Shown here piece after piece: positions 1 to 64,000 of a stretch of 64,000 bases of DNA (within the stretch, counting starts at the first letter, position 1; every line of letters begins with the position of its first letter). Source of the DNA: an uncultured bacterium (GTDB lineage Bacteria; CAYUVA01); the NCBI GenBank assembly GCA_964448115.1, contig CAYUVA010000016.1, positions 1 to 64,000 on the forward strand. The letters run 5' to 3'. The position numbers and the translations under genes are program-made. The notes below the pieces were generated by a model. That model had not been told where the DNA came from, ran no database searches, and saw only the letters and a program-made list of their open reading frames with translations.

Positions 1-1
1 G

Positions 2-238
2 CTGGCAATGGTGTCGGATCCATCCGGTCTTGGCATCGCTGAGGTCGAGATATTCATCATGCAGGCGCCAACCGGTGTTCTCCTTGTCGAGGTAGATCCG
101 GCAAACCACATCTTCATTCTGCCGAAGGCTGAGATAATGCCGGGGCTTGCCTCTGAAACCTTCCTTTTAAAGCTAGTTGCCCGGGATTCTTTCATGTATG
201 AAAGCAATCCCTGGCCGAGCCTGAAGGTATTGGAATAA
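2..238 (+). CDS. 3' end of a gene truncated by the window edge; hypothetical protein
   Basis: The frame is open from position 2 (CTG GCA ATG) to the TAA ending at 238. It ends ...LKLVARDSFMYESNPWPSLKVLE. Confidence 0.6.
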   Translation: MAMVSDPSGLGIAEVEIFIMQAPTGVLLVEVDPANHIFILPKAEIMPGLASETFLLKLVARDSFMYESNPWPSLKVLE

Positions 239-329
239 AATATGATTACCACCGCTAAAATGCATAGCTTCCATGCTTTGTTTATGGCAACCATGCTTCA
301 ACTGCGGTACATGTAAGGAGGTCATCATC

Positions 330-2129
330 ATGCGCAGATGGATGGTTATCTTAGCTCTTATCGTTGCTGTGGGATTTGTCAGCTATTGCTCCCACAAGGA
401 TCGGATTCGCCTTTATACCAAGTGGACATCGAGAGGCTTAAACTACAAGGGTGGAGACATCACCATCAAGAATGCTAGAATATGGACTGGAGATCCCGCA
501 GATCCCTGGAAGTCTGCTATGACGATCAAGAATGGGGAGATCGTTGCAATGAATGCAGATAAGCCATCCGGCAAGGTGATCGACGCGGAGGGAAGGCTTA
601 TATTGCCTGGCTTCTGCGATGGACACTGCCACCCACAGACGCCTTATGTGCTGGTGAGTCCAGAGGCTCCAACATTATTCCACTGTAAAACTCCTGAAGA
701 AGTGCTTGACGAGGTGCGTAAGTATGTGGAGGAACACCCGGAAGATAAATATCCACGCATGTTCGGATGGGAAGCATATATCTTCGAGGAAGGAGTTAAG
801 CCGACAAGACAGATGCTAGACGAGGTTATAGCAGATAAGCCTTGCTATCTTGTACACCATAGTGGGCATGTGCATTGGGCAAACACCAGGGCGCTGGAGC
901 TTGCTGGCATACTTTACGAAACCCCGCCTGAAATGAGCTATACCGGTCATATCGAGCGCGATCCAGAAACCGGTATGGCAACCGGTTACCTCTCAGAAAC
1001 TGAGCTTGGCTCGACCGCAGGAGTGCTACTCAATACCGTAAAAAAGGTGCAGCCATATTCCTTTGAGGAAGTGGTGCTGATTCAACGCATGATCCTGGAG
1101 ATGTATGCTGAGACCGGCGTTACCAGCATTCATACCAAAGATGGCGACCCGGATATCGTACGAATTTACATGCAGATACTAGAAGACGATGCCCTGCCGG
1201 TACGGGCGGTTATGGATAATCTTTATACCCCCTGGAATACGATGGAGGACTTCCAACAATGGGCTGATTTGCACAAACAAATTCAGAATTCCGATCTCCC
1301 CAAGGGATTTCTCAAGGCTAACGGCGTGAAGTTGATGGTCGATCTTCCAGTGCATACTTGGATGTTCGAGCCTTATGCGAATGATCCAGAAAATGCTGGC
1401 AAAGAGGTCTGGAAGAGAGAGGAGATCCTGAACCAGATGCTAACCGCTGATAGGCTGGGATTGACCATAAACCTCTTAACTATGGGCGATCGTGCTGTGC
1501 ACGAAGCCCTGAATCTCCTTGATGATGTCAACAAGCTGAATCCACCCCGCCCCAGAAGACACACCCTAGAACATGCTGAATTCATAAAGGATGAGGATAT
1601 TCCACGCATAGCAGAGATGGGTGTCCTGGTGGTGATGAATCCCACATTCTCCTATCCATTGATGGATTACCAGCACGAGATCGAGGCAACCTTCGGTAAG
1701 GAAAGAATGGACAAGGAATACCAGCGCTGGAAAGATTTGATCGCATCTGGTGTCTATGTGGTTTGTGGAAGCGACTTCCCATTGACACCGATGGACCCGC
1801 TGCTTGGTATCCATGTTATGGTAACTGGCGCTGATAAAAACGGCTTGCCTGAGGGTGGTTTATGGCCACACAAGAACACAACCGTTGAGGATGCACTGCG
1901 AACATACACTACCAATGCAGCTTATGGATCATTCGACGAGGCAAGGATGGGTTACCTCAAGGTAGGGTATGTTGGAGATTTCGTGATGCTCTCTGAGAAT
2001 ATCCTGGATCCCGCTTTTGACACCGATCGACTCATCAAGGTAAAACCGATGCTGACCGTGTTCAATGGTCATATAATCCACAAAGATCTAAGCGAGGGAG
2101 ACAGGGAGATAGACTTCGGCAGCCTGTAA
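330..2129 (+). CDS. Amidohydrolase 3 (YtcJ-like) family protein with N-terminal signal/membrane anchor
   Basis: Motifs IDAEGRLILPGFCDGHCH, GHVHWANTRALELAGI, TLEHAE, GSDFP and YTTNAAYGSFDE. The SD AAGGAGG at 315-321 favours ATG 330 over the ORF-track start at 273. Confidence 0.9.
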   Translation: MRRWMVILALIVAVGFVSYCSHKDRIRLYTKWTSRGLNYKGGDITIKNARIWTGDPADPWKSAMTIKNGEIVAMNADKPSGKVIDAEGRLILPGFCDGHCHPQTPYVLVSPEAPTLFHCKTPEEVLDEVRKYVEEHPEDKYPRMFGWEAYIFEEGVKPTRQMLDEVIADKPCYLVHHSGHVHWANTRALELAGILYETPPEMSYTGHIERDPETGMATGYLSETELGSTAGVLLNTVKKVQPYSFEEVVLIQRMILEMYAETGVTSIHTKDGDPDIVRIYMQILEDDALPVRAVMDNLYTPWNTMEDFQQWADLHKQIQNSDLPKGFLKANGVKLMVDLPVHTWMFEPYANDPENAGKEVWKREEILNQMLTADRLGLTINLLTMGDRAVHEALNLLDDVNKLNPPRPRRHTLEHAEFIKDEDIPRIAEMGVLVVMNPTFSYPLMDYQHEIEATFGKERMDKEYQRWKDLIASGVYVVCGSDFPLTPMDPLLGIHVMVTGADKNGLPEGGLWPHKNTTVEDALRTYTTNAAYGSFDEARMGYLKVGYVGDFVMLSENILDPAFDTDRLIKVKPMLTVFNGHIIHKDLSEGDREIDFGSL

Positions 2130-2282
2130 TATGCCCTAGTTTACAGAAAATTAAGGGCAGATCAGAAAAATCGGAACAAGCTCGCACCTGAAAAGAGCAG
2201 TTTGGATATGAAAATTTTCAAATGCTATAATTCCCTATCTTTCCAGACAAGTAATCCAAAGCCGAAATGCTTAATTGGGGAT

Positions 2283-3461
2283 TCAGGGAATTATTTCTGC
2301 CTCGATATTGCCATCCTTGAGGTAGGTCTTGATCCTTGCGCTTGTATTTATATTTCTCTTTAGCAATTGCAATGCTACCTCATTCTCGATCAGATTCTGT
2401 ATGGCTCGCTTTAATGGTCTAGCCCCGTAGTTTGGATCGAATCCGACCTCAGCCAGATGTTGATAGACCTGTTGCTCTATCTCAAGGGTTATGTCTTTTT
2501 CAGCCAATCGCTTCTGTATGCGCTCGATAAGCAGATGCACGCTCTGTATCACCTGTTCCCTGGTGAGCGGCTCGAAGATGATTATATCATCGATGCGGTT
2601 GAGAAACTCGGGCTTGAAGAACGATTGCAGTTCCTTAGTTACCGCCTGGCGCATCCGCTCTAACTCCTGTTTAAGCTGTTCCTGGCTGATATCTGGTGTC
2701 AGGGAGTGTATAAACCTGGAGCCGAGGTTGGAGGTCATAATTACAATAGTATTTCTGAAGTCAACGGTCTTACCCTTTGGGTCGGTAAGTCTTCCATCAT
2801 CGAGCAATTGGAGCAACAGGTGAAAGACCTCAGGGTGTGCTTTTTCGATCTCATCAAAAAGCACCACCGAGTATGGTTTGCGTCTGATCGCCTCGGTCAG
2901 TTGCCCCCCTTCCTCGTAGCCGACATATCCTGGAGGTGCTCCAATGAGCCTTGAGACAGAGAATTTCTCCATATATTCGGACATATCGATGCGCACCGGG
3001 GCAGCCTGGTCGATGAGATCAAGCGCCTTGTCAGGTACAAAGCGGTCGGTGATATACCGTGCAGAGAGCTTGGCGGCTGCCACGATGGCATCGTCGGTTA
3101 TGCAGACATCATGGTGTTTTTCATATTTATCCTTCAATCCATGCAGAATTTTTATAGTGTCCTCGATGGAGGGTTCTTCGACCAGCACTGGCTGGAACCT
3201 TCGCTGCGTGGCGCCATCTTTCTCGATATATTTTCGCTATTCATCGATCGTTGTAGCGCCCACGCATTGCAGCTCCCCGCGAGCGAGCGCCGGCTTTAAC
3301 ATGTTGGATGCATCGATGCTCCCCTCGGCAGCGCCGGCTCCGACAACATTATGCAGCTCGTCTATGAAAAGGATGATTTTTCCGGCTGCTTGCTTTACCT
3401 TGTCGATGATCGTCTTTAGCCTCTCCTCGAATTCGCCACGGTATTTAGCGCCGGCGACCAC
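2283..3461 (-). pseudogene. clpB: clpB/clpC-type AAA+ chaperone remnant (5' truncation, in-frame TAG, internal in-frame deletion)
   Basis: The two minus-strand ORFs share a frame: [145 protein letters not shown]. Neither Walker A motif is present. Confidence 0.85.
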
Positions 3462-3803
3462 GTACGAATTTTTATTTCCTTAATCAGCGCACGGTAACTA
3501 TATTCATGTCTATTGATAAGAAAATGTTCTGCCATTACATTATATATTGTATTTATATGTTTTTATTGAATTTGATCGAAAATCCACCTAGCCAATCTCT
3601 CTTTGATAGTCTTAGGGGGCGATGATCCTTAATTTGTGGGCTTTATAAGCCAGGTGATCTCCCTTAATTTCTTTCATCAATAAAAAAATCACAACCATTT
3701 TGTGCTAAATTCAGCCTTCAATGTGTGCTAACTGTCTATTTATTAAAACAATTATTTTATAATACATTTATAAGCTGATAACAATAAATCAAGGATATTA
3801 TTA

Positions 3804-3832
3804 TTGACAATGGCTATAAGATGATTTATATT
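3804..3832 (+). promoter_or_regulatory. Sigma70-type promoter for the 1756-aa gene (probably leaderless transcript)
   Basis: TTGACA (3804-3809), 17-nt spacer, TATATT (3827-3832). The ATG is at 3840 with no SD. Confidence 0.6.
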
Positions 3833-3839
3833 ATATTAT

Positions 3840-6800
3840 ATGAAGATAGCGTTGGAAATAATTATAGTATCGCTTTTTACTATTGTTATACTTGGATTTT
3901 CTCTGATATATAATTCCTGCGAGAGCTGTCATGGACCGACTCCGACCCCATCCCCTGAACCAACATCAGCTACTATTCCGCCTACCTTTACTAATAGTCC
4001 TAGTTTCACACCCACTTGTACTCTCTCTCAAACACCTACCGAAACCGCGATAGATACCCCAACTCCCACAAGTACACCATACGATACCTTCACGCCGACT
4101 ACTATTATCACTAGCACTCCTACTGCCAGTTTCACGCCTAGTTTCACAGCAACCCCGACAGCAACTCGCACACCGACTGCAACATATTCCCCTAGCCCGA
4201 CAATTCCGTGCATTCATTTCGACAGGGATTTATACATCGGTTACGGAGATAGAGCTGTCATAACCGTTTATGATCCTTCAGCAAACAAGGACCCGAAGCA
4301 GCAGGAACAGGTTACAATACATGTCTCCGAGGCGGGGAGCTGCAACGGCATCCAATGCATATTAACTCTCAATCTAACAGAAACATCAAGGGATAGTGGG
4401 ATCTTCAGCACCCATGCAGCCTTAAAAAATATTGGATTTGGTCATTGCGGTGATTGTGGCAAAGAATTTGCTGGTAAGGTGCATCTCTCTGTTGAAAGCG
4501 AGGCATACATCACCGCGTTATATACCTCTTATCCTATAATGGATGAAAGGTTAGCCTTGGGAAAGGGAAAGTTGCCCAGTTTTACATTTTCAAAGGACAC
4601 GATAAAGAAGAAATCCTGGGGCAGGCAATCAAATCCTCCCTGCGCTGCTTATGCCAGGTGGGTAGAAACGACGATTACTCCGACCTTTACGCCCACGGTA
4701 ACTCCCCGTTTCACTTGTACAAATCCACCTACCCCAGAGGGAGCGGTTTATTTCGATAGCTTCGAGGTTAAACCGCCTAATGGTATGGAATGGACACTTA
4801 CAAGACACGGCTTTTGGCATTATGACGGACCAAGCAGCCGTTTCCCTGAGGTTCACACCGGGTGTCGTTCACTACATTTTGCCAATAAACTGACCGGCAA
4901 CTACGACACTGGTGAAATTGTGAAAGCTGATGCTATCACACCGTTGTTTTATGTACAAGGTCAATGTTACCTGAAGTTTTGGAGCTTCGAGGAGGTGCAG
5001 CCGGATCACAACGGATGGTATGACATACGAATGGTCTTTATTTCTCCCTGGGATGATCAGCTTTGGTATCCGATCTGGATGTCATCGCTCTCAAAGTGCG
5101 ACTGGCGAGAGGTAACCATCGACCTTAGCATGTATCAAGATACCTTTATCCAGTTGTTGTTCCATTTCAACTCGATGACCCGAAGCAAGAACAACTATCG
5201 AGGTTGGTATATCGATGATATAGCTGTATTCCCCTACCCAGAGGATACTCGATTGATTCCCAAGAAACGATTTGCTCCAACTAAGGGATTTACCCTTGAG
5301 GAGCTTGGTGGCTACCCGCTCGGACCCCCCTCAGGGATACAATCTCGAGAAATAACGGGTGGGGTGGGATTAACTTGGGAAGAAGTCAGTGGAGCAGAAG
5401 GATACAGGGTTTACCGATACGAGGGACCCGCATCCGGATACACCACTTTACAGACCGAGTTCGAGGATTATACTGCCAAAGAAGGGGTAAGCTATCTCTA
5501 TGAAGTATGTTCCTTGAGTCCAGAAGGCTCTGAAAGTGAGCCATCAGAGCCGGTAGAAGGTATGTGGGCAAGACCCTCGCCACCGAGCGGTTTCTCAGCC
5601 TTCGGCTCTGATGGCACCGTTTACTTGGAATGGATATGCAATCCGGTTGAAGAGCAGGTTGCTGAATACCTGGTATATGATGATTACGCAACCTACCCGA
5701 TCAAGCGAACCTACTGGTGTTATACTGAATTAGCTTGGACTAGATCTAATACTTATCATGTTCGGGCTATCGATGAGGCTTACAATTTAAGCGATCCTTC
5801 TCTTCCAGCATCGGTTGGTGAGCCAGACGGTCCATCCCCTACTCCCGACCTAAGTCCACCGGATATTTATCTTGAGGAAAAAAGTGATTGGATAATCGAT
5901 ATCTTCCATTACACCAAACCTTCTGTTGCTCGCTACGAGGTCGAACTTTTTCGAGATGATATCAATATCGACAGCTTGACCTGCATTTGTGAGGGAGATC
6001 ACGAGGGTTTGTGTAGTTATTACCTGGAGTATCCTGATCAGCCGGGAGTCTATTACGCTAACGCGAGGGCATGTTCTGACTACCAAGGTTACGATTGCGG
6101 AGGCTATAAAAGCTCCCACCAGGTCTATGTAGGCGCTCCACCAATAAAAATACTTAAAGAGACTAATTACCAGGTCGATGATGGTTCGTTATTCGTAACA
6201 TTTGGGTGGCTGCCGGACTTTAGCGAGGAACTTTGGTACTATGGAAATCTTACAGTATTTGATCCCATGCCTCCTTATGAGTTTCCCGAGCAACTAACAT
6301 CCAGCCAAAGTATAAATTTCGCCGATGAGTGGTTTGACTATGATTATACGAAGATCCAGATACAAGTAAGTGCATTCGACTACCTGCATAATTACCTCGG
6401 TTACCCAAGGACATATCTATGGCATATTCCAACCTTGACACCAACACCAACTGCACTACAGTCGGGCACCCCGACACCGTTTAGAACGCCACCACCCTTT
6501 TCAACGCCTACCCATAACGGCTGTGGCAATCAACCCTCGATAATCTCTTGCATTACCGATGAGGAAGGATGTTTTTTATACTTGTTTGGCGATCCGGCCG
6601 GTGGCTATGACCAGGTTCGAATCGAGTTTGAAAATATATATGAAGACTGGAGTTGTCCACCGATAGCGCCGGAATTTCCATGCGATAACAAGCCGATAGA
6701 GTTCGATGGGGATCCTGATGATGTTGAGCTTCGACTGGTGCATTATCCTTTGCAGGATCTGGGAGCGGAGCTAGAGGTCGTGGGAAGTAATCGTTACGCT

Positions 6801-9110
6801 CTGCTATGGGATGGCATAATGGATTACGGTGATAATCCGCAATATCCTTATAGCCTTCAAATACTTCCCACAAAATATGGGAAAAGATACTACCCTTTGC
6901 AAGCAAAGGTATTGTTAACCGAGACCTTCCTCAACCCGGACTGTAGCTCTTATGAGAACCAGGTGGGCAGTCAGTTTGCCAATCTATATGCAGTTCCTAA
7001 TGCATTCGATCTCAAGGTCAAAAATGGATGGGATACTCACTGGCATGATCGAGTAGAACTCGATATCCCAGGATATCATTCCCAGGTCGATATCGGATTC
7101 TGGTGGCAGCCAGAGCAAAGCGCCTGTTATTTTAAGCCCTATATATTGAAGGAGAACAACCAGACCATCTGGACGACCAAGCCTATTTATGTCTCTGGCA
7201 AACCGTTTGCTCATTACCTTGAGTCCGAGCCTAATTATGTATTTCAATGGAATTGTAAAGATCTTCAGGATAAGTGGATCCCCAGCGGCACCTATCGTGT
7301 AGTCGCTGAGATCTCAAATGTTCCCGGAGATTCAGAAAGACAGATCTCGCTCAAACCCTGGTTATTATATCTAGAGGCTCCAAAGTTAGAGGTTATCGGA
7401 TGCGATGAGGAGTCTGAGGGATATGTAATTAACCTGGAGCCTCAGCTTCCAGTGATGGTCGGTGCAACTCAATCCGGCGCATATCCAGTTTATACTTATG
7501 AGGATGACCAGGTTGTCTATGATTACATCCCTTTTGTAAACACCAACACAATAACTTGCAAGGTACATATTCCCGATGATGAGAAGTGGGATCCTGACTG
7601 GCGGGGAGAGTTATTCCTAAGAATCGATCAAGGAAATGATCTTCTCGATTTCGCAGAAAATGGTCAAGATCAAATAGTGGTCGAGTTGACCGAAGACATT
7701 TTAAACCCGGGTACAGCTACAGCTTATGTCGATCTGATAGCAGTTCAGGATATCCAACAACCATTCTCACTAGTTACCATTAAGGGCTATTTCACGCCGA
7801 GTTCTCCGGGGAAAAAGACCTACAATCCCTGCGAGGATGATTTTGCATTAACAATCGTTGTTTCTAGACCCAGTCTTTGGGTTAATGGAGTATCTTTTAT
7901 CAAGGGATTTATCGGTGGCTCCAATGGAGAAGCCGCTTCAACATTCGGTGATATAGCATCCTCAGTGCTTATCTGGGGAGATGTTCGCGATCTTGTAGTC
8001 GAGCTTTACAACTTGATCATTCCCGGTCAGGAATTCGATGAATTCAAGGCCGGTTTCGCAGCAATTGGCTTAGGGTTCGAGTTCGGCTCCCTACCGGCTG
8101 ATATACCTGATTTCTTTGCAGCTACCATCAAATCATGCGGTAAGACCGCTGGAAAGAAGCTTTGTAGATACATTCTCGATGTTGCCCATAGCACAAAGGG
8201 GCTTGGTCTAGCTCATGTCGAGGATCTGGTGCGCTATGTCAGTGTAAGAGTTCCACAAATAGATCTTCTCTGCCGTTATCAACCTTTTGAGTTTAGTTAC
8301 CTCCATGATTTCTTAAAGGCTTACGGTGATCGAACTGCTGCGCTGATCGACGATATCATTAGTCGATATGGAGATGATATTGCTGCAAAGACCGTTATCC
8401 TGGTCGCCAAAGAGTCTGTTAGTTTAACTGATGACGGTATTAGAGGGCTTGCAAGGATCATAAAGGAGCACTCCGAGGAGGTTGCAGGTGCGATATGTGA
8501 AAGATATTCGAATGATGTAATAGAAAAAACCAGCCTTTTATTTCTCAATATCCATGAAAGTCATTTTAATATTACAGGTGATGGTGTAAAATACCTGGCG
8601 GAAATAATGACAGAAAAAGAGTATGATCCTTTTTTTAAGGCGGTTACTACCTTAAAAACCGAAGTTAGCATGCTAACTGATAATGACTTTAATATAATCT
8701 TGAAGAGAGGATCAAACGGAAGCGATTTGTCTAAGAATTGGATCAAAGGAAGATTAGGTGAACGATTTTATCAAGAATCCGGATGGTATAGCAATGTCTA
8801 TGGGGAGACTGGAGATGCTACCAGAACATTTGTTGATTTTGCTGATGCACCAAATGCTGATGATGCGACAATGATATGGGAGGTAAAGACAGGTGATCTT
8901 AATTACATAAAAAGATGCGATGCCCAGCTACGCAACTATGAACAGGCTTATGTAAATGCTGAAAAAAATCTAGTTTTACCAGATGATATTTATAGCAATT
9001 TACTTTCAAGTGAATATGGTGAAGAATTAATTTCTAGGGGATGGAATCTTGTTAACTCAGGCAGAAATCTTAAATATTATGAAGACCTAATGAAATCTCT
9101 ATCAAAATGA
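3840..9110 (+). CDS. Large secreted multidomain protein with probable C-terminal PD-(D/E)xK nuclease toxin domain (candidate polymorphic toxin)
   Basis: N-terminal hydrophobic signal/anchor, Pro/Thr-rich linkers, MAM/cleaved-adhesin-like domain (WREVTIDLS..GWYIDDI), FN3-like repeats (LTWEEVSGAEGYRVYR), FlgD-Ig-like motif (QWNCKDLQDKWIPSGTYRV), pre-toxin-like helical segment (GDIASSVLIWGDVRDLV) and a C-terminal KGRLGE..FVDFAD..WEVKTG..QLRNY. Confidence 0.75.
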   Translation: MKIALEIIIVSLFTIVILGFSLIYNSCESCHGPTPTPSPEPTSATIPPTFTNSPSFTPTCTLSQTPTETAIDTPTPTSTPYDTFTPTTIITSTPTASFTPSFTATPTATRTPTATYSPSPTIPCIHFDRDLYIGYGDRAVITVYDPSANKDPKQQEQVTIHVSEAGSCNGIQCILTLNLTETSRDSGIFSTHAALKNIGFGHCGDCGKEFAGKVHLSVESEAYITALYTSYPIMDERLALGKGKLPSFTFSKDTIKKKSWGRQSNPPCAAYARWVETTITPTFTPTVTPRFTCTNPPTPEGAVYFDSFEVKPPNGMEWTLTRHGFWHYDGPSSRFPEVHTGCRSLHFANKLTGNYDTGEIVKADAITPLFYVQGQCYLKFWSFEEVQPDHNGWYDIRMVFISPWDDQLWYPIWMSSLSKCDWREVTIDLSMYQDTFIQLLFHFNSMTRSKNNYRGWYIDDIAVFPYPEDTRLIPKKRFAPTKGFTLEELGGYPLGPPSGIQSREITGGVGLTWEEVSGAEGYRVYRYEGPASGYTTLQTEFEDYTAKEGVSYLYEVCSLSPEGSESEPSEPVEGMWARPSPPSGFSAFGSDGTVYLEWICNPVEEQVAEYLVYDDYATYPIKRTYWCYTELAWTRSNTYHVRAIDEAYNLSDPSLPASVGEPDGPSPTPDLSPPDIYLEEKSDWIIDIFHYTKPSVARYEVELFRDDINIDSLTCICEGDHEGLCSYYLEYPDQPGVYYANARACSDYQGYDCGGYKSSHQVYVGAPPIKILKETNYQVDDGSLFVTFGWLPDFSEELWYYGNLTVFDPMPPYEFPEQLTSSQSINFADEWFDYDYTKIQIQVSAFDYLHNYLGYPRTYLWHIPTLTPTPTALQSGTPTPFRTPPPFSTPTHNGCGNQPSIISCITDEEGCFLYLFGDPAGGYDQVRIEFENIYEDWSCPPIAPEFPCDNKPIEFDGDPDDVELRLVHYPLQDLGAELEVVGSNRYALLWDGIMDYGDNPQYPYSLQILPTKYGKRYYPLQAKVLLTETFLNPDCSSYENQVGSQFANLYAVPNAFDLKVKNGWDTHWHDRVELDIPGYHSQVDIGFWWQPEQSACYFKPYILKENNQTIWTTKPIYVSGKPFAHYLESEPNYVFQWNCKDLQDKWIPSGTYRVVAEISNVPGDSERQISLKPWLLYLEAPKLEVIGCDEESEGYVINLEPQLPVMVGATQSGAYPVYTYEDDQVVYDYIPFVNTNTITCKVHIPDDEKWDPDWRGELFLRIDQGNDLLDFAENGQDQIVVELTEDILNPGTATAYVDLIAVQDIQQPFSLVTIKGYFTPSSPGKKTYNPCEDDFALTIVVSRPSLWVNGVSFIKGFIGGSNGEAASTFGDIASSVLIWGDVRDLVVELYNLIIPGQEFDEFKAGFAAIGLGFEFGSLPADIPDFFAATIKSCGKTAGKKLCRYILDVAHSTKGLGLAHVEDLVRYVSVRVPQIDLLCRYQPFEFSYLHDFLKAYGDRTAALIDDIISRYGDDIAAKTVILVAKESVSLTDDGIRGLARIIKEHSEEVAGAICERYSNDVIEKTSLLFLNIHESHFNITGDGVKYLAEIMTEKEYDPFFKAVTTLKTEVSMLTDNDFNIILKRGSNGSDLSKNWIKGRLGERFYQESGWYSNVYGETGDATRTFVDFADAPNADDATMIWEVKTGDLNYIKRCDAQLRNYEQAYVNAEKNLVLPDDIYSNLLSSEYGEELISRGWNLVNSGRNLKYYEDLMKSLSK

Positions 9111-10279
9111 TAATAACAAGTGCAGAATACGAAGAAATAGTTTATATATTTAATTATATTATTAGTAAGTTGTCTTACCATAATAACTTGCTAGATTTTA
9201 AATATTTTGATTTTTTGAAACATTATTTTATATTTTATGAAAATCCAAATATTGATAATTGTGGTAATTTAATAGAAAAGACACCCTTACCGCTTTTTCG
9301 TTCCATTTCACCATTTTTTTCTATTGATTATCTTTATATATTATTTGAACATTTATATAATATTAAATTAACTAAAAATAGCTATATAAAACTAACCGAT
9401 GAGATTATAATTAAGATAATAAATATTACTGAGGATTTATTGAAAAAAATAGACCTAGAGAATTTAGTAAACCAAGATTATAAAATGATATATAATATTA
9501 TTTTATCAAGAAAACATGATAAAAGATATTATTGTACAAATAAATCATTTGTGGAGGCTTTATCACATACGAAATTAGTAAATTATATCAAATTTAATAA
9601 ATATTTACAATGTACTTATCATAATAAATTTCATTACTCTTATATATACAAAATAGATGGATATGAATTATTTTATCTATTATCATTTCTTAATATTATT
9701 CTAAAGGAATCCTTGCATTATAAGAAATATAATAAAATAATATATCTTTCTGCTAGAAATGTTTTTAATATATTTATATATTTAGTCCCATTCAATTTTG
9801 ATTGGTTAATTAAAAATAAATCATCACCATATAATTTATTAAATAGATACCAATATTTATATAGTTTAATTTATAATATATATGACATTAAAAATTATCT
9901 TAATGATTACTTAGAGGTAAATATGATGAATGAAATATATCATTATTTCACAACATTAAATAATGACAATATCATATTATCAAATAATAGAATATTGGAA
10001 AAAATATTTTATTTCTATAATACATTACAACCAATAGTAAAATTAGAATTTAGTAAATACTTAATAATTAGAAGAGAATGTCTTTATGAAAAAATAAAAT
10101 ATTTTATACAAAGAATAGATGATTATTATGAATATATAGACTTTCTTTGCATAAGTTACAAAAGAGAAAGACCCAATAGCAAATATTATCCTGAAATGAA
10201 AAAAAATTTAGAAATGTTACATGAATACTTAAAAAATAATAAAAAGGAATTTATAATTATTAAAAAACTATACCTTTAA
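9107..10279 (+). CDS. Very AT-rich hypothetical protein; candidate immunity protein
   Basis: 390 open codons in DNA with only 7-13 G/C per 60 nt in sampled lines. The start overlaps the upstream stop (ATGA). Rich in Y/I/N/K/L, with no recognisable motif. Confidence 0.65.
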   Translation: MIITSAEYEEIVYIFNYIISKLSYHNNLLDFKYFDFLKHYFIFYENPNIDNCGNLIEKTPLPLFRSISPFFSIDYLYILFEHLYNIKLTKNSYIKLTDEIIIKIINITEDLLKKIDLENLVNQDYKMIYNIILSRKHDKRYYCTNKSFVEALSHTKLVNYIKFNKYLQCTYHNKFHYSYIYKIDGYELFYLLSFLNIILKESLHYKKYNKIIYLSARNVFNIFIYLVPFNFDWLIKNKSSPYNLLNRYQYLYSLIYNIYDIKNYLNDYLEVNMMNEIYHYFTTLNNDNIILSNNRILEKIFYFYNTLQPIVKLEFSKYLIIRRECLYEKIKYFIQRIDDYYEYIDFLCISYKRERPNSKYYPEMKKNLEMLHEYLKNNKKEFIIIKKLYL

Positions 10280-11717
10280 AAAATAATTGATAGCTGCGCT
10301 TGAATGAAAACCTTACATAATTGATGAACTCCCGAGGATAACGAAGCTCACGAAGAAGAGTGCGAGTAATGTAACCAGGACGAAAATATAGCATCAGCAA
10401 GCCCTTCCTGCGCAGTCGAATAAGCTCCTCATGCGAGAGATGCCGGGAGCGCACCGGCGATGAACCATAGCTTAACCCATCAAGGCTACCGTTTATTAAA
10501 CCCTCGCTAACCGCCATGTCGTAATATTCAGTCCCAGGAAGAGGAAAGGCGATGTTTATGTCGAAAAAGTCGGCGTTTAGCTCCCTGGCAAAGTCTATAG
10601 TGCTCTTGACGGTATCTTTCGTATCCCAAGGCAAGCCGATGATGAAGAAGGTATGCGACTTGATCCCCAGTTGGCGACAGAGCTTGATCGCCCTTTTGGC
10701 ATCATCGAGAGTGGTTCGCTTCTTCATTGCATCTAAGCTACTCTGGTCTCCGCTCTCGATGCCGAAGCCTATGATGTGGCAGCCGGCTTGCTTCATCCAG
10801 AGCAGCTTCTCCATGTCGATGGTATCAACCCGGCTGTTTGTCGCCCAGGTTATTTGCAGACCCCAGTCGATGATCCCGCTACAAAGCTCGATAAGCCAGT
10901 CGCGCCTCAAGGTGAACGTGTCCGCATTGAACAAAAATGTCTTGATATTAAAGCGTTCCACGCATTCTCGAAGCTCCTTAAGGATGCTCAAAGGGGTTCT
11001 ATAAACCACCCGCGAGCCGCTTATCTTGCCAGCCGGGCAGAAGATGCACTCATAGGGGCAGCCGCGGCTGGTCTGAATGGTGGTTATAGGCTTGTTGGTG
11101 TCCGGAGAGAGATAAAGGCGATTATTAAGCAGATCCCTGGCCGGAAGGGGTAGCTCATCGAAGGGCTTGATATCTCCTTTGTCATCGGTGATTTCGATAT
11201 GATCCCCGCTTCTGTAGGCTATACCGGGGATAGAGCCTAGCTCCGAGCCAAACACTATCTTGTCGATTACCGCCTCCGGCTCGATGCGTACCGCTATGTC
11301 CAAGCCTTCATAGCGCTCCATTATATCTTTGCTGAATATGAGGAAATACGCACCAAAGGCGAGGGTCTTTATTCGGGGATTGACCTGCTTGGCATACTGG
11401 CAAGCCTTCATATCTTCGTGGATGGTTGATGTAGTAACGCTGATGATCAGCCAGTCGTAGCCCTGGGCAATATCAGCCCTGAAGTCATCCCAGGTCTTAT
11501 GTTGCGCAGGATAATCTTCGATGGCGCATTGTGCTCCTTTTCCTCGCAGGATGGCTGCACACCAGGCGAGATCGAGCGGGGGAAGCACCAGTTGAACGGT
11601 CTGATCCTCAACCAGCGACTGGCAGCGATCATCCCGTCTGAAAAGACCGGATGGAGGATTTATCAGAAGTACTTTCAATGGACTATCCCTTGAGCATGGA
11701 GTTTCCACAATTGTCAA
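10260..11717 (-). CDS. Cobalamin-binding radical SAM protein
   Basis: N-terminal LLINPP...PPLDLA B12-binding-type domain, TSRGCPYECIFC (CxxxCxxC), FGIESG and FIIGLPWDT. Confidence 0.9.
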   Translation of the reverse strand: MTIVETPCSRDSPLKVLLINPPSGLFRRDDRCQSLVEDQTVQLVLPPLDLAWCAAILRGKGAQCAIEDYPAQHKTWDDFRADIAQGYDWLIISVTTSTIHEDMKACQYAKQVNPRIKTLAFGAYFLIFSKDIMERYEGLDIAVRIEPEAVIDKIVFGSELGSIPGIAYRSGDHIEITDDKGDIKPFDELPLPARDLLNNRLYLSPDTNKPITTIQTSRGCPYECIFCPAGKISGSRVVYRTPLSILKELRECVERFNIKTFLFNADTFTLRRDWLIELCSGIIDWGLQITWATNSRVDTIDMEKLLWMKQAGCHIIGFGIESGDQSSLDAMKKRTTLDDAKRAIKLCRQLGIKSHTFFIIGLPWDTKDTVKSTIDFARELNADFFDINIAFPLPGTEYYDMAVSEGLINGSLDGLSYGSSPVRSRHLSHEELIRLRRKGLLMLYFRPGYITRTLLRELRYPREFINYVRFSFKRSYQLFFKGIVF

Positions 11718-11791
11718 CTACCCCGTGGTACCGTGGTACCGGCTTTGCAGCTTTGCGTGATATTCTTTCGCTGCCAATTGAACTCAATGAC

Positions 11792-12967
11792 CTATCCCTT
11801 GAACTTCAGCTTGGACAACAGCTTTTTTATTCGTCGGCGATTAGGTATATACCTTGCAGCACGAGTTATCAACCTGTATGCAACTTTGCTTCGAGCCATG
11901 ACCGTTGCCGGATCTCCAGCATTTATCCCCCACCAGGTTACGCAGATACGGCAATAATAGGGCGGAGACTCGGTGTTTATAGCTTTGCGAATGCGCCTAT
12001 AATGGGGGCTGTTCCAGATACTGTCAAAATCATCGGTCAGAATATTCCCCATCGAGTCCGGGTATGCGCAGCAGGGGCGCACATTGCCGCTAGAATCAAT
12101 AAATGCCTGATCCCAAGGGGAGTAACATTTAAGGGGGAAGCGACTGCCTGGAGGATTATGGTCAATGGTCTTGAGGTCGCTCTCATCTTGCGCTTTATCA
12201 ATACTCTGAGCCGGGAGAATAAGCCTGATGCCATACTTCTCAGCCCTCACCGCTGCCCGCTTGAATGCCTCGTGCAGATTGTCTCTTTGTTTTGAGATCG
12301 CAAGGTAGCGGTATCTAGCCGGGATGCCATCCAGGTGCAGCTCATTGACCACCACAGAGCCGATGCCCCATTCCTTAGCCTGCTCGATCAAAGTGGGGAG
12401 CTGCTCGAAGTTGGTCGATGTTGGCACGAAGATGATCCCCACCTCGCTGCCGTTGTTTAGAGACCGCTTGATGCTAGCGGCTGACCTCAGGTTCTCGGTT
12501 ACCCGGTTATATTTCGCCCTAGGGCGGATATGCTCATAAGTACGCGCATCAGCGCCATCGAGCGACACCCAGATCTTCCCGCGCATCATAAGCAGCCTTT
12601 TCGCCAGCTTTGCGGTGAGCAATACGCCGTTGGTTACCAGGAAGGGGATAATCTCGTATTCTTCGAGAGCATCGATGATATTATCCAGGTTTTTCGCCAT
12701 CAGCGGCTCCCCGTCCCCTTGCAGCTCGACGATCTTGAGGTAGGGGAACAGCTCCTCTTTAACCCGCTGGAATACATCAGCGCCCAGGTCGCGCCCTTTT
12801 TGCGGATTGAAGGTTCTTACCCCGCATATAATGCAGTCAAGGTTACAGCGCGAGCTGCTCTCCAGCCAGATATGCACCGGCTTGGAGCGAAGATGCAACC
12901 TGCCAGCCCTTCTCTCCTCGATATTCAGCTTGAGGTTATCTTCCTTTATTTGTGTATATTTACCCAA
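11792..12967 (-). CDS. Radical SAM protein with SPASM/twitch domain
   Basis: CNLDCIIC, GDGEPL, VTNG, VSLDGA and a C-terminal CYSPW..GNVRPCC..MGNI..IWNS..CRIC. Confidence 0.88.
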   Translation of the reverse strand: MGKYTQIKEDNLKLNIEERRAGRLHLRSKPVHIWLESSSRCNLDCIICGVRTFNPQKGRDLGADVFQRVKEELFPYLKIVELQGDGEPLMAKNLDNIIDALEEYEIIPFLVTNGVLLTAKLAKRLLMMRGKIWVSLDGADARTYEHIRPRAKYNRVTENLRSAASIKRSLNNGSEVGIIFVPTSTNFEQLPTLIEQAKEWGIGSVVVNELHLDGIPARYRYLAISKQRDNLHEAFKRAAVRAEKYGIRLILPAQSIDKAQDESDLKTIDHNPPGSRFPLKCYSPWDQAFIDSSGNVRPCCAYPDSMGNILTDDFDSIWNSPHYRRIRKAINTESPPYYCRICVTWWGINAGDPATVMARSKVAYRLITRAARYIPNRRRIKKLLSKLKFKG

Positions 12968-13000
12968 TTATACCGCCTTTTACGGAGCCAACGAAAAAGA

Positions 13001-13732
13001 CTAGATTTTATTTGCAAAAAAGCCGTAGCCTAGGGTGTAGGCTCTCTGTTTGTCCAGCTTGTCCATCAAGCCGCCCAAGAGCGGAAATAGCACGAAAAAA
13101 AAAGGGAAACTTATTATTCTAAGTGGGAATAAAATCATCTTGAGCCATCTCGGCTCGATGATAACGAATAACTGCTGATAAAGGATGATTAGCATCATCG
13201 AAATATACTTGAAATAACCACCGCGCGGTTCAATCTCCTTCACATTAAAGCCGGCAGCCTCCAATAAACCGCGCAGACCATAGCGCGTGTATCTGAAGTA
13301 GTCGTGCGGCACCTGGTGCTCGCCAAATGCTAGCGGCGCAGTGCCGATTATAGCTCCGCCTGGCTTAAGCAACCGGTGCAGCTCTGCGAGAGCAAGCCAC
13401 GGCTCCCTTAGATGCTCCAAGACCTGCGTACAGATAACAATATCGAAGCTCCCATCAGCAAAGGGTAAGCTGTGCAGATCAGAAACCACATCCAGCTTCG
13501 AGTAGTCCCACTTTCCTTCACCCTCAGCGAAATCAACCGCTGTATAATGGTGATCGGCGAAAAGCTCCGCATAGGGCGCCTCCCCAGCCCCGGCATCGAG
13601 CACCTGCAAGCCGGGCGGGAAACCGCTCATCGCATCCTTAAGATAGGCATATATCGAGCCTTCCTCGTGGTTGAGCTTATGATAGAAGCTGCGGGGGAAC
13701 ATGGTGCGCAGCAGCCGGTCCTCGTATTCCAT
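13001..13732 (-). CDS. Class I SAM-dependent methyltransferase
   Basis: VLDAGAGEAPY, LPFADGSFDIVICTQVLEH and LLKPGG. Confidence 0.9.
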   Translation of the reverse strand: MEYEDRLLRTMFPRSFYHKLNHEEGSIYAYLKDAMSGFPPGLQVLDAGAGEAPYAELFADHHYTAVDFAEGEGKWDYSKLDVVSDLHSLPFADGSFDIVICTQVLEHLREPWLALAELHRLLKPGGAIIGTAPLAFGEHQVPHDYFRYTRYGLRGLLEAAGFNVKEIEPRGGYFKYISMMLIILYQQLFVIIEPRWLKMILFPLRIISFPFFFVLFPLLGGLMDKLDKQRAYTLGYGFFANKI

Positions 13733-13734
13733 CC

Positions 13735-14427
13735 CTATCTTCCCTTGAAGATGAAGTGAGCGCCGAGCAGGTTGGGGAATCGCTCGATCAGACTTTGTCC
13801 CAGTCGATTTATTCCCGGTATATGCTTGAATAAGCGCATCAGGGGATAGCTCCCCTCGGAGATGCGGTATTCGAGCAGCTCCAAGCCTGCCTCAGAAAAG
13901 TAGCGCTTGAATGAATCGAAGGTGAAGAAGCGAAGGTGAGTCCAGTCCAGGATGCCGGTCTCGCTGTACTCGAAGCGACCGAGCAGAAATCGCCAGCGCA
14001 TCCTATAGTGCAGCACATTCGGAAAGGTTACAAGCAGGTATCCAAAGCTGTCTAATAGCTCTTTTAGCCTTGCCAATACCCCGAAGGGATCGACCAAGTG
14101 CTCGATCACATCCGACATTAGGATCACCTGGTATGGGGGGCTAAGCAGATTGAGGGTCTCGGCATCTTCGATGTCAGCTTGTATGACCTTTGCCCCGCTC
14201 TTGCCTGCCTGCGAGGCGAGCAACGGGTGCACTTCTACAGCATCCACCGAGCATCCCCTGCTTTGCAATTCCTTTGTCATATAACCAGAGGCGCATCCTA
14301 TTTCTAGCACTCGCTTGTTATAGCCGACCATCTCGATGAGCATGCGGTGCACATCGGTAAGCCCATGGCGTTCGATTTGCTTCATTGCCTCGATTGCGGT
14401 CCTCTCGCTGTAAAGCAGGCTGGTCAT
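13735..14427 (-). CDS. Class I SAM-dependent methyltransferase (glycan-cluster type)
   Basis: VLEIGCASG, DVIEHLVDP and GILDWTHLRFFT. Confidence 0.9.
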   Translation of the reverse strand: MTSLLYSERTAIEAMKQIERHGLTDVHRMLIEMVGYNKRVLEIGCASGYMTKELQSRGCSVDAVEVHPLLASQAGKSGAKVIQADIEDAETLNLLSPPYQVILMSDVIEHLVDPFGVLARLKELLDSFGYLLVTFPNVLHYRMRWRFLLGRFEYSETGILDWTHLRFFTFDSFKRYFSEAGLELLEYRISEGSYPLMRLFKHIPGINRLGQSLIERFPNLLGAHFIFKGR

Positions 14428-15887
14428 TTCCTAAGATAATACAAACCCTTTCTAGCCATATCGCGCAGCATTCCGACGGTCCCCTCGGTGCGATGTATCT
14501 TGCGCAGGTACTGGAAAAATACGGCTGGGTTGCGGAGCAGGTTTCCGATGCGTCTTCGTTTGGCTTCCTCCAAGGCAGCAACTATCTGATCGCGTTTAAG
14601 TAGCGGGTACTCGATCACCGGCGAGCATCCCCCCTCGAAGCTGCTCCAGTCATCGGTGGTGAGCCAGCCGTTTTGTTTAGCCATCTCGTAGAATTCGGTG
14701 CCGGGCAGCGGGGTTGCTACCGAGAACTGATAGGTTGTCGCTCGCAGGGAATAGGCGAACTCCATTGTCTCCTTGATGGTCTGCTCGGTCTCGCCGGGCA
14801 AGCCGAACATGAAGGTTCCGTGAGTATATATGCCCACCTTGCGGCAGAGGTCAACGAAGCGGCGCACCTCTTCGAGCTTGAGCGGCTTTTTAATCGCCCT
14901 GAGTATATGTTCGCTAGCCGTCTCCACGCCGAACTTGACGCCGTGGCAGCCGGAGCGCTTCATCAGCCGCAGCGTCTCCTCGTCAATGCGCGCATCAGCC
15001 ATGCACGACCAGTAAACCTTGACCCCGCGCTTCAGGATCTCCTCGGCGACCGCCCGCGCCTTTTTCTTATCAGTGGTGAAGGAGCTGTCGTCGAAGTATA
15101 TCTCCTCGACATCATAGCGCTTGAGGACATACTCGATCTCATCAACGATCGCCACCGGATCGCGGTAGCGAAGCGATGGCTTGCCGTAGAGCACATAAGG
15201 CTCGATGCAGAAGATGCAGCGAAACGGGCAACCACGCGAGGCAATCAGGCAGACATTGGGATATTTCTTGCAAGTGGGGTCAGTATATTTGAAAAGGGGC
15301 ACATCGTCTCGTTCAGGATAGGGGAGGCTGTCGAGATCCTCGATAAGCTCACGCCTGCCGTTGTTGATGATGTTCCCCTCCTCGTCCTTGGCGGCAATAC
15401 CGGCAAGCCTTCGCCAAGAGTCGCCATTATCCATGTAAGCGTGATAGACCTGGAGCAGTGTCATCTCGTACTCTCCGAGCAGCACGCCATCGACATATTC
15501 ATGCGCCAGGGACTCTACAGGGAGAGCGGTAACATGGGGTCCGGCTAAAAGCACCAGCGCGGAAAGCTCCTTCTTGCACAGCTTTGCAAACCGCCAGTCC
15601 TGGTATATCGAAGGGGTGCCGGTCTCGATTACCACTATCTTGGGCGCCATCTCCTTGAGCTGTTTCATTGTTTGTGCTGTGGAAAGCTCCCCTGCTATGG
15701 CATCGAGGAATTTTGCCTTGATTCCCTCCCTCTTCAGCACCGCCACCGCGTAGCAGGAGAAGAATGGATAGGGATAGTATTGCAATGTCTCGGAGCGCTT
15801 GCGGATGGATGGCCACCTGGAGCCAGCCTTGACTCCATAAGCATCCGGCGCCTCATGCCACGGCGAGTTTACGATTACGACTTCCAT
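14424..15887 (-). CDS. Cobalamin-binding radical SAM protein (HpnJ-like N-terminus)
   Basis: AGSRWP..YPYP, GPHVT, ASRGCPFRCIFC, FGVET and FMFGLPGET. Confidence 0.9.
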   Translation of the reverse strand: MEVVIVNSPWHEAPDAYGVKAGSRWPSIRKRSETLQYYPYPFFSCYAVAVLKREGIKAKFLDAIAGELSTAQTMKQLKEMAPKIVVIETGTPSIYQDWRFAKLCKKELSALVLLAGPHVTALPVESLAHEYVDGVLLGEYEMTLLQVYHAYMDNGDSWRRLAGIAAKDEEGNIINNGRRELIEDLDSLPYPERDDVPLFKYTDPTCKKYPNVCLIASRGCPFRCIFCIEPYVLYGKPSLRYRDPVAIVDEIEYVLKRYDVEEIYFDDSSFTTDKKKARAVAEEILKRGVKVYWSCMADARIDEETLRLMKRSGCHGVKFGVETASEHILRAIKKPLKLEEVRRFVDLCRKVGIYTHGTFMFGLPGETEQTIKETMEFAYSLRATTYQFSVATPLPGTEFYEMAKQNGWLTTDDWSSFEGGCSPVIEYPLLKRDQIVAALEEAKRRRIGNLLRNPAVFFQYLRKIHRTEGTVGMLRDMARKGLYYLRK

Positions 15888-16663
15888 CTTTTCGTCTTCC
15901 TGTGTTTTAAGAAGAACCTGATTATATTTCTAATATGATACCAGGTCATGATGTTGAAGAGATTGCGGGCGCTCTCTCGGTGATAGCGATGGATGACCAC
16001 TGCCTGGGGATTGTAGTAGATCTTGTATCCTGCCAGGCGAATTCGATAACACCAGTCAACATCCTCGTAATATAGGGGATCGAACCTTTGGTCAAGCATG
16101 CCGACCCTATCGATAATCTCCCTTCGCACCATGAGGAAGGCGCCCAGAAACCAGTCAACTTCCCTTGCCCTTTCGTGATCCCAGTCCATCATCAGGTAAT
16201 CCCTAAGCAGCGGGTGCTGGTGGTCGTGGAAATTGGTCGCCCAGCGCAGGAAGATAGCCTTTGGAGTCGGAAAGCGCCGGCAGTTGTATTGCAGGGTGTT
16301 ATCAGGATTGAGCAGCTTGCAGCCGGCTGCACCAGCATCTTTATGCTCATCCATGAAGCGCACCATCTCGGCAAGGCAGCCATCCTGCACTATCGTATCC
16401 GGGTTGAGAAGCAATATATATCTCCCGGAGGCTTGTCTTATCGCCTGGTTATTATTGCTGGCAAAGCCCTTCTTCTGGCGGTTACAGACCAGATTTACCT
16501 GCGGATACTCGGTCTTGACCAGAAGCGAAGTCCCATCGCTGCTGGCGTTGTCAATGATGAACATCTCGAAGTCTATGCCTTGCGGCTTTTTGAAGATCGA
16601 TGGCAGGCAGGTGCGCAAGAACTGCGCCTCGTTAGTGCTTATTGTTACTATAGATAAGTCCAT
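15875..16663 (-). CDS. Glycosyltransferase family 2
   Basis: IIDNASSDG, GFASNNN, LLLNPDT and YYEDVDWCYR. Confidence 0.92.
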   Translation of the reverse strand: MDLSIVTISTNEAQFLRTCLPSIFKKPQGIDFEMFIIDNASSDGTSLLVKTEYPQVNLVCNRQKKGFASNNNQAIRQASGRYILLLNPDTIVQDGCLAEMVRFMDEHKDAGAAGCKLLNPDNTLQYNCRRFPTPKAIFLRWATNFHDHQHPLLRDYLMMDWDHERAREVDWFLGAFLMVRREIIDRVGMLDQRFDPLYYEDVDWCYRIRLAGYKIYYNPQAVVIHRYHRESARNLFNIMTWYHIRNIIRFFLKHRKTKRWKS

Positions 16664-16726
16664 CTAGTGGTTCAATAACCTCGCAATTGGCACCATACAC
16701 CTTTTTTGCATCCCTTCTAGCTCGGC

Positions 16727-17656
16727 TCACTTTCCTTTTAGGTACTGTTCTGCCGCCCAGGCGGCTATTGCGCCCTCGGCGGTTGCCAGTACCACCTGTC
16801 GCAATGGTTTGCTCCTTATATCGCCGATTGCGTATATTCCCGGGATGCTCGTCTCCATAAGCTCGTTGGTTATTATGAATCCGTCCTTGTCAGTCTTCAA
16901 TCCTTCGCAGACGATATCGCTATTGGGCACATAACCGATGAAGATAAACACCGCGTCCACATTCAGCTCGCTTGGCTGGTTTGTTTTCACATTGCGCAGC
17001 CTCAGTCCGCTCACCATCTGATCGCCAAGTATATCCTCAACTACCGTATCCCAAACTATCTCGATCTTGTCATTATCAAGCACCAGGTTCTGGTTGAATG
17101 TGCTTGCTCTGAATTGATCTCGGCGGTGGATAAGATATACCTTGCTGGCGAACTTGGTCAGGTAATTAGCCTCTTCCAGGGCGGTATCGCCACCACCGAT
17201 CACTGAGACTATGCGGTCCTTAAAAAACGGCGCATCACAGACCCCGCAGTAGGAGACTCCCCTGCCGGTGAGCCTCTTTTCGTTTTTCAAGCCGAGCTTC
17301 TTGAAGTCCGAACCGGCAGCAATGATCGCAGCCTTGGCCGATACAGCGTTGCCATCATCTAGTTTCAAGATCCTTTTATCATCTTGGGTACATATCTCCT
17401 TTACCTGGTTATACCTGATCTTGGCGCCAAATCTTGTTGCCTGGCGCTCGAAGAGCATTGAAAGCTCTGCGCCAGCGATGCCATCGGGGAAGCCGGGGTA
17501 GTTATCGATCTTGTGGGTCAGGTTGACCTGTCCACCAGGTGCTGATCTCTCAAAGACGACAGTGTTTAGCCTTGAGCGGGAGGCATAAAGCGCTGCGGTC
17601 AGTCCCGCCGGTCCCGCACCCGCGATAGCGATATCAACATCCTCGGTAATCATCAT
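16727..17656 (-). CDS. trxB: Thioredoxin reductase
   Basis: GAGPAGLTAALY, GVSYCGVCDA (CxxC), IGGGDTALEEA, IHRRDQFRA and GIYAIGD. Confidence 0.95.
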   Translation of the reverse strand: MMITEDVDIAIAGAGPAGLTAALYASRSRLNTVVFERSAPGGQVNLTHKIDNYPGFPDGIAGAELSMLFERQATRFGAKIRYNQVKEICTQDDKRILKLDDGNAVSAKAAIIAAGSDFKKLGLKNEKRLTGRGVSYCGVCDAPFFKDRIVSVIGGGDTALEEANYLTKFASKVYLIHRRDQFRASTFNQNLVLDNDKIEIVWDTVVEDILGDQMVSGLRLRNVKTNQPSELNVDAVFIFIGYVPNSDIVCEGLKTDKDGFIITNELMETSIPGIYAIGDIRSKPLRQVVLATAEGAIAAWAAEQYLKGK

Positions 17657-17876
17657 TTAAGGACTCCTTGATAACTTATAGCTTTTAATAAATGGCGCTA
17701 TTTAGCATAACAGATCTTTGAAGGCTTGTGTAGTTGTGGTGATCTTTTATGATCCTTGACCTTTGGTTATGAGTGCATGTATATAATACCATGTTTGCAA
17801 AATGGATGTTATATTGATTTACCTTGATGAAAGTTGAACCTCGTAATTAACGGATAAAAAGAAGGAGAAATAATCA

Positions 17877-18110
17877 ATGCCCGAAGACGAACTCGAAGTC
17901 ATAGCAGACTTTAAAAAGAGCGACAGCGCTTATATCAAGGCTTCTCTCACCACCTGGAAGGGGGATCTTTATATCGATATAAGGGAATTCGTGGAGAGCG
18001 AAAGATACAGCGGTCCTACAAAAAAGGGAGTCCGCTTCAACGCGGAGAACTGGACTCTCTTCAAGGAAATGGTGGATAAGATAGAAGAGGAGATGGTGAA
18101 ACGCCAATAG
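17877..18110 (+). CDS. PC4/YdbC family ssDNA-binding protein
   Basis: WKG..YIDIREF....GPTKKGV motif; SD AAGGAG upstream. Confidence 0.85.
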   Translation: MPEDELEVIADFKKSDSAYIKASLTTWKGDLYIDIREFVESERYSGPTKKGVRFNAENWTLFKEMVDKIEEEMVKRQ

Positions 18111-18153
18111 TATTTTAATGGTCTTGGAGCCAGCGAGCAGGAATTGAAAAAAG

Positions 18154-18951
18154 ATGGAAAAGCGCCTTGAAGAGCTAAGGAAAGAGCTATTCCTTGCAGA
18201 TATGGATAAGCCTTTTTTCCTGGAAGGTAGCAATGATGTCCTGGTCTTATTGTTTCATGGCTTCAATGGCAGGCCGGGGGAGATGATGCCACCTGCCAAG
18301 GCTCTTAATCAAAGGGGTTATTCGGTAAAGGGTATATTGCAGCCCGCACACTGCGGCAGCTTCGTGGAATTCAAGCGAACCACCTGGAAAGATATTGTCG
18401 ATAACGCTCAACTGGAATACATGCAGGCAAAAGAGAAATATAGACGCGTTATCATTGGCGGATTGTCGATGGGGGGATTGACATCGCTTTACCTGGCTGC
18501 AACCAACCAGGACTTGGATGCGCTGATCTCGATGTCTGCACCGGTAGCATTGAATACCCAAAGGTTGAGGATGCTTCTAAGGAGCATAGGTCTATTTTCA
18601 TCCAAGTATCCATCGCTATCATTTGGCTTGGATATAGCCGACCGGGATGTTCGTCGTCTTTATGGCTCCTATTATCCTTACGAGTCGGTCAGCTTTGCAT
18701 TATCCCTGCTTGATTTCATCGATACGCTTAAAGGTTTGTTGCCAAGGATAACCGCTCCAGCTTGCATCCTTCATGGAAAAAGGGATCTCTTCTGGGCGCC
18801 GGACAGTCTTGATTATATCTTCAATAATATCTCCTCGAAAATAAAGCAGAAGCATCAATTGCCCCTATCAAGGCATGTTATCACCCTTGACCTTGAGCGC
18901 GAGAGGGTCTGTAGCATCATGGTCGATTTCGTGGATCGCATCGCATCGTGA
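18154..18951 (+). CDS. Alpha/beta hydrolase, carboxylesterase (YvaK-like)
   Basis: LLFHGFNG, GLSMGG (GxSxG), HGKRD and SRHVIT. Confidence 0.88.
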   Translation: MEKRLEELRKELFLADMDKPFFLEGSNDVLVLLFHGFNGRPGEMMPPAKALNQRGYSVKGILQPAHCGSFVEFKRTTWKDIVDNAQLEYMQAKEKYRRVIIGGLSMGGLTSLYLAATNQDLDALISMSAPVALNTQRLRMLLRSIGLFSSKYPSLSFGLDIADRDVRRLYGSYYPYESVSFALSLLDFIDTLKGLLPRITAPACILHGKRDLFWAPDSLDYIFNNISSKIKQKHQLPLSRHVITLDLERERVCSIMVDFVDRIAS

Positions 18952-18974
18952 TAATAGCCCCCTAGCTGGGACCA

Positions 18975-20126
18975 ATGGAGAATCTCCAGAATAAATACCG
19001 CGTATCAGCCACAAAGTGCGATCGCTATGAGCTGCCATTGCTCAAAGAGAAGATAGCGCTGCTTTTAGAGCTTATAGGGGGGGCAGACCAGTTCTTCAAA
19101 CATGGAAGCAAGGTTTTGCTCAAGCCCAACCTGCTACTTGCCAGGGAGCCTGAAAAGGGGGTTACCACCCATCCAGCGGTCGTAGGGGCGGTTGCTGAGC
19201 TGGCGCTAGATCACGGTGCCAAGGTCAGCATCGGGGACAGCCCCTCCGGCGGGCTTAAGAGCATGGATAAGCTATGGGCTAAAACGGGCGTGAGCAGTAT
19301 GGCAAGGAAATACGGTGTTCCCCTCTTGAACCTGGAGAAATATGGCGTCGAGGCTAGGGATATCAACTTTGGCGACCTTAAGAAGGTCTATATATCCAAG
19401 GCGGTGCTCGAAAGCGATCTCGTGGTCAATCTGCCAAAATTGAAAACACACAACCTTACTATAATAACCCTTGCGATGAAGAATTCTTATGGCTGCCTGC
19501 CCGGTTTCCAGAAACCCCAATTGCACAGCATGTTCAGCAATGCAGCCATTTTTGGCGCCCTCGTCGCCAGGATACACGCGTTGATCGAGCCGGGCTTGAA
19601 CATAATGGATGGGATACTCGGCATGGATGGAAGGGGTCCGACCACGGGAGATCCCTACTGGGCGAAGATGCTTCTTGCCTCCGATAATGCCCTGGCAATG
19701 GATATGCTACTCGCAACACTAATGGGGATCAATCCCATGAAGATCGAAAGCATCACCGAAGGTATAAAGCTAGGAGTTGGACCTGGCGATCTATCCCAGG
19801 TCGAGCTTGTCGGTGGTAACATGGAGGATTTTAGGCTGGCTGGCTTCAAGGTGCCTAGCAATAAGGCTATGCGCCTGATGCCCAACCTGGTCGGTCGGGT
19901 CATGAGCCATTTCTTCTGGGTTTATCCCCAGGTCGATCCGCTCAAGTGCACCCTGTGCAAGGAGTGCATCAAGATCTGTCCTACGGGGTCGATCAGCGAG
20001 GTACATGATGCTGCTTTCGTTGAGCGCAAGACATGTATTACCTGTTTCTGCTGTGTCGAGACCTGCGAGTATGAGTCGATCGAAGTAAAAACCAGCCTGG
20101 CAGCCAGGAGGTTCTTGAGTCAATAG
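18975..20126 (+). CDS. DUF362 domain protein with C-terminal 2[4Fe-4S] ferredoxin domain
   Basis: VLLKPNLL, TTHP, GDSP, NLPKLKTH and MKN, followed by CTLCKECIKICP and CITCFCCVETC. Confidence 0.88.
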   Translation: MENLQNKYRVSATKCDRYELPLLKEKIALLLELIGGADQFFKHGSKVLLKPNLLLAREPEKGVTTHPAVVGAVAELALDHGAKVSIGDSPSGGLKSMDKLWAKTGVSSMARKYGVPLLNLEKYGVEARDINFGDLKKVYISKAVLESDLVVNLPKLKTHNLTIITLAMKNSYGCLPGFQKPQLHSMFSNAAIFGALVARIHALIEPGLNIMDGILGMDGRGPTTGDPYWAKMLLASDNALAMDMLLATLMGINPMKIESITEGIKLGVGPGDLSQVELVGGNMEDFRLAGFKVPSNKAMRLMPNLVGRVMSHFFWVYPQVDPLKCTLCKECIKICPTGSISEVHDAAFVERKTCITCFCCVETCEYESIEVKTSLAARRFLSQ

Positions 20127-20302
20127 AGCCGTTTGCTTCAATAAAATTGACTACAGTATTTGGGTGATCGACTCTTTCTTTTTTGCGCTTTTGGGTGAGC
20201 ATCTTTTCCAGCCTTGAAATTATGCTAGATGTAAGATAATGATAACAGCAACTATGAAACACCTAGGACTAAGAATACCTGACACGAAAAGGGGATGATA
20301 AG

Positions 20303-21445
20303 ATGGAGCTTTGTCTAAACCAAGAATTGCAAGAGTTCAAGGAGTGGATAAAGAGACTTGCCGATAAGGAGATCGCACCCTGGGTTACGCCAGAGCGCGA
20401 GGCTGCAGGGGAATTCGATAAGGATAATTGGCATCGTCTTTGCAGGGAGGGTTTGCTAGGGCTTGTGATACCAAAGCAGTACGGGGGGCTGGAAAAGGAC
20501 TACTTCCACTATGTCATCGCCATGGAGGAAATCTCCAGGGCTAATGCAGCGCTAGGCACCATCTACGATGTGCACTGTTCCCTGGTACTGGAGATACTGC
20601 TTCGTTTTTGCAGCGATGAACATAAGAGAAAATACATTCCGCCGCTTTTGAGTGGCGAGAAGATGGCTGCCTTCTGTCTGACCGAGCCTGACGCTGGCTC
20701 CGATGCAGGGGCTGGTCGCACCAAGGCTGTCAAACAGGGTGATGCTTATGTGATAAATGGGCATAAGCACTTCATTATGAACGCGCAACTGGCTGATTTT
20801 TATATAGTTTTTGCCAAGACCGATCCAGAGGCAGGTGCGAAGGGGATCTCTGCCTTTATCGTTGAGCGCGATAATCCCGGAGTCAAGGTTGGCAAGGACT
20901 TCGACAAGATGGGCATACGAACCAGCTATACTGGCGAGGTCTATTTCGATGATTGCGAGGTTTCGGATGATAACCTGATTGGCAAGGAAGGGATCGGCTT
21001 CAAGATCGCCATGACTGCACTCGACTACGGAAGGATGGGCATTGGAGCGCAATCGGTCGGCGTTGCCCAGGCTGCGCTCGATGAGTCGATCGCCTTTGCT
21101 AAGCAGCGGGTCCAGTTTGGCAAGCCGATCGCCCAGCAGCAGGCTATCCAGTGGATGATCGCCGAGATGTGGACTGAGATAAATGGCGCCAGGCTAATGA
21201 CTTACCAGGTGGCTGACCTTGCCACCAGGAATCAGCGCTTCAGCGTGGAGGCTGCCATGGCAAAACTCCAGGCATCCGATGTGGCTGTGCGCTGCACCCG
21301 CAAGGCTCTACAGATACATGGCGGATACGGATTCATGAAGGACTTCAAGGTGGAAAGGCTCTACAGGGATGCCAAGATCATGGAGATCTACGAGGGAACC
21401 TCTGAGATCCAGAAGCTCATCATCTCAGGTGCATTGCTAAGGTAA
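20303..21445 (+). CDS. Acyl-CoA dehydrogenase (butyryl-CoA dehydrogenase-like)
   Basis: FCLTEPDAGSDA, KMGIR, RVQFGKPI, QIHGGYG and YRDAKIMEIYEGTSEIQ. Confidence 0.95.
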   Translation: MELCLNQELQEFKEWIKRLADKEIAPWVTPEREAAGEFDKDNWHRLCREGLLGLVIPKQYGGLEKDYFHYVIAMEEISRANAALGTIYDVHCSLVLEILLRFCSDEHKRKYIPPLLSGEKMAAFCLTEPDAGSDAGAGRTKAVKQGDAYVINGHKHFIMNAQLADFYIVFAKTDPEAGAKGISAFIVERDNPGVKVGKDFDKMGIRTSYTGEVYFDDCEVSDDNLIGKEGIGFKIAMTALDYGRMGIGAQSVGVAQAALDESIAFAKQRVQFGKPIAQQQAIQWMIAEMWTEINGARLMTYQVADLATRNQRFSVEAAMAKLQASDVAVRCTRKALQIHGGYGFMKDFKVERLYRDAKIMEIYEGTSEIQKLIISGALLR

Positions 21446-21484
21446 TAAGAATACAACATAAAAAAATCAAGGGAGTTGGATATC

Positions 21485-22618
21485 ATGGACTTCGATCTCC
21501 CCAAGCAGATCAAGCTGGTGCAACGAACCACCTTTAACTTTGCCAAGGAGGTAATCGCTCCCCTGGTCGATCAGATGGAGCAGGATGGCAAGTTTCCCCA
21601 GCAATTGATCAAGCAGATGGGCGACCTCGGGCTGCTCGGCTTGATTACACCAAAGAAATATGGCGGTTCTGAGCTTGGATTTCTGGCAAGGACAGTTGCA
21701 CTGGAGCAGATAGGTCGCATCTCGGCTGCGGTCGGTTTATCCCTCCAGGTGCACCACATGGGGGCAGCAGCCATCGATGACTGGGGTAACGAGAAGCAAA
21801 AGGAGCGCTTCCTCCCTACCCTGGTCAGCGGCGAGCAGCTCGGAGTTTGCGCGGTAACCGAGCCGACCGGTGGATCCGATTTATTAGGCATGACCAGCAC
21901 GGCTTTGCCATACAAGGATGGATATAAGCTAAATGGCAGGAAGTGCTTCATCACCAATGCGCATCTATGCAATACACCGGTTATCATTGCTAAGACCGGA
22001 GCCGGGGCGCGGGGACTTAGCGCCTTCATCATTGAGAAAGGATGCGAGGGATTCGCTGCCGGGCACGAGGAGAACAAGGTCGGATTGCGTGGAGCTGATA
22101 CCGGCGAGCTTATTTACAAGGATTGCTTTGTGCCTAAGGCTAATCTCATTGGCGATGAAGGCGAGGGGATCAAGGTCGCACTTAAAACTATCAGCGAGGT
22201 CGGTCGTCCCGGCATCGCCGCTGTCGCTCTCGGTGTGCTTCAGGCATGCCTCGATGAGGCGGTGAAATTCGCCAATGAAAGGATGCTCTACGGAAGACCC
22301 ATAGCACAGCTACAGGCTATCCAGTGGCATATCTCCGATATCTACTCGGACCTTGAGGCTGCTCGGTTGCTTTGTTATCGAGCATCCTGGCTAAAGGACA
22401 AGGGGAGGGATTGTGCCACGGAGATGACCCATGCCAAGGTATTCGCTACCGAAGCAGCGGTACGCGCTGCCCAAAAGGCTATCGAGATACACGGCGGAGC
22501 TGGAATCATGATCGAATACCCGGTGCAACGATACTGGCGCGATGCAATGGTGCTTATCTCCGCGGGGGGAACTACCGAGATAGGCAAGATTGTTATCTCA
22601 AGATCTGTGCTTAGTTGA
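21485..22618 (+). CDS. Acyl-CoA dehydrogenase (second paralog)
   Basis: AVTEPTGGSD, KVGLRG, EIHGGAG and ISAGGTTEI. The Glu of the usual IYEG motif is absent. ATG 21485 follows GGGAG (the track start is TTG 21476). Confidence 0.92.
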   Translation: MDFDLPKQIKLVQRTTFNFAKEVIAPLVDQMEQDGKFPQQLIKQMGDLGLLGLITPKKYGGSELGFLARTVALEQIGRISAAVGLSLQVHHMGAAAIDDWGNEKQKERFLPTLVSGEQLGVCAVTEPTGGSDLLGMTSTALPYKDGYKLNGRKCFITNAHLCNTPVIIAKTGAGARGLSAFIIEKGCEGFAAGHEENKVGLRGADTGELIYKDCFVPKANLIGDEGEGIKVALKTISEVGRPGIAAVALGVLQACLDEAVKFANERMLYGRPIAQLQAIQWHISDIYSDLEAARLLCYRASWLKDKGRDCATEMTHAKVFATEAAVRAAQKAIEIHGGAGIMIEYPVQRYWRDAMVLISAGGTTEIGKIVISRSVLS

Positions 22619-22631
22619 GGAGGGAATCTGC

Positions 22632-23456
22632 ATGAAAAATCTAAATATCATCGTATTTATAAAGCCTGTACCGGATCCGAATGGTTGGGATAAGCTCAAG
22701 CTGGACGAGGAGACCTTGCTCTTGGAGCGCGACAAGGTGCCGCCGGTGATAAATCCGATGGATCGCAATGCGCTTGAGGCTGCTATCCAAATAAAGGCAA
22801 AGCATGGCGGCACGGTCAGCGTTGCCACCATGGCTCCGCCAAGCGCACAGGAGCAGCTATTAGAGGCGCTTGCCATGGGCGCTGACCATGCTTATTTGCT
22901 TACCGATAGAGCATTTGCCGGCGCTGATACGCTTGCTACCGCCAAGGTTCTTTCCGCAGCGGTTCATAAGATAGTCGAGACCTTGTTTGAGGCAACTGGC
23001 TTTGACCTTATCCTATGCGGCGCATATTCGCTGGATGGAAGCACATCATCGGTTGGTCCCCAGGTGGCGGAGCTTCTCGGTATCCCGGAGTTAACGCATG
23101 TGATCGCTTATGAACTTATCGATTCAAAGATCCAGGCTCACTGCCGCATAGAGGGAGCCACTGTCGTTTACGAGGCAGACCTCCCCGCGCTTCTCACCCT
23201 TGACAAGGAGGTAAATAAACCGCGACCAGCAAGAATGATGGGCATAAAAGATGCCCTCGATAAAGGGATCACCACTTGGGATAAAAAAGATCTCCATTTG
23301 AAAGCAAGCGAGATCGGGCTTGCCGGCTCCCCAACCCAGATGCTTAATATATTCGCTCCCGAAGCAAGGCGAAAAGGTGAGATCATGCAGGGAACTACCG
23401 CCGAGATGGTTGAGAAACTTGTCAATAAACTACGGGAACAGAGGTTGATCCGATGA
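22632..23456 (+). CDS. etfB: Electron transfer flavoprotein beta subunit
   Basis: VFIKPVPD, INPMDRNALEAA, AMGAD, FAGADTLATA and GLAGSPT. SD GAGGAGG precedes ATG 22632. Confidence 0.93.
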   Translation: MKNLNIIVFIKPVPDPNGWDKLKLDEETLLLERDKVPPVINPMDRNALEAAIQIKAKHGGTVSVATMAPPSAQEQLLEALAMGADHAYLLTDRAFAGADTLATAKVLSAAVHKIVETLFEATGFDLILCGAYSLDGSTSSVGPQVAELLGIPELTHVIAYELIDSKIQAHCRIEGATVVYEADLPALLTLDKEVNKPRPARMMGIKDALDKGITTWDKKDLHLKASEIGLAGSPTQMLNIFAPEARRKGEIMQGTTAEMVEKLVNKLREQRLIR

Positions 23457-25948
23457 ACAAGGGGGACTCAAAGGTGGCTACTAATAAAGGAAAGAACGCG
23501 ATTTGGATATATGCCTCACACAGCGATGGCAAGGTTGATGATGTGGTGCTGGAGCTTCTGGGCAAGGGACAGCAATTGGCAAGGATAACTGCTACGCCCC
23601 TCCAAGCGATCATCATCGGCAGCGAGGTGAGACAGCTTGCCGAGAAGCTCATCGAGTATGGAGCAGAGACGGTCTATGTTATAGACGATACGAAACTTGG
23701 TGAGTTGGATACCTCCCTTTATGCTGCTGTAATAGCCGAGATGGCTGGGAGATATAAGCCTAATGTGCTTCTCATGGGCGCAGACAACCGAAATGCTGCC
23801 TTGGCTGCTCGAACTGCGGCTCGACTCGGAACCGGCTTGAGCGCTCATTGCGTGGATCTCAAGTTCGATGGCGACAAGCTGGTACAGACAGTGCCCGGCT
23901 TCGGAGGCAATATCCTGGCAAATATAATATGCCCCAAGCGTAAACCGCAGATGGCGACAGTTATGCCCGGAGTCTTTATGCCTGTGCGTCTTAAAGCAAA
24001 GGGAGCAAGGATCCAGCAAGTGAAGATGCCAACATTGAAGGATATAAGAACCTGCCGGATTGTAAAGGTTATCAAGGACAAGCCGGGCAAGGCTGATGAT
24101 TTAACCAAAGCATCGATAGTGGTAGCAGGCGGATATGGAGTGGGATCAAAAAAGAACTGGAAGCAGGTGGAAAAACTAGCCGAGTTACTAGGTGCCTCGG
24201 TCGGCGCTACAAGACCTCCAGTTGACGAGGGCTGGGCTGGTATTGATCAGATGATCGGCGCTAGCGGTAAATACATCAGCCCCAAACTATACATCGCTCT
24301 TGGCATCAGCGGCATGATGCACCACACGGTCGGCATCACCAGATCTGACACCATAGTAGCTATAAACAACGATCCCAACGCACCAATCTTCAAGATGGCT
24401 GATTATGGCATGGTCGGTGATTTAAGGCAGGTGCTCCCTACCCTGATCGGTTACCTTGAGACCGGCAAAGGGATCGCTGAGCCGATCCAAGCACCTGATT
24501 ACACGCGGACTCCTGATGCATACAAAGAAAGCCTGCGTTCTATGCGCCCCAATATGTATAAGTTCGGCAGGCTCATCGAAGATCCGGTCGAGGATCCGTT
24601 GACCCGTAGAACCGTTGAAGGACATAGCCAGATCTTCAAGGCTGGATACGATCCTAAGTACCAGGAGCTGGTTACAACTATCAGCCACCTGACTGGCAAG
24701 CGCATCTCAAGATATCTATCGGTGATTCGCTCGGTAGATGACATGGTCTCCAACTGTCGCATGAAGCGTTTGATGTTCAATCTGACCGGCACTTGCACCG
24801 GCGGTAGATGCGCGGGGTGGAATGCGATGAATGCGCTCTGGTCTATCTCCTGGGAGATGGATAGGGATCTGGGAACCAACTACCACCAGCGACTTACTGA
24901 ATGGCTCATCGATGCTCAGAGCCGTGATATAACCCTAGCCGGCGCCTTAACCGACGCGAAGGGACACCGCAAGCTTCCCCCGTCAAGGCAAAGCGACCCG
25001 GATATGTACCTGCACGTGGTGAAGCGCCTCAGGGACGGCATAATAGTGCGTGGCGCCAAGATAATGATCTGCGGGATCGCCGCTGCCAATGAGATCTTCG
25101 TAATGCCTACCACCGCGCTGCGCAGATCCGATGCTGATTATGCGGTCGCCTTTGCTTTGCCCAAGGATGCAGAGGGGCTTACCATCGTCGAGACCAGAAG
25201 ACCATCCGATGAGCGCGAGCTGGAGGATGGATTCGATATACCGGTGGACAAAGGTGGCATAACCCAGGCATACCTTTTCTTTGAGGATGTTTTTGTCCCT
25301 TACGAGCGCGTGTTTATGTGCGGTGAATATTCTTACGCTGGCGAGGCGGTCTATCGCTTCACCCTCCCCTATCGTTCAGCCATTGGCGGCTGCGTTGCCG
25401 GGCAGGGCGATGTCATGGTCGGCGCTGCCATCCTAATCGCCAGAGCTAACGGACTGCCGGAAAAGACCTTTAGGGATAAACTGGTGCAGATGATAATCAA
25501 TAATGAGACCACCTTTGGAATGGGCTTGGCTGCCTCGGTGATGGGCACACAGCATCCCTCGGGATCCTGGATACCGAATCCTATAATCGCCAATGTCAAC
25601 AAGGTACATGTGGCTACCCTGCCTTACGAGACCAAGCGCTTGCTGCAGGACATCGCCGGTGGCATCGGCGAGACCGGCTGCATGCCATCATACAAGGATA
25701 TGCTTGACAGCCGCTATGGACACCTGATCCGCAAGTATTTAAAGGCGCACTCACCAGCTGAGACCAGGATGCGCATAGCCCGGCTCATCGAGTGGCTGAC
25801 CATCGGAGCCGGCGTCCCCGGCTGCATGCACGGCGGAGGCTCGCCGGATGGAGCAAAGATGGTTATCTGGGCAAAGAGCGAATTCGATGAGTTTATAAAG
25901 CTTGCAAAGGAGCTAGGCAATATCTCGGATATATCATTGGGGGGATGA
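23453..25948 (+). CDS. Fusion of ETF alpha subunit with a 4-hydroxybutyryl-CoA dehydratase/HpaB-family domain
   Basis: About aa 1-335 is EtfA (VVAGGYG, GATRPPVD, PKLYIALGISG, AINNDPNAPIF). From about nt 24505 it is AbfD-like (AYKESLRSMR, CTGGRC, TDAKGHR, DPDMYLHVV, GIIVRGAK, MHGGGSP). One continuous frame. Confidence 0.88.
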   Translation: MNKGDSKVATNKGKNAIWIYASHSDGKVDDVVLELLGKGQQLARITATPLQAIIIGSEVRQLAEKLIEYGAETVYVIDDTKLGELDTSLYAAVIAEMAGRYKPNVLLMGADNRNAALAARTAARLGTGLSAHCVDLKFDGDKLVQTVPGFGGNILANIICPKRKPQMATVMPGVFMPVRLKAKGARIQQVKMPTLKDIRTCRIVKVIKDKPGKADDLTKASIVVAGGYGVGSKKNWKQVEKLAELLGASVGATRPPVDEGWAGIDQMIGASGKYISPKLYIALGISGMMHHTVGITRSDTIVAINNDPNAPIFKMADYGMVGDLRQVLPTLIGYLETGKGIAEPIQAPDYTRTPDAYKESLRSMRPNMYKFGRLIEDPVEDPLTRRTVEGHSQIFKAGYDPKYQELVTTISHLTGKRISRYLSVIRSVDDMVSNCRMKRLMFNLTGTCTGGRCAGWNAMNALWSISWEMDRDLGTNYHQRLTEWLIDAQSRDITLAGALTDAKGHRKLPPSRQSDPDMYLHVVKRLRDGIIVRGAKIMICGIAAANEIFVMPTTALRRSDADYAVAFALPKDAEGLTIVETRRPSDERELEDGFDIPVDKGGITQAYLFFEDVFVPYERVFMCGEYSYAGEAVYRFTLPYRSAIGGCVAGQGDVMVGAAILIARANGLPEKTFRDKLVQMIINNETTFGMGLAASVMGTQHPSGSWIPNPIIANVNKVHVATLPYETKRLLQDIAGGIGETGCMPSYKDMLDSRYGHLIRKYLKAHSPAETRMRIARLIEWLTIGAGVPGCMHGGGSPDGAKMVIWAKSEFDEFIKLAKELGNISDISLGG

Positions 25949-26003
25949 AGGCTTGAGGCTTGAGACTGACACGGTTCATCTAAGATATTTTTATCAGAAT
26001 TCT

Positions 26004-26082
26004 TGGATTCCCGCCTGTGCGGTAATGACGAAAATACGGAAATTACTGCCCCTCTTGTCATGCCCGCGAAGGCGGGCATCCA
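26004..26082. repeat. Inverted pair of REP-like palindromic units
   Basis: TGGATTCCCGCCTGTGCGGTAATGAC (26004-26029) and GTCATGCCCGCGAAGGCGGGCATCCA (26057-26082) are near reverse complements, and each is itself a hairpin. Confidence 0.85.
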
Positions 26083-26199
26083 GTATTTTAAGTACCAAGT
26101 TAATAGTATTAAACTTATAGATTTTTGAAATATCAAGACACAAAGACCCAAAGAAGAGAACTGGTAATCGGTTAATAACAAACCTACGAGGGACACCAA

Positions 26200-27984
26200 A
26201 TGCTGGAAGAGCTAGCCAACCTGACCCTGGATGAGGTGCTGGAATATACCAGCCAGAAGTCCCCTGGCAAGATCGCCTTGATCGAGGGGAACAAGACAAT
26301 AACTTACTCTATGTTGAGCGAGCGCGTCAATTGCCTGGCAAACTCACTGGCAGCTTTTGGGATAAAGCCGGGGGATACTATCGCCCTTTTCCTCAATAAA
26401 GGCATTGAACTGCCAGAGACCTTCCTCGCATCGGCTACCTGCGGGGCACTGGTGGCGCCAGTCAACTTCAACCTCACCATAAATGGCATAATGGATATGC
26501 TCCAGGAGATAGAGCCAAAGGTCGTGATCACGCACGATGAATTCCTTGAGGCGGTGCAGGCTCTAAGGCAGCATTTCAACTTCACCCCAATCGTTGCGGG
26601 TAAAGCAAACCTCCCTGATGGATATTTATCCTATGAAGAATTGATATCCAAAGGCGCACCGGTCAGGCTGCGAATCACCAGTGATCCGGACACGCCGATC
26701 TATCTCAACTATACAAGCGGCACCACTGGACGACCAAAGGGAGTGATTACCACCCACCGCATGATCGGATACAATACCATTTCAGCTATCGAGGCTCTGG
26801 AGTTATCGGTAAATGACATTCACCTGGTTACCTTTGCTGCTTTTTCGCACCCTCATGAGTTTTTTGCCCGCGCCCTTTATCTCGGTGGAAGCGCGGTGAT
26901 GCTTGACAGCATCTATCCCAAGTCTATCTCGGAGTGTATTGAAAAACACAAAGTTACCTGCCTGATGGCTGTTCCCCCTATCCTCAAGCTGTTGACTCCC
27001 TTTGGCAAAAGCGGCCGATACGACTACTCTACCTTGCACCTGGTTGAAGCTGGTGGGATGCCGACTCCGCCTGAGCTATTTACTGATTTCAAGCGCCACT
27101 TCGGTATCGAGATAACCCCGGTGTGGGGTTCTACCGAGACCAGCGGCATTGCATTCGCAACTCCCAAAGGTTGCTACCGGGAAAACTCGGCAGGGAAAAT
27201 CTGCCCCTACTATCGATTTAAGGTCATCGATGATAAGCACGATCCAGTACCGCTCGGGCAGGTTGGCGAGCTGGTCATTTCAGGAGCGGCGGTTGTAAAG
27301 GAGTACTTCAAGCAACCCAAGGCGACCAAGGAGTCGATCCAGAAGGGCTGGTTTTTCACCGGCGACCTGGTAACCGTGGATGAGGATGGCTACATCTATT
27401 TTGCAGGCAGAAAGAGCGGCATGATCAAGGTCAGCGGTCTAAAGGTGTTTCCCAAGGAGATCGAGGATGTCCTTTTTAGCCATCCTAAGGTCGAGGAAGT
27501 GGCGGTTGTCGGTATCGATGACCCGCTTAAGGGAGAGGTTCCCAAAGCCTTTGTGGTTCTCAAAGAAACCGAGCAAGCCACCGCTGCGGAGCTTATTGAC
27601 TATGCTGCCAAGTTCCTGCCTCACTACAAGATTCCCAAGCAGATCGAATTCAGGTTCAACCTCCCTAGAATTGGAGCTGGAAAGATCGATAGAAAAGCGC
27701 TTCTAAAGCCAGTTGAGGATCAGCAGAAGGAAGCTAGGCTGCATGAGCTTAAGGAAAGGCTCAACCGAATAGATCTCCATATACTCCAATTACTAAACGA
27801 ACACTTTAAGATCTCGCAGGGAATTATCGAATTTCTCAGGGGAAATAATATGCCGCTTTACATTCCAGAGATAGAGGAAGAACTGATCAGAAACATACTG
27901 GGACATAACTCCGGTCCCTTGCATGATGAGATAATCGAGGAGATATTCCGCAAGATCCTTTCAAGTATGGATTTTTATAAATAA
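26200..27984 (+). CDS. AMP-binding acyl/aryl-CoA ligase with C-terminal chorismate-mutase (AroQ)-like domain
   Basis: YTSGTTGRPKG, WGSTETSG, TGDL, GRKSGMIKVSG and GKIDRK. The tail from 27739 (LHELKERLNRIDLHILQLLNE..GPLHDEIIEEIFRKI) follows the AroQ helical pattern. Confidence 0.88.
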   Translation: MLEELANLTLDEVLEYTSQKSPGKIALIEGNKTITYSMLSERVNCLANSLAAFGIKPGDTIALFLNKGIELPETFLASATCGALVAPVNFNLTINGIMDMLQEIEPKVVITHDEFLEAVQALRQHFNFTPIVAGKANLPDGYLSYEELISKGAPVRLRITSDPDTPIYLNYTSGTTGRPKGVITTHRMIGYNTISAIEALELSVNDIHLVTFAAFSHPHEFFARALYLGGSAVMLDSIYPKSISECIEKHKVTCLMAVPPILKLLTPFGKSGRYDYSTLHLVEAGGMPTPPELFTDFKRHFGIEITPVWGSTETSGIAFATPKGCYRENSAGKICPYYRFKVIDDKHDPVPLGQVGELVISGAAVVKEYFKQPKATKESIQKGWFFTGDLVTVDEDGYIYFAGRKSGMIKVSGLKVFPKEIEDVLFSHPKVEEVAVVGIDDPLKGEVPKAFVVLKETEQATAAELIDYAAKFLPHYKIPKQIEFRFNLPRIGAGKIDRKALLKPVEDQQKEARLHELKERLNRIDLHILQLLNEHFKISQGIIEFLRGNNMPLYIPEIEEELIRNILGHNSGPLHDEIIEEIFRKILSSMDFYK

Positions 27985-27998
27985 AATAAAGCCGTTAA

Positions 27999-28805
27999 AT
28001 GGATAAAAAGGTTAAAGGCAGCAGCCGTCAACCGCTGCGCATCAAGAATGTCGAGTTCAATGCCCAGACCAGGGTCATAATCGCCGGTCCCTGCGCGGTG
28101 GAGAGCTATGAGCAATACCGCACCATCGCCCAGTTCCTGTCCTCGATTGGGGTCAGGTTCATGCGCGGCGGCGCCTTCAAGCCAAGAAGCTCACCATACA
28201 GCTTCCAGGGACTGGAGGAGAAAGGGATGGAGATAATCAAGGCGGTTGGCGACGAATTCGGCATGGCGACCGTCTCCGAGGTGCTCGATGAGCGAAGCCT
28301 GAAGGTGGCTGTAGATCATGTTGACATGCTCCAGGTAGGTGCCCGTAACATGGACAACTACTCCCTTTTGAAGATGGTCGGAGCCAGTGGCAAGCCGGTG
28401 CTTTTGAAGCGCGGTTTCATGGCAAAGATCGAGGAATTTCTGCTCGCAGCCGAGTACCTCTTCGCCCAGGGCAACGATCAGGTGGTGCTCTGTGAGCGTG
28501 GCATACGAACCTTTGAGGATATGACGCGAAATACGCTCGATCTGGCTGCTATTGCCCTGATAAAGAAACTATCCTCCAATCTTATCATCGCGGATCCGAG
28601 CCATGGAACCGGTCGAGCGGACATCATTCCCCAGATGGCAAGGGCTGCCCTGGTCGCCGGCGCAGACGGGCTTATCATAGAGGTTCACAACAATCCGAAA
28701 AAAGCGCTTAGCGACGGGCTGCAATCGCTCGATTTCGATACCTTTGCTCGTCTCTACGAGGATCTGCATAAAACCGCTGAATTCATGGGAGTAAGGCTTT
28801 CATGA
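27999..28805 (+). CDS. aroF: 3-deoxy-7-phosphoheptulonate (DAHP) synthase, type I-beta, with no regulatory extension
   Basis: IAGPCAVES, RGGAFKPRSSPYSFQG (not the KANRS of KDO8P synthase), QVGARNM, LLKRG, CERGIRTF, DPSHGTG and EVH..P..ALSDG. Confidence 0.93.
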   Translation: MDKKVKGSSRQPLRIKNVEFNAQTRVIIAGPCAVESYEQYRTIAQFLSSIGVRFMRGGAFKPRSSPYSFQGLEEKGMEIIKAVGDEFGMATVSEVLDERSLKVAVDHVDMLQVGARNMDNYSLLKMVGASGKPVLLKRGFMAKIEEFLLAAEYLFAQGNDQVVLCERGIRTFEDMTRNTLDLAAIALIKKLSSNLIIADPSHGTGRADIIPQMARAALVAGADGLIIEVHNNPKKALSDGLQSLDFDTFARLYEDLHKTAEFMGVRLS

Positions 28806-30079
28806 GCAGAGCATCCAAGGCACAAGCGGAACCGGAACCCCTGGTCGCGGTCATAAAAAGAGACCAGATCCCGCAGTTGCCCTATCAATTCGATAAAAAA
28901 AGCGTTGATATTATTAAATCGATGCTCGCCGAGACCCTCGAACTAATCGGTTTCAACGAAATCAAAGGCGCAAGTGTTATCATAAAGCCTAACCTGGTGC
29001 GCCCAGCCCTGAGAAAGCTGCCCGGCATAACTACTGACCTCAGGGTAATTATCGCTGCCTGCGAGCTATTTAAGGATATGGGTGCCAGGACGGTCATGGT
29101 AGGCGACAATCCTGGATACGGGCTATCCTGCCGTGAGGCGCTGAATGCTGGGAACGCCGTTGAGCTTATCAAAAGGACAGGCGCCGAGGTTCGATTCTTC
29201 GATCAAGAGCCACAGGTTACAGTGGCAAATAAGGAAGCGCTTCTGTTCAAGAATATAAAGGTGGCAAAGCTTATCCTCGATGCTGATCTACTGGTCAATC
29301 TCCCCAAGATGAAGACGCATGTACACACCCAGGTATCGCTAGGAATGAAGAACCTGCAAGGGATCTTCAGCGGAGAGCAGAGACTATTTTATCACCGCAA
29401 TGACCTTAGCCAGAAGATAGTCGATACGGTGCGGGTACGAATGCCTGACCTGAACATCATAGACGGCTTGTGGGCAATGGAAGGTCAAGCGCCTTTCTTC
29501 GGTAACCAGATAGCCGATTTCGGCACCATTGTCGCCAGCAGGGACATCCTGGCGGTTGATATCATCTCAGCCAGGCTGATGGGATTCCATCACTCCGAGA
29601 TAGCGCATATAATGCTTGCCCTGCAACAAAAGCTCACCGATGTCGATCCTGCAAAAATTCAAACTGTAGGGACTCCATTGGAACAAGTGGCTCGGCATTT
29701 TATAAGACCGGTGGTGAGCAGCCTCGGAGCCTATGAGCATATAAATGTATTCGAGGGCGGAGCATGTCTCGGATGCATGTCAGCGCTTAGGCATTCGCTT
29801 GATAAGATGAACTTCGATCAGCTATTTCCAAAGCTTGGACAGCTTAGCATATATCTTGGCAAACCGATGCTGGGAGCGACAAGCATAACTGATTGGTCAG
29901 GCGATCTATGGCTGGTTGGCAACTGTGCCTTGGAGCTTACCACCTGTCCCATCAGGGATAAGCGTGAGGTCGGCTTCGTGCCTGGATGTCCGCCGCATGT
30001 GCTCGATTTCTACAAGGCAGTGTGCCTTAAATATGGTTTGCAGTCTAAGGATCAGGAGTACGATGAAATATTCAGATAA
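28802..30079 (+). CDS. DUF362 domain protein with C-terminal Cys-rich (GAC.GC/GNC/GCPP) domain
   Basis: IIKPNLV, TTD, NLPKMKTH, GMKNLQG and GCPP. ATGA overlap with the DAHP synthase gene. Confidence 0.85.
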   Translation: MSRASKAQAEPEPLVAVIKRDQIPQLPYQFDKKSVDIIKSMLAETLELIGFNEIKGASVIIKPNLVRPALRKLPGITTDLRVIIAACELFKDMGARTVMVGDNPGYGLSCREALNAGNAVELIKRTGAEVRFFDQEPQVTVANKEALLFKNIKVAKLILDADLLVNLPKMKTHVHTQVSLGMKNLQGIFSGEQRLFYHRNDLSQKIVDTVRVRMPDLNIIDGLWAMEGQAPFFGNQIADFGTIVASRDILAVDIISARLMGFHHSEIAHIMLALQQKLTDVDPAKIQTVGTPLEQVARHFIRPVVSSLGAYEHINVFEGGACLGCMSALRHSLDKMNFDQLFPKLGQLSIYLGKPMLGATSITDWSGDLWLVGNCALELTTCPIRDKREVGFVPGCPPHVLDFYKAVCLKYGLQSKDQEYDEIFR

Positions 30080-30081
30080 CC

Positions 30082-31866
30082 CTAATCCTTTATTTCATCG
30101 ATATTCTTTGGCATATCCTTTATTATAGTATCTTGAACCGAGGCGACCAGGTCTCTATCAGCTATCTTTACAAGAACCGTTCGGTTTTCATGGTCATCTC
30201 CGATCAAAAGTGGACCCAACACCTTATCATCCTTGAGTCTAACAGTTATCTTGGCTCGCGGGGAATCCAATCCATACCGTGATAGATCACCGGCAGGCTC
30301 GGAGATGATCTCTTCCATCTTCACATAATCGGTAGCCCAAATAATTTTATCCATCTTGGCTCGAGGAACCTTGAATTTCTCAGGTTCTACAAGGTACCAG
30401 TCATCTCCCTTGCGCTCAAAGACCATATTGGTATCAGGCAGCTCTATCTCGATCGATTCCAGATCCTCCCTGGAAAAATTCATCAGCATTTTATTTCTCA
30501 AGTCGAACAGGCTCTTGTTTATGCCCTTGAAATCCTTGTTGGCAATGGAGAACACCGCATTGATATCTGAGTTGGTCGCATAGTAGGCTTCCTCGCCTCG
30601 AACCAGGTCGCCGACAAACAATTGGTGGATTTGGTCTCGAGGGAAGGTTTGCTGTACGGTCAGGGTGTACCATGGCTTATCCAGTCCATATTTTGCAAGC
30701 CTGGGAGCATCCTCATCGATGTACTCCTTGACCTTCATCATGGAGAGGGTTGCCAACATGCTGTTTATGAAAGCATCATCTCCCTTATCCTCGAATGGTT
30801 TTGCCAGGCTCCACTTGCCCTCGTCTTCATCTTTCACAGCTTCTATGATCTCATCATTACGTTTAATTATCAGCCTGGCAACCGATTCGCGAGCAAACTT
30901 GAGCACGCTGCGCTCACGCAGGTCGATCGGCTGCTTGTTAAGATCATCGTACAAGCTTTTTCTCACCCTGAATACCTGCCTGCTTTGTCCGCGCGTGGCA
31001 TAGTATTCTTCCTTAGTTTCATCATCGACCCTGTTACCGATGATAAGGGTCTTTTGGGCATTATCCTCGCCGACCAGGAATGAGACCTTAAGCTGCGGCT
31101 TATCAAGTCCATACTTTTCAAACTCCTCTGCCTTCTCCTCGATAAATGCGGTTATGCGCGAGTTATTGATGCTATTGATCAGCTTTTCTATCTCCTTATG
31201 GTCGCCGGGTGCATTTTTAGGCTCGACAAGCTTCCAAACATCGCCGGAGGGATGCTCAATGACTATCCTCGGTTTGTCCTTTGCTTCTATGGTTAGCCTG
31301 TTTACCTCGTACAAGTCGAGTGAAAGGATTTTCTTATCCCGCAGGTCAAAAAGCTCCTTATTCGCGGTAGTAAACAGCCTGTTCTGGGCGAGCATGACCG
31401 TGGGCTTTTCGTGCATTCTTGCATATCGGTAGGCTTTTGTCGGATTGGTGTTACCTAGCTCTATAGTTCTTGTAATCTTTCCATCATTGCTGCCCACTGT
31501 AACCCTGATTTTTGGGGGGTGAAGCCCGAAGACGACGAGATCCTTTGGCGAATCGGTAACGATCCGCTCTCGTTTAGCGGTGACCAGGGTGCTCACCAAT
31601 CCATCTGCTGCCACCTCATCAGCCGGGGCAGGTATAGGCTCCACGATCCGCCATTCATCCTTATCTTTAACAAGCCTTATGGTCAGGTTCTTGTCGATAT
31701 TTTCGAGTGTTATGGATCCAACCTGTTCTTTCTCAAGGTCAATGAACTTTTTCTGTTGTTCCTCGATTTCCTTTTTCTCGCTCAGGTACTTGTGTTCATA
31801 GAAGTAGAAATATGCTGCAATAAAAGATAGTATGATAAGTAGTACAGCAGTGGTCTTGAAGCTCAT
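30082..31866 (-). CDS. DUF4340 repeat protein (Gld-like ABC system accessory)
   Basis: N-terminal TM helix and three repeats of W.(I/L)..P...(Y/F)GL..P....LR; position downstream of gldG-like gene. Confidence 0.85.
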   Translation of the reverse strand: MSFKTTAVLLIILSFIAAYFYFYEHKYLSEKKEIEEQQKKFIDLEKEQVGSITLENIDKNLTIRLVKDKDEWRIVEPIPAPADEVAADGLVSTLVTAKRERIVTDSPKDLVVFGLHPPKIRVTVGSNDGKITRTIELGNTNPTKAYRYARMHEKPTVMLAQNRLFTTANKELFDLRDKKILSLDLYEVNRLTIEAKDKPRIVIEHPSGDVWKLVEPKNAPGDHKEIEKLINSINNSRITAFIEEKAEEFEKYGLDKPQLKVSFLVGEDNAQKTLIIGNRVDDETKEEYYATRGQSRQVFRVRKSLYDDLNKQPIDLRERSVLKFARESVARLIIKRNDEIIEAVKDEDEGKWSLAKPFEDKGDDAFINSMLATLSMMKVKEYIDEDAPRLAKYGLDKPWYTLTVQQTFPRDQIHQLFVGDLVRGEEAYYATNSDINAVFSIANKDFKGINKSLFDLRNKMLMNFSREDLESIEIELPDTNMVFERKGDDWYLVEPEKFKVPRAKMDKIIWATDYVKMEEIISEPAGDLSRYGLDSPRAKITVRLKDDKVLGPLLIGDDHENRTVLVKIADRDLVASVQDTIIKDMPKNIDEIKD

Positions 31867-31867
31867 A

Positions 31868-33400
31868 TCACCTGCCCCTTCTTCGAGATACGATTATTGT
31901 TATCCCTACAAATACGATAAACGCTGGTATCAGGATCAATGGTATCCAGAATGCCACGGACGCTTGCCCCCTGGATAATATCAATGGTTGGTTCCTGACA
32001 TCCTTCGGCTTTATGGCGATCAGGTCTTCTTCCTCTGCCAAGAAGTTAACCGTATTCAAGAATAGGTTCAGGTTTCCTTGGCTTGCCAGCCATGAATTGG
32101 TTATGAAATCGGAGTCTCCGAAGGCTGCAATTCTGCCCTTGGTATCTTTATCTACCGATATGGTAGTTATGGCGGCGATCGATATCGGTCCGCTAACATC
32201 TATACCCTCGTCGAACTGGGCTATGCCCTCATTCATCAGTGTATCGATATTTGTCTCCGCCCAACTGCTTGGTCCGCTAAAAGCCAGCTCTTCAACCGTA
32301 ATCGTACTTTCATCCAGGTCAGGATCTGCCGTAATGGATCTCACCATGGGGAACACCGATGCGAGGTTGAACTTCCTGGTTATCTCATGTTCAGCATAGG
32401 TAGTTATCACCGGGACGGTCGGGCTGGTGCCGAACAGCCTGGAAAGCCTATCCACCACGATATCCTTTCCAATATTTACCCCAAAACCTCTCAGCATCCC
32501 CTGATAACTCGTATTGATATCGGGATCGACCATGAGCAAGAATCGTCCCCCTTTACCGATGTATTCCTCTATTAGATCGATTTCCTTTGGAAAAACATCG
32601 GTTATAGGACCGGCTTCGATAAGGACAGCGCAATCTTGGGGCACCGTTTCTTCCCTGAATAGCTCGATCTCTTTTATTTCGTAGTTATTATCCTGGATAT
32701 GTTGCTTCAGGGCGCTGATCCCGTTTTCCTCCTGGTCATCAAAGCTTTTTTCTCCATGTCCTTTCATGAAATATACCACCTTTTTAACCCCGCGAGTGAT
32801 CTTGACCAGTGCATTGGTGATCGACTCCTCATCGTAGGTGGTTATCTTCTCGGTATTATCACCACAGGTAAAAAACAAAGTACCATACTCGGTTATTCTG
32901 GCAGCCTCTGCTTCTTCGGGTCGTTCATCTGGATCAATGAACTCAAAATGAAACTTAGGCGACACTGCACGATAGTTAAAGAGCAATTCTTCGACCTGGG
33001 CACGATCAGGGCTTGTTTTTCTGAAGAAACATTTAATATTGACATCATCCTTGAGATTTTCGAGCACCTTTATGCTCTGCGGTGATAAAGAGTGAAGTTT
33101 AGCCTCGGTAAGATCCCACTTAAGATTATGACGGGCAACGATGGTATTGACCAGCACAAGGATAGCCAATACAGCAACCACCATTAAGATGGTATTAGTG
33201 CCGTACTTCGTGGTTCTTTTTGCAAGGAATCTACGCAGGGCTGATGGGTTGCTAAATACCCATATCAAATCGAGAACCGCCCCGATAATGACCAGGATGG
33301 CCGGAACATTAGCCATGGAACCGGTAATGGCTGCAAATATCAGCCCAACGAAGATCGCTATAAGTCCGACTATTCCGCATGTATTGAGTATGACTTTCAT
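31868..33400 (-). CDS. GldG-like ABC transporter auxiliary component
   Basis: DLTEAKLHSLSPQS, FIDPD, VYFMKGHGE, FGDSDF, GNLNLFLN; N- and C-terminal TM helices. Confidence 0.88.
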   Translation of the reverse strand: MKVILNTCGIVGLIAIFVGLIFAAITGSMANVPAILVIIGAVLDLIWVFSNPSALRRFLAKRTTKYGTNTILMVVAVLAILVLVNTIVARHNLKWDLTEAKLHSLSPQSIKVLENLKDDVNIKCFFRKTSPDRAQVEELLFNYRAVSPKFHFEFIDPDERPEEAEAARITEYGTLFFTCGDNTEKITTYDEESITNALVKITRGVKKVVYFMKGHGEKSFDDQEENGISALKQHIQDNNYEIKEIELFREETVPQDCAVLIEAGPITDVFPKEIDLIEEYIGKGGRFLLMVDPDINTSYQGMLRGFGVNIGKDIVVDRLSRLFGTSPTVPVITTYAEHEITRKFNLASVFPMVRSITADPDLDESTITVEELAFSGPSSWAETNIDTLMNEGIAQFDEGIDVSGPISIAAITTISVDKDTKGRIAAFGDSDFITNSWLASQGNLNLFLNTVNFLAEEEDLIAIKPKDVRNQPLILSRGQASVAFWIPLILIPAFIVFVGITIIVSRRRGR

Positions 33401-33403
33401 CTC

Positions 33404-34180
33404 CTAGCCCCTCCATTTCTTTGTTTCAAGGGATCGCAGGGTAAGAAACAGGAAAAACACTATAAAGCTAAGATAGTAGATCAAATCATTTATCTGAATT
33501 ACTCCCTTGGTGAAGCTGTCAATATGCTCCATCAGTGATAGATTGCTTAGCAGTTCGCCAATGCTTCCCTCGGCAATGATCTTTGTCCAACCGATGATCC
33601 AAAAAAGCAACAGTGCCCCGAAACTTAATAGCGCGGCTACTATCTGATTCTCGGTCAGGGTTGATAGGAACATACCTAGCGATATGAAGGCTAAACCGAG
33701 CAGAATCAAGCCGAGATAGCCGCTCGCTAAGGGCAATATCTCAAGCTCCGAGTATGACTCAACGATAATTGGCTGGATCAGGTTGATAGATAGCATAACA
33801 AGAAATACCAGCCCGGCAGCCATGAACTTTCCCATGACCACCTCGCCATCTTTCACAGGGTAGGTCAATACCAGTTCGATGGTGCCGCTCTTTTTCTCCT
33901 CGGAGAAGAGCCTCATGGTTATTAGTGGCATCATAAGCAGCATCACCACTGCAATGTTATGGAATAATGGAACGAACACCTGCTGGTTCAGATTCATGGT
34001 GAACTGCTGATACTGCTGAAAGCGGATCGCCTGCATGGACAGCTTGGTGTAGTGCATAAGGATGGTATAGAAGAAGAATCCGCTTATGATAGCAAAGATA
34101 GTGAACACCGAGTAGGCTATGGGAGATATGAAATAAGATTTAAGCTCCCGCTTCATTACATAATATGTTCTTTTCATCAT
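33404..34180 (-). CDS. ABC-2 type permease (GldF-like)
   Basis: RELKSYFISPIAY, PLITMRLFSEEKKSGTIELVLTYP, GKF and STLTENQIVAA. Confidence 0.9.
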   Translation of the reverse strand: MMKRTYYVMKRELKSYFISPIAYSVFTIFAIISGFFFYTILMHYTKLSMQAIRFQQYQQFTMNLNQQVFVPLFHNIAVVMLLMMPLITMRLFSEEKKSGTIELVLTYPVKDGEVVMGKFMAAGLVFLVMLSINLIQPIIVESYSELEILPLASGYLGLILLGLAFISLGMFLSTLTENQIVAALLSFGALLLFWIIGWTKIIAEGSIGELLSNLSLMEHIDSFTKGVIQINDLIYYLSFIVFFLFLTLRSLETKKWRG

Positions 34181-35124
34181 GCAGCCCCCATTTCTTCCTT
34201 GACCAGGCGAACGAAGATATCCTCGAGCGTCATCTCCACTGAGCGAAGCTCCAACAATCCCCAGCCATTGGAGATGATCGCCGCAACGATCTCCTTGCGC
34301 AGGTCTTTTTCAACCTCGGTCTTTACATAGTACTCGAAGATCCTATCCTTTAGTCTCTCGGTTTGGTTAGCCTCCACCACTCCAGGAATTGCCTTGATAG
34401 CAGCTATAACCTTCTCAGGAGCTCCCTCTACCTGGAGCTTAAGTTCATTTGCCTGCTTGAGCTTAGCGTTCAGGTTGGCTAGGGTATCCTCTACCACGAT
34501 ATGCCCCTTGTTGATAATAACAACCCGCTCGCACAACATACTCACTTCAGGGAGAATATGTGAACAGAGAATTATTGTTCTATCATGTGCCAGCTCGCGT
34601 ATCAGGTTGCGTATCTCGATTATCTGACTGGGGTCCAACCCGATAGTAGGCTCATCCAAAATAAGCACCTCCGGATCTCCAATCATAGCCTGCGCCAGCC
34701 CGACTCGCTGCTTGAAGCCCCTTGATAGATTGCCGATTATTCGATGCTTTACATCGTTGATATCTACCAGGCTCATTATCCGCTTAAGGTGCTTGTCCCG
34801 CTCTTTCTTTGGCACGCCTTTTATCTCGGCTACGAAGCGCAAAAACGACTCCACGAGCATCTCGTTGTACATGGAGATATTCTCCGGCATATACCCCACC
34901 CTTTTTCTCACTTGCAAGGACTGGGTGAATACATCATAACCGGCTACCGATGCGGTACCTGAGGTCGCTGGCATATAGCAGGTCAAGATACGCATGGTGG
35001 TCGATTTGCCGGCTCCATTTGGACCTAAAAAACCGAGAATATCGCCCTTTTGCACATCGAAGCTGATATCCTCAATCCCTTTAATAAGACCATAATACTT
35101 GGTCAGATTTCTTACCTCTATCAT
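34177..35124 (-). CDS. ABC transporter ATP-binding protein (GldA-like)
   Basis: GPNGAGKST, LSRGFKQRVGLAQA, LILDEPTIGLDP and SHIL. Confidence 0.95.
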   Translation of the reverse strand: MIEVRNLTKYYGLIKGIEDISFDVQKGDILGFLGPNGAGKSTTMRILTCYMPATSGTASVAGYDVFTQSLQVRKRVGYMPENISMYNEMLVESFLRFVAEIKGVPKKERDKHLKRIMSLVDINDVKHRIIGNLSRGFKQRVGLAQAMIGDPEVLILDEPTIGLDPSQIIEIRNLIRELAHDRTIILCSHILPEVSMLCERVVIINKGHIVVEDTLANLNAKLKQANELKLQVEGAPEKVIAAIKAIPGVVEANQTERLKDRIFEYYVKTEVEKDLRKEIVAAIISNGWGLLELRSVEMTLEDIFVRLVKEEMGAA

Positions 35125-35171
35125 CTTGGATTCACTCCCACCTGATTGTTAAGGCAGCGATCATAACTATT

Positions 35172-36710
35172 TCACTTTTCATTCTCAAGATTAACTACCA
35201 TGTAAAGATTATTTTCCCCTCTTCTTATATAAAATAGTGCGCTATCCTTGGCTTTTTTGATAGCATCATAGTAGTCCTCGATATTCTTAATCTTCCATGA
35301 ATCTATCTCCAGGATGATATCACCCTTTTGTAATCCTGCTTTTTCAGCCGGGCTTCCTGGTTCAACCGCGGTGATGATGATCCCCTTGAAGTCAGGCTCC
35401 AATCCAAAACGCTCTGCGAGTTCCGGTGTAAGTTCCTGCAAGTTGAAGCCCAAGTCTTGTTCGTAGGAAGGATATTCATTCCACGCTTGAGAAGTATCGA
35501 GCCTCCTAGGTCTCTTACCTAGTTTAAGGCTTATTACCTTTTCCTTTCCGGCTCGAATGACCCTGATTTCAACCTTTTTGCCCACCTCTGTTCGGGCGAC
35601 CATTCGGGTAAGATGATTGTGATCTTTCACTTTATTTCCATCGAATTCGATGATTATATCACCATGTTTAATGCCTGCCTTGCCAGCCGGACCATCTTTA
35701 AGCACCTGGCTGACCAGGGCGCCTTGATTATTTTCAAGACCAAATTTTTCTGCGATCTGTTTGGTAACCTCTTGGATCATGACTCCAAGATATCCCCTCT
35801 CTACCGTACCTTTCTCCTTTAACTGGTGAAGGACATCCTTAGCCATGTTTATAGGAATGGCAAATCCAATGCCGATGTTACCGTAATGTTGGCTGAAGAT
35901 GGCGGTATTTATGCCAATGACCTCACCCCTGATATTAACTAGCGGACCTCCAGAGTTGCCCGGATTGATTGCAGCGTCGGTCTGGATGAAGTTATCATAC
36001 TGCCCGATGCCGATCTGCCTTTCCTTTGCGCTAACTACACCTACAGTTACGGTATGCCCTAGACCAAACGGTGCACCGATAGCCATCACCCACTCCCCGA
36101 CCTTTAGCTCATCCGAGTTACCAAGGATTGCCGGAGGAATATCTTCTTCAGGTTCGATCTTGATTAAGGCGATATCATAGGTAGGATCCGTACCCACTAT
36201 CTTGGCATTGTAATCGCTCTTGTCATAAAGCGAAACCTTGATCTCATCAGCCTTTTCGACAACATGATTATTGGTCAGAATGAATCCCTCTGAATCAATA
36301 ATGAATCCAGAACCCAGGTTCCTTACCCTCTCTTCACCGCCAGGGGGATAGAAGAATCTGTCCCAGAAGTCCCTGAAATCCCTACCAAAGAATTCCTCAA
36401 AGGGCATGTTGAACTCGAACTCGAATTGCCTTCTTTGTCGTGGATTGAACTTGATTATTTTGGTTGTGCTTATATTGACCACCGAGTATTTAAGTTTATC
36501 CGCTATATCTCTGAATGTGTTAAAGGTGAATGGCTGATCTGCTAGGTCATCCTTCTGGGGAAGCGGAGTAGGTTCCTTATCCGAAGAAAACCATCCGGCG
36601 TATGCTGGAAAATTAACAACCAGCATCACTAGGAGCATTGCCAAGACTGCGCATGCAAAATAGCTAGCTGACTTACCTTCTGATCTGTTAAGCTTAGTTG
36701 AGCTTTGCAT
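35172..36710 (-). CDS. DegP/DegQ (HtrA) serine protease with two PDZ domains
   Basis: LGSGFII, TNNHVV, DIAL, QTDAAINPGNSGGPL; signal peptide; two PDZ domains. Confidence 0.95.
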   Translation of the reverse strand: MQSSTKLNRSEGKSASYFACAVLAMLLVMLVVNFPAYAGWFSSDKEPTPLPQKDDLADQPFTFNTFRDIADKLKYSVVNISTTKIIKFNPRQRRQFEFEFNMPFEEFFGRDFRDFWDRFFYPPGGEERVRNLGSGFIIDSEGFILTNNHVVEKADEIKVSLYDKSDYNAKIVGTDPTYDIALIKIEPEEDIPPAILGNSDELKVGEWVMAIGAPFGLGHTVTVGVVSAKERQIGIGQYDNFIQTDAAINPGNSGGPLVNIRGEVIGINTAIFSQHYGNIGIGFAIPINMAKDVLHQLKEKGTVERGYLGVMIQEVTKQIAEKFGLENNQGALVSQVLKDGPAGKAGIKHGDIIIEFDGNKVKDHNHLTRMVARTEVGKKVEIRVIRAGKEKVISLKLGKRPRRLDTSQAWNEYPSYEQDLGFNLQELTPELAERFGLEPDFKGIIITAVEPGSPAEKAGLQKGDIILEIDSWKIKNIEDYYDAIKKAKDSALFYIRRGENNLYMVVNLENEK

Positions 36711-36870
36711 GTCTTATTTTTCTCCTTTTTAATTTTTCTAATTTTCAGGACTTTAGAACTAATACCCGGTGATAAAGTTCCATCAACACTAAAAAATACA
36801 GGTATGAAATATCGATGATTTGAGGATAAAATGATATTATCGGCTTGCTTCCATAGCGTATCAGGCTAGT

Positions 36871-38973
36871 ATGATAAAGAGATTTCTTATGATTGATGAA
36901 GGAAGAAATTCGCTAGCGATACTTTTATTTATAGCCATTGGATTGCAGCAGCTCTTGCTAATCTTTCTAATCCCCCCCTTTCAAGCGCCTGATGAACCGA
37001 CTCACCTAGAACATATTCTACTGAGGATGCGATCGCCATTTGACTTGCCGGTTGGTGCTTACGAGGAGACGCTGCAGAGACGATTGATCTATACCATGGA
37101 ACAATACGGCTTCACCCAGTATCTTTGCACCACCAGCCCCATTGCCTGGGGGAGAACCTTCCAGAACAATACCATGCTTGCCAGTTCTCCATCCAAAACC
37201 GATCAACCGCCCCTGTTTTATATACTGGGAGCATTCATATTGATGTTGCTTGGCGATTTGAGCATGGTTGGAAAACTTATTGCCCTGAGGATATTCAACT
37301 CCTTGCTTTACATGCTGAATCTATGGGTAATATTTCAAATCCTGCGCATCGTTTGGAATAAGAATCGACCTTTACAGGTGCTCGCCCTTTCCTTTATCGG
37401 CTTTTTGCCTCAGTTCTCACTGATTGGCGCATCGGTCAATTCGGATAACCTGTTAAACCTGCTATCCAGCCTCGTCATTCTGCTTATAATCAGACAGGTA
37501 ATAGAGGGATACGGAGCATCATATCTGACAGCAACTATCTTGGCATTATTTGCAGCCATGTTGACTAAAAGGACTGGTTTTATTCTCATGCCCATCTTGT
37601 TCTTCGGGCTTTGGTTTATCTATATGAAAGCGCCCATGAAAAGGCGACCCAATTGGATTCTGATAATTACATCCATTTCTTTTGTATTCATTGTCAGCCT
37701 GGCATTAGTTCAAATGGATGAAAGGACCTATGACGGCATGTCTAGGTTTCTTTGCGGGATCGGCAATATTTTCAATTTATCAAAAGATTTTTTTTCACAG
37801 TATAAATGCGCTTTGTGGAATTATTTTCTCAAAGGATTTTTGTTAAAACCAGGATGGATGAGCTTCGAGCCGGTTGCTGCTGTTTACTTCTTATTTTATT
37901 TAATGGTATTCATTGCTATTATCGGCTTAATTCTTTTTATGTTTAATGTGAAGGCAAGGAAAAGATTCAATGAGTTGAGTCTTATTTTCGCTTTTTTGCT
38001 TTTTTGCTTTTTCACTGCATTGTTCGTTGTTCTGATGCGCGGCTTCAGCAATGATAATGTATTGCAGGGGCGGTATCTCTACCCGGTTATTTCTATATGT
38101 AGCATCCTTATCATTACCGGTCTTTCATTCATAGGGGGACGAAAATATCATTTGCTTGCACCTGGTGTTTTCGTCTTGATCATCCTATCAATCCAAGCCT
38201 ACTCCATATTTATTTTGCAAGCGCCCTGGTACTACCTAGAGCGTTATCCGGTGAAGAAAGTCGATGAATTAGACAAGATGCTCAGACAAAGTGGTGATAA
38301 ACGGCATCAATTAATTAGATACCATATAGATGCCGGGAGCCTTAATAGTAGGGATTTAATTGTCTCAGGGCTTTACCCACCTCAGCAGGCAAAGGGCTTC
38401 AAGTACTCCTGGAGCTACCTGCAGACCCTGCTGGTGCTGCCTTTAAGGGGTGATGCCGATTATAATTTCAGTTTCAGGTGCTATCCCTTGCCGGCAAGGG
38501 TCGCAATGCACGAACCAAGTATCGATTTATTGGTAAATGGTAAATACTTAGAAACCGTCAGACTGGCTAGAGCATGGAGGACTTACACAGTTCGCATTCC
38601 GGCAATTTATATTAAGGATGGCATCAATTTTATATATCTCCACGAGAACAATCTTTTTGTCCCACGCAATGAGGGGATCTCCAATGATACAAGGGCTTTA
38701 TCTATCGCCTATGACTGCTTTGAGATCAGTCAAATTCTCAAGGATGCTAATGGAGGCAGCCTCCACTATAATATTAATTTCGATGATTTACATAACAGGT
38801 CCTGGGACAGCCATCTCATTAGTCCTTTTAGCAAGGCTAGGATAATATTCCAAAACATATTCAAGTGGCATGGTAATGAATATGCCCAATTATTAAGCCT
38901 CATTTCGTTGATGTACCTATTTTCGATTTCAGCTATTGTTTTATTGGGTTGGCATTTACTTTTTGATTTATAA
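36871..38973 (+). CDS. Multi-pass membrane GT-C fold glycosyltransferase-like protein (DUF2142-like) with extracellular C-terminal domain
   Basis: IPPFQAPDEPTH, QPPLFY, VNSDNL, LTK and QGRYLYP; many TM segments. Confidence 0.75.
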   Translation: MIKRFLMIDEGRNSLAILLFIAIGLQQLLLIFLIPPFQAPDEPTHLEHILLRMRSPFDLPVGAYEETLQRRLIYTMEQYGFTQYLCTTSPIAWGRTFQNNTMLASSPSKTDQPPLFYILGAFILMLLGDLSMVGKLIALRIFNSLLYMLNLWVIFQILRIVWNKNRPLQVLALSFIGFLPQFSLIGASVNSDNLLNLLSSLVILLIIRQVIEGYGASYLTATILALFAAMLTKRTGFILMPILFFGLWFIYMKAPMKRRPNWILIITSISFVFIVSLALVQMDERTYDGMSRFLCGIGNIFNLSKDFFSQYKCALWNYFLKGFLLKPGWMSFEPVAAVYFLFYLMVFIAIIGLILFMFNVKARKRFNELSLIFAFLLFCFFTALFVVLMRGFSNDNVLQGRYLYPVISICSILIITGLSFIGGRKYHLLAPGVFVLIILSIQAYSIFILQAPWYYLERYPVKKVDELDKMLRQSGDKRHQLIRYHIDAGSLNSRDLIVSGLYPPQQAKGFKYSWSYLQTLLVLPLRGDADYNFSFRCYPLPARVAMHEPSIDLLVNGKYLETVRLARAWRTYTVRIPAIYIKDGINFIYLHENNLFVPRNEGISNDTRALSIAYDCFEISQILKDANGGSLHYNINFDDLHNRSWDSHLISPFSKARIIFQNIFKWHGNEYAQLLSLISLMYLFSISAIVLLGWHLLFDL

Positions 38974-39082
38974 GCATTGCAATTGAGAACACGGTCATGC
39001 GGGATCCTCTTTCCTTTCTTTCTTCCTTCCTCACGCCTATTTTAATCACACTAAAATCTCGTTTAGTCTGCCATAAATCTGC

Positions 39083-39112
39083 TTGACACAATTAAAATAT
39101 CTTTTATATATA
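39083..39112 (+). promoter_or_regulatory. Probable sigma70 promoter for the XRE regulator
   Basis: TTGACA at 39083-39088 with TATATA 16 or 18 nt downstream. Confidence 0.45.
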
Positions 39113-39196
39113 AAGACAGATGATGAGATAGGAGTTCTCATAAACAGCATTGTCTTGATGAACACGGATGGTTGATATCATTGAGCGATTATTATC

Positions 39197-39796
39197 ATGG
39201 TAGATGAAAGGAAGATAGAAAATAGAACCCTAGAGGAGATCCGCATCGCCGAGAAGATTCGGGAACTCCGCATTTTTAGAAAATTGACCTTGCGTGAGGT
39301 AGCAGAAAGGACTAGATTATCAGCAGCCTTGCTCTCGCAGATCGAAAACAACAATGTCTCGCCTCCAATAGCAACTCTGCTTAAGATCGCCAACGCTCTG
39401 GATGTCAAGATAGGCTATTTTTTCGAGGAGGACGAGGACACACCAGCAGACTATATCCTTGTAAGGAAGAATGAACGCAAGCAGGTGAAACGCGAGGGCA
39501 CACTATACGGCTATTCTTACGAGCTGCTTACTCATCGTATGAAAGAAAAGGCCATGGAACCTTTCTTGGTGGAGTTCTCACATTATGATTACACTAAAAG
39601 GGACTTTTTCAGGCATGCAGGAGATGAATTCATGTATGTAATTTCGGGGAGAATAGAATATCAGGCGGGCGAAGATACAGTTACGCTAAATCCCGGCGAT
39701 AGTCTTTATATCAAATCCAATGTCCCCCACAGAGGTAAGAGTATCAGCAAGAATAAGGCGATTGCACTAATAGTCCTTTCATTGATTGGTAGTTGA
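39197..39796 (+). CDS. XRE-family HTH transcriptional regulator with cupin domain
   Basis: IRELR..LTLREVAERTRLSAALLSQIENNNVSPPIATL; cupin motifs HAGDEFMYV and LNPGDSLYI..PH. Confidence 0.92.
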   Translation: MVDERKIENRTLEEIRIAEKIRELRIFRKLTLREVAERTRLSAALLSQIENNNVSPPIATLLKIANALDVKIGYFFEEDEDTPADYILVRKNERKQVKREGTLYGYSYELLTHRMKEKAMEPFLVEFSHYDYTKRDFFRHAGDEFMYVISGRIEYQAGEDTVTLNPGDSLYIKSNVPHRGKSISKNKAIALIVLSLIGS

Positions 39797-40022
39797 TATT
39801 GTTTTACTCAGGAAGGCGTGAGAATTCCCCCTTTCAGGGAAAGGAGGATACATGATCCCTCGATAAAATCGGGACTACTGCGTGGCTAAAAAGTCTTTAG
39901 TTTTAGACTACTTACCTATAAAGATAGCGCAATTTCGCAGGTCATAATTTTCGTACCTCCTGAATAGGGCGGGATCGGTGCTGCTCTTGGCATAAGATTT
40001 GTTTCGATAACGGGCACCTCCA

Positions 40023-40075
40023 TGTCATTCCCGCCCCGCATCAAGTGCGGGGTAAACTCTGCGGCGGGAATCCAG
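40023..40075 (+). repeat. Extended REP-like palindromic element with nested hairpin
   Basis: TGTCATTCCCGCCCCGCATCAAGTGCGGGGTAAACTCTGCGGCGGGAATCCAG; reverse complement of 53390-53440 apart from a 2-nt indel. Confidence 0.9.
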
Positions 40076-40259
40076 CCTGTTAGCCACGAAGAGGGGCGGG
40101 GTGTGTAATCCCCTAGCACCATCGAATGACCAATTCCTTATTGGCGTGGCTCGGATAGGAGGTGTTCGTGGCTGTATTAACTCTCTATTTGCTTTCATTC
40201 TGATCTAGTTTGTATTGTAAACTTTTTTCGTTAATATTCCTCCTTAGGTTAAAGGAAAT

Positions 40260-41192
40260 ATGAATTCCAAGATACCCAAAACTTGGATAATCGTGCTTCA
40301 GCACAAGCGAAGTGATCTGACAATGAAGTGCATCGATTCCCTGCAACAGCATCTCCCCTACCCTGTTGCCATTCTCATTGTGGATAATGGATCCGCACAA
40401 CAAGAAATAGACGCCATAAAAGCTCTCTCTACTGATGTGGATTACCTGCTATTGCAAAGAAACTACGGGTATGGCGGGGGCAATAATCGCGGTGCATCTA
40501 TGGCTATCAAACAGGGCGCAGAACGCCTGATTTTCCTCAACAACGACACAGAGGTTCTGCCCGGCTGGTACGAGCACCTGATGGAGGCTCTCGACTGCGA
40601 AGATGTCGGCATAGCTGGCTCTGCGATAATAAACCGAGCCACCGGCAGGGTCGAGTTCGACGGCAATGTATTTTCCAGGAATTTATGCTGTGGGGGATAT
40701 TCGGATATTGCTGTGGAGGAACTGCCAGATGAGATCACTGACATCGCCTATGCTTGCGGAGCGGCAATGGCTATCAAGGCTTCTCTATTTGAAAGGCTGG
40801 GCGGCTTCGAGGAGAGTTTCTTTGCATACAATGAGGATATTGACCTTTCCTTGAGGTGTTGGATTGCCGGTCAACGAGTGGTGCTGGCTCCTAGATCAAA
40901 GATGCTACATTTCAGAGGTCAGAGTGCGCTTGAGTTATTTAAAAAAGAGGCTGGAATTGAAAGAATGGGTATGAGAAATGCTCTACTCACCTCGCTTCGT
41001 TGTTATGAACTCAAGACCCTCAAAGATGCATTGCCTTCTGCAATTCGGACTTACCTCTCTCGACATAACTTAAGAAGGGCTTTGCTTGGTGCAATACCTA
41101 AAATACCGTATGCAATTATAGCAAGGAAAAGAATACAAAAAGCCAGGGTAATGAGCGATAAGGAAATATTTTCCAGGGTAAACTATCGATGA
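40260..41192 (+). CDS. Glycosyltransferase family 2
   Basis: IVDNGS, NYGYGGGNN, FLNNDT, CGAAM, GGFEESFFAYNEDIDLSLR. Confidence 0.92.
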   Translation: MNSKIPKTWIIVLQHKRSDLTMKCIDSLQQHLPYPVAILIVDNGSAQQEIDAIKALSTDVDYLLLQRNYGYGGGNNRGASMAIKQGAERLIFLNNDTEVLPGWYEHLMEALDCEDVGIAGSAIINRATGRVEFDGNVFSRNLCCGGYSDIAVEELPDEITDIAYACGAAMAIKASLFERLGGFEESFFAYNEDIDLSLRCWIAGQRVVLAPRSKMLHFRGQSALELFKKEAGIERMGMRNALLTSLRCYELKTLKDALPSAIRTYLSRHNLRRALLGAIPKIPYAIIARKRIQKARVMSDKEIFSRVNYR

Positions 41193-41674
41193 CTCAAAGA
41201 AATACGATTCTGGTCGCTGATCTAAATAAATCAAAAGAACTTGATATTGACAAAGGTTCCTATGGATTATTGATTGAGGTCGATAAAGATCTTGACATCC
41301 AAGTAGGCGCTTTGGGCACAAAGCATTTCCCTGCCGGAACATATCTTTACATCGGAAGCGCCGTAAATAGTATCAATGCCCGTGTTGACAGGCATTTGCG
41401 CAAACATAAGAAACGTTTCTGGCATATCGATTATCTGTTGGAACATGCAAAAATATCAACCATACTATGTTTCCCCCATCAAGGTAAAAAGGAATGTCAG
41501 GTAGCAAGAATGCTTTTTCATATATTAAGGTGCGAAATGTATCCGAGGGGATTTGGTTCGTCGGATTGCGATTGCTATTCGCACTTGTTTAGACTGAAAC
41601 AAATGGACAAATTAAACACTGAACATTTAATTGCCAAGATTAAGGAGGTTGCACGAACATGGAACAATATATAG
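41189..41674 (+). CDS. GIY-YIG (Uri superfamily, DUF123-like) endonuclease
   Basis: KGSYGL, GTYLYIGSA, RVDRH, WHIDYL, EC and GFGSSDC.CYSHL. Confidence 0.85.
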   Translation: MTQRNTILVADLNKSKELDIDKGSYGLLIEVDKDLDIQVGALGTKHFPAGTYLYIGSAVNSINARVDRHLRKHKKRFWHIDYLLEHAKISTILCFPHQGKKECQVARMLFHILRCEMYPRGFGSSDCDCYSHLFRLKQMDKLNTEHLIAKIKEVARTWNNI

Positions 41675-41976
41675 TGGTATTGGTAACTATAGGCTCCCAG
41701 GAGGATGCGGAACTATTAGCCAAGAAAATAGTCGATAACAGGCTGGCTGCCTGTGTGAACATCAGCACCGGATTAAGATCAATTTATCTGTGGGATGGTG
41801 CTATTCAGGACCAAGTGGAGGTGTTGATGATCATCAAGACCACTAGCTCCAGGTTTGATGAGTTGAAGGATTTTATCATCCATGAGCACCCCTATGATGT
41901 ACCGGAAGTGATATCAATAGACATCTCAGAAGGACATACTGATTACCTGGAATGGATAAAAAGCTCAGTCAAATAG
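41659..41976 (+). CDS. cutA: Divalent-cation tolerance protein CutA
   Basis: RLAACVNI, SIYLWDG, IKT, HPYDVPEVI and YLEWI. Confidence 0.93.
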   Translation: MEQYIVVLVTIGSQEDAELLAKKIVDNRLAACVNISTGLRSIYLWDGAIQDQVEVLMIIKTTSSRFDELKDFIIHEHPYDVPEVISIDISEGHTDYLEWIKSSVK

Positions 41977-42319
41977 ATTTGAGAGTTGGTTAACCCCGAT
42001 AGAGTAGGGATACAAAGACACCAAGGGGAAGTGATGCCATCTTGACGCTATCGAGGACTAACTGTGAAACATCAGCTTTAAGTAAGTCCTTATTTATACT
42101 GTTAATATCTTAGTAAAAAAATCAGAATCCATCATCGAGTTGGTACGAGGATCATCTTGAATTATAAGTCTCTTTCCTCAGAAGTTCCCCTAGCATTTCC
42201 ATTTAATACCAGATGTTGATATATTACTAGGTATATGAACAAAAACCATGTTTTTATGATACAAGAAATATAAAGCAGGAACATGTAAACATGCTCTTTC
42301 GTTAACCAAGGGAGGGATC

Positions 42320-44092
42320 ATGAGATTCGATATTGATACTGTAAGACATTCCCTATCCCACATAATGGCGGATGCCTTTAAAAGCATCTGTCCTGACTGC
42401 AAACTCGGCATCGGTCCCGCCACCGATGAAGGATTCTACTACGACTTCTACATCCCAGAGGGCTATCCCTTCTCAGCAGAGGTGCTTGAAAAGGTAACCG
42501 ACAAGATGAAGCAACTACTTAAGTGTGATATCCGCTTCGAGCACAATGAAATAAGCATCGCAGAAGCCAAAAAGCTCTTTGCTGATGAACCATTCAAGCT
42601 AGAGTTGATCGAGGATCTTGAGGCATCTGGTGAAGAAAAGGTCAGCACATATCGAAGTGGGGATTTTATCGATCTCTGCGCTGGACCTCATGTTGATTCA
42701 ACAGCGGATCTTCGTAATATCGCCTGGCGATTGGATCGCATTGCTGGAGCCTACTGGCGGGGGAATGAGAAAAGACCGATGTTGCAACGAATCTATGCCC
42801 TCGCCTTCGAGACCAAAGATGATCTGAAGGACTATATCAGAAGACGCGAGGAGGCTGCTAAAAGAGACCACCGCAAGATCGGGGCTGAAATGGAGCTTTT
42901 CACCAGCTCTCCATTGGTGGGCAGAGGACTACCCCTGCTTCTCCCCAAGGGTGCGACCATAAGGCGGATCCTGGAGCGCTTCATCGTCGATGAGGAGATA
43001 GCAAGGGGATACCAGCATGTCTATACTCCTTCGCTGGGAAGAAAGGATCTCTATGTCCAGAGCGGTCACTGGGAGCACTACAAGGAGAACATGTACCCGA
43101 TCATGGATATCGATGGGGTTGAATATGTGCTTCCCCCCATGACCTGTCCGCATCACTTCATGATATATAACTCAAAACCACGCTCCTACCGGGATCTCCC
43201 CATGCGTTTGGCTGAGATCTCTGCGCAATACCGCAAGGAACAATCCGGCGAGCTTAGCGGATTGCTCAGGGTGATGTGCTTCCATCTGGCTGATGCGCAT
43301 ATACTGTGCCGCCAGGATCAGCTTGTGGAAGAATTCCGCGAGGTAGTGAATCTTATCGAGTATGTAATGCGCTGCATTGGCATCACCGATGCCATCTCGT
43401 ATCGAGCATCGCTCAGAGACCAGGATAAGGATAAGTACTACGATGATGATAAGATGTGGGAGCAGGGAGAGTCGATGCTTCTTGAGATACTCGATGAGTT
43501 CGGGGTCGAGTATGTCATCGCTAAGGGAGAAGCAGCCTTCTATGGACCTAAGCTCGATGTGCAGATGCATAATGTCATGGGTAAGGAGGAGACGATAATA
43601 ACCGTGCAGATCGACTTTTGCCTGCCGGAGCGCTTCGATCTCACCTATACGGATAGCGGTGGCGATGAACGAAGACCGATCGCTATACACCGAAGCTCCA
43701 TCGGAAGCATAGAGCGCACCATTGCATTCCTGATAGAGCACCACGAGGGTGCATTCCCCCTTTGGCTCGCCCCGGTGCAAATTAGACTACTTACCATTAC
43801 TGATGATCATGTACCGTATGCCAGGCAGGCAATGCATCGGATGCAGAGAGCTGGCATTCGAGTAGAGCTTGATGATCGCAATGAAAAGATAGGAAAAAAG
43901 CTGCGTGAAGCAAGGCTACAACGAATACCTTACATTGGCATAATCGGATCAAAGGAGGTCGAGAGCGAGACAATAATGATCCGCAATCGTAACAGCGGCA
44001 ATCAGGCTGCCATCGCCGTTCAGGAAATAATTGAGGCGATCATAAAGGAGAACTCCGAACATTCACTGGATCTATCTCTTGCCAACCAGTAA
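42320..44092 (+). CDS. thrS: Threonine--tRNA ligase (short form lacking the TGS domain)
   Basis: RHSLSHIMA, GFYYDF, DLCAGPHV, GAYWRG, RDHRKIG, PMTCPHH, GEAAFYGPKLD and FPLWLAPVQ. Confidence 0.96.
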   Translation: MRFDIDTVRHSLSHIMADAFKSICPDCKLGIGPATDEGFYYDFYIPEGYPFSAEVLEKVTDKMKQLLKCDIRFEHNEISIAEAKKLFADEPFKLELIEDLEASGEEKVSTYRSGDFIDLCAGPHVDSTADLRNIAWRLDRIAGAYWRGNEKRPMLQRIYALAFETKDDLKDYIRRREEAAKRDHRKIGAEMELFTSSPLVGRGLPLLLPKGATIRRILERFIVDEEIARGYQHVYTPSLGRKDLYVQSGHWEHYKENMYPIMDIDGVEYVLPPMTCPHHFMIYNSKPRSYRDLPMRLAEISAQYRKEQSGELSGLLRVMCFHLADAHILCRQDQLVEEFREVVNLIEYVMRCIGITDAISYRASLRDQDKDKYYDDDKMWEQGESMLLEILDEFGVEYVIAKGEAAFYGPKLDVQMHNVMGKEETIITVQIDFCLPERFDLTYTDSGGDERRPIAIHRSSIGSIERTIAFLIEHHEGAFPLWLAPVQIRLLTITDDHVPYARQAMHRMQRAGIRVELDDRNEKIGKKLREARLQRIPYIGIIGSKEVESETIMIRNRNSGNQAAIAVQEIIEAIIKENSEHSLDLSLANQ

Positions 44093-44560
44093 CACCACGG
44101 CTATAGCGGCTATGCCCTCACCTCTGCCGATGAACCCCATGCCCTCGGTGGTAGTTGCCTTAATGTTTATCTGAGAGGTCTCTAATCCCAATGTCGCAGC
44201 CAGCTTCCGTTTCATGGCAGGAACATGCTGATTCAATGGTGGCTCTTGAGCCATAATAGTCGAGTCGATATTAACTATGGAGAACTGAGCCTTTTCGATC
44301 ATCTGATTGGTCTCGGATAGTAACTTGAGGCTTGAGATATTCCTGTAGGTTTTGTCGCTCGGTGGGAAGATCACCCCGATATCCCCAACTCCGAGGGCGC
44401 CTAGAATTGCATCCATGATCGCATGAGTAAGCACATCCGCATCCGAGTGCCCAAGCAATCCTGCCTCATACTCGATCTCAACACCGCCCAAGAACAGCTT
44501 TCTTCCCTTCTGCAAGCGGTGTGCATCGTACCCGGTACCGATCCTGTACAGGTTATCCAT
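44072..44560 (-). CDS. ispF: 2-C-methyl-D-erythritol 2,4-cyclodiphosphate synthase
   Basis: RIGTGYDAH, GHSDADVLTHAIMDAILGA, GDIG and KATTTEGMGF.GRGEG. Confidence 0.96.
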   Translation of the reverse strand: MDNLYRIGTGYDAHRLQKGRKLFLGGVEIEYEAGLLGHSDADVLTHAIMDAILGALGVGDIGVIFPPSDKTYRNISSLKLLSETNQMIEKAQFSIVNIDSTIMAQEPPLNQHVPAMKRKLAATLGLETSQINIKATTTEGMGFIGRGEGIAAIAVVLLVGKR

Positions 44561-44636
44561 TCTGTAGCGCTCCTTTGAGGTTAAGATTATTCGATTTGGA
44601 CGCGTTTTTCCATAAAATATCTGGGTGAATTTCCTT

Positions 44637-44665
44637 TTGACAAGAACAATTGTCTTTAGTATGAT
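44637..44665 (+). promoter_or_regulatory. Sigma70 promoter of the XPB helicase operon
   Basis: TTGACA (44637-44642), 17-nt spacer, TATGAT (44660-44665). Confidence 0.7.
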
Positions 44666-44701
44666 CTCAATGTTTAACTAATTGACGAGGACTGACTTTT
44701 A

Positions 44702-46408
44702 TTGATCTTGGGAAAAGTAAAGCGAGATCTTCCACTGGTAGTCCAGAGCGACAATACCATCCTCGTCGAGGTTGACAATCCCCACTACGAGGGAGCCAGG
44801 GATGGCTTAAACCGCTTTGCTGAGCTAGTCAAAAGCCCGGAACACATACATACCTATCGCCTAACCCCCCTTTCATTGTGGAATGCAGCCTCGGCTGGTA
44901 TGACCGAAAAGCAGATCCTGGACTTCCTGGAGGAATATAATAAGTATGAGCTGCCCCCTATTATAAAGACCTTCATTGCAGACCATGTCCACCGCTATGG
45001 CAGGGTCAAGCTGGTAAAGTCAGATAACGGTGCGCTCCATCTGGTGGTCGATGATCCTGCCATCCTAATCGAGATGCTGCAAAGCGAGAAGGTTACACCT
45101 TATATTCGCAACCGCATCTCCGATCGCGAGATCGAGGTTGACCCCCATTTCAGAGGCTATCTTAAACAAGCCCTCATCAAGATAGGATACCCGGTCGAGG
45201 ATCTGGCAGGTTACACCAAGGGCGCACCATTAAAGATATCGCTCCGCAAAATGACACTTAGCGGTAAGCCATTCAACCTGAGGCATTACCAGAGAGATGC
45301 GGTTGCAGCATTCTATGCAGGTGGCTCGATAAAAGGGGGCAGTGGAGTGATCGTGCTTCCCTGCGGAGCGGGTAAGACCATGGTTGGGCTTGGTGTAATG
45401 GAAAAACTTCAAGCGCAGACCTTGATTCTAGCAACAACCACCGTGGCGGTTCGTCAATGGATCGAGGAGCTGCTCGATAAAACCACGCTAACCAAGCAAG
45501 ATATCGGTGAATATACCGGGGACAAAAAGCAAATCAAGCCTGTTACCATCAGCTCTTACCATATCCTGACTCACCGCAAGCGCAAGGAGCAAGGCTTTAA
45601 GCACTTCGAGATCTTCAATACCCGCGACTGGGGATTGATCATCTACGATGAGGTTCATATCGTGCCTGCACCCATATTCCGGATAACCGCGGAGATACAG
45701 ACCAGAAGAAGGCTAGGGCTCACCGCCACTTTAATCCGCGAGGATGGCAGGGAAGACGAGGTGTTCAGCTTAATAGGTCCCAAGCACTACGATGTTCCCT
45801 GGAAGGTGCTGGAGAGCCAGGGCTGGATAGCAAATGCCATCTGCCATGAAATAAGGATCTCGATGCCCACGGATACCCGTCTTGATTATGTTGCAGCCAG
45901 GAAGAAATCGAAGTTCCGCATCGCCAGCGAGAATATTAGAAAACTAACCTACATGCAGCACATAATCGAGAGACATCGTGGTGATAGAGTCCTGATCATC
46001 GGACAGTACATAGCTCAGCTCAAGGAGACAGCAAAGCTGCTCAAAGCGCCACTTATCACCGGAGCTACTCCAAATGCACGAAGAGAACAGCTTTATAATA
46101 GATTCAGACGCGGAGAGATAAGGCTACTAGTGGTCTCCAAGGTGGCAAACTTCGCCATCGACCTGCCGGATGCCAATGTTGCCATACAAATATCCGGCAC
46201 CTTTGGCTCCAGGCAGGAGGAGGCTCAACGGCTGGGGCGAGTGCTAAGACCGAAGTCGGATGCATCACCCGCCTATTTCTACACCCTGGTATCGAAGGAC
46301 ACTACCGAACAGCAGTTTGCGATGAAAAGACAGCTCTTTCTTACCGAACAGGGATACAAGTACCTGATAATGGATGAGAATCAATTCATGGAATGTCAAA
46401 AACAATAG
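44702..46408 (+). CDS. XPB/Ssl2-type DNA repair helicase
   Basis: PLVVQSD, FAELVKSPEHIHTYRLTPLSLWNA, LPCGAGKT, DEVH, LGLTATLIREDG, SKVANFAIDLP and QRLGRVLRPK. Confidence 0.94.
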   Translation: MILGKVKRDLPLVVQSDNTILVEVDNPHYEGARDGLNRFAELVKSPEHIHTYRLTPLSLWNAASAGMTEKQILDFLEEYNKYELPPIIKTFIADHVHRYGRVKLVKSDNGALHLVVDDPAILIEMLQSEKVTPYIRNRISDREIEVDPHFRGYLKQALIKIGYPVEDLAGYTKGAPLKISLRKMTLSGKPFNLRHYQRDAVAAFYAGGSIKGGSGVIVLPCGAGKTMVGLGVMEKLQAQTLILATTTVAVRQWIEELLDKTTLTKQDIGEYTGDKKQIKPVTISSYHILTHRKRKEQGFKHFEIFNTRDWGLIIYDEVHIVPAPIFRITAEIQTRRRLGLTATLIREDGREDEVFSLIGPKHYDVPWKVLESQGWIANAICHEIRISMPTDTRLDYVAARKKSKFRIASENIRKLTYMQHIIERHRGDRVLIIGQYIAQLKETAKLLKAPLITGATPNARREQLYNRFRRGEIRLLVVSKVANFAIDLPDANVAIQISGTFGSRQEEAQRLGRVLRPKSDASPAYFYTLVSKDTTEQQFAMKRQLFLTEQGYKYLIMDENQFMECQKQ

Positions 46409-46414
46409 AATGCT

Positions 46415-48715
46415 ATGATTGAATATTTTCATAAATTAAACAGACAACAGCTCATCAAGATCGCAGCCAACTGGGGGATCGAGGATGTCGATGCCTCGGA
46501 TAACGATGAAAAAATAATCAGGAGGCTACAATGCATCCTAAAGGATCCAAAGGCTTTTAATTATATCCTGACAAGGTTGCCGGAAAGCTATCAAGATACG
46601 ATCGCTTATATAATCGGCAACGGGAACCAGGTACTATACGAGGAGCTACTCTGGAATCACTTCAAGGGAGACGAGGGGAGCTTTAGCGAGTTCGAGGAGG
46701 CAAATCAAAGGTTTTCACTAGCTTTTCGCCAGGAGTTGCAAAGCAGAAACGATGTTTATCCCTATTACCTTGTCCCCAAGGAGGTAGCAAGACATATCAA
46801 GCTCCCGGAAAAGTATATGAACCTGCTCGGTTTTTTTCTCCAGATAGCTCCCTTGAGCATCCTCAGAAATATCATATCCCACATCCCGGGCGCCGAGTTC
46901 ACTACTAACAACAAGTTGCTACTAGCAAAGCAAATCAAGTCATACCTGCTCAATCCAACCACGCTTCGTGAATTCATATTGCAACTTCCGGCCACTGAAA
47001 GAATGGTGGTGGAGATCCTGGTCAAGCATGATGGCACAATCAAGGTCGAACAGGTGCATACCCTGTGTACTCAACAGGGAATTGCAAAAGGGCACTGCGA
47101 ATCAGCTATTCAGCAGCTAGCTTATGTAAAAAGTATCCTTTTCATCGCTGAAAGCGCTTCTAAAGGCTCCCATAGTCAAAAATATCTTGTTCTTCCAAAA
47201 GATATAATGAGTATTATCAAGGAAGGCTTTGCGGAAAAAAACTCTCTTAACATGCCGATCAAGATACCGTTGGATGAGGTTGAGCTTAAGGAATATCAAG
47301 CTTGGGATAAATTCGAGATCCTGCAGGATCTCATGACGCTTATTGGACTGGTAAATGCCCAGGAACCAGCGCCACTCAAGGTCGGTGGCTTGAACAAGAC
47401 TTTTCTGAAGCAGGTCAAACCGCTGCTCAGGGTTTCTGATGATCAACATTACATCTCTTTTCTGGAGATCTTCGCTGTGGATGGAGGATTTATGAAGATC
47501 CAAGGGGGAAGGTTTCGGGTCGAGAGCTCCAAGCTGGCTCTGTTCGAGGATAAAGTAACTTTATATCAGCTTATGTTCCAGAAGTGGCTAACAAGTTACA
47601 ACTGGAACGAGATCTACGCCAATCCTGACATACGAAACATCACTAACCGTAACCTGACCCAACACACGGTGATGGAGATAAGAAGCATAATCCTCGACCT
47701 TATTTCAAAGCTATCCAAGGACTTTTACTACATCTACAATGCCTGGATCAGCAAGTACATATATCCAGTTAAGCGTTTGGAGGATCTGATGCAGGATGCC
47801 ACCATCCTCCCCCAGGCGCGTAGCAATCCCAAGGTCTCACTGAGCAGGGTACTTACTAACCTCTTCGAGGGCGTACTGGTCTGGATGGGGGTCATCGGTA
47901 AGGGCATTACACAACGAAATGTCTCCGTATTCGCATTGACCGAGCTGGGGGACGCTATAATCAGCGATGACTTTAAGGCTGCGGTTGAAAAACTTCCTCA
48001 ACATGGCTTTGTTGATACCTTCACTCCCCAGCCCAATATGGAGATCATGGCTCCCTTGGAGATCGAGCCGAAGATATTTTTTATGCTTTGTAAGATCGCT
48101 GAGCTAAAGTCTGCCAGTGAGGTCTTCATCTTCGAGCTAAATCGCCATACGCTGATGAATGCTCTCAAAAGCGGAATCAATGGTGAGAGAATACTTGATT
48201 TTCTTCATAAGCATAGCACGATACCGCTTCCTGAAAATACCGAGGTTCTGGTTAAAGAGGTAGCAGGAAGATATGGCGAGATCAGCATTATCCCTACTGC
48301 CTCCATCATCAAGGCTAGTGATCCGATGATAATAGAGGAGATAATGGTGCAAGGTGAGTTTGCCAAGAAAATAAAAATGCGTCTTGGAGAAGACATTGCT
48401 CTGCTGAAAGGAAATCAGGACTTCGAGGAGTTAATTCACAGCCTGGAAGAGGCAGGCTATCATCCCAGATTGGTTGATGATCATCACTCGAAAAGAAGTA
48501 AGACTAACCAAGTAAATCTGACCGATGAGGAGACAAAAGAGATAATCAAGTCCTTGGAGATTCTTAAATATATCTCCAAGGAGCTTAAGATAGATGCCCA
48601 TGCAAAGGAGATCGATGGGTTGATGAACAAGCTGAATAAGAGCCTCATCTACGAGATAAACGACGAGATCGCAACCATCACTAACCTGCTTAAGGTCTTT
48701 CTGTTTAAGGAGTAG
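46415..48715 (+). CDS. Helicase-associated (Helicase_C_3-type) domain protein, XPB partner
   Basis: C-terminal QPNMEIMAP..FELNRHTLMNALKSG..ILDFLHKHS..PLPEN..RYG resembles the XPB N-terminal domain; 6 nt downstream of XPB. Confidence 0.75.
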   Translation: MIEYFHKLNRQQLIKIAANWGIEDVDASDNDEKIIRRLQCILKDPKAFNYILTRLPESYQDTIAYIIGNGNQVLYEELLWNHFKGDEGSFSEFEEANQRFSLAFRQELQSRNDVYPYYLVPKEVARHIKLPEKYMNLLGFFLQIAPLSILRNIISHIPGAEFTTNNKLLLAKQIKSYLLNPTTLREFILQLPATERMVVEILVKHDGTIKVEQVHTLCTQQGIAKGHCESAIQQLAYVKSILFIAESASKGSHSQKYLVLPKDIMSIIKEGFAEKNSLNMPIKIPLDEVELKEYQAWDKFEILQDLMTLIGLVNAQEPAPLKVGGLNKTFLKQVKPLLRVSDDQHYISFLEIFAVDGGFMKIQGGRFRVESSKLALFEDKVTLYQLMFQKWLTSYNWNEIYANPDIRNITNRNLTQHTVMEIRSIILDLISKLSKDFYYIYNAWISKYIYPVKRLEDLMQDATILPQARSNPKVSLSRVLTNLFEGVLVWMGVIGKGITQRNVSVFALTELGDAIISDDFKAAVEKLPQHGFVDTFTPQPNMEIMAPLEIEPKIFFMLCKIAELKSASEVFIFELNRHTLMNALKSGINGERILDFLHKHSTIPLPENTEVLVKEVAGRYGEISIIPTASIIKASDPMIIEEIMVQGEFAKKIKMRLGEDIALLKGNQDFEELIHSLEEAGYHPRLVDDHHSKRSKTNQVNLTDEETKEIIKSLEILKYISKELKIDAHAKEIDGLMNKLNKSLIYEINDEIATITNLLKVFLFKE

Positions 48716-49613
48716 CTGTTACTATCACAGGTCCGCTTAAGGCATGTAGGTTCATCTCAAAATCATCAACTGTAATAAAGTAACTGCCCGGTCGTGTGAT
48801 CTTATTGTCCTTTAAGGTGATCGAACCTTTGGAATCTGTGTCGAATTTAATGGAATGCAAGGTGAGCATTTTTATCTGATCCCAAACCTTCTGGCCGGTA
48901 TTTGAATCAAGAATGCTTATATCAACGGTTTGGCTGTATTCTTCTGCAATATTGTTGAATCTATCTAAGGCTCGAATGGTTATATTAAAAGGCTCACCAA
49001 CCAAAAGCTTCAAAGGTGTACCTATCTCCAGCCTGTGAATTTGGGTTGGCTTGACGATCACGGTAAGATCGCCCTTTACCCTCTTATACTGTCCATCACC
49101 GTTGGCATCAGTCAACAGTATGAATTCATAAACGCCTGCTGAGGTCGGTATTGGAAAGTAACTCGTGTCATAAATATCGGCACCAAGGTATATATAGAGT
49201 TTCTCACCTTCCATCAGCTCGCGATCCTGTAATATGAAGCAAGCTGCTGTATAATCGGCATTATCGTAAACCCTGAAGAAATAAGGCTCAAACCTCGCCT
49301 TTTCCTCTACCTCGATCTCAGTCAAGCCAGGCTTCTTTACGGTCTCAAACAAGAAGGGATACTGGAGGTCTAGCTTGTTATAGTATTCATCGCTGAGCCT
49401 AACAATGATCCTCCCGCCGCGTTTAATTCCCCCCTCTCCAACGGTGTAGTCTATCCTCCAGAATCCCTGCTCCCCGGCAGTTATCTCCTTTTCCCCCCAA
49501 AGCTTTACGCTTCCGGAGCCGTCCCGTGGATTGTCCTGTTTGCTGTTGCAGGCTAGTATAAATAATGAAAGTATGAAAAATAATATTTCCAATTTATAAA
49601 TTATATTTATCAT
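48705..49613 (-). CDS. Hypothetical lipoprotein
   Basis: Signal peptide with lipobox LFILA-C; beta-rich body. Function not recognised. Confidence 0.65.
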   Translation of the reverse strand: MINIIYKLEILFFILSLFILACNSKQDNPRDGSGSVKLWGEKEITAGEQGFWRIDYTVGEGGIKRGGRIIVRLSDEYYNKLDLQYPFLFETVKKPGLTEIEVEEKARFEPYFFRVYDNADYTAACFILQDRELMEGEKLYIYLGADIYDTSYFPIPTSAGVYEFILLTDANGDGQYKRVKGDLTVIVKPTQIHRLEIGTPLKLLVGEPFNITIRALDRFNNIAEEYSQTVDISILDSNTGQKVWDQIKMLTLHSIKFDTDSKGSITLKDNKITRPGSYFITVDDFEMNLHALSGPVIVTATP

Positions 49614-49628
49614 TTTATAAAAAGTAAG

Positions 49629-51602
49629 TTAGAATCTGTTAAAGTAGCCCTTTAATAAAACTATCATCCTTGATTCCACGACTGCCCTGAGCATCTTATC
49701 AATCATCTGGTAGGGCGGATTGGCTATGAAATCGATATCAGAATCGATAAACGGGATACCTAGTCCATCCTTTTTATCACGAATAAAGGCAAGGACCTTC
49801 CTGATCGCCAGGCTCGCTTCTCCTCTATCACCGGGATCATGTAAGCTCTTGTATCTTTTCCATCGTTCATCATCACCCAACACTTGCTTTAGCTTTTCAG
49901 CATAAGTAGTTCTGAACTCCAGCGCCTGTAAGGAACAGATAAGCTCCACCGAAAGAGTTTTTGCCGTGTTGAAGATAACCTGTCTCAGGTGCCTGGCTGC
50001 ATTGGTCGCCATTGCAACATGATCCTCAGTGTTAGCCGAGGTAGGTATCGAATCGACCGAAGATGGGTGGGAAAGCACCTTGTTTTCTGCCACCAACGAT
50101 GCAGCTAAGTACTGGAAGATCATGAACCCAGAGTTTATGCCACCAGCCTCTCCGGCGAGATTTGCCGGCAGCCCGCGATTATGATCGGGGTCCAAAAGCA
50201 GTTGCACTCGCCGCTCTGAGATATTTGCAAGCTCGGAGACCGCAATCTTGAGATAATCGGCTGCCATACCGATCTGCTCACCATGGAAATTGGCTCCAGA
50301 ATAGACCTGCCAATTACAGACCGGTTCATTCATTCTTTTATCCAGGGGGTCATAATCGGTCATATCAGCTAATATAATAGGATTGTCCGTAACCGAGTTT
50401 ATCTCCACCTCGATGATCTCCCTGGCATGTCTGGCTGCGGTCAAACATGATCCATGAACCTGGGGCATGGCTCTAACCGAGTAATCATCTTGTACCTGAA
50501 AGGCAGTAGCGCTGCGGTTCACCAGACCACTTCCCTCAACAAGGCTCGTTATCTCGGCAGCGCAATCGACCTGTCCTTTATGGGGTCGAAGTCCGTGCAG
50601 CGAGGACTCTAAAGAACGGGTAATTCCACCGATCGCTTGCAGGGTAATGGCACCTGCCAGGTTGGCGTGATGAATAAGCCGAAGGCTATCGAATACTGCA
50701 ATTGCTGTTATGGCAGTGCATACCGCGGTGCCATTGGTCAGGGCAATCCCTTCCTTTGGAGCTAGCTTAGGTAAAAGGACTTCTTTATACTTGTCTGGGT
50801 GCTTATAAGATAAATTTTTTAGGTAATCGGGAGGTTGCAGATGGTTTAAGCCTACCCGTCGCAGAGCCTCGCCACCGGGCATTGTTGCTCCACGGCGCTC
50901 CTTTGCATCATCCCAGGTGGCTCCAGGATATAACGGATAATCCCCTTCCACCCAAGCCTCACCAAGCCCTAAAATAACCAAACCGATGTGCGACAATGGA
51001 CAAAGATCGCCTGATGAACCAACGCTCCCTTGGGATGGAACCCAAGGATGGACTCGACGGTTAAGCATATCGGCAAGCATCTTTATAAGCTGTACTCTCA
51101 CACCAGAATATCCGTAAATGAAGGTCTGCAAGCGTAGCAGCATGGCAGCCCGCACTACCTCGGTTGGCAAAGCCGGGCCAGTGCCCACGGCATGGCTCAA
51201 TATCAGGTTCTCCGAGATGCGACAGGCATCCAAATAGCTCTCCAGCGGTTTATCGCGGTTATTGCCGAAGCCGGTATTTACCCCGTATATCAGATTGAGT
51301 CGGTTGGACCGTTTTATCTCCTCATAATCCTTCTCATCTTTTTCCTTAAGTTTATCTAGTTTCAGGGCAACTTTTTGTCCCTTAAGTACAGCCTTGTGGA
51401 TATATTCTGCACTATGCTTGCAAAGCTCAAGGCTATCAGGGTCCAATGCAACAGCAGCGATAATGCCATCATCATCACCGCTGCTGACCGCGATAAGCTT
51501 CTCAAGGGTGAGTCTCGATTCGGGCTTGTGGCTTATAATGATCGGATTATCTATGCTAACTCCATTGATCATCAGTGTGCTTGGAGCTTTGGTCGAACTC
51601 AT
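49629..51602 (-). CDS. hutH: Histidine ammonia-lyase family (MIO-dependent) enzyme with insertions
   Basis: YGVNTGFG, NLILSHAVGTG (the SH pair typical of HAL), GSVGSSGDL, KEGIALTNGT, QDDYSVR..PQVHG, NSVTDNP, GANFHG and EDHV.M. Confidence 0.8.
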   Translation of the reverse strand: MSSTKAPSTLMINGVSIDNPIIISHKPESRLTLEKLIAVSSGDDDGIIAAVALDPDSLELCKHSAEYIHKAVLKGQKVALKLDKLKEKDEKDYEEIKRSNRLNLIYGVNTGFGNNRDKPLESYLDACRISENLILSHAVGTGPALPTEVVRAAMLLRLQTFIYGYSGVRVQLIKMLADMLNRRVHPWVPSQGSVGSSGDLCPLSHIGLVILGLGEAWVEGDYPLYPGATWDDAKERRGATMPGGEALRRVGLNHLQPPDYLKNLSYKHPDKYKEVLLPKLAPKEGIALTNGTAVCTAITAIAVFDSLRLIHHANLAGAITLQAIGGITRSLESSLHGLRPHKGQVDCAAEITSLVEGSGLVNRSATAFQVQDDYSVRAMPQVHGSCLTAARHAREIIEVEINSVTDNPIILADMTDYDPLDKRMNEPVCNWQVYSGANFHGEQIGMAADYLKIAVSELANISERRVQLLLDPDHNRGLPANLAGEAGGINSGFMIFQYLAASLVAENKVLSHPSSVDSIPTSANTEDHVAMATNAARHLRQVIFNTAKTLSVELICSLQALEFRTTYAEKLKQVLGDDERWKRYKSLHDPGDRGEASLAIRKVLAFIRDKKDGLGIPFIDSDIDFIANPPYQMIDKMLRAVVESRMIVLLKGYFNRF

Positions 51603-51614
51603 GATTCCTTCCCA

Positions 51615-53111
51615 TCACTCATAGCGTTCAAGTATCCGCCTTACCTGCTTGACCATCTCTGCTTGTGGAACTGAGATCTGTGAGGGCTGTTGTTTAAGCC
51701 ATTGATCTCGATCCTTGATCTCTTGAGACAATATTCTGCCTAATTGCAAATCTTTTATGGTAACCTTGCCTGCCTCGAATTCATTCGAGCCGGCGATGAC
51801 CACGGCAACCAGGTCTCTTTGATCTGCATATTTAAGTTGTTTTACGAATCCGCCGGAACCGATGTACATCTCAGCACATATCCCGGCTCTGCGCAGTTCA
51901 AAGGTCATCTTAGCGTAATCAGCGAGCCTCTCCCTATCCATCACGGTAACTAAAACAGGCTTGCTTTCTTTTGTTTGGTTGAATCTATCAAGAGTCATAA
52001 GCGCAGCAATAAGCCGATCCACTCCGATCGATGCGCCGGTAGCTGGCACCTTCTGTCCGGTAAAGCGCTGTACGAGATTATCATATCTTCCACCGCCGCC
52101 CACGCTACCGAATTGCTTTTTCTCTCCCTTTTCATCGACCACATCAAAGCAAAGCCGAGCCTCGAAAACAGCTCCCGTGTAGTAATCAAGCCCACGGACA
52201 ATGCTGGGATCGTAGATCACCTTATCTTCGCCATAACCAGTGGCTTCAAGCAGTTCATCTATCTGTGCAAGTTCCTGCAATCCCTCTCCCCCCACCTTGG
52301 AACCAGCGATCAACGGCTCTAGGCTCGCTATGAACGCCTTGCGTGAAGAGACATCTGCTCTAAGGTAAGCAATAACCTTATCGATCTGCTCGGTAGAAAG
52401 TCCGGCTCCTGGTGTAAAATCACCCGATTCATCGAGCCTACCCTTGCCGAGAAGCTCCATCACTCCATCAAGTCCGAGTCGATCCAACTTATCCATGGAG
52501 CGCATCACCGAAAGCCCCAAACTGGTAAGATCCCCTTGTGCATCCAGTCCTTTTATACCGGCTGCTTCCAGAACCCCATTGAGTATCTTCCGATTGTTGA
52601 CAGCGATTATATATTGATCGCTGGTCAGCCCAAGCTTAGCGAATGCATCGGATAAGACACAGCATACCTCTGCATCGGCTGCCGGTGATCTTGTACCAAC
52701 GCTGTCAATATCGAATTGTATGAACTCGCGAAACCGGCCAGGACCCGGTTTCTCCAGACGCCACACCGGGCTTACCTGATAGCGACGAAACGGCTTGGGG
52801 ATCTTTAAATAATTTGCTGCAACCATGCGAGAAAGTGGTGCTGTGAGATCATAGCGTAATGCTATCCATTCATCGCTATCGTCCTTGAACGAGAAAATGC
52901 CACCTTCGGGAGTATCGCTTTCTGGCAGGTATTTACCGAGCACTTCTACATACTCGATAGCGGGTGTGTCGTAAGGTACGAAGCCATAAAGCTCATAGAC
53001 GGTGCGAATGCTTTCTATTATCTCTCGACGGAGGATCAATTCTTGGGGGGTTATATCCCTGAAGCCCTTGGGAAGTCGTGGAACTGGTCTCGATTCCTTT
53101 TGAGAACTCAA
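51615..53111 (-). CDS. hisS: Histidine--tRNA ligase of the alphaproteobacterial/eukaryote-like type
   Basis: PKGFRD, LRYDLTAPL, WRLEKPGPGRFREFIQFD, RGLDYYTG, GGGRYD and SIGVDR, plus subtype segments LGKYLP and DKLDRLG..GKGRLDESGDFTPGAGL. TTG start after GAGG. Confidence 0.95.
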   Translation of the reverse strand: MSSQKESRPVPRLPKGFRDITPQELILRREIIESIRTVYELYGFVPYDTPAIEYVEVLGKYLPESDTPEGGIFSFKDDSDEWIALRYDLTAPLSRMVAANYLKIPKPFRRYQVSPVWRLEKPGPGRFREFIQFDIDSVGTRSPAADAEVCCVLSDAFAKLGLTSDQYIIAVNNRKILNGVLEAAGIKGLDAQGDLTSLGLSVMRSMDKLDRLGLDGVMELLGKGRLDESGDFTPGAGLSTEQIDKVIAYLRADVSSRKAFIASLEPLIAGSKVGGEGLQELAQIDELLEATGYGEDKVIYDPSIVRGLDYYTGAVFEARLCFDVVDEKGEKKQFGSVGGGGRYDNLVQRFTGQKVPATGASIGVDRLIAALMTLDRFNQTKESKPVLVTVMDRERLADYAKMTFELRRAGICAEMYIGSGGFVKQLKYADQRDLVAVVIAGSNEFEAGKVTIKDLQLGRILSQEIKDRDQWLKQQPSQISVPQAEMVKQVRRILERYE

Positions 53112-53181
53112 CTGTTTACCTCAGATCATTGGCTATGGTTTGGTCAACATGCTCGTTGTATGATACAAGCACTTTATTTCA

Positions 53182-53255
53182 TACAGCCGGGGGGATTCGA
53201 ACCCACGACCTCCTGATCCACAGTCAGGCGCTCTGACCAACTGAGCTACGGCTGC
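53182..53255 (-). tRNA. tRNA-His (GTG); no encoded G-1, G1:U72, A73, no encoded CCA
   Basis: Minus strand reads GCAGCCG TA GCTC AGTTGGTCA GAGC G CCTGA CTGTGGA TCAGG AGGTC GTGGG TTCGAAT CCCCC CGGCTGT A, a complete cloverleaf with anticodon GTG. Confidence 0.97.
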
Positions 53256-53389
53256 GTTCTCTATTATCATTTACAGAGAATTGAACAAATTGCAAGGGGT
53301 GGCAACCCGCTTAGTTCATTCATCTTTTGGATCACCGGTGATCCAGTTGTGCATGTAAGAATTCGTGTTGCCACTTCTTGGCTAAAAGA

Positions 53390-53461
53390 CTGGATTCCCG
53401 CCAGAGTTTACCCCGCACTTGATGCGGGGCGGGAATGACAGAAGGGGAGGCGGGAATGACA
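53390..53461 (-). repeat. Extended REP-like element plus partial extra unit
   Basis: CTGGATTCCCGCCAGAGTTTACCCCGCACTTGATGCGGGGCGGGAATGACA (53390-53440), then a second GGCGGGAATGACA (53449-53461). Confidence 0.9.
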
Positions 53462-53491
53462 AGATCTTCAAGCTATATCGATTGTTTTGTA

Positions 53492-54580
53492 TCATGAACT
53501 ACTTCGTAATTTTTTTATCACCTCGTATGCCTCGCTTCTAACAAAGACATCCTCGTCTCGCCGAAGATCGTGTAAGATCTTGAGGATGAGATCCCTGTCC
53601 ACATCAGATATCTCATCCAGGGATCTTATTATCATTCTCAGTATATCGGTATGCAGCCAGCTTTTATCTTTTGCGATCTGTGCATAGTATGCGAGGATCT
53701 GCTTGGGATATTTTGCTGCCAGTGCTTTTGTAGTATTGCTTGCTGCCATGGCTACATCCTTGATCTCGTCATACATCGCAGCGCGCAGCCGTCTTAAAAA
53801 GATAGGCAACTGGCTGGGAACGCAAAGGGCAATCGCTTCCAAAGCAGCCACCCTGACCTCCCAACGGTTGTCCTCTAATAGCCTACAAGTTAGCTCGGTA
53901 GTGAGATCTGGTTTGTAAGGAAAATACTTGGCTAGTGCTGGGGAGACCTTTTTTCTTATTGATGAATAGGGGCTTTTAGCCATGAACTCGCATAGATCGA
54001 CCGCTGCTTCAATCTCCAAGACTTGGCAGGCTCCCAGGCTAAGTATAGCCGCTTCCTTGAGCTTTATGCTGTTATCAAATGCCCATTCCTGAAGGGTCTC
54101 CAATACATCTTGGGGGATTATATTGGAGAAGCTGCCCATCACCTCAGCAACGAAGGTCCTCGCTGCTGGGTACTTGTCAAGCGCTATCCGCCTCAGAATT
54201 TCCTTTGACCTTTGGTACTCGAAGTGTCCAATTTTAGTTAAAGAGCTGCATATCAGCTGCCTGGTCAAAAGGTCATCATTCAGCAGATTTTGTAGGATCT
54301 CGAGCGAAGCCTTCGGATTGAGCGTTCCAACCTCAGCAAGAACCTCGATCAAGTGGTTTCGACTGTCATAGGAGATCTTCTTAAGTTCCTGAAGGTATTT
54401 TGCTGAAGAGCTGCTGTATTGATGCAGCATATCCCTGATCTTCTGCATAGGTAGCTGATCATGGTTCACTAGCTTTCCCTCCTCGCGCAGTTGTTGCTTG
54501 AGAAGCTCCAGCTCAAGAGATTCTTTAATCTTTTTTGATCGCTCAGCCATATCCTTACACGGTAAATAATCCATCAACAT
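53492..54580 (-). CDS. HEAT/ARM repeat protein
   Basis: Recurrent D....(V/A)R..A...L helical repeats (DNRWEVRVAALEAI, DEDVFVRSEA). Start position uncertain. Confidence 0.8.
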   Translation of the reverse strand: MLMDYLPCKDMAERSKKIKESLELELLKQQLREEGKLVNHDQLPMQKIRDMLHQYSSSSAKYLQELKKISYDSRNHLIEVLAEVGTLNPKASLEILQNLLNDDLLTRQLICSSLTKIGHFEYQRSKEILRRIALDKYPAARTFVAEVMGSFSNIIPQDVLETLQEWAFDNSIKLKEAAILSLGACQVLEIEAAVDLCEFMAKSPYSSIRKKVSPALAKYFPYKPDLTTELTCRLLEDNRWEVRVAALEAIALCVPSQLPIFLRRLRAAMYDEIKDVAMAASNTTKALAAKYPKQILAYYAQIAKDKSWLHTDILRMIIRSLDEISDVDRDLILKILHDLRRDEDVFVRSEAYEVIKKLRSSS

Positions 54581-54723
54581 AACTGCCTATGCACCATGTA
54601 TTATAATAAAGAAAGCCTTTAATTACAAGCATAGGCAATAGCAGTGGGGGATACCTGGTGAGGTAAATGATTTCGATGATGATAATTCTATTTACAGATG
54701 ATAAAATACTTTTGACAATTTGC

Positions 54724-54761
54724 AAAAAAGTACTTGACAAAATGTAAAAAATTCCTAAATT
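54724..54761 (+). promoter_or_regulatory. Probable sigma70 promoter with A-tract
   Basis: AAAAAAGTAC-TTGACA (-35 at 54734-54739), 16-nt spacer, TAAATT. Confidence 0.5.
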
Positions 54762-54765
54762 ACTA

Positions 54766-55713
54766 ATGAACCCCTTGGAAAGGATGTTCATTATGAAGGA
54801 AGAACGACTTGAGATACTAAAGATGGTTGCTGACGGGATAATCACCGTCGAAGAGGCTGAAAGATTGCTTAGAGCCATTGAAGAAGGACAACGAAGAGAG
54901 CAGGAGGGTGATTGGGAAACTAAGAAAAAACATCGTTTCTCATTCAAGAACCTCGGTGAATTCGGCAAGTTCATGGAGGGTATCGGAAACACCATATCAG
55001 ATGTCGTGGGAGACCTGATAGGTCCCCTGGCTGATGAGGTGCTGTTGGATAAGGATAGCTTCGGACAGACTATAACCGGCGAGCTGCTCGATCTACCCAA
55101 GGATGCTGACCTTTCGGTGGTTAGTGGCAAACCTAGCCATCACGGCAAAGGAGGAGACCTAAAAATAATGGCCTCAGAGGATGATAAATGCCATGTACTG
55201 GTCGATGCCCAGGAGTTCGTCCTCTCACAAAAAGAGCAAAAATACGTGGTTAGAGTGGATGGCGATGCAACAGTTATGGTGCCGTCTTATCTTGGAAGCT
55301 TTAGTGTCGCTACATTCCATGGCGATGTCGAGGTGTATGACCTGGAGCTTTATATGACAGCGAAAACCATGAAGGGTGATGTGAAGATCGTAAACGCAGC
55401 AAAGGGAGGCATAATAAAGACCCTAAAGGGTGATATCGAGCTTAGTTTTAAGCCTGATTTCAAGGGAGAACTTAAGGCTTCAACTATGTTTGGTGATATT
55501 GAGCTAGTTATCCCTGAAGAATTTTACGGGGAGCTGAAGGTCAAAACATTTAAAGGAGACATCGAATTACCTGCCGGACTCGAAGTCATACACTCAAAGG
55601 AAAATGGTCCTGTGCAAGAAAAAGTGATCAGGCTTGGTGATACAGATAGCGATAACAAAATAACCCTTAGTACCTTCAAGGGCGATATAGAGGTGAGAAG
55701 GGGAAGCAAATGA
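54766..55713 (+). CDS. SHOCT-like plus DUF4097 beta-repeat protein (YvlB/LiaX-like)
   Basis: EERLEILKMVADGIITVEEAERLL and repeated (S/K)T..GD(I/V) motifs. The true start may be the later MKEER. Confidence 0.82.
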   Translation: MNPLERMFIMKEERLEILKMVADGIITVEEAERLLRAIEEGQRREQEGDWETKKKHRFSFKNLGEFGKFMEGIGNTISDVVGDLIGPLADEVLLDKDSFGQTITGELLDLPKDADLSVVSGKPSHHGKGGDLKIMASEDDKCHVLVDAQEFVLSQKEQKYVVRVDGDATVMVPSYLGSFSVATFHGDVEVYDLELYMTAKTMKGDVKIVNAAKGGIIKTLKGDIELSFKPDFKGELKASTMFGDIELVIPEEFYGELKVKTFKGDIELPAGLEVIHSKENGPVQEKVIRLGDTDSDNKITLSTFKGDIEVRRGSK

Positions 55714-56078
55714 AATCGAAAAGCTCGATAATGCCCAATAAATGTCCATCATGCGGCGGCAGATTGCTGATATCCTCAATGGTATGCTCGGAGTGCAATA
55801 CACAGATCCAAGGTCGTTTTACCCCATGTCCTGTTTGCTCTTTACCCCCTGAGGCAAGGGAAATTTTCGACCTGTATTTGCAGTGTCGAGGAAATCTGAA
55901 GAAGATGGAGCGAATTATGGGGTTTTCCTATCCAACAGTCAGGCAGAAGGTAGAGCAGATGTTCAACGAGCTGGCTGAGATAAAACATAGAAGAGTAGAT
56001 CGATTGGAAATATTAGGCATGATACGACGCGGCGAGATTACCGTGGAGGAGGCGGAGAATCTTCTAATGGAGGGTTAG
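55710..56078 (+). CDS. DUF2089 family protein (Zn ribbon, HTH, SHOCT-like)
   Basis: CPSCG..CSECNT.I.GRF, GNLKKMERIMGFSYPTVR and GEITVEEA. Confidence 0.88.
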   Translation: MKSKSSIMPNKCPSCGGRLLISSMVCSECNTQIQGRFTPCPVCSLPPEAREIFDLYLQCRGNLKKMERIMGFSYPTVRQKVEQMFNELAEIKHRRVDRLEILGMIRRGEITVEEAENLLMEG

Positions 56079-56123
56079 TATCCTATGCAGCTTCTTACTG
56101 CTCGCCTAGCTCAATAAAGGTAT

Positions 56124-56750
56124 TCATAAAAAATTATCTATTTTTTTTGCATGTACCTGGTAAAACTCCTCGGAGTCAACAATACTCATGGTCTCAAATC
56201 CGGCTTGATCGAGTAGGGATATCATCTCAGGATCTGGTGGTATCAGGTCATCTCGTATGATCGATGAGCAAGATGAATGAAATTCATTTACCCAACTTCG
56301 ACTGGCGAGGTGAGTTATCCAAAGATTGCCTTTATGCTTCAAAACCCTTGCAATCTCTTTTAGGCAATCCAATGGTCGTTTAAGGTGCGGAAACGTATGA
56401 AAGCAAATGGCGTGGTCGAAACTGCGGTTTTCTACCTCAATCTTCAAGGCAGAGCCTTGTATGAAGGTAACATTTGTCGGCAAACGCCTCGCCTCTGCTT
56501 GCTTGATCATTTCACCTGATATGTCAAATGCATAGACCTTTCCTTTAGCTCCTACCAATGTTGCTAGTACCTCTGTAAGGCGTCCCGAACCACAACCTGG
56601 CTCGATAATGCGATCTCCAGGGGAAATTTTCCATTCCCTGTATGCTGCCTCAAGGCGCATGCGCTCCTGTTCGGTGAATAAGCTCATGAGCCTTTCTCGA
56701 GCACATTTATCGAAAAAATCAGCCAGATCAGATTCTGAGAATTGGCTCAT
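56124..56750 (-). CDS. Class I SAM-dependent methyltransferase
   Basis: IIEPGCGSG, FDISGEMI, SFD, FPH and RVLK. Confidence 0.88.
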   Translation of the reverse strand: MSQFSESDLADFFDKCARERLMSLFTEQERMRLEAAYREWKISPGDRIIEPGCGSGRLTEVLATLVGAKGKVYAFDISGEMIKQAEARRLPTNVTFIQGSALKIEVENRSFDHAICFHTFPHLKRPLDCLKEIARVLKHKGNLWITHLASRSWVNEFHSSCSSIIRDDLIPPDPEMISLLDQAGFETMSIVDSEEFYQVHAKKIDNFL

Positions 56751-56780
56751 AGTAAAACCATGTTCAAGACCAAGTGACGG

Positions 56781-57623
56781 CTATTTCTTCTTGGCTGCCA
56801 CCTGCTCTTTGACCCTCTGGCAGAAGTTTCTGTAATTCTCGGTAAACTCGATCCTCGATTCATCCTTGAAGATGCCGGTAACTATCTTGCTTTCCAGCTC
56901 TTCGGGGCTTAACTTCTTGGCTCTTGCCTGTGATATGCAGGTATCCTTCAGCCACTCATACATATCAATGATCTTCGGGAACTTGTTCTTTCTACCATAC
57001 GAGGTCGGACACGGCACCATCACCTCTATCACGGAGAATCCTTTATTCTGGATGCCCTTTTTAATAAGTGGGTCAAGTGATACTGCATGGTAAACATCTC
57101 CTCTGGCAACGAATGTTGCTCCGGCGCCGATTGCAAGCTGCACGATATCGAATGGCTGATCAGGATTGCCATAAGGAGCCGTGGTAGCTTTTCTGTCGCG
57201 AGGCGTGGTCGGCGAGACCTGTCCCCCGGTCATGCCGTATATGTAGTTGTTAAAGATGATGCAGGTCATGTCTATATTTCGTCGGCAAGCGTGGATGAAG
57301 TGGTTTCCACCAATAGCCACCGCATCTCCATCTCCCATTACTGCCAGTACTGTCATTTCAGGCTTGGCTAGCTTCACGCCTATGCCAAATGCAATGGACC
57401 TGCCATGGGTTGTGTGAAGGGTATTAAAGTCAACATAGCCGGGCAACCGCGACGAGCAGCCGATACCAGAGACGATGGTTACATTATCCTTCTTTAGCTC
57501 TAGTTCCTTGATAGCTCTTATTATCGATTTAAGGATAATGCCATCGCCACAGCCGGGACACCAAATATGCGGAAACTTGCTCATTCGTAGGTAGTCTTCA
57601 TACTCAACACTCATTAGTGCCAT
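56781..57623 (-). CDS. korB: 2-oxoacid:ferredoxin oxidoreductase beta subunit
   Basis: WCPGCG, SGIGCS, HTTHGR, GDGD and NNYIYGMTGGQ.SPTT. Confidence 0.93.
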   Translation of the reverse strand: MALMSVEYEDYLRMSKFPHIWCPGCGDGIILKSIIRAIKELELKKDNVTIVSGIGCSSRLPGYVDFNTLHTTHGRSIAFGIGVKLAKPEMTVLAVMGDGDAVAIGGNHFIHACRRNIDMTCIIFNNYIYGMTGGQVSPTTPRDRKATTAPYGNPDQPFDIVQLAIGAGATFVARGDVYHAVSLDPLIKKGIQNKGFSVIEVMVPCPTSYGRKNKFPKIIDMYEWLKDTCISQARAKKLSPEELESKIVTGIFKDESRIEFTENYRNFCQRVKEQVAAKKK

Positions 57624-58765
57624 TATCCAACGACCTCCATGATTGCGTTTCTTATCTGATTAGGCCTTATCGGTTCTCCATCCATGCGATTAAAGGGGAA
57701 TATCTCGCAGTCGCAGCCTGCAACACGCTCAACCTCATAGTAGATCTGCTTGAGGTTCATCTCCGGAACCAGGATGTAATCTACCGTTTTGGCGAATTCT
57801 CTTAGACTATCGTCAGGGAAGGGCCAGAGGGTGATCGGTCTAAACCTGCTGATCGGGATGCCCTCGCTTTTTAGCTCATTAGCCACCCTTTTTACAGTTC
57901 GGGCAGTGGAACCATAGGAGAAGATCCCTAATTTAGCTCCCTCTTCGAGATGTATCTCATTTTTCTCGATCATCTTCTTCTGATTTTCGACTTTGAACAT
58001 AAGCCTTTTCATGAGTCTTCCGATCTCATAAGCATCATTGGTGGCAAAGCCGGTCTCATCATGGAATAAGCCGGTAACATGGAATCTGTAGCCAGAACCG
58101 AAGTCAGCCAGCGGAGGGATTCCATCTTCCGTGAAGGCGTAAGCAAGGTATTGTTCAGGGGGGCAGGTTGGTCGTTTGCGGTCCATGATCTGAACTTCAT
58201 CCTGGTTCGGGATCACGATAGGTTCGCGCATGTGTCCGATTATCTCATCCAAGAGTATGATGGTAACTGTGCGGAAGTACTCTGCGAGGTTTACTGCCCT
58301 GATCGTCTCCCAAAGCGATTCTTGTACCGAGCCGGGCACGACCACAATAGCAGGATGATCGCCGTGAGGTCCCCATTTAGCCTGCATAACATCAGCCTGC
58401 GAAGGGAGCGTCGGCAAGCCGGTGCTCGGTCCGCCTCTCATCACATTAACCACAGTGCATGGCGCCTCGACCATGCAGGCGTAACCGATATTCTCTTGCT
58501 TCAGCGAGAATCCAGGACCGCTGGTTGCAGTCATCGCTTTTTTCCCAGCTAACGAAGCGCCGATGATAGCCCCCATCGCTGCTATCTCATCCTCCATCTG
58601 TATAAAAACACCATCCATCAAGGGTAAACTTCTGGCAAATGCCTCGGCGATCTCCGAGCTTGGTGTGATAGGGTATCCAGCAAAGAACCTTACCCCAGCA
58701 AGGAGTGCACCCTCAGCACAGGCTTCGTTTCCTTGCAGCAACCTCATATTCTTACTCTTGGTCAA
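57623..58765 (-). CDS. korA: 2-oxoacid:ferredoxin oxidoreductase alpha subunit
   Basis: QGNEACAEGA, YPITPSSEI, QMEDEIA, TATSGPGFSL, RGGPSTGLPT and PEMN. Confidence 0.93.
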   Translation of the reverse strand: MTKSKNMRLLQGNEACAEGALLAGVRFFAGYPITPSSEIAEAFARSLPLMDGVFIQMEDEIAAMGAIIGASLAGKKAMTATSGPGFSLKQENIGYACMVEAPCTVVNVMRGGPSTGLPTLPSQADVMQAKWGPHGDHPAIVVVPGSVQESLWETIRAVNLAEYFRTVTIILLDEIIGHMREPIVIPNQDEVQIMDRKRPTCPPEQYLAYAFTEDGIPPLADFGSGYRFHVTGLFHDETGFATNDAYEIGRLMKRLMFKVENQKKMIEKNEIHLEEGAKLGIFSYGSTARTVKRVANELKSEGIPISRFRPITLWPFPDDSLREFAKTVDYILVPEMNLKQIYYEVERVAGCDCEIFPFNRMDGEPIRPNQIRNAIMEVVG

Positions 58766-58798
58766 TTTATCCCTCCCGGTGGGTATATCGAACTCAGA

Positions 58799-59020
58799 TT
58801 ATTTCACCTTGATCGCGAAATCGGGACAGCGAATTTCGCAAAGCATACACTTGTTACAGGCTTCCAGGTTTACAACCACTACCTTCGACCGTTCCATCTT
58901 AAGAACATCCTTTGGACAGTATATCACGCAGATCTCGCATCCCTTGCAAAACTCGTTGATGATGGTGATCTGAGCTTTCTCTTGACGCTTTTTCTTCTTA
59001 GACTCAACAACTTCAGCCAT
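58799..59020 (-). CDS. korD: 2[4Fe-4S] ferredoxin-like delta subunit
   Basis: CKGCEICVIYCP and CNKCMLCEIRCPDFAI. The start is probably ATG 59020 after AAGGTGG. Confidence 0.88.
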   Translation of the reverse strand: MAEVVESKKKKRQEKAQITIINEFCKGCEICVIYCPKDVLKMERSKVVVVNLEACNKCMLCEIRCPDFAIKVK

Positions 59021-59157
59021 GTTGTCCACCTTGATCTTTGGCATTAGGTATGCCCTAGGTTTCCTTTGCAAAGGTCTTGTAGATCTAATGAAAATATAAG
59101 TCAAGAAGTTAAATGCATATAACATTAAATAAATACCAGGTATGGATACACTTTTGT

Positions 59158-60066
59158 CTAGTTGAGGTAATCCTTCAGGTGTCGCTGCATCGCTATTTTA
59201 CGCAGCTTTGCCTTTGCTTTAAGCTCGATCTGTCGGATTCGCTCCCTGGTCAGATTGAATTCTTTTCCGATATCCTCAAGGGTCATTGGTTCATATCCCT
59301 CTAGTCCGAAGTGCATCTTGATGATCTCTCGCTCCCGCTCATCAAGCTCATCAAGAAGCCTTTCTATGTCCCTTTTAAGGGTACCCATAAGCAATTGTGC
59401 CTCAGCCATGGTCGCAGATTCATTCTGTATAAGATCCATGTACTTGGTCTGATCTTCATCCTCGCTAATCGGTTCCAGTGGCAGCCATGGTCTGGTAGAT
59501 CGGCGCAGAATCTCTACATCAGCCTGTGAGATATCCAGCGCCTCGGCAAGTTCCGCATCTGTAGGTTCGCGCCCCAGTGATTGGCTCAACTGCTGATATT
59601 TCTCGGTTAGCTTATAAAGCATGCCAGCTTGTTTAATAGGTAAACGCATCATGTTACCTTGATCGGCTATGGCTTGCAGGATCGCCTGGCGTATCCACCA
59701 GATTGCGTAAGAGATGAACTTGACTCCCTTATCAGGCTTATAGCGCTTGGCAGCCTCTATCAGACCTATATTACCCTCGCTTATAAGATCTGATAAGGTA
59801 AGTCCCAGGTTGCGGTATTTCTTGGCAACCGAAACGACAAACCGTAGATTTGCTTCAACGAGGCGCTTCAGAGCCCCCTCATCACCTCTTTGCACCTTCT
59901 CGGCTAGCTTGGTCTCCTCTTGGCGAGACAATAAGGGAACCTTGCCGATCTCCTTTAGATATCGTGTAAGGGCGGGATCGAGTTCCGAGGTATCCTCGTT
60001 GAGGTCATCCTTGGGAACTTCTTCATCCGGGGAGGATTCATAATTAACATCATCGTCTTTCATCAT
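59158..60066 (-). CDS. Sigma-70 family RNA polymerase sigma factor (alternative type lacking region 1.1)
   Basis: YLKEIGKVPLL, ANLRFVVSVAKKY, DLISEGNIGLIEAA, FISYAIWWIRQ and LTRERIRQIE. Confidence 0.93.
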   Translation of the reverse strand: MMKDDDVNYESSPDEEVPKDDLNEDTSELDPALTRYLKEIGKVPLLSRQEETKLAEKVQRGDEGALKRLVEANLRFVVSVAKKYRNLGLTLSDLISEGNIGLIEAAKRYKPDKGVKFISYAIWWIRQAILQAIADQGNMMRLPIKQAGMLYKLTEKYQQLSQSLGREPTDAELAEALDISQADVEILRRSTRPWLPLEPISEDEDQTKYMDLIQNESATMAEAQLLMGTLKRDIERLLDELDEREREIIKMHFGLEGYEPMTLEDIGKEFNLTRERIRQIELKAKAKLRKIAMQRHLKDYLN

Positions 60067-60481
60067 TCTCCCTTAGTATCCTATCAAGCTCCCAATCAAA
60101 GTCGAAGTTCATCTGTTGGCTCAATTGTTGATCCAAAACTGACTTGCGCAAGATATCCAGCCCGGATTCATCCCTGTTCGAAGCTAGATGATCAATCAGC
60201 TTGCGTATTATCTCAGCAGAACTTTCCTGTAGCCTGGTGAGCTTTGATGTAAGGTTGAGGATTATCTGCACACCAGCGATATTGACTCGCAACTCCCTGG
60301 TCAGCCGTAGTATTGTCTCTAACCTTTTGAGATCCTCTCTTGTATAAGCCCTTGTCTTACCCTTAGTCCTGCTTGGGGTTATGAGTCCTTCTCGCTCATA
60401 CAGTCTCAGGGTCTGGGGATGGATATCGAGCATTTCAGCAACTATGCTTATCGTGAAGTATGGTTTGTTTTTTTCTGGCAT
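60050..60481 (-). CDS. MerR-family regulator, HspR-like
   Basis: ISIVAEMLDIHPQTLRLYEREGLITPSRT..TR.Y and LTRELRVNIAGV.IIL. Confidence 0.85.
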   Translation of the reverse strand: MPEKNKPYFTISIVAEMLDIHPQTLRLYEREGLITPSRTKGKTRAYTREDLKRLETILRLTRELRVNIAGVQIILNLTSKLTRLQESSAEIIRKLIDHLASNRDESGLDILRKSVLDQQLSQQMNFDFDWELDRILRENDERR

Positions 60482-60614
60482 TATCTTGGTATATTATAGT
60501 AGAATATTCTTATGTGTTCAAACCTACTGTTTATTTTAAGAAAGAGTCGAAACTTGAAATGATAGTTGTATCTGCTAGCATTATGCCTAGATTATCCTTA
60601 AAGGAGAACATGCC

Positions 60615-61925
60615 TTGTCTTCTGAAACGGTAGAGATAACCCTACATACCTATAGACGCCAGGTTGAGCGCAGGCTACTCTACAAGGTTTTTCTTATAGT
60701 CGGACTGATGTTTGTAGCTGTGATGGCGGCAAAATCGCATCGCGGACAACCAGTTTTTTCTATTGATATCGCGCTATTAGCACTGTTTTTTATAGCCTTT
60801 GCCATCGGTCATCTGTTCATGCAGGCAATCGGCTTTCGAGGAGATCAACTACTTTTTCCACTGGCAGCCTTATTATCCGGGATCGGCTTTGTATTCCAAT
60901 ATCGCTTGGGGATTCTTTGTGGCGAATCTATTACCGAGTTGGGTAGTATTTTTTCTTATGCTTTACCTATGGGGATCTTCTTATTTTTTATAGCCCTATT
61001 CTCTCGCGGGAGGGTGATTTGGCTTAATAAGGTCTATGTTTGGGGATTTATGGTAGCGATAGCAGGCACAATATTTATGATCTTTTGGGGTGATGTGTTT
61101 CGAGGAGCTACCTATGGTCCCGGCTTGACTACCCCCCTTGAATTGCTAAAGGTATTCTTTGCTCTTTTCCTGGTAGGTTTCATTCTTAAGCATAAGGATG
61201 GATTTACCAGGACAATCGCCGGGGTACCGATGCTAAAGGGAAGCCTTCTGGTGCGGTTTCTTTTCGTATGGCTGGCTCCCCAGCTATTATTCCTTCTGAC
61301 CAGGGATCTTGGGATGCTCATTCAATACAACCTTCTGTTGGTTCTATTGTTGTTAGCGGTTACCGGACGCAGCGGATATCTGCTCGTAGGGGGTATAATC
61401 GTGGCACTACTTGGATACATGTTTTATTCTCATGTCCCTTATGCCGCTGATAGGATGGCGATAGCGGGGAACAGGTTCAAGGTCTGGATGGATCCCTGGG
61501 ACTTCTCCGATGGAGCTGGCTACCAGATAGTACAATCTTTGTTTGCGTTAAATGCAGGGGGATTCTGGGGCACAGGTATTGGCTTGGGATATCCTAATCA
61601 AGTCCCTATCGTGCAGACAGATTTTATATATGCTTCAGTGGCTGAGGAGCTTGGATTCTTCGGTGGATTTGCTCTGCTTATCATGTTTTTATTGTTTATC
61701 TCCCTTAGTGCCAGGATAGCCCGTGAGGCAAGAGAACCATTTGTCCGCTACCTTGTGCTAGGATTTACCTATACAATTGCAATCTGTGTCCTCTTGAACC
61801 TTGCTGGGGTGGTAAAGCTGATCCCTATCACCGGCGTGCCGCTTCCATTTATTAGCAAAGGGGGAAGTTCATTGGTCGCCACCTTTGCGATGCTCGGTAT
61901 CATCGTTGCGTCATCAGACCGTTAA
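60615..61925 (+). CDS. FtsW/RodA/SpoVE (SEDS) family protein
   Basis: ELLK, DLG, WMDPW, YQIVQSLFA, GTGIGLG, TDFI.ASVAEELG and IPITGVPLPFISKGGSS. Confidence 0.93.
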   Translation: MSSETVEITLHTYRRQVERRLLYKVFLIVGLMFVAVMAAKSHRGQPVFSIDIALLALFFIAFAIGHLFMQAIGFRGDQLLFPLAALLSGIGFVFQYRLGILCGESITELGSIFSYALPMGIFLFFIALFSRGRVIWLNKVYVWGFMVAIAGTIFMIFWGDVFRGATYGPGLTTPLELLKVFFALFLVGFILKHKDGFTRTIAGVPMLKGSLLVRFLFVWLAPQLLFLLTRDLGMLIQYNLLLVLLLLAVTGRSGYLLVGGIIVALLGYMFYSHVPYAADRMAIAGNRFKVWMDPWDFSDGAGYQIVQSLFALNAGGFWGTGIGLGYPNQVPIVQTDFIYASVAEELGFFGGFALLIMFLLFISLSARIAREAREPFVRYLVLGFTYTIAICVLLNLAGVVKLIPITGVPLPFISKGGSSLVATFAMLGIIVASSDR

Positions 61926-62113
61926 GAAAATAATGCATCCAAAGCAGGCTGTACAAAGCTATAATCCAGGGATTGCCAAGAATTCAATATGGGCGCTGAG
62001 GATGATCATCAGGCGTTATGGGGAATAATTTGCAGGAATTGGTGCTTATCATATACGAATTTTTAATCGAATCCCCGATATACGAGGCTTTAAAGCCAAT
62101 TATCGCGGAGCCG

Positions 62114-62152
62114 AAAAAAGTACTTGACAAGCGAAATAAGATGTATTATATT
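62114..62152 (+). promoter_or_regulatory. Sigma70 promoter upstream of rho
   Basis: AAAAAAGTAC-TTGACA (62124-62129), 17-nt spacer, TATATT (62147-62152). Confidence 0.7.
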
Positions 62153-62471
62153 ACATTTACTACTTCTGGGAAGTCCTCCTAGATTAAGAATGTTCAATGA
62201 GCATATCAAGCTAGATGACTGATCTTCCATAAGACTCAAAGAAGAATGAAGACAATCTAAAGAAGCTGCGATTGAGAATGGATTGCGTTATATTATGCGA
62301 CAGATGTACACATTTCAGAGCATAGGAAATCTCATTGAATGCCTTAAGGAAACGACTTTCCAAAAGACGGGGATTTGATAAGTAACCTTGAATGAGGAAT
62401 AGAGAATCAATCTTTTTCATAAGATAGAAAATAATAACCACATAACACCTATATAAAGGAGTAACCTGAGA

Positions 62472-63719
62472 ATGAACCTAGCAGAGCTAAAGAGGAAGAC
62501 CATGACGGAACTGAACCAGATAGCAAAGGAGGCTAATCTGCAGAATGTTTCCAATCTACGCAAACAGGAGTTGATCTACCGCATACTTGAGACTCGCGCT
62601 CAGAATAACGGCAATATCTTCAACGAGGGAACGCTTGAGATATTATCAGAGGGATTCGGATTCCTTCGAAGCTCCAATTACAACTATCTACCCGGGCCGG
62701 GAGATGTCTATGTATCTCCTTCGCAGATTCGCAAGTTCAATCTGCGCACCGGTGATACCATTAGTGGAGAGATCCGTCCCCCAAAGGATAACGAGAGATA
62801 CTTCGCCCTGCTGAAAGTCGAATCGATAAACTTCGAGAGTCCCAATAGCAACAAAGATAAGATACTATTCGATAACCTGACCCCGCTTTATCCCATGGAG
62901 AAGATCCACCTGGAGTATGATCCGGCTGATATATCAACCAGAGTTATGGATCTGCTAACCCCCATAGGCAAGGGGCAGCGCGCTCTGATCGTGGCTCCAC
63001 CTAGAACTGGCAAGACCATGATCCTACAATCTATCGCTAATGCTATCACCACTAATCACCCAGAGATATTCCTCATTGTGCTGCTTATCGATGAGCGCCC
63101 AGAGGAGGTTACCGACATGGAGAGATCGGTAAAGGGTGAGGTGATAAGCTCCACCTTCGATGAACCGGCTACCAGGCATGTCCAGGTCGCTGATATGGTC
63201 ATCGAGAAGGCAAAGCGACTGGTCGAACACAAAAAAGATGTAGTCATCCTCCTCGACAGCATAACCAGGCTGGCGCGCGCTCACAACACGGTAGTTCCAC
63301 CGAGCGGAAAAGTGCTCTCCGGTGGCGTCGATTCAAATGCCTTGCATCGACCCAAGCGATTCTTCGGCTCAGCACGCAATATCGAGGAGGGGGGTAGTCT
63401 GACCATAATAGCAACCGCCCTTATCGAGACCGGATCCAGGATGGATGATGTAATCTTCGAGGAATTCAAGGGAACTGGAAACCTCGAGCTGCACCTCGAC
63501 AGGAGACTGGTGGATCGTCGTGTATTCCCAGCTATTGATCTGCTTCGCTCTGGAACCCGCAAGGAAGAGCTGCTGTTGCCACCTGATGTGCTGAATCGAG
63601 TATGGATACTGCGAAAGGTGCTTAATCAGATGAACCCGGTCGAGGCAATGGAGCTAATCGTTGATAGGATCGGCAGAACTAAGGCTAACCAGGACTTTCT
63701 CAACTCCATGAACCAGTAA
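62472..63719 (+). CDS. rho: Transcription termination factor Rho
   Basis: [54 protein letters not shown] and SGTRKEELL. Confidence 0.98.
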
Positions 63720-63854
63720 TTACACACCGTGTTGCATGGTTTTACTATAATACCGGGAACCAAAGTTTCTATGCTTCTATTTTTTAGGATAATAGGATCG
63801 TCTAGTGTCTTGAGTTGAAATATATTAAACTAAAAATGAATCCGGAGGTGCTCA

Positions 63855-64000
63855 GTGAAATCAGGTAGATCTAATCGAATGTTTGCTTCGTTATTCATTC
63901 TTATTTTTGTTAGTGGCAGTTGCTTTGCTGATCTTTTTTCTCCCAAGAATGCAGCACAGTTCACATTGGTAAGAAATGCCAACCAATATAAAGGATGGGA
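63855..64000 (+). CDS. 5' end of a probable secreted protein (runs off the window)
   Basis: SD GGAGG, then GTG 63855; frame open to the end, reading VKSGRSNRMFASLFILIFVSGSCFADLFSPK..., which looks like a signal peptide. Confidence 0.55.
   Translation, partial: MKSGRSNRMFASLFILIFVSGSCFADLFSPKNAAQFTLVRNANQYKGW

Follow-up and report, generated by a model that had tools for sequence, protein, structure and literature searches.

A candidate Sec-dependent polymorphic toxin-immunity pair built around a shared WGDxRD domain in an uncultured bacterium

In the CdiA-CT/CdiI and Rhs-CT/RhsI systems, sequence identity breaks off sharply before the toxin tip, the tip and its immunity gene are exchanged together, and orphan cassette arrays and orphan immunity genes are found. 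Nuclease colicins and pyocins combine a binding part, a membrane-crossing part and a nuclease, and their immunity gene is tightly linked. Polymorphic toxins exported by Sec/T2SS are a listed class in Table 1 of Zhang et al. 2012 (PMC3482391). Table 2 of the same paper gives the signature of Tox-REase-7 (PF15649) as GxxxE, IxD, ExK and Q, and by its account the downstream immunity gene of this family can encode a large all-alpha (HEAT) protein. Toxins associated with eCIS that carry an N-terminal DUF4157/eCIS_core were described by Geller et al. 2021 (PMC8213781), and a 2025 preprint (10.1101/2025.10.01.679605) reports tandem Ig-like trunks ahead of a pre-toxin domain.

The window analysed here is a stretch of 64,000 nucleotides from an uncultured bacterium. 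It contains the putative toxin gene P0001 (nt 3840-9110, 1756 aa) and the candidate immunity gene P0002 (nt 9107-10279, 390 aa), an orphan of 18% GC; these two, the promoter match and the domains of P0001 lie on the + strand. An earlier sequence-only reading had joined the two ORFs by an ATGA overlap, and both were found as described, with the junction at nt 9107-9110 reading ...aaATGAtaata. In Logan contigs from the likely source sample, which is not an independent one, this junction and every GC step fall within single contigs with 0 differences. The same reading had the GC content drop towards the 3' end. It does so stepwise, from 46% to 35% to 18%: the value is 0.460 for the trunk, 0.470 for the WGDxRD domain, 0.435 for nt 8208-8522, 0.333 for nt 8523-8744, 0.353 for nt 8745-9107 (GC3 0.215) and 0.182 for P0002, in a genome of 48.1% GC. 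A sigma-70-like promoter match, TTGACA-17-TATATT, is located at nt 3804-3832, agrees with the consensus at 11 of 12 positions and ends 8 nt 5' of the ATG. It is a consensus match only (32 sites were found compared with 24.3 ± 4.9 in shuffled sequences), and it would yield a leaderless or near-leaderless mRNA. A clpB pseudogene adjoins the locus.

P0001 starts with a hydrophobic leader (aa 1-30, nt 3840-3929) that ends in Cys27-Glu-Ser-Cys30. The segment aa 5-23, with a Kyte-Doolittle value of 2.63, is the only TM-grade segment in the protein. The leader may act as a signal peptide, as a signal anchor or in the manner of a lipoprotein leader, and would be the N-terminal export element of a polymorphic toxin. 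Another protein of the same genome shares the layout of TM segment, CEGC and PT-rich stretch. Pro/Thr-rich linkers are found at aa 28-128 (nt 3921-4223), 269-307 and 855-897; the PT linkers proposed earlier are present, as is a hydrophobic leader at the place of the proposed signal/anchor. A MAM-like or choice-of-anchor-J-like beta domain covers aa ~280-467 (nt 4677-5240). NCBIfam choice_anch_J (NF038128) matches aa 366-463 at an E value of 0.015, paralogues and relatives match the region at E 1e-13 to 6e-17, and two of the homologues, P0003 and L002, carry PF20773 InhA-like_MAM. One or more weak FN3-like domains may follow at aa ~489-615 (nt 5304-5684), where PDB 3mpc matches aa 502-563 at E 0.43, five other genomes give matches at E 1e-7 to 1e-4, and in L015 the matched stretch overlaps with fn3. 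The MAM-like and FN3-like assignments of the sequence-only reading can thus be kept as weak ones, through the direct matches and the domains of the homologues.

A Pfam scan of the whole of P0001 returned 0 families at E ≤ 1, with no match to RHS/YD, TPS/FHA, LXG/WXG, PAAR/VgrG, Hint or eCIS_core, in agreement with the earlier statement that no known trafficking module could be recognised. The step taken from there, that the trunk represents an undescribed delivery class, did not survive comparison with the literature, as Sec/T2SS-exported toxins are listed in PMC3482391 and Ig-trunk toxins in the 2025 preprint; Sec/T2SS is also among the export routes that PMC3482391 lists for Tox-REase-7 itself. 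Unlike the CdiA and Rhs proteins, P0001 shows no TPS/FHA, RHS/YD, VENN or PAAR/VgrG (Pfam, 0 families), and its breakpoint would lie in a helical linker past the WGDxRD domain. Compared with the eCIS toxins, it has a Sec-type leader and a beta-rich trunk in place of eCIS_core. The locus follows the three-part logic of the colicins and pyocins with a linked gene, whereas P0001 is chromosomal, far larger and probably cell-bound, and neither a lysis gene nor a translocation domain of the colicin type was detected.

The conserved pre-toxin-type part of P0001 is the WGDxRD domain (aa 1347-1456, nt 7878-8207), a unit of six helices with invariant G, GD.RD, G and K in alignment A2. The GDVRD helical segment that had been singled out earlier is its core, with the motif WGDVRD at aa 1379-1384 (nt 7974-7991). 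In a search of 1.84 billion representative sequences, 23 of 27 matches fell on aa ~1340-1455 of P0001, and all 11 first-hit proteins measure 386-447 aa from 32 aa ahead of the motif to the C-terminus. The domain occurs in rare proteins of several phyla, which differ at both ends. Their front ends include trunks with Big_1, Invasin_D3, Laminin_G_3 or dockerin, eCIS_core (PF13699, 4e-31) and Fic; most of their tips are nuclease-like and align the motifs G..xE, D and [EQ]xK in register. The protein L023 starts with eCIS_core/DUF4157, has a long linker and ends in an effector region, and the domain lies in between, an arrangement like that described for eCIS toxins in PMC8213781. In L024 a Colicin_D tip (PF11429, 2.1e-10) lies behind the domain, which is a further likeness to the colicins. 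These sequence comparisons support the view that WGDxRD is a conserved pre-toxin-type domain common to proteins with differing trafficking parts and tips. Since about eight proteins of 360 aa carry it between two TM helices and have no toxin tip, the domain is not limited to toxins.

No family in Pfam, NCBIfam, PADLOC or PHROGs corresponds to the WGDxRD domain, and a full-text search under motif strings found none in print, although the supplements of the cited papers may list such proteins. A further alignment search for longer proteins gave, among the matches listed, 3 of 7995 candidates, all already known. The AlphaFold2 model of the whole module shows a confident six-helix bundle with pLDDT 74-93, in line with the pre-toxin helical domain that the sequence-only reading had expected from such a model; prediction of aa 1290-1756 from the single sequence gave a mean pLDDT of 35. 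The second helix of the domain is hydrophobic and of TM grade in several relatives, and reaches only 1.12 in P0001. A conserved helical linker follows (aa 1457-1561, nt 8208-8522), ARM/HEAT-like in the model, and is the last part of P0001 with homology to the family. The profile of alignment A1 matched only designed helical repeats among PDB sequences (best E 0.0011, in the linker region), and Foldseek found nothing in the PDB at E ≤ 0.001. The VIA lists are concerned mostly with the linker and barely cover the WGDxRD domain and the tip, hence no claim of a new fold is made.

The closest described counterpart of the domain is PT-TG (PF14449). As presented in the 2025 preprint, PT-TG is likewise a short conserved domain between trafficking parts and variable tips that serves several secretion routes; its most conserved Gly, Asp and Arg lie in a short stretch that is followed by a hydrophobic helix of small residues, and it occurs behind tandem Ig-like trunks, including architectures with Big domains. 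The WGDxRD domain differs in its length of ~110 aa and its confident six-helix model, PT-TG being poorly ordered by the description given there. PF14449 matched neither P0001 nor any of 27 hit proteins and 11 module sequences, and its best match in the own genome, at 13.8 bits, lies elsewhere. In an hhalign comparison of the WGDxRD alignment (26 rows) with 11 of 13 PT-TG matches, the probability was 2.2% with P 0.021 over 31 columns, in register after GDxxD.

The tip itself is contained in a variable low-GC cassette (aa 1562-1756, nt 8523-9107), with a nuclease-like core from G1637 (nt 8748). All of the tail motifs that had been read from the sequence, KGRLGE...D...WEVKTG...QLRNY, were located as G1637xxxE1641, D1666, E1681-x-K1683 and Q1696xxxY1700 (nt 8748-8939). 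They agree with the Tox-REase-7 signature as G1637xxxE1641, F-V-D1666 (V for I), E1681-V-K1683 and Q1696, and as in that family the signature is placed C-terminally in a multidomain protein, here one predicted to be secreted. By ESM features, Tox-REase-7 provided 20 of 30 named matches, followed by Tox-REase-2/5/9; its clusters are the nearest at 0.91-0.92, and the cosine of up to 0.92 is to be read against the control, in which 4-10 per 100 shuffled proteins reached 0.92 for some family. In the AlphaFold2 model of the whole module, the order of secondary structures in the tip fits PD-(D/E)xK, with pLDDT 81-94 for the core and below 55 for the E and D elements.

Profile methods did not connect the tip to a family. 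For aa 1620-1756 the Pfam scan stayed empty (0 families) up to E ≤ 10, no Pfam family matched the module or the whole of P0001, and PF15649 had no match in the own genome. The numbers of Tox-REase-7 members over the cut-off were 0 in 401 genomes, 0 in 3 and 1 in 401, so the comparison was confined to a pairwise test. Against that one bona fide member (L062, 68.5 bits to PF15649), the tip gave z values of 3.4 (local) and 3.8 (global) at a gap-open penalty of -8, and a z of 0.9 at -10, where 385 of 2000 shuffles reached the score; the hhalign probability was 0.1%. The tip differs from Tox-REase-7 in the missing Pfam match, in a longer loop between D and ExK, and in a pairwise similarity to one true member that depends on the parameters. 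The idea of a single conserved unit that would span all of the 400-aa module as well as its tip was rejected: an HMM of 14 family tips gave 115 matches at E ≤ 100 among 11,635 frames of the own genome, none of them P0001, and an hhalign probability of 0.2%.

The behaviour of tips was followed in the relatives. The sequence-only reading had suggested collecting trunk homologues and looking for variation of C-termini and neighbouring genes; a search for a close trunk homologue gave 1 partial match among 7457 candidates, and the variation was instead seen among WGDxRD relatives. Tip exchange is accordingly documented in relatives and not on P0001 itself, because its trunk has no close homologue. 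In L038 and L035, which belong to one clade, the first 200 residues of the module are identical (200/200). Past residue 200, identity drops to 29/40, 13/34, 7/31, 11/37 and 8/40 in successive stretches; the tips are ~25% identical, and the two downstream proteins agree at 79 of 224 positions. L035 retains an orphan copy of the downstream gene that belongs to the L038-type tip, and L033 holds an array of tip/downstream-gene cassettes. Tips in the relatives therefore differ behind a shared region and the downstream gene changes with the tip, and the L038/L035 pattern is classic polymorphic toxin/immunity behaviour. The breakpoint, the joint exchange and the orphan cassettes and immunity genes of L033 and L035 are the same as in CdiA-CT/CdiI and Rhs-CT/RhsI. 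In P0001, three boundaries coincide near aa 1562 (nt 8523), namely the end of detectable homology, the GC drop and the position of the breakpoint in the relatives.

Coupling to a downstream gene is also common to these loci. A same-strand ATG frame of at least 70 aa begins between -4 and +99 nt relative to the stop codon of the toxin gene in 12 of the 13 loci examined, L022 being the one with no same-strand ORF downstream, and in 9 of these 12 the start lies within -4 to +15 nt; the ATGA overlap recurs in L035. The presence of a downstream candidate immunity gene is again like Tox-REase-7. P0002 is a real gene: the probability that a 390-codon frame stays open at its base composition is ~3e-19, and the other five frames hold 30-65 stops. 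Its GC is the lowest among the 1869 open frames of at least 300 aa in the genome. No family was found for it in Pfam, NCBIfam, PADLOC or PHROGs, including Imm-HEAT, Imm23, Imm54 and SUKH, and none of the listed Tox-REase-7 immunity families matches it by HMM. Sequence searches gave no relative and ESM no match; it is unrelated to 20 other downstream ORFs, with hhalign probabilities of 0.1-0.2% to five other downstream proteins or groups, and no internal repeat was detected (score 75 compared with 67.7 ± 10.7 in 30 shuffles). Immunity proteins are usually smaller than its 390 aa, although the downstream ORFs of the relatives have 181-368 aa. Low GC by itself is a mark of acquired DNA, not of immunity, and the other genes of 22-30% GC in this genome do not adjoin toxins. 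P0002 is thus a candidate immunity protein by its position and by analogy. It is the WGDxRD domain and this orphan downstream protein that are truly the undescribed elements of the locus.

The strongest competing explanation is that P0001 is a surface adhesin or extracellular nuclease for attachment, degradation of extracellular DNA or nutrient scavenging, with the AT-rich ORF an unrelated acquired gene. A beta-rich trunk on PT stalks is a common build of the surface proteome of this organism, in which 52 large open frames have PT-type linkers, the orphan state of P0002 would suit a chance neighbour, and the other low-GC genes are scattered and unrelated to toxins. However, a chance neighbour does not fit with the ATGA coupling and its equally tight counterparts at 12 of 13 related loci, with tips and downstream genes that co-vary in relatives, with the Colicin_D tip that follows the domain in one carrier, or with a tip whose GC drops along with that of the next gene. 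We regard this explanation as unlikely. Still less likely is a decaying relic, a toxin cassette that was once active and has since lost its expression or function. Decay is frequent in the relatives, with in-frame deletion fusions of toxin and downstream gene (L020, L029-L031, L040), premature stops in L032 and L034 and a frameshift in the copy L036, and the adjoining clpB pseudogene could be taken in the same sense; yet at this locus frames of 1756 and 390 codons are intact, the second in 18% GC DNA where stops are frequent, all catalytic-type residues are present, and a near-consensus promoter match precedes P0001. It is very improbable that P0001 serves for sensing or defence, anchored in the membrane and with a nuclease that acts within the producer (for example in abortive infection), and that P0002 is its regulator: the TM-grade second helix of several relatives would place the following part across a membrane, but that of P0001 reaches 1.12 only, PADLOC gives nothing except a PT-linker artefact (E 0.018), relatives include eCIS_core-type and Colicin_D-bearing proteins, and 0 of 5 pattern-match stretches in viral contigs were confirmed.

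P0001 and P0002 are most likely a toxin for bacterial competition and its antidote, and a polymorphic toxin-immunity pair that depends on Sec is the reading of the locus that we consider probable. What stands of the original proposal is the polymorphic toxin system, through the shared pre-toxin-type domain, the co-varying tips and downstream genes in relatives and the Tox-REase-7 signature and language-model profile of the tip; what falls is the new trunk class. As read from the sequence, P0001 would be exported via its N-terminal leader and held or displayed on the cell by the Pro/Thr-rich stalks and the beta-rich MAM-like, FN3-like and Ig-like domains. Its last ~410 residues would form a toxin module of WGDxRD domain, helical linker and tip. 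The WGDxRD domain may be a pre-toxin element or one that serves membrane interaction or translocation, given the hydrophobic second helix that is TM-grade in relatives. The exchangeable tip from ~aa 1562, with a putative PD-(D/E)xK, Tox-REase-7-like core (E1641, D1666, E1681, K1683), would cut nucleic acid inside a competitor cell. Because of the three coinciding boundaries in the window and the one demonstrated swap in relatives, tip and P0002 probably arrived jointly as a low-GC cassette through recombination within the helical linker. P0002, translationally coupled through ATGA, would serve in the cytoplasm of the producer as the cognate immunity protein, binding the tip and blocking it. 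A bolder proposal, which we hold only tentatively and think somewhat doubtful, is that the WGDxRD domain and linker are an undescribed toxin-delivery adaptor across systems (Sec Ig-trunk, eCIS_core and Fic-headed proteins from at least five phyla) that gives a membrane-crossing or release step together with a recombination site for tip exchange, and that P0002 founds a new immunity family, which a donor of very high AT content passed on together with the nuclease tip to a phylum known from this one genome.

This locus leaves polymorphic toxins as a concept unchanged. If the assignment is true, the pair would be a working case of antagonism between bacteria in a lineage whose phylum has no second genome among ~200,000 species representatives, and the 18% GC immunity candidate would show in the extreme how foreign DNA can stay in frame and become coupled to a native gene. 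The precise recombination junction would make cassette exchange testable. WGDxRD, which is absent from Pfam, NCBIfam, PADLOC and PHROGs, would then be a marker of toxin genes across unrelated delivery routes, with which further toxin tips and immunity proteins could be sought.

The toxin candidate (3840-9110, plus strand, 1756 aa) and the downstream protein (9107-10279, plus strand, 390 aa) lie in the first 64 kb of contig C16 of a genome, GCA_964448115.1, of 3.98 Mb in 86 contigs, which is 94% complete and has a GC content of 48.1%. A phylum-rank search returned this genome alone, the 400 "relatives" offered having only the taxonomic domain in common with it, and no other species seems to represent its phylum in the collection searched. 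The sequence-only reading had proposed a coupled second gene and a falling GC content towards the 3' end, and both were borne out. The stop codon of the first gene and the start codon of the second overlap in ATGA, and GC declines stepwise from 0.46 in the trunk through 0.47, 0.435 and 0.333 to 0.353 in the tip (GC3 0.215) and 0.182 in the downstream frame. The latter has the lowest GC among the 1869 open frames of at least 300 aa in the genome; the probability of its staying open by chance is about 3e-19, and the stops in the other five frames number 30-65. Without differences, Logan contigs of what is probably the source sample show the ATGA overlap and every GC step, each within one contig; this is an independent assembly of a non-independent sample, and none of its contigs covers the stretch from end to end.

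The best promoter-like site, in the interval 3804-3840, stops 8 nt short of the start codon, and nothing resembling a Shine-Dalgarno sequence can be seen, which suggests a leaderless transcript of the toxin gene. Upstream, a clpB pseudogene (2283-3483, minus strand) is interrupted by an in-frame stop and is missing the middle domain. Its sequence starts abruptly within the first ATPase domain, precisely at the onset of the AT-rich region preceding the toxin gene, and is 80-90% identical to an intact clpB on contig C68. Insertion into a duplicated clpB, or a rearrangement beside one, may account for the position of the toxin locus. Convergent to the locus is a cluster (10260-16663, minus strand) encoding two B12-binding radical SAM enzymes, a SPASM radical SAM enzyme, two methyltransferases and a family-2 glycosyltransferase, which may be a modification or biosynthetic cluster.

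The helical segment containing GDVRD, picked out beforehand from the sequence alone, turned out to be a conserved domain, with relatives in a HMMER search and six helices in the structural model. We call it the WGDxRD domain (aa 1347-1456); a helical linker (aa 1457-1561) and the tip (aa 1562-1756) follow, and the three together form the module. With aa 1290-1756 as query, 27 other proteins were retrieved from 1.84 billion representatives at E <= 0.001, and 23 of them matched the region of aa ~1340-1455. The other four matched the helical part in several stretches and are proteins of unrelated Pfam content; these were treated as compositional. A Gly, the G-D-x-R-D motif, a further Gly and a Lys are invariant (alignments A1 and A2). 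AlphaFold2 with a 26-row alignment gave the six helices a pLDDT of 74-93; the second hydrophobic helix scores 1.12 in the toxin candidate and 1.6-2.6 in seven relatives. In all 11 long-tailed first-hit proteins, 386-447 aa separate the C-terminus from a point 32 aa ahead of the motif. No family in Pfam, NCBIfam, PADLOC or PHROGs covers the domain, and a full-text literature search on the motif strings returned a single paper, which is unrelated.

The family is rare. A pattern scan confirmed 6 of 18 matches in 185,579 species genomes and 21 of 48 in the metagenome collection (20 loci), counts that are lower bounds since the pattern misses variants such as WGDIRD and YGDIRD; none of the five matches in viral contigs was confirmed. 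A second branch of about eight proteins of ~360 aa (P0013, P0014, P0015, P0019, P0023, P0026, P0027 and P0030; loci L042-L044) has no toxin tip and runs from an N-terminal TM helix through the WGDxRD domain and a conserved helical part to a C-terminal TM helix. The domain is thus not exclusive to toxins. L042 itself has several TM helices; its neighbour, coiled-coil-like and 478 aa long, overlaps it by 1 nt.

Judged by their sequences, the WGDxRD carriers behave as polymorphic toxins. Their front ends differ, comprising Big_1/Invasin_D3/Laminin_G_3/dockerin trunks, a Fic N-terminus and, in one carrier, an eCIS_core (DUF4157) N-terminus (4e-31); the last is shared with eCIS-associated toxins, whose build is outlined as N-terminal DUF4157, long linker and C-terminal toxin (Geller et al. 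2021, PMC8213781). The tips of most carriers present G..xE, D and [EQ]xK in register. The tip of L024 is a Colicin_D domain (2.1e-10, over the cut-off), and the C-terminal end of L023 has no assigned family. The tail of P0010 (336 aa, 5'-cut) is unlike all others behind the WGDxRD domain, has no Pfam match and may be a further tip type.

Variation of C-termini and downstream genes, as predicted for a polymorphic toxin, was found directly in L038 and L035, whose clade includes a Fervidibacter genome record. These loci are identical over the first 200 module residues (200/200), then agree at 29/40 and at ~25% in the tip, and between the downstream proteins 79/224 positions are identical. L035 (179-3493) carries tip B together with its partner and, in addition, an orphan partner belonging to tip A, which is 79-83% identical to the other tip's downstream gene. 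The cassette array of L033 (2-9001) comprises a second divergent module protein and three downstream-type genes, followed by a short toxin and its partner; such short toxins of 447-483 aa have only 63 aa ahead of the module, like orphan cassettes. Tip and downstream gene are fused by in-frame deletion in L020, L029, L030 and L031, where the toxin has lost its last ~45 aa and runs on into the final ~170 of the 260 aa of the downstream protein; in L040 the C-terminal part of the same downstream gene is fused directly behind the WGDxRD domain. A same-strand ATG frame of at least 70 aa begins -4 to +99 nt from the toxin stop in 12 of 13 loci (nine at -4 to +15 nt); the count leaves out L027 and L039 as identical copies, and L020, L025, L028-L031, L036, L040, L041, L043 and L044 as decayed or cut. 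The ATGA overlap is also present in L035. L022 is the one locus with no same-strand downstream ORF. This Flagellimonas relative has a Fic N-terminus, a 628-aa module and an opposite-strand ORF (10323-10763, minus strand, 146 aa, 31% GC) with a weak DUF3887 match.

In the toxin candidate, homology to any family member stops at query position 273 (aa 1562) at the latest, GC begins to drop at the same place (nt ~8520), and the L038/L035 breakpoint lies at the equivalent module position. An HMM of 14 other tips did not retrieve its tip among 115 matches at E <= 100 in 11,635 frames of its own genome; hhalign gave a probability of 0.2%. Because the homology end, GC drop and breakpoint coincide and the tip HMM passes the tip over, aa 1562-1756 and the downstream gene have the look of a single low-GC cassette that was imported.

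Is the tip a nuclease, as the proposed REase fold would have it? The tail residues G1637xxxE1641, V-D1666, E1681-V-K1683 and Q1696xxxY1700 match the Tox-REase-7 signature GxxxE, IxD, ExK, Q as listed by Zhang et al. (2012, PMC3482391, Table 2). The AlphaFold2 model orders the tip, in module residues, as helix (284-301), strand (315-320), strand (331-336), helices (341-357), strand (362-367), two helices, strand (389-393) and helix, with pLDDT 81-94 over residues 330 to 400 and below 55 in the first helix and strand. In an ESM-feature search with aa 1620-1756, Tox-REase-7 accounted for 20 of 30 matches to named clusters (best 0.92), followed by Tox-REase-2, -5 and -9. Fold searches with the whole 410-residue model were dominated by the helical linker; Foldseek listed the restriction enzyme Ecl18kI (E 0.6), which has a PD-(D/E)xK-type fold. 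The signature, predicted order and ESM matches speak for a nuclease. Against membership in Tox-REase-7, Pfam gave no family for the tip alone even at E <= 10, and the pairwise score depends on the gap penalty. Compared with L062, the single bona fide Tox-REase-7 domain used (itself at 68.5 bits to the Pfam profile PF15649), the tip scored z 3.4 (local, 10 of 2000 shuffles reaching the score) and z 3.8 (global, 3 of 2000) at gap-open -8, and only z 0.9 at gap-open -10; the 14 other family tips gave z -1.3 to 1.65. Taken together, the tip is quite likely a divergent Tox-REase-7-like PD-(D/E)xK domain.

The downstream protein is a candidate immunity protein by virtue of its coupling and the behaviour of the relatives. 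It is rich in I (13.6%), Y (12.8%), L (12.3%), N (10.3%) and K (10.3%). Only itself was found among 7230 candidates from 5.8 billion proteins, and there was no relative in its own genome, no family in Pfam, NCBIfam, PADLOC or PHROGs, no ESM match, no internal repeat and no BLASTP match to 20 downstream ORFs of related loci (hhalign probability 0.1-0.2% against other downstream proteins). Other genes of the genome at 22-30% GC mostly encode membrane proteins or lie in other contexts, so low GC alone signals acquisition, not function. Those at 22-28% include C37:4483-6519, C26:54-1127, C29:41789-44053, C19:19805-23601, C4:77665-79236, C15:36163-37653 and C25:46014-47135; several encode multi-TM proteins adjoining ABC ATPases, and the start of the C15 product resembles, by eye, a CRISPR RAMP-type protein.

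At the N-terminus of the toxin candidate, one TM-grade hydrophobic segment (aa 5-23, Kyte-Doolittle 2.63) precedes Cys-Glu-Ser-Cys, and Pro/Thr-rich linkers occupy aa 28-128, 269-307 and 855-897. Pfam at E <= 1 gave no family in either protein. Of the trunk domains named earlier, the MAM-like one found slight backing in choice_anch_J (E 0.015) and in InhA-like_MAM of homologues, and the FN3-like one in a PDB match (E 0.43) and an fn3 domain overlapped by the match in one homologue. Pro/Thr-rich linkers between beta-rich domains occur in 52 open frames of at least 300 aa on many contigs, and the same TM, CEGC and PT leader in one other protein (C35 near 50008, minus strand); the front end is therefore this organism's ordinary surface-protein build. 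The suggestion that the trunk is an undescribed delivery class did not hold: polymorphic toxins that carry a signal peptide and are exported by Sec/T2SS already figure as a class in Zhang et al. (2012, PMC3482391, Table 1), and tandem Ig-like (Big) domains are described ahead of the PT-TG pre-toxin domain in a 2025 preprint (10.1101/2025.10.01.679605).

In position and pattern the WGDxRD domain is similar to PT-TG, the most conserved PT-TG residues being given in the same preprint as a Gly, an Asp and an Arg. It has no profile match to PT-TG (PF14449) and an hhalign probability of 2.2% (P 0.021), for which reasons we keep the two apart. The locus is likely a Sec-dependent polymorphic toxin-immunity pair, in which the pre-toxin domain is undescribed, the nuclease-type tip divergent and the immunity candidate an orphan. 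The PT-linked, beta-rich build is a lineage-wide way of making surface proteins, and Sec-dependent polymorphic toxins are already known; what is undescribed here is the WGDxRD domain and the orphan downstream protein.

Follow-up and report, generated by a model that had tools for sequence, protein, structure and literature searches.

Why should an AMP-forming ligase end in a chorismate mutase-like domain, when the gene directly behind it encodes a DAHP synthase that lacks any such domain? The question is raised by a locus of an uncultured bacterium, for which a stretch of 64,000 nucleotides of contig CAYUVA010000016.1 (the window) was analysed. DAHP synthase (DAH7PS) is the textbook example of allostery acquired by domain recruitment, with ferredoxin-like/ACT-like domains, N- or C-terminal chorismate mutase (CM) domains and a non-covalently bound CM all serving as regulators.

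The first gene of the locus (26200..27984; plus strand, as all features below unless stated otherwise) was assigned on the basis of the ORF, Pfam and NCBIfam as an ANL (AMP-forming) ligase of 594 residues with a C-terminal CM_2 domain. An AMP-binding domain covers residues 15-370 (26242..27309; PF00501, 245 bits) and an AMP-binding_C domain residues 420-495 (27457..27684; PF13193, 77.6 bits). Together with the core motifs these domains place the protein in the ANL superfamily: in 23 sequences T172, S173, G174, T176, P179 and K180 are invariant and G177 is nearly so, and G310-S311-T312-E313, T387-G388-D389 and G494-K495 are invariant as well. The AF2 model of the ligase (mean pLDDT 85.8) has its closest folds among the aryl-acid CoA ligases, e.g. 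4wv3, 5bst, 8wev and 4rm3. The protein scores below the cut-off of every substrate-specific NCBIfam model, the best being PRK06187 (403 vs 476).

The tail of the ligase (residues 498-593, 27691..27978) shows the AroQ topology, a long H1 followed by H2 and H3, with AF2 helices at 498-548, 556-568 and 576-593 and a pLDDT of 56-84 per ten-residue block (residues 501-594). The AroQ pattern noted in the original prediction was confirmed by the CM_2 HMM (PF01817), which matches residues 519-588 (27754-27963) with 45.8 bits in the full ligase and 50.0 bits in the tail alone (Pfam cut-off 27). All NCBIfam CM models remain below their cut-offs; the best is the P-protein type model CM_P2 (47.3 bits vs 69.55), which outranks the 360-position bifunctional CM/DAHPS model PRK12595 (43.0 bits, with the tail at positions 3-80). 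The four best solved relatives, 2d8d (4.9e-9), 5j6f (1.9e-6), 5gmu (4e-6) and 3nvt (6e-5), are CM domains that come from CM-DAHPS enzymes or carry their name, and monofunctional mutases rank behind them (0.013 or worse). The Bacillus segment that had been named as resembling the tail is present in the alignment to chain 5gmu_A. Among 1.84 billion representatives the best match to the tail is a free-standing protein of 88 residues (45% identity), and a word-indexed search with the tail alone returned only the window's own protein, as 1 of 91 candidates.

As a reference for the active site we used Arg10', Arg27, Lys38, Asp47, Arg50, Glu51 and Gln86 of BsCM_2, which according to PMC5526877 correspond to R11', R28, K39, D48, R51, E52 and Q88 of EcCM. 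The equivalents in the tail are K518, H535, L546, I555, I558, E559 and K594. An earlier alignment by eye, in which R11, R28, K39, D48 and R51 read K, H, L, I and I, thus holds, and with one polar residue kept out of seven (E559) mutase activity indeed seems unlikely. The tail is a genuine CM_2 domain in degenerate form, which cannot be a normal mutase. Other members have retained more: in Zixibacteria/LCP-89-type tails the equivalents of Arg27 and Gln86 are preserved, frequently together with that of Arg50 and with a Lys (or Arg) at the Lys38 position, and the L051-type tail keeps those of Arg10, Arg27, Arg50 and Glu51. These better-preserved copies, the CM_2 match above the Pfam cut-off and the aryl-acid ligase fold would all agree with a tail that is an active pericyclic enzyme (chorismate mutase or isochorismate-pyruvate-lyase-like) and makes the acid used by the ligase. 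Such a role is nevertheless very unlikely: besides the losses in the window's copy and the failure of the NCBIfam CM models, none of the 23 fused proteins has all seven residues, none has an Asp at the Asp47 equivalent, and an isochorismate synthase was not seen in the window.

The ligase stop codon is followed by a spacer of 14 nt (27985..27998) and a change of frame, after which an ORF of 268 codons begins (27999..28805). Pfam, NCBIfam and a PDB search identify its product as a type I-beta DAHP synthase that consists of the barrel only, just as had been predicted. DAHP_synth_1 matches residues 24-258 (245 bits), and the protein passes both PRK08673 (380.6 vs 335) and TIGR01361 (346.9 vs 267.75). 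Since the alignment spans only positions 79-335 of the 338 of PRK08673, an N-terminal regulatory domain is absent. C32, H202, E228, D239 and K61-P62-R63 are invariant in an alignment of 52 sequences, and the first four align gap-free to positions 102, 272, 298 and 309 of 1rzm, which we take to coordinate the metal in the Thermotoga enzyme. Family membership is thus indicated by HMM scores above cut-off as well as by the presence of the metal- and PEP-binding residues. At conserved DAHPS columns the window's synthase deviates in 7 of 92 cases, against 7-10 for the cluster-type fusions and 3-6 for the other sequences listed, figures that depend on the choice of alignment. The synthase also matches positions 105-355 of the 360 of PRK12595 (338.5 bits, cut-off 279); with the tail of the ligase at positions 3-80, the gene boundary therefore sits in the linker of that model. 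The single polypeptide that defines the CM-linked DAH7PS is replaced in the window by separate ORFs in different frames, and the ligase frame is interrupted by stop codons.

An arrangement of this kind might be produced by an assembly or sequencing artefact, or by a recent frameshift, that broke up a CM-DAHPS gene and joined it to a ligase, and the window's exact ligase protein does come from a single contig. This is hardly credible, however, and is refuted as far as the comparison reaches, as the ligase-CM_2 fusion is shared by 22 further protein clusters and, across several candidate phyla, by 13 of the 80 best related genome loci. The window's own genome is absent from these 80 loci, in which the best ligase identity is 47%. 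Among the 120 ligase homologues listed, 23 (including the window's own) carry PF01817, at 37-42% identity; an ESM Atlas search returned plain ligase clusters only.

The neighbourhood is conserved along with the fusion. A CM-less DAHPS gene follows the ligase in ten of the 13 fused loci, with a spacer of at most about 31 nt in nine of them and of about 565 nt in L037. In all ten related loci that have both, the ligase-CM and DAHPS genes are separate, and their relative frames vary. In ten of the 67 unfused loci a gene of the cluster begins with a CM domain; in nine of these the domain is fused to a readable DAHPS (partial in L074), and in L072 the contig end falls inside the CM domain. The two CM forms were not found together, nor was a free-standing CM gene found, in any of the 80 loci. 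Across lineages, exactly one CM domain is present per cluster, carried either by the ligase or by the synthase, in 19 of 19 loci with a readable DAHPS, a count that overstates the number of independent events as the loci are mutually related. The DAHPS-bearing fused loci sort into no fewer than four groups divergent from one another: Zixibacteria/LCP-89-type loci, L037, L061 and the window. Ligase, CM domain and DAHPS are linked across lineages.

The CM_2-DAHPS fusions are found in Thermodesulfobacteriota (L006, L009, L019, L052, L062, L064, L068, L071 and L074). These loci resemble the window in ligase subfamily, in cluster type and in having a single CM domain and a single I-beta synthase in each cluster, but they carry the CM domain on the synthase and have an unfused ligase, and the domain is only 28-29% identical to the window's tail. 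It keeps five of the seven polar residues (D47 in 7/9), with Phe in place of Arg27 and Met in place of Gln86 in 9/9.

The distribution also bears on the possibility that the tail serves the ligase alone, as a homodimerisation module or a small-molecule sensor, and that the adjacency of the DAHPS gene reflects no more than a shared pathway. In L051 (2.6 kb downstream covered) and L053 (8 kb) the fusion occurs without a DAHPS gene nearby, and the tail therefore has some role independent of an adjacent synthase; L065 ends at a contig edge. The columns of the tail that are invariant in 23/23 fused proteins (D525, N533, N570, G572, P573, D576 and F583) all lie outside the active-site positions, and the AroQ fold is described in PMC5526877 as an obligate dimer, both of which would suit a module that works on its own ligase. 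We nevertheless regard this possibility as rather unlikely, as it leaves the complementary placement of the single CM domain unexplained.

The gene downstream of the synthase encodes a DUF362 protein of 425 residues (28802..30079; ORF, Pfam), the start of which overlaps the DAHPS stop by 4 nt. The ligase-DAHPS-DUF362 order that had been pointed out recurs in L061. The AF2 model of the DUF362 protein (mean pLDDT 80.5) gave 18 Foldseek matches in the PDB with E <= 0.001 (TM 0.32-0.41), and all 18 are LarA, LarA-like proteins, malate racemase or 4nar, a structural-genomics entry of unnamed function. Upstream, a terminator-like hairpin with a T-run (26060..26089) lies between an ETF-alpha/HpaB-like gene, which ends at 25948, and the ligase start. 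It is the sole terminator-like site in 25500-30600, and as shuffled sequences contain 4.6 on average the match carries little weight by itself; from its position, ligase, DAHPS and DUF362 would seem to form a transcription unit of their own. Promoter-like sites were no commoner than in shuffles, and Rfam found one tRNA in the whole window and nothing near the operon.

The wider surroundings of the locus are those of an exopolysaccharide-like, radical-SAM-rich cluster and not of an aromatic amino-acid operon. On the minus strand (10263..16663) lie genes for a B12-binding radical SAM protein, a SPASM radical SAM protein, two methyltransferases, a third radical SAM protein and a family-2 glycosyltransferase. 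These are possibly part of the same cluster, since genes of these kinds also surround the ligase-CM/DAHPS pair in L010, L037, L040 and L045. A second DUF362 gene, with a 4Fe-4S dicluster domain, is found at 18975..20123. The clusters of the relatives contain polyprenyl-phosphate sugar transferases, Wzx-type flippases, Poly_export proteins, glycosyltransferases, a sulfotransferase and nucleotidyl transferases, and the loci examined yielded no aro genes. Because of this context, the proposed link between shikimate entry and aryl-CoA activation is only one possible reading.

Another reading dispenses with a feed into the shikimate pathway. By analogy with Kdo, the synthase would make a 3-deoxy-heptulosonate for a surface glycan, the LarA-like DUF362 protein and the ligase would modify the sugar acid, and the CM-like domain would respond to neither chorismate nor prephenate but to some other ligand. 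The glycan transferase, flippase and export genes of the relatives and the lack of aro genes in the loci examined fit this, and the two replacements at Arg27 and Gln86 in the cluster-type CM-DAHPS proteins hint at a changed ligand. The synthase itself, however, shares 55-62% identity with ordinary DAHP synthases and is remote from the KDO8P synthases (in the PDB search, 286 bits for 1rzm vs 90.7 bits for KDO8P synthase), and neither a sugar-specific phosphatase nor a CMP-transferase was identified beside it. To our knowledge, no heptulosonate glycan has been described from these uncultured groups. We consider this reading unlikely; it would be compatible with a docking function of the tail.

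As to the origin of the arrangement, it had been proposed that the domain boundary of an ancestral CM-DAHPS gene had shifted. This proposal did not find support. In a quick DAHPS tree (LG+G4) a 99% branch parts the CM-fused cluster synthases from all others, so that bare and CM-fused synthases are not joined, and the placement of the window's synthase is not settled. Nor do other data show it: none of the 120 nearest DAHPS homologues listed is CM-fused, the tail shares little identity with the CM domains of the cluster-type synthases, and its best NCBIfam model is CM_P2. The trees themselves neither show nor reject it: in both the DAHPS and the ligase tree (quick LG+G4) the window's proteins are on long, unresolved branches. 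A single clade of all 14 fused ligases was not rejected by the AU test (p 0.234), which does not by itself prove a single origin. Five proteins of 353-363 residues that had been considered as CM-DAHPS (P0170, P0178, P0189, P0202 and P0242) were set aside, as the sequence behind the CM domain reads like prephenate dehydratase, with what we take to be the motif of that enzyme; they were used solely as CM outgroups. P0187 and P0212, which have a C-terminal CM match, were rejected as DAHPS because the DAHPS tree gave them branches 7-10 substitutions per site long.

The best explanation, which we put forward tentatively and at a little below even chances, is that the DAHP synthase has in the tail, a degenerate AroQ domain, a docking or regulatory partner that acts in trans. 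The tail would thus play the part that the N-terminal CM domain plays in cis in the Bacillus/Listeria-type enzymes. The tail would dimerise and seat itself on the neighbouring bare type I-beta synthase, thereby tying the ligase to the synthase and possibly gating the latter. The synthase is probably the source of a DAHP-derived building block within the exopolysaccharide-like cluster, and the ligase would activate a carboxylic acid of the same pathway. Such a mechanism is plausible because the movement of CM onto the barrel is established for DAH7PS: in the N-terminal CM-linked enzymes, PMC8408635 reports, the CM dimers come to lie on the barrel tetramer when prephenate binds, and there they occlude the active sites. 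The trans role is favoured by the CM_2 identity of the tail, its nearest structures in CM-DAHPS enzymes, the joint coverage of PRK12595, the conserved fusion and the complementary distribution. Against it stand the L051 and L053 fusions, CM_P2 as best model, the free-standing best match of the tail, the separation in the DAHPS tree and the lack of CM fusions among the listed DAHPS homologues. A more specific form appears doubtful, in which the aryl/acyl-acid ligase carries the synthase's docking or allosteric domain and the CM-like dimer bridges the two enzymes into one assembly, so that the ligase, as consumer of a later acid of a DAHP-derived branch, would be coupled to the entry of carbon into that branch or would gate it.

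Within the trans role, a constitutive docking and dimerisation module is more likely for the window's tail than a chorismate/prephenate sensor, because this copy has lost the cationic residues that bind these ligands. Classical allosteric sensing, with inhibition by chorismate or prephenate, is unlikely here since six of the seven polar ligand-binding residues are replaced. The known N-terminal CM-linked type I-beta DAH7PS, i.e. AroA(G) of Bacillus subtilis and the enzymes of Listeria monocytogenes and Geobacillus sp. (PDB 5gmu, 3nvt and 5j6f), do keep them and bind chorismate or prephenate, according to PMC5526877 and PMC8408635. The window shares with these enzymes the combination of an AroQ-type CM and an I-beta barrel, tail and next gene together covering PRK12595, but its CM domain is located at the C-terminus of the preceding ANL ligase.

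Precedents exist for a CM that works with DAH7PS without N-terminal fusion. According to PMC8408635 and PMC7762937, Mycobacterium tuberculosis has a non-covalent DAH7PS-CM complex, and Prevotella and Porphyromonas have C-terminal CM-linked DAH7PS. In those systems, however, the CM, whether free-standing or fused to the synthase, is catalytically active and belongs to the synthase's own pathway, whereas the domain in the window looks inactive and resides on a third enzyme, of another family. In Geobacter, a free-standing DAHPS-type regulatory domain is encoded beside a chorismate mutase (Gmet_1956/Gmet_1955), as stated in PMC2700814. Here too a proposed regulatory module is encoded apart from the synthase and would act on a neighbouring enzyme, but the domain is of the Thermotoga type, the partner is a different one and the suggestion stems from genome annotation only. 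A literature search, with most subscription journals outside its reach, found no paper on the AMP-binding plus CM_2 architecture.

The finding draws attention to an exopolysaccharide-like type of cluster, widespread and undescribed, which has a DAHP synthase dedicated to it alongside a LarA-like DUF362 protein and B12/SPASM radical SAM enzymes. If the trans role is true, it predicts a specific assembly of ligase and synthase, and in its bridging form it would add a third, inter-enzyme way to attach a CM-type regulator to DAH7PS, in a cluster of the glycan or lipid type. The ligase-borne CM domain and the cis form in the sister clusters would then constitute a natural experiment on how regulatory modules move from gene to gene within one cluster.

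On the plus strand of the window, ORF reading and Pfam identify a 594-aa ligase (26200..27984) consisting of an AMP-binding domain (residues 15-370, 245 bits), an AMP-binding_C domain (residues 420-495, 77.6 bits) and a C-terminal CM_2 domain (residues 519-588, 45.8 bits versus a cut-off of 27). A spacer of 14 nt with a frame change separates it from the gene for a 268-aa DAHP synthase (27999..28805, plus strand; DAHP_synth_1, 245 bits), the stop of which overlaps by 4 nt with the start of a gene for a 425-aa DUF362 protein (28802..30079, plus strand; 157 bits). The original prediction of a ligase with a CM-pattern tail, closely followed by this synthase, was thus confirmed in every detail by ORFs, Pfam and NCBIfam. 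A terminator-like hairpin (about 26060-26079, plus strand), weak as a match on its own, lies between the upstream plus-strand genes and the ligase.

The second gene is predicted to encode an intact DAHP synthase. It passes two type I-beta models of NCBIfam (PRK08673, 380.6 versus 335; TIGR01361, 346.9 versus 267.75), and among solved structures it matches the Thermotoga enzyme 1rzm with 286 bits, against only 90.7 bits for a KDO8P synthase. Residues C32, H202, E228 and D239 and the motif K61-P62-R63 are invariant in an alignment of 52 sequences, and the four single residues correspond without gaps to positions 102, 272, 298 and 309 of 1rzm, which we take to be its metal ligands. Since the protein aligns only to positions 79-335 of a 338-position NCBIfam model, it lacks an N-terminal regulatory domain, as had been proposed. 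At 92 columns where at least 90% of the 52 synthases share a residue, it is off-consensus at seven (L55M, L77M, T143K, P186A, L194N, P195L and V198A), a count affected by the choice of alignment; at the same columns the CM_2-DAHPS fusions of Thermodesulfobacteriota discussed below deviate at 7-10, and 3-6 deviations occur in the remaining rows listed.

The tail of the ligase resembles the CM domains of CM-DAHPS enzymes. In the AlphaFold2 model of the whole ligase (mean pLDDT 85.8, 23-sequence alignment) the predicted tail helices (498-548, 556-568 and 576-593) have the AroQ topology. Among ten matches to solved structures with E up to 1, the best four (2d8d, 4.9e-9; 5j6f, 1.9e-6; 5gmu, 4e-6; 3nvt, 6e-5) are CM domains either taken from CM-DAHPS enzymes or named after them; monofunctional mutases match with E 0.013 or worse. 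On the bifunctional NCBIfam model PRK12595 (360 positions) the tail covers positions 3-80 and the product of the next gene 105-355, so that the gene boundary falls inside the linker. None of the NCBIfam CM models is passed by the tail, the best being the P-protein type CM_P2 (47.3 bits, below cut-off).

For the CM domain of B. subtilis, the accessible part of PMC5526877 names seven polar residues of the active site together with their E. coli equivalents. Mapping this list through the alignment of the tail to solved structures places K518, H535, L546, I555, I558, E559 and K594 at these positions, so that one of the seven is kept. The first five agree with the earlier assignment by eye, which was correct, and mutase activity still appears unlikely; that the tail is an active mutase or lyase in the window's ligase is highly improbable.

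The same architecture was found in 23 proteins among the 120 homologues listed for the full-length ligase, the window's own included; the fused homologues share 37-42% identity with it, and some are named Zixibacteria or candidate division LCP-89 by their sources. When the tail alone was searched exhaustively, 695 matches at E <= 0.001 were obtained. Of the 150 best, seven proteins of 569-598 aa, one of them the window's own, match at their C-terminus, and the rest are mostly shorter than 200 aa; the top match is an 88-aa protein (45% identity). A sequencing or assembly error is ruled out as far as comparison allows, since the fusion recurs in other proteins and in related loci. The literature searched, which left out most subscription journals, yielded nothing on an AMP-binding plus CM_2 architecture. 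By the residue list of the accessible PMC5526877 text, none of the 23 fused proteins keeps all seven active-site residues. The equivalent of Arg27 is an arginine in 22, the window being the sole exception; Arg50 is kept in 14, Gln86 in 10, Glu51 in seven, Arg10 in three, Lys38 in three (with arginine in another eight) and Asp47 in none. The invariant tail columns (D525, N533, N570, G572, P573, D576 and F583) include no active-site position.

A complementarity in the placement of the CM domain was observed among 80 loci of the ligase subfamily (one genome per species, the window's own genome not among them), in which ligase, CM, DAHPS and DUF362 were located within 8 kb either side of the ligase by tblastn (the window's proteins plus seven CM queries), ORF reading and Pfam. 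The ligase carries the CM domain in 13 loci. In ten of these a same-strand DAHPS of 261-277 aa without CM domain comes next, after about 9-31 nt in nine and after about 565 nt of non-coding DNA in the locus L037; no DAHPS follows the fused ligase within the 2.6 kb of downstream sequence covered in L051 or the 8 kb covered in L053, and in L065 the contig edge is reached. The other 67 loci have an unfused ligase, and ten of them contain a CM domain, each time at a gene start: nine have a readable full or partial CM_2-DAHPS fusion (L006, L009, L019, L052, L062, L064, L068, L071 and L074; 358-378 aa when complete), and in L072 the contig ends within the CM domain. Both CM forms together, or a free-standing CM gene, occur in none of the 80 loci, and in all 19 loci with a readable DAHPS the CM domain is absent from this enzyme if, and only if, the ligase carries one. 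These counts are of kin loci, not of independent events: the fused loci with DAHPS form about four divergent groups, namely L037, L061, the window and a set of eight Zixibacteria/LCP-89-type loci, and every unfused locus that contains a CM domain belongs to the Thermodesulfobacteriota, with several families and three gene orders represented. By the same residue list, the CM domains of the nine CM_2-DAHPS fusions retain five of the polar residues, with the Asp47 equivalent in 7/9, and have Phe for Arg27 and Met for Gln86 in 9/9 (BsCM_2 numbering); they, too, have the appearance of modified ligand-binding domains and not of functional mutases.

The data are compatible with the originally proposed boundary shift in an ancestral CM-DAHPS gene, which this complementarity suggests, although the quick trees do not demonstrate it. 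It is equally possible that the ligase independently captured a small free-standing CM. In the ligase tree (81 rows, quick LG+G4) the fused state must change three times, but only one of these changes is forced by well-supported branches, and a single clade of all 14 fused ligases is not rejected by the AU test (p 0.234). In this tree the ten loci with a cluster CM group with the five DUF362-adjacent ligases in one 22-row clade (100% support). In the DAHPS tree (43 rows, quick) the CM-fused cluster synthases are set off from the rest by a branch with 99% support; the window's synthase has a branch of 0.65 versus a median of 0.14 and no resolved placement. Among the 120 nearest DAHPS homologues listed none is CM-fused, all being bare or with a ferredoxin-like PF18152 domain.

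The gene content of the loci and the window points to an exopolysaccharide-like, radical-SAM-rich biosynthetic cluster. In Zixibacteria/LCP-89-type loci and L037 the cluster goes on with genes for a Wzx-like flippase and for B12-binding and SPASM radical SAM proteins; L037 further holds DUF362 and a UbiA protein resembling decaprenyl-phosphate phosphoribosyltransferase. The window's order of ligase-CM, DAHPS and DUF362 recurs in L061, between an NAD-epimerase/dehydratase and a radical SAM enzyme. L051 and L065 have the fused ligase together with a nucleotidyl transferase, a glycosyltransferase of family 2 and a radical SAM enzyme. The Thermodesulfobacteriota loci combine a WcaJ-type polyprenyl-phosphate sugar transferase, ligase, Zn-dehydrogenase, CM-DAHPS, molybdopterin oxidoreductase and radical SAM enzymes, some adding DUF362, glycosyltransferases, a sulfotransferase and Poly_export; in Desulfovibrionaceae the unfused ligase is paired directly with DUF362. 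In four plain loci (L004, L014, L036 and L049, from Kuenenia (anammox), Nitrospirota, Schekmanbacteria and a 'Deltaproteobacteria' MAG) the ligase overlaps the Zn-dehydrogenase, with Poly_export close by; three (L014, L036, L049) have a nucleotidyl-transferase/polyprenyl-phosphate sugar-transferase fusion, and that of Kuenenia also a Wzx-like flippase. This group looks like a conserved, undescribed exopolysaccharide module. No other aro genes were found within 8 kb either side of the ligase in the examined loci, and the synthase may either feed the shikimate pathway or make a heptulosonate for a glycan.

Upstream of the window's ligase, the minus strand (10263-16663) encodes B12 and SPASM radical SAM proteins, two methyltransferases, a third radical SAM protein and a family-2 glycosyltransferase (Pfam). 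The plus strand carries a hydrolase, a second DUF362 with a ferredoxin domain (18975-20123, 4Fe-4S dicluster, 9 kb from the operon copy), two acyl-CoA dehydrogenases and ETF-beta (20303-23456), and an 831-aa protein (23453-25948) combining ETF-alpha (ETF, ETF_alpha) with an HpaB/4-hydroxybutyryl-CoA-dehydratase-like flavoprotein (HpaB_N, HpaB), by its domains an unusual electron-transfer/dehydratase fusion. The dehydrogenases resemble acryloyl-CoA reductase AcrC but, at 467 and 364 bits, do not reach its cut-off of 640.

Elsewhere in the window, ORFs of 1756 aa (3840-9107, plus) and 390 aa (9107-10279, plus) have no Pfam match at E <= 1e-6, and the bin 8001-10000 has 30% G+C versus 42-54% in all other 2-kb bins. 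A 301-aa ORF (2283-3188, minus) with AAA_lid_9, AAA_2 and ClpB_D2-small only corresponds to a ClpB-type chaperone reduced to its C-terminal half; the gene may be split or truncated, or its true start may lie outside the called ORF. The match of a 657-aa aromatic amino-acid lyase (49629-51602, minus; PF00221, 512 bits) is broken into two parts, suggestive of an insertion; this gene is 20 kb away from the DAHPS and has no obvious link to it. An XPB/RAD25-type helicase followed by a 766-aa protein with Helicase_C_3 occupies 44702-48715 (plus).

The ligase passes no substrate-specific NCBIfam model. Its AlphaFold2 model is closest to enzymes that adenylate aryl acids or join them to CoA (anthranilate-, 4-coumarate-, feruloyl- and benzoate-CoA ligases and DHB-AMP ligase), which weakly hints at an aryl substrate. 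For the DUF362 protein of the operon no solved relative was found by sequence; its model (pLDDT 80.5) resembles LarA-type nickel-pincer racemases/epimerases, all 18 matches at E <= 0.001 being LarA-type or 4nar, a structural-genomics protein without named function (TM 0.32-0.41). This agrees with the shared Pfam clan of DUF362 and LarA stated in the accessible part of PMC11770544. The C-terminal Cys-rich region of the operon copy is common, in an alignment, to the ligase-adjacent DUF362 of L061, L037, L075-L077 and L058.

In N-terminal CM-linked DAH7PS the CM domain is a regulatory module, and CM dimers flank the barrel tetramer and close the active sites on prephenate binding (PMC8408635, accessible text). 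By analogy, the ligase-borne CM may act in trans, supplying the protein-protein side of this function. This is the simplest reading of a single CM per cluster, on either gene, and we hold it at slightly less than even confidence. The tail would then dimerize and sit on the bare synthase, thereby tethering the ligase to it. The main rival reading, which we consider somewhat less probable, is that the tail instead serves the ligase alone, as dimerizer or sensor; the fused loci L051 and L053, with no synthase close by, fit it. If the CM does act in trans, we expect the window's tail to be used for tethering rather than for chorismate or prephenate sensing, since its dicarboxylate-ligand residues are gone. 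Other members of the fused family may still bind a ligand, and the cluster-type CM of the Thermodesulfobacteriota may be a regulatory domain that has switched to another ligand.

Follow-up and report, generated by a model that had tools for sequence, protein, structure and literature searches.

In canonical bacteria such as Escherichia coli and Thermus thermophilus, the tRNA-His gene encodes G-1, which pairs with C73; RNase P cuts the precursor at position -1, and the histidyl-tRNA synthetase (HisRS) has a Gln in its motif 2 loop. To our knowledge, G-1 is regarded as an identity mark of tRNA-His that is nearly universal. The motif 2 Gln was described as reading the G-1:C73 pair, with Gly at this position in the RRCH clade (PMC3937112, Fig. 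S1). A G-1-independent pair was reported for the RRCH alphaproteobacteria (Rhizobiales, Rhodobacterales, Caulobacterales, Hyphomonadaceae) and most SAR11, and was characterised in Caulobacter crescentus (PMC3064791), whose HisRS required the anticodon and U72, showed a smaller effect of A73 and gained nothing from G-1 (Yuan et al. 2011, PMC3064791). The G-1-independent HisRS was also reported to carry an insert in the anticodon-binding domain, which is unique among class IIa synthetases (PMC3064791). In the literature cited here, only 'a small alpha-proteobacterial clade' is named as the bacterial exception to G-1. The Thg1-lacking protists Acanthamoeba castellanii and Trypanosoma brucei were reported to have a G-1-independent HisRS (PMC3561963, PMC4338351).

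The window, a stretch of 64,000 nucleotides from an uncultured bacterium (contig CAYUVA010000016.1), contained a single tRNA gene according to ARAGORN, a tRNA-His(GUG) which scored 71.4 bits against Rfam RF00005 (gathering score 29) and was followed by hisS and a histidine-ammonia-lyase-like gene (Table 1). The acceptor stem (GCAGCCG/CGGCUGU) was paired in 7/7 positions with G1:U72 as the first pair, the discriminator was A73, and G37 was present. A first-pass annotation had pointed to the C at -1, G1:U72 and A73, and all three were read from the sequence. UGA came directly after A73, so CCA was not encoded in the gene. The D-loop AGUUGGUCA had 9 nt with C as the extra base (20a), while the alphaproteobacterial tRNAs were described with U20a (PMC3064791), and the T stem had one mismatch, U50.C64. 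Thus the gene shared the absence of G-1, G1:U72, A73, the 9-nt D-loop and G37 with the RRCH/Caulobacter tRNA. It shared the GUG anticodon and the overall cloverleaf with the canonical tRNA, but had no G-1, A73 for C73 and U72 for C72.

Table 1. Positions of the histidine block and its parts in the window
Feature	Position	Strand	Basis
tRNA-His(GUG), G-1-less type	53182..53255	-	ARAGORN, Rfam RF00005, feature table
C in place of G at position -1 of tRNA-His	53256	-	Sequence reading
Spacer between tRNA-His and hisS, 70 nt; ribosome-binding site (GAGG) ahead of the TTG start codon of hisS	53112..53181	-	Sequence
hisS, histidyl-tRNA synthetase, G-1-independent (alphaproteobacterial-type, 'clade A'), 498 aa	51615..53111	-	Pfam, NCBIfam, trees, motif alignment
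Histidine-ammonia-lyase-like gene, 657 aa, third member of the conserved block	49629..51602	-	PF00221

The hisS product scored 385 bits against TIGR00442 (cut-off 286.75) and belonged to PF13393, the same superfamily as the canonical enzymes. It contained LGKYLP and DKLDRLGLDGVMELLGKGRLDESGDFTPGAGL. The enzymes of Caulobacter, Brevundimonas, Brucella and Sulfitobacter had LGKFLPD and G.GRLDESG[DA][FY]TKGA.L, and the segments ascribed at first pass to the alphaproteobacterial enzyme (LGKYLP/GRLDESG) were thus borne out by these four. The motif 2 loop was EKPGPGRF, the same as in these four enzymes and in SAR11; its Gly stood at the position where 6/6 canonical and 4/5 intermediate rows of the alignment had Gln. 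A 12-aa insert (G.GR.D.SGD) was common to the whole of clade A, as was an insert of about 25 aa in the anticodon-binding domain (...LGRILSQEIKDRDQWLKQQPSQISVP...), which aligned with the alphaproteobacterial enzymes, was found in 0/5 intermediate and 0/6 canonical rows, and is probably the insert meant in PMC3064791. In addition, LGK[FY]LP and an 8-aa insert before motif 3 were shared with the alphaproteobacteria.

Compared with the RRCH enzymes, the window HisRS was therefore alike in the motif 2 Gly, in LGK[FY]LP and in the inserts found in the insertion and anticodon-binding domains and ahead of motif 3, and was 49-52% identical to those of Rhodobacter, Paracoccus and Sinorhizobium among the matches listed. 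Its motif 2 loop had Gly-Pro where the canonical HisRS has Gln-x, and it further differed from the canonical enzyme by three or four inserts. Against other HisRS it scored 222 bits with 6nhi, 181 bits with human HisRS and 93-116 bits with the T. thermophilus and E. coli enzymes; 3hrk and 3hri (T. brucei/T. cruzi-type) gave 136-147 bits, lower than human HisRS. By their published descriptions, the protist systems resembled the window in that tRNA-His lacks G-1, Thg1 is absent from the genome and the HisRS is non-canonical, but they are eukaryotic cytoplasmic systems.

The source genome (G000) had 3.98 Mb in 86 contigs and was 94.45% complete. As proposed at first pass, it was searched for other tRNA-His genes and for Thg1/TLP. 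ARAGORN revealed 46 tRNAs in the whole genome, with one tRNA-His among them, and one HisRS-family gene was identified by a single PF13393 match. The first-pass annotation had named the pair a candidate orthogonal cassette; with one tRNA-His and one HisRS it was the only histidine system of the genome and not an extra one. A search of the genome, at its 94.45% completeness, gave no PF04446 (Thg1/TLP) match with E<=1, and RNase P RNA was present (307 bits). The missing part could hide a second tRNA-His, HisRS or Thg1-like gene.

G000 was the only genome of its own phylum in the GTDB-based collection searched, thus the host is not alphaproteobacterial, as the other genes of the window had suggested at first pass. 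Its RpoB was at most 59-60% identical to those of named genomes (Methylomirabilota, Acidobacteriota, Entotheonellaceae). In the RpoB tree, which represents a single gene, it grouped with Methylomirabilis, Acidobacteriota and Coatesbacteria-like rows (96*), with a weak position (81) beside the Coatesbacteria-like G041 and G304. SAR11, Caulobacter and one gammaproteobacterium formed a separate group (100*), apart from G000.

HisRS trees were built as a careful IQ-TREE of 56 rows and a quick tree of 75 rows, both confined to bacterial HisRS. The window HisRS fell in clade A (21 rows, 100/100), which contains the alphaproteobacterial clade (13 rows, 100/98), and branched just outside the latter within a 19-row clade (97/96). 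Its sister was L002 from a Cloacimonadota-labelled MAG (79/89). The quick tree had the matching topology, with the alphaproteobacteria inside clade A and the window outside them. The HisRS tree suggested at first pass, here set beside an RpoB tree, thus put the window HisRS with the alphaproteobacterial enzymes (100/100) and not with the canonical ones. Clade A nested in a grade of bacterial HisRS from genomes which keep G-1:C73 tRNAs; the first-pass label 'eukaryote-like' is doubtful, as far as trees of bacterial HisRS can tell. Three outcomes had been named beforehand as evidence against the G-1-independent reading: a host in the alphaproteobacterial clade, G-1 added by a Thg1-like enzyme, and a grouping with canonical HisRS. 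The host and the HisRS grouping were otherwise and no Thg1 match was found, and the first-pass interpretation was supported.

The tRNA type followed the enzyme type. Where this HisRS type was present and the tRNA-His could be recovered (30 genomes or loci), the tRNA was non-canonical in 30/30 cases; 29 had A73, 29 had no G at -1 and 25 had G1:U72. The controls with other HisRS types had G-1, G1:C72 and C73 in 23/23 tRNA-His. Among the first 30 sampled genomes, the G-1-less tRNA was found in exactly three, those whose HisRS matched over its full length at >=44% identity. An A73 tRNA-His-like match was found in 13 of 300 sampled genomes, and 13/13 had this HisRS type; because the sample consisted of 'relatives', all of the 'same domain', and was not random among bacteria, 13/300 is no prevalence estimate. 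The tRNA-His pattern misses some genes, since it returned nothing in the Caulobacter genome G302, and locus L014 was missed by its first form.

Clade-A HisRS and the G-1-less tRNA type were found together in genomes labelled Planctomycetota, Acidobacteriota, Zixibacteria, Nitrospirota, Ignavibacteriota, WOR-3, Coatesbacteria and Cloacimonadota, and in the phylum-level singleton G000. The alphaproteobacterial HisRS nested inside this multi-phylum diversity. The tRNA-His lay directly upstream of hisS (<=167 nt) in 20/46 judgeable loci and was not linked in 26/46, and a lyase-like gene directly followed hisS (<=400 nt) in 12/44 judgeable related loci. The complete three-gene block was present in nine loci besides the window, across both subclades. 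None of 80 loci dominated by alphaproteobacteria had tRNA-His within 1.5 kb of hisS or the lyase downstream. In its linked genes the window is unlike these loci, and it also differs from the RRCH system in its phylum-level singleton host, its enzyme outside the alphaproteobacterial clade and the C at 20a.

In the window, the spacing of 70 nt and the common orientation of tRNA-His and hisS were as first described, and the lyase-like gene, in the same orientation, followed hisS after 12 nt. A terminator scan of the 70-nt spacer gave no terminator-like site, neither terminators nor promoters were predicted around the block more often than in shuffled sequence, and the tRNA-spacer fold gave an 8-bp hairpin without U-run (z-score -0.85, insignificant). 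The three genes are probably one transcript, given the spacings of 70 and 12 nt, the single strand and the lack of a predicted terminator. The sequencing runs listed for positions 51400-53500 were three DNA runs from one study. A chance linkage is improbable, because the only tRNA-His of 46 tRNAs in 3.98 Mb sits 70 nt from the only hisS and the arrangement recurs in 20/46 judgeable related loci. The GC content of the block was 47-51%, which is the genome average (48%), the surrounding genes were housekeeping genes, and no mobile hallmark, integrase and transposase included, was found among 12 neighbouring ORFs. The first-pass idea of a transferable linked unit thus stood in its linkage, which is real and recurs across phyla, but, with average GC and no mobile genes nearby, nothing marked a recent acquisition by G000. 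Searches of plasmids and phages gave no support for a vehicle: plasmids gave 39 records, of which the 15 listed were large replicons of RRCH alphaproteobacteria at 49-52% identity, and phages gave 16 records with 31.6% identity at best, none of this HisRS type.

It is highly probable that the block is the single native histidine-decoding pair of the organism, of the G-1-independent kind, which explains the observations best as a whole. The block might instead be an additional orthogonal pair, with a canonical G-1:C73 pair in the unassembled part of a genome that is 94.45% complete in 86 contigs, as tRNA genes often go unassembled; but 46 tRNAs with a single tRNA-His and one HisRS-family match were found, no credible C73 tRNA-His was seen in 17 genomes of the G-1-less type (G000 and 16 others), and no additional HisRS type reached E<=1e-20 in any of 13 sampled holders, which makes this very improbable. 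Hardly credible at all is a mature tRNA that gains G-1 after transcription, whether added by a Thg1-like or another, unknown enzyme or left by an aberrant RNase P cut, and is recognised by it. Eukaryotes were described as combining A73 with post-transcriptional G-1 addition, and Thg1-like proteins as sporadic in bacteria (PMC3245924). Such a gain is opposed by the PF04446 search and by the HisRS, which lacks the Gln of all canonical rows and has the alphaproteobacterial-type inserts; a cut one base upstream would leave C-1 and not G-1, since the gene has C at -1, and charging in Caulobacter was not improved by an added G-1 (PMC3064791).

Pure vertical inheritance from a large old bacterial group, with patchiness due to loss and without transfer of a cassette, would suit the unremarkable GC, the housekeeping context and the weak RpoB position of G000 (81) as sister to G041 and a Coatesbacteria MAG, both of which carry the three-gene block in full and a HisRS close to that of the window. 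Elsewhere, HisRS and RpoB gave discordant trees. RpoB placed G282 with Myxococcota (93, within a 97* clade), but the HisRS of G282 nested in the Rhizobiales-type alphaproteobacterial clade; L002, the sister of the window HisRS, came from a genome (G303) in a different RpoB clade; the Coatesbacteria-labelled L003 and L011 were split over both HisRS subclades; and G022 (64% RpoB identity) and G003, the nearest to G000, had canonical tRNA-His. Purely vertical descent is therefore improbable. Co-transfer of the tRNA-His/hisS unit across the family is supported by the patchy distribution, the incongruence of HisRS and RpoB and the conserved linkage, while for G000 itself a vertical and a lateral history are indistinguishable here. 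The two mutually dependent genes evidently moved or were retained together, since the block, or its core of tRNA-His and hisS, recurs across unrelated phyla in conflict with the RpoB tree.

With the block as the native pair, the alphaproteobacterial system would be a derived, unlinked offshoot of the wider clade-A family. A fuller history, to which we give even chances, would be an old multi-phylum bacterial module, neither an alphaproteobacterial invention nor a eukaryotic import. An ancestral linked block of tRNA-His, hisS and in some cases the lyase-like gene would have spread or been kept as a unit, since each partner needs the other to function. The RRCH alphaproteobacteria would have received it from such a donor and unlinked it later, at least one lineage (G282, Myxococcota-like by RpoB) would have re-acquired it from alphaproteobacteria, and the window would hold the linked form closest to the alphaproteobacterial enzymes.

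For the native pair, the following route from gene to charged tRNA may be proposed from the sequence features. The tRNA-His, hisS and the lyase-like gene would be transcribed together, and the RNA-based RNase P of the genome would cut the pre-tRNA-His at the usual +1 position, as no pair can form between C-1 and A73. The mature tRNA-His would then start at G1 without G-1, and CCA would be added post-transcriptionally. The adjacent HisRS, without the motif 2 Gln and with an additional loop in its anticodon-binding domain, would charge it and, as its homology to the Caulobacter HisRS suggests, may read the GUG anticodon, U72 and A73.

The holders outside the alphaproteobacteria recast the question of where the alphaproteobacterial system came from, and weaken the G-1-less trait as a clean alphaproteobacterial synapomorphy, for example in the debate on the placement of SAR11. 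A tRNA and its synthetase moving together give a concrete route for the swap of an identity rule. For genetic-code engineering, the family also provides a large number of natural, compact tRNA/synthetase pairs whose orthogonality to E. coli is predicted.

The lyase-like gene, a third member of the conserved block, had not been part of the cassette first described. Its product scored 512 bits against PF00221 and stayed below the curated hutH cut-offs (TIGR01225, 483.2 vs 539.15; NF006871, 492 vs 524), and its nearest solved structures were histidine ammonia-lyases.

Judged by sequence, the tRNA-His and hisS of the window add a new member, from outside the alphaproteobacteria, to the known G-1-independent system of histidine identity, which was characterised in Caulobacter and in which tRNA-His lacks the extra 5' G. 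The tRNA-His was the sole tRNA called in the 64-kb window by ARAGORN and scored 71.4 bits with the Rfam tRNA model (gathering score 29). Read on the minus strand, its -1 base (53256) is C, its acceptor stem (GCAGCCG/CGGCUGU) is paired in 7/7 positions with G1:U72 as the first pair, and its discriminator is A73, directly followed by UGA with no encoded CCA. The D-loop has 9 nt (AGUUGGUCA), position 37 is G, and a single U50.C64 mismatch, a non-standard pair in Infernal, is located in the T stem. The hisS frame starts after a 70-nt spacer and reached 385 bits with TIGR00442 (cut-off 286.75) and 137.8 bits with PF13393. The coordinates and descriptions in the first-pass annotation were all correct. 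A mature 5' end without G-1, and the identity elements that go with it, would be predicted from the gene.

The lyase gene starts 12 nt past the hisS stop, and no terminator-like site was predicted by the terminator scan among tRNA-His, hisS and the lyase gene, a layout which suggests that the three are co-transcribed. A further frame, beginning 15 nt after the lyase gene, may extend the operon.

Features of the tRNA-His locus and of other genes in the window
Feature	Position	Strand	Details
tRNA-His(GUG)	53182..53255	-	ARAGORN
hisS	53111..51615	-	498 aa; TTG start behind GAGG; TIGR00442, PF13393
aromatic-amino-acid-lyase gene	49629..51602	-	657 aa; PF00221, 512 bits
ORF	48705-49613	-	302 aa; lipoprotein-like N-terminus; no Pfam match
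ThrRS-like class II synthetase	42320-44092	+	590 aa; tRNA_SAD, tRNA-synt_2b, HGTP_anticodon
two adjacent XPB/RAD25-type helicase-related genes	44702-48715	+	568 aa (ERCC3_RAD25_C, ResIII, Helicase_C_3) and 766 aa (Helicase_C_3 only)

The pair had been proposed as an orthogonal cassette. It is a linked G-1-less pair, as proposed, and it is not an extra one: in the host genome (G000, window on contig C16; 3.98 Mb, 86 contigs, 94.45% complete, 0.46% contamination), whole-genome ARAGORN found no other tRNA-His among 46 tRNAs, and PF13393 had one match, so that neither a second HisRS nor HisZ is encoded. Thg1 (PF04446) had no match at E<=1, and a class-A RNase P RNA was present (307 bits). From the tRNA-His, HisRS and Thg1 counts, the pair is the host's sole histidine pair rather than an addition to a canonical one, with 5.5% of the genome missing. 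The genome also encodes tRNA-Sec and a tRNA-Pro with anticodon AGG.

In the GTDB-based collection searched, no other genome belongs to the host's phylum, and all sampled relatives share only the domain with the host. Its RpoB shares no more than 59-60% identity with named records (Methylomirabilota, Acidobacteriota, Entotheonellaceae) and at best 64% with that of a sampled genome (G022). In a quick, single-gene RpoB tree of 31 rows, it fell in a clade (support 96) with Methylomirabilis, Acidobacteriota, G022 and the Coatesbacteria-like genomes G041 and G304, sister to the latter two (81) and apart from SAR11, Caulobacter and a gammaproteobacterium (100). The earlier impression of a host outside the alphaproteobacteria is borne out.

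A single-protein scan of named genomes returned 36 HisRS relatives at 41-58% identity, labelled, among others, as Cloacimonadota, Coatesbacteria, Acidobacteriota, Pelagibacterales, Zixibacteria, Ignavibacteriales, WOR-3, Planctomycetota, Nitrospirota and Edwardsbacteria. A profile scan confirmed at least 599 of the 600 stretches examined, and the best 80 of these were nearly all labelled Rhizobiales, Rhodobacterales, Caulobacterales, Hyphomonadaceae or unclassified Alphaproteobacteria, the exceptions being loci L085 and L107. The careful tree had 56 rows (LG+C20+F+G4) and was rooted on 6 canonical enzymes. In it, the G-1-less enzymes formed a clade of 45 rows (95/83), within which a 21-row clade A (100/100) holds the window enzyme beside the alphaproteobacterial ones (13 rows, 100/98), not with canonical bacterial HisRS. 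The nearest outgroups of the alphaproteobacterial clade were, in order, G099 (98/90) and G296 (96/88), neither of which is alphaproteobacterial by the RpoB tree. Beyond them came the window enzyme with locus L002 (79/89), and locus L003 with G041 (100/100), all these and the alphaproteobacterial enzymes forming a 19-row clade (97/96); L107 and G016 lay further out. A quick 75-row tree agreed. Forcing the 32 non-alphaproteobacterial rows into one clade cost 87.1 log-likelihood units (p-AU 2.6e-6, a test weakened by the choice of that group after the tree was seen).

The motif 2 loop of the window enzyme, EKPGPGRF, is identical in Caulobacter, Brevundimonas, Brucella, Sulfitobacter and SAR11, while Gln occupies the corresponding position in 6/6 canonical rows and 4/5 rows of intermediate enzymes, bacterial HisRS outside the G-1-less clade. 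A 12-aa insert in the insertion domain (G.GR.D.SGD...) and an anticodon-binding-domain insert of about 25 aa are common to the whole G-1-less clade, and LGK[FY]LP with an 8-aa insert before motif 3 to clade A only. In genome G188 (loci L228/L229), the HisRS open frame has 590 aa and matches the window enzyme in two parts (residues 5-254 and 275-497), which would imply a large mid-protein insertion.

Within the sample, tRNA type and HisRS type covary perfectly. Of the 30 genomes sampled first, 26 yielded a tRNA-His (G002, G018, G023 and G025 did not). Three with full-length window-type HisRS at 44-56% identity (G016, G019, G026) had A73 without G-1; the remaining 23, five with intermediate HisRS (32-39%) among them, had G-1, G1:C72 and C73. 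An A73-anchored pattern matched 95 of 301 genomes (300 sampled plus the host); read as strings, the majority of the matches appear to be long-arm tRNAs. Besides the host, 13 genomes had a tRNA-His-like match, and 13/13 carry window-type HisRS (39-56%). No credible C73 tRNA-His was found in the 17 genomes with window-type HisRS, where two pattern matches lacked a T stem.

Thirty tRNA-His were tied to window-type HisRS; kin among these are not independent, G041 and G209 being of one genus and L033 and L035 near-identical. A73 was present in 29, the exception being G73 in the WOR-3 MAG L014, and 29 lacked G at -1 (U in 22, C in 6, A in 1), the exception being the planctomycete L031, with G-1 opposite A73 and G1:C72. 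The first pair was G1:U72 in 25, G1:C72 in 4 and C1:G72 in 1 (G026, locus L148, with U-1 and A73). The four belong to a planctomycete subclade (L031, L033, L034, L035), hence U72 does not hold throughout the G-1-less class. U-1 opposite A73, in 22/30, could form an eighth pair and may affect RNase P cleavage at +1; the window has C-1.

The gene block recurs among 50 non-window loci with window-type HisRS. In 20/46 loci with enough upstream sequence, a tRNA-His precedes hisS on the same strand by at most 167 nt; it lies about 2.3 kb upstream in L033 and L035, and convergent, about 70 nt past the hisS end, in G282. A lyase homologue (32-53% identity) follows hisS within 400 nt on the same strand in 12/44 loci with enough downstream sequence. 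All three genes occur together in L003, L004, L013, L014, L015, L034, G041, G209 and G033, covering both subclades; the HEAT-repeat gene upstream in the window is conserved in no related locus. Within 1.5-kb flanks of 80 alpha-dominated loci, neither a tRNA-His nor a downstream lyase was found (L124 has a weak match upstream). The exception inside the alphaproteobacterial clade is the SAR11 MAG L005, with tRNA-His 12 nt upstream of hisS; its genome (G301) is marked as unpublished, and printing this locus or its tree rows would require the depositors' consent.

The best solved relatives of the lyase are histidine ammonia-lyases (HALs; 7tqr, 288 bits; P. putida 1gkm, 282), followed by tyrosine aminomutase (195), and it scores below both hutH cut-offs. 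Its MIO region, GSVGSSGD, has SSG where the P. putida-type motif has ASG, and Ser-His stands at the substrate-selectivity position, presumably as in HALs. With 657 aa versus about 500 in solved HALs, it carries an inserted segment between residues ~222 and 279 plus N- and C-terminal extensions. Histidine may be its substrate. A HAL-like gene as a conserved partner of hisS had not been expected.

Seven papers (PMC3064791, PMC3937112, PMC9976931, PMC3245924, PMC5370408, PMC5389517, PMC7590224), in the passages that bear on the trait, ascribe the bacterial G-1-less system only to an alphaproteobacterial subgroup and the 8/4 tRNA-His of some of their phages, state that G-1-independent HisRS occurs 'only' in that subgroup, give the trait a single origin, and debate eukaryotic import against convergence. 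Neither a non-alphaproteobacterial bacterial holder nor tRNA-His-hisS linkage was found in full-text searches, which leave most subscription journals outside. As far as the searches reach, the multi-phylum spread, the nested alphaproteobacterial enzymes and the recurrent tRNA-His-hisS-lyase block are unreported, and this wider pattern is of more interest than the window pair itself.

The pair had also been read as a transferable unit, and across the family this reading gains from recurrence and tree conflict. RpoB places G282 with Myxococcota (93, within a clade of 97), and its HisRS is nested among Rhizobiales-type enzymes, which looks like an export out of the alphaproteobacteria; its hisS open frame (loci L223, L239) runs 272 codons upstream of the match. 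L002, sister of the window HisRS, belongs to G303, a genome placed in a different RpoB clade; the tRNA-His of G303 shares A73 and the 3' acceptor strand with that of the window. MAGs labelled Coatesbacteria turn up in both HisRS subclades, and G022 and G003, closest to the host by RpoB identity, have canonical tRNA-His. These conflicts argue for lateral movement within the family. A recent event in the host itself is not borne out: block GC (47-51% versus 48% for the genome) and the housekeeping-type neighbours (ispF, the XPB helicase pair, kor genes, a sigma factor, FtsW) gave no sign of one, and no carrier of the window type was found among the matches listed in plasmid and phage records, where the annotated plasmid-record hisS of Rhodobacter, Paracoccus, Ruegeria and Sinorhizobium were 49-52% identical to the window enzyme. 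The host's RpoB groups weakly with that of Coatesbacteria-like genomes carrying the same three genes, so the block may have descended vertically in the host lineage.

The ThrRS-like synthetase, 9 kb from hisS, is shorter than typical bacterial ThrRS.
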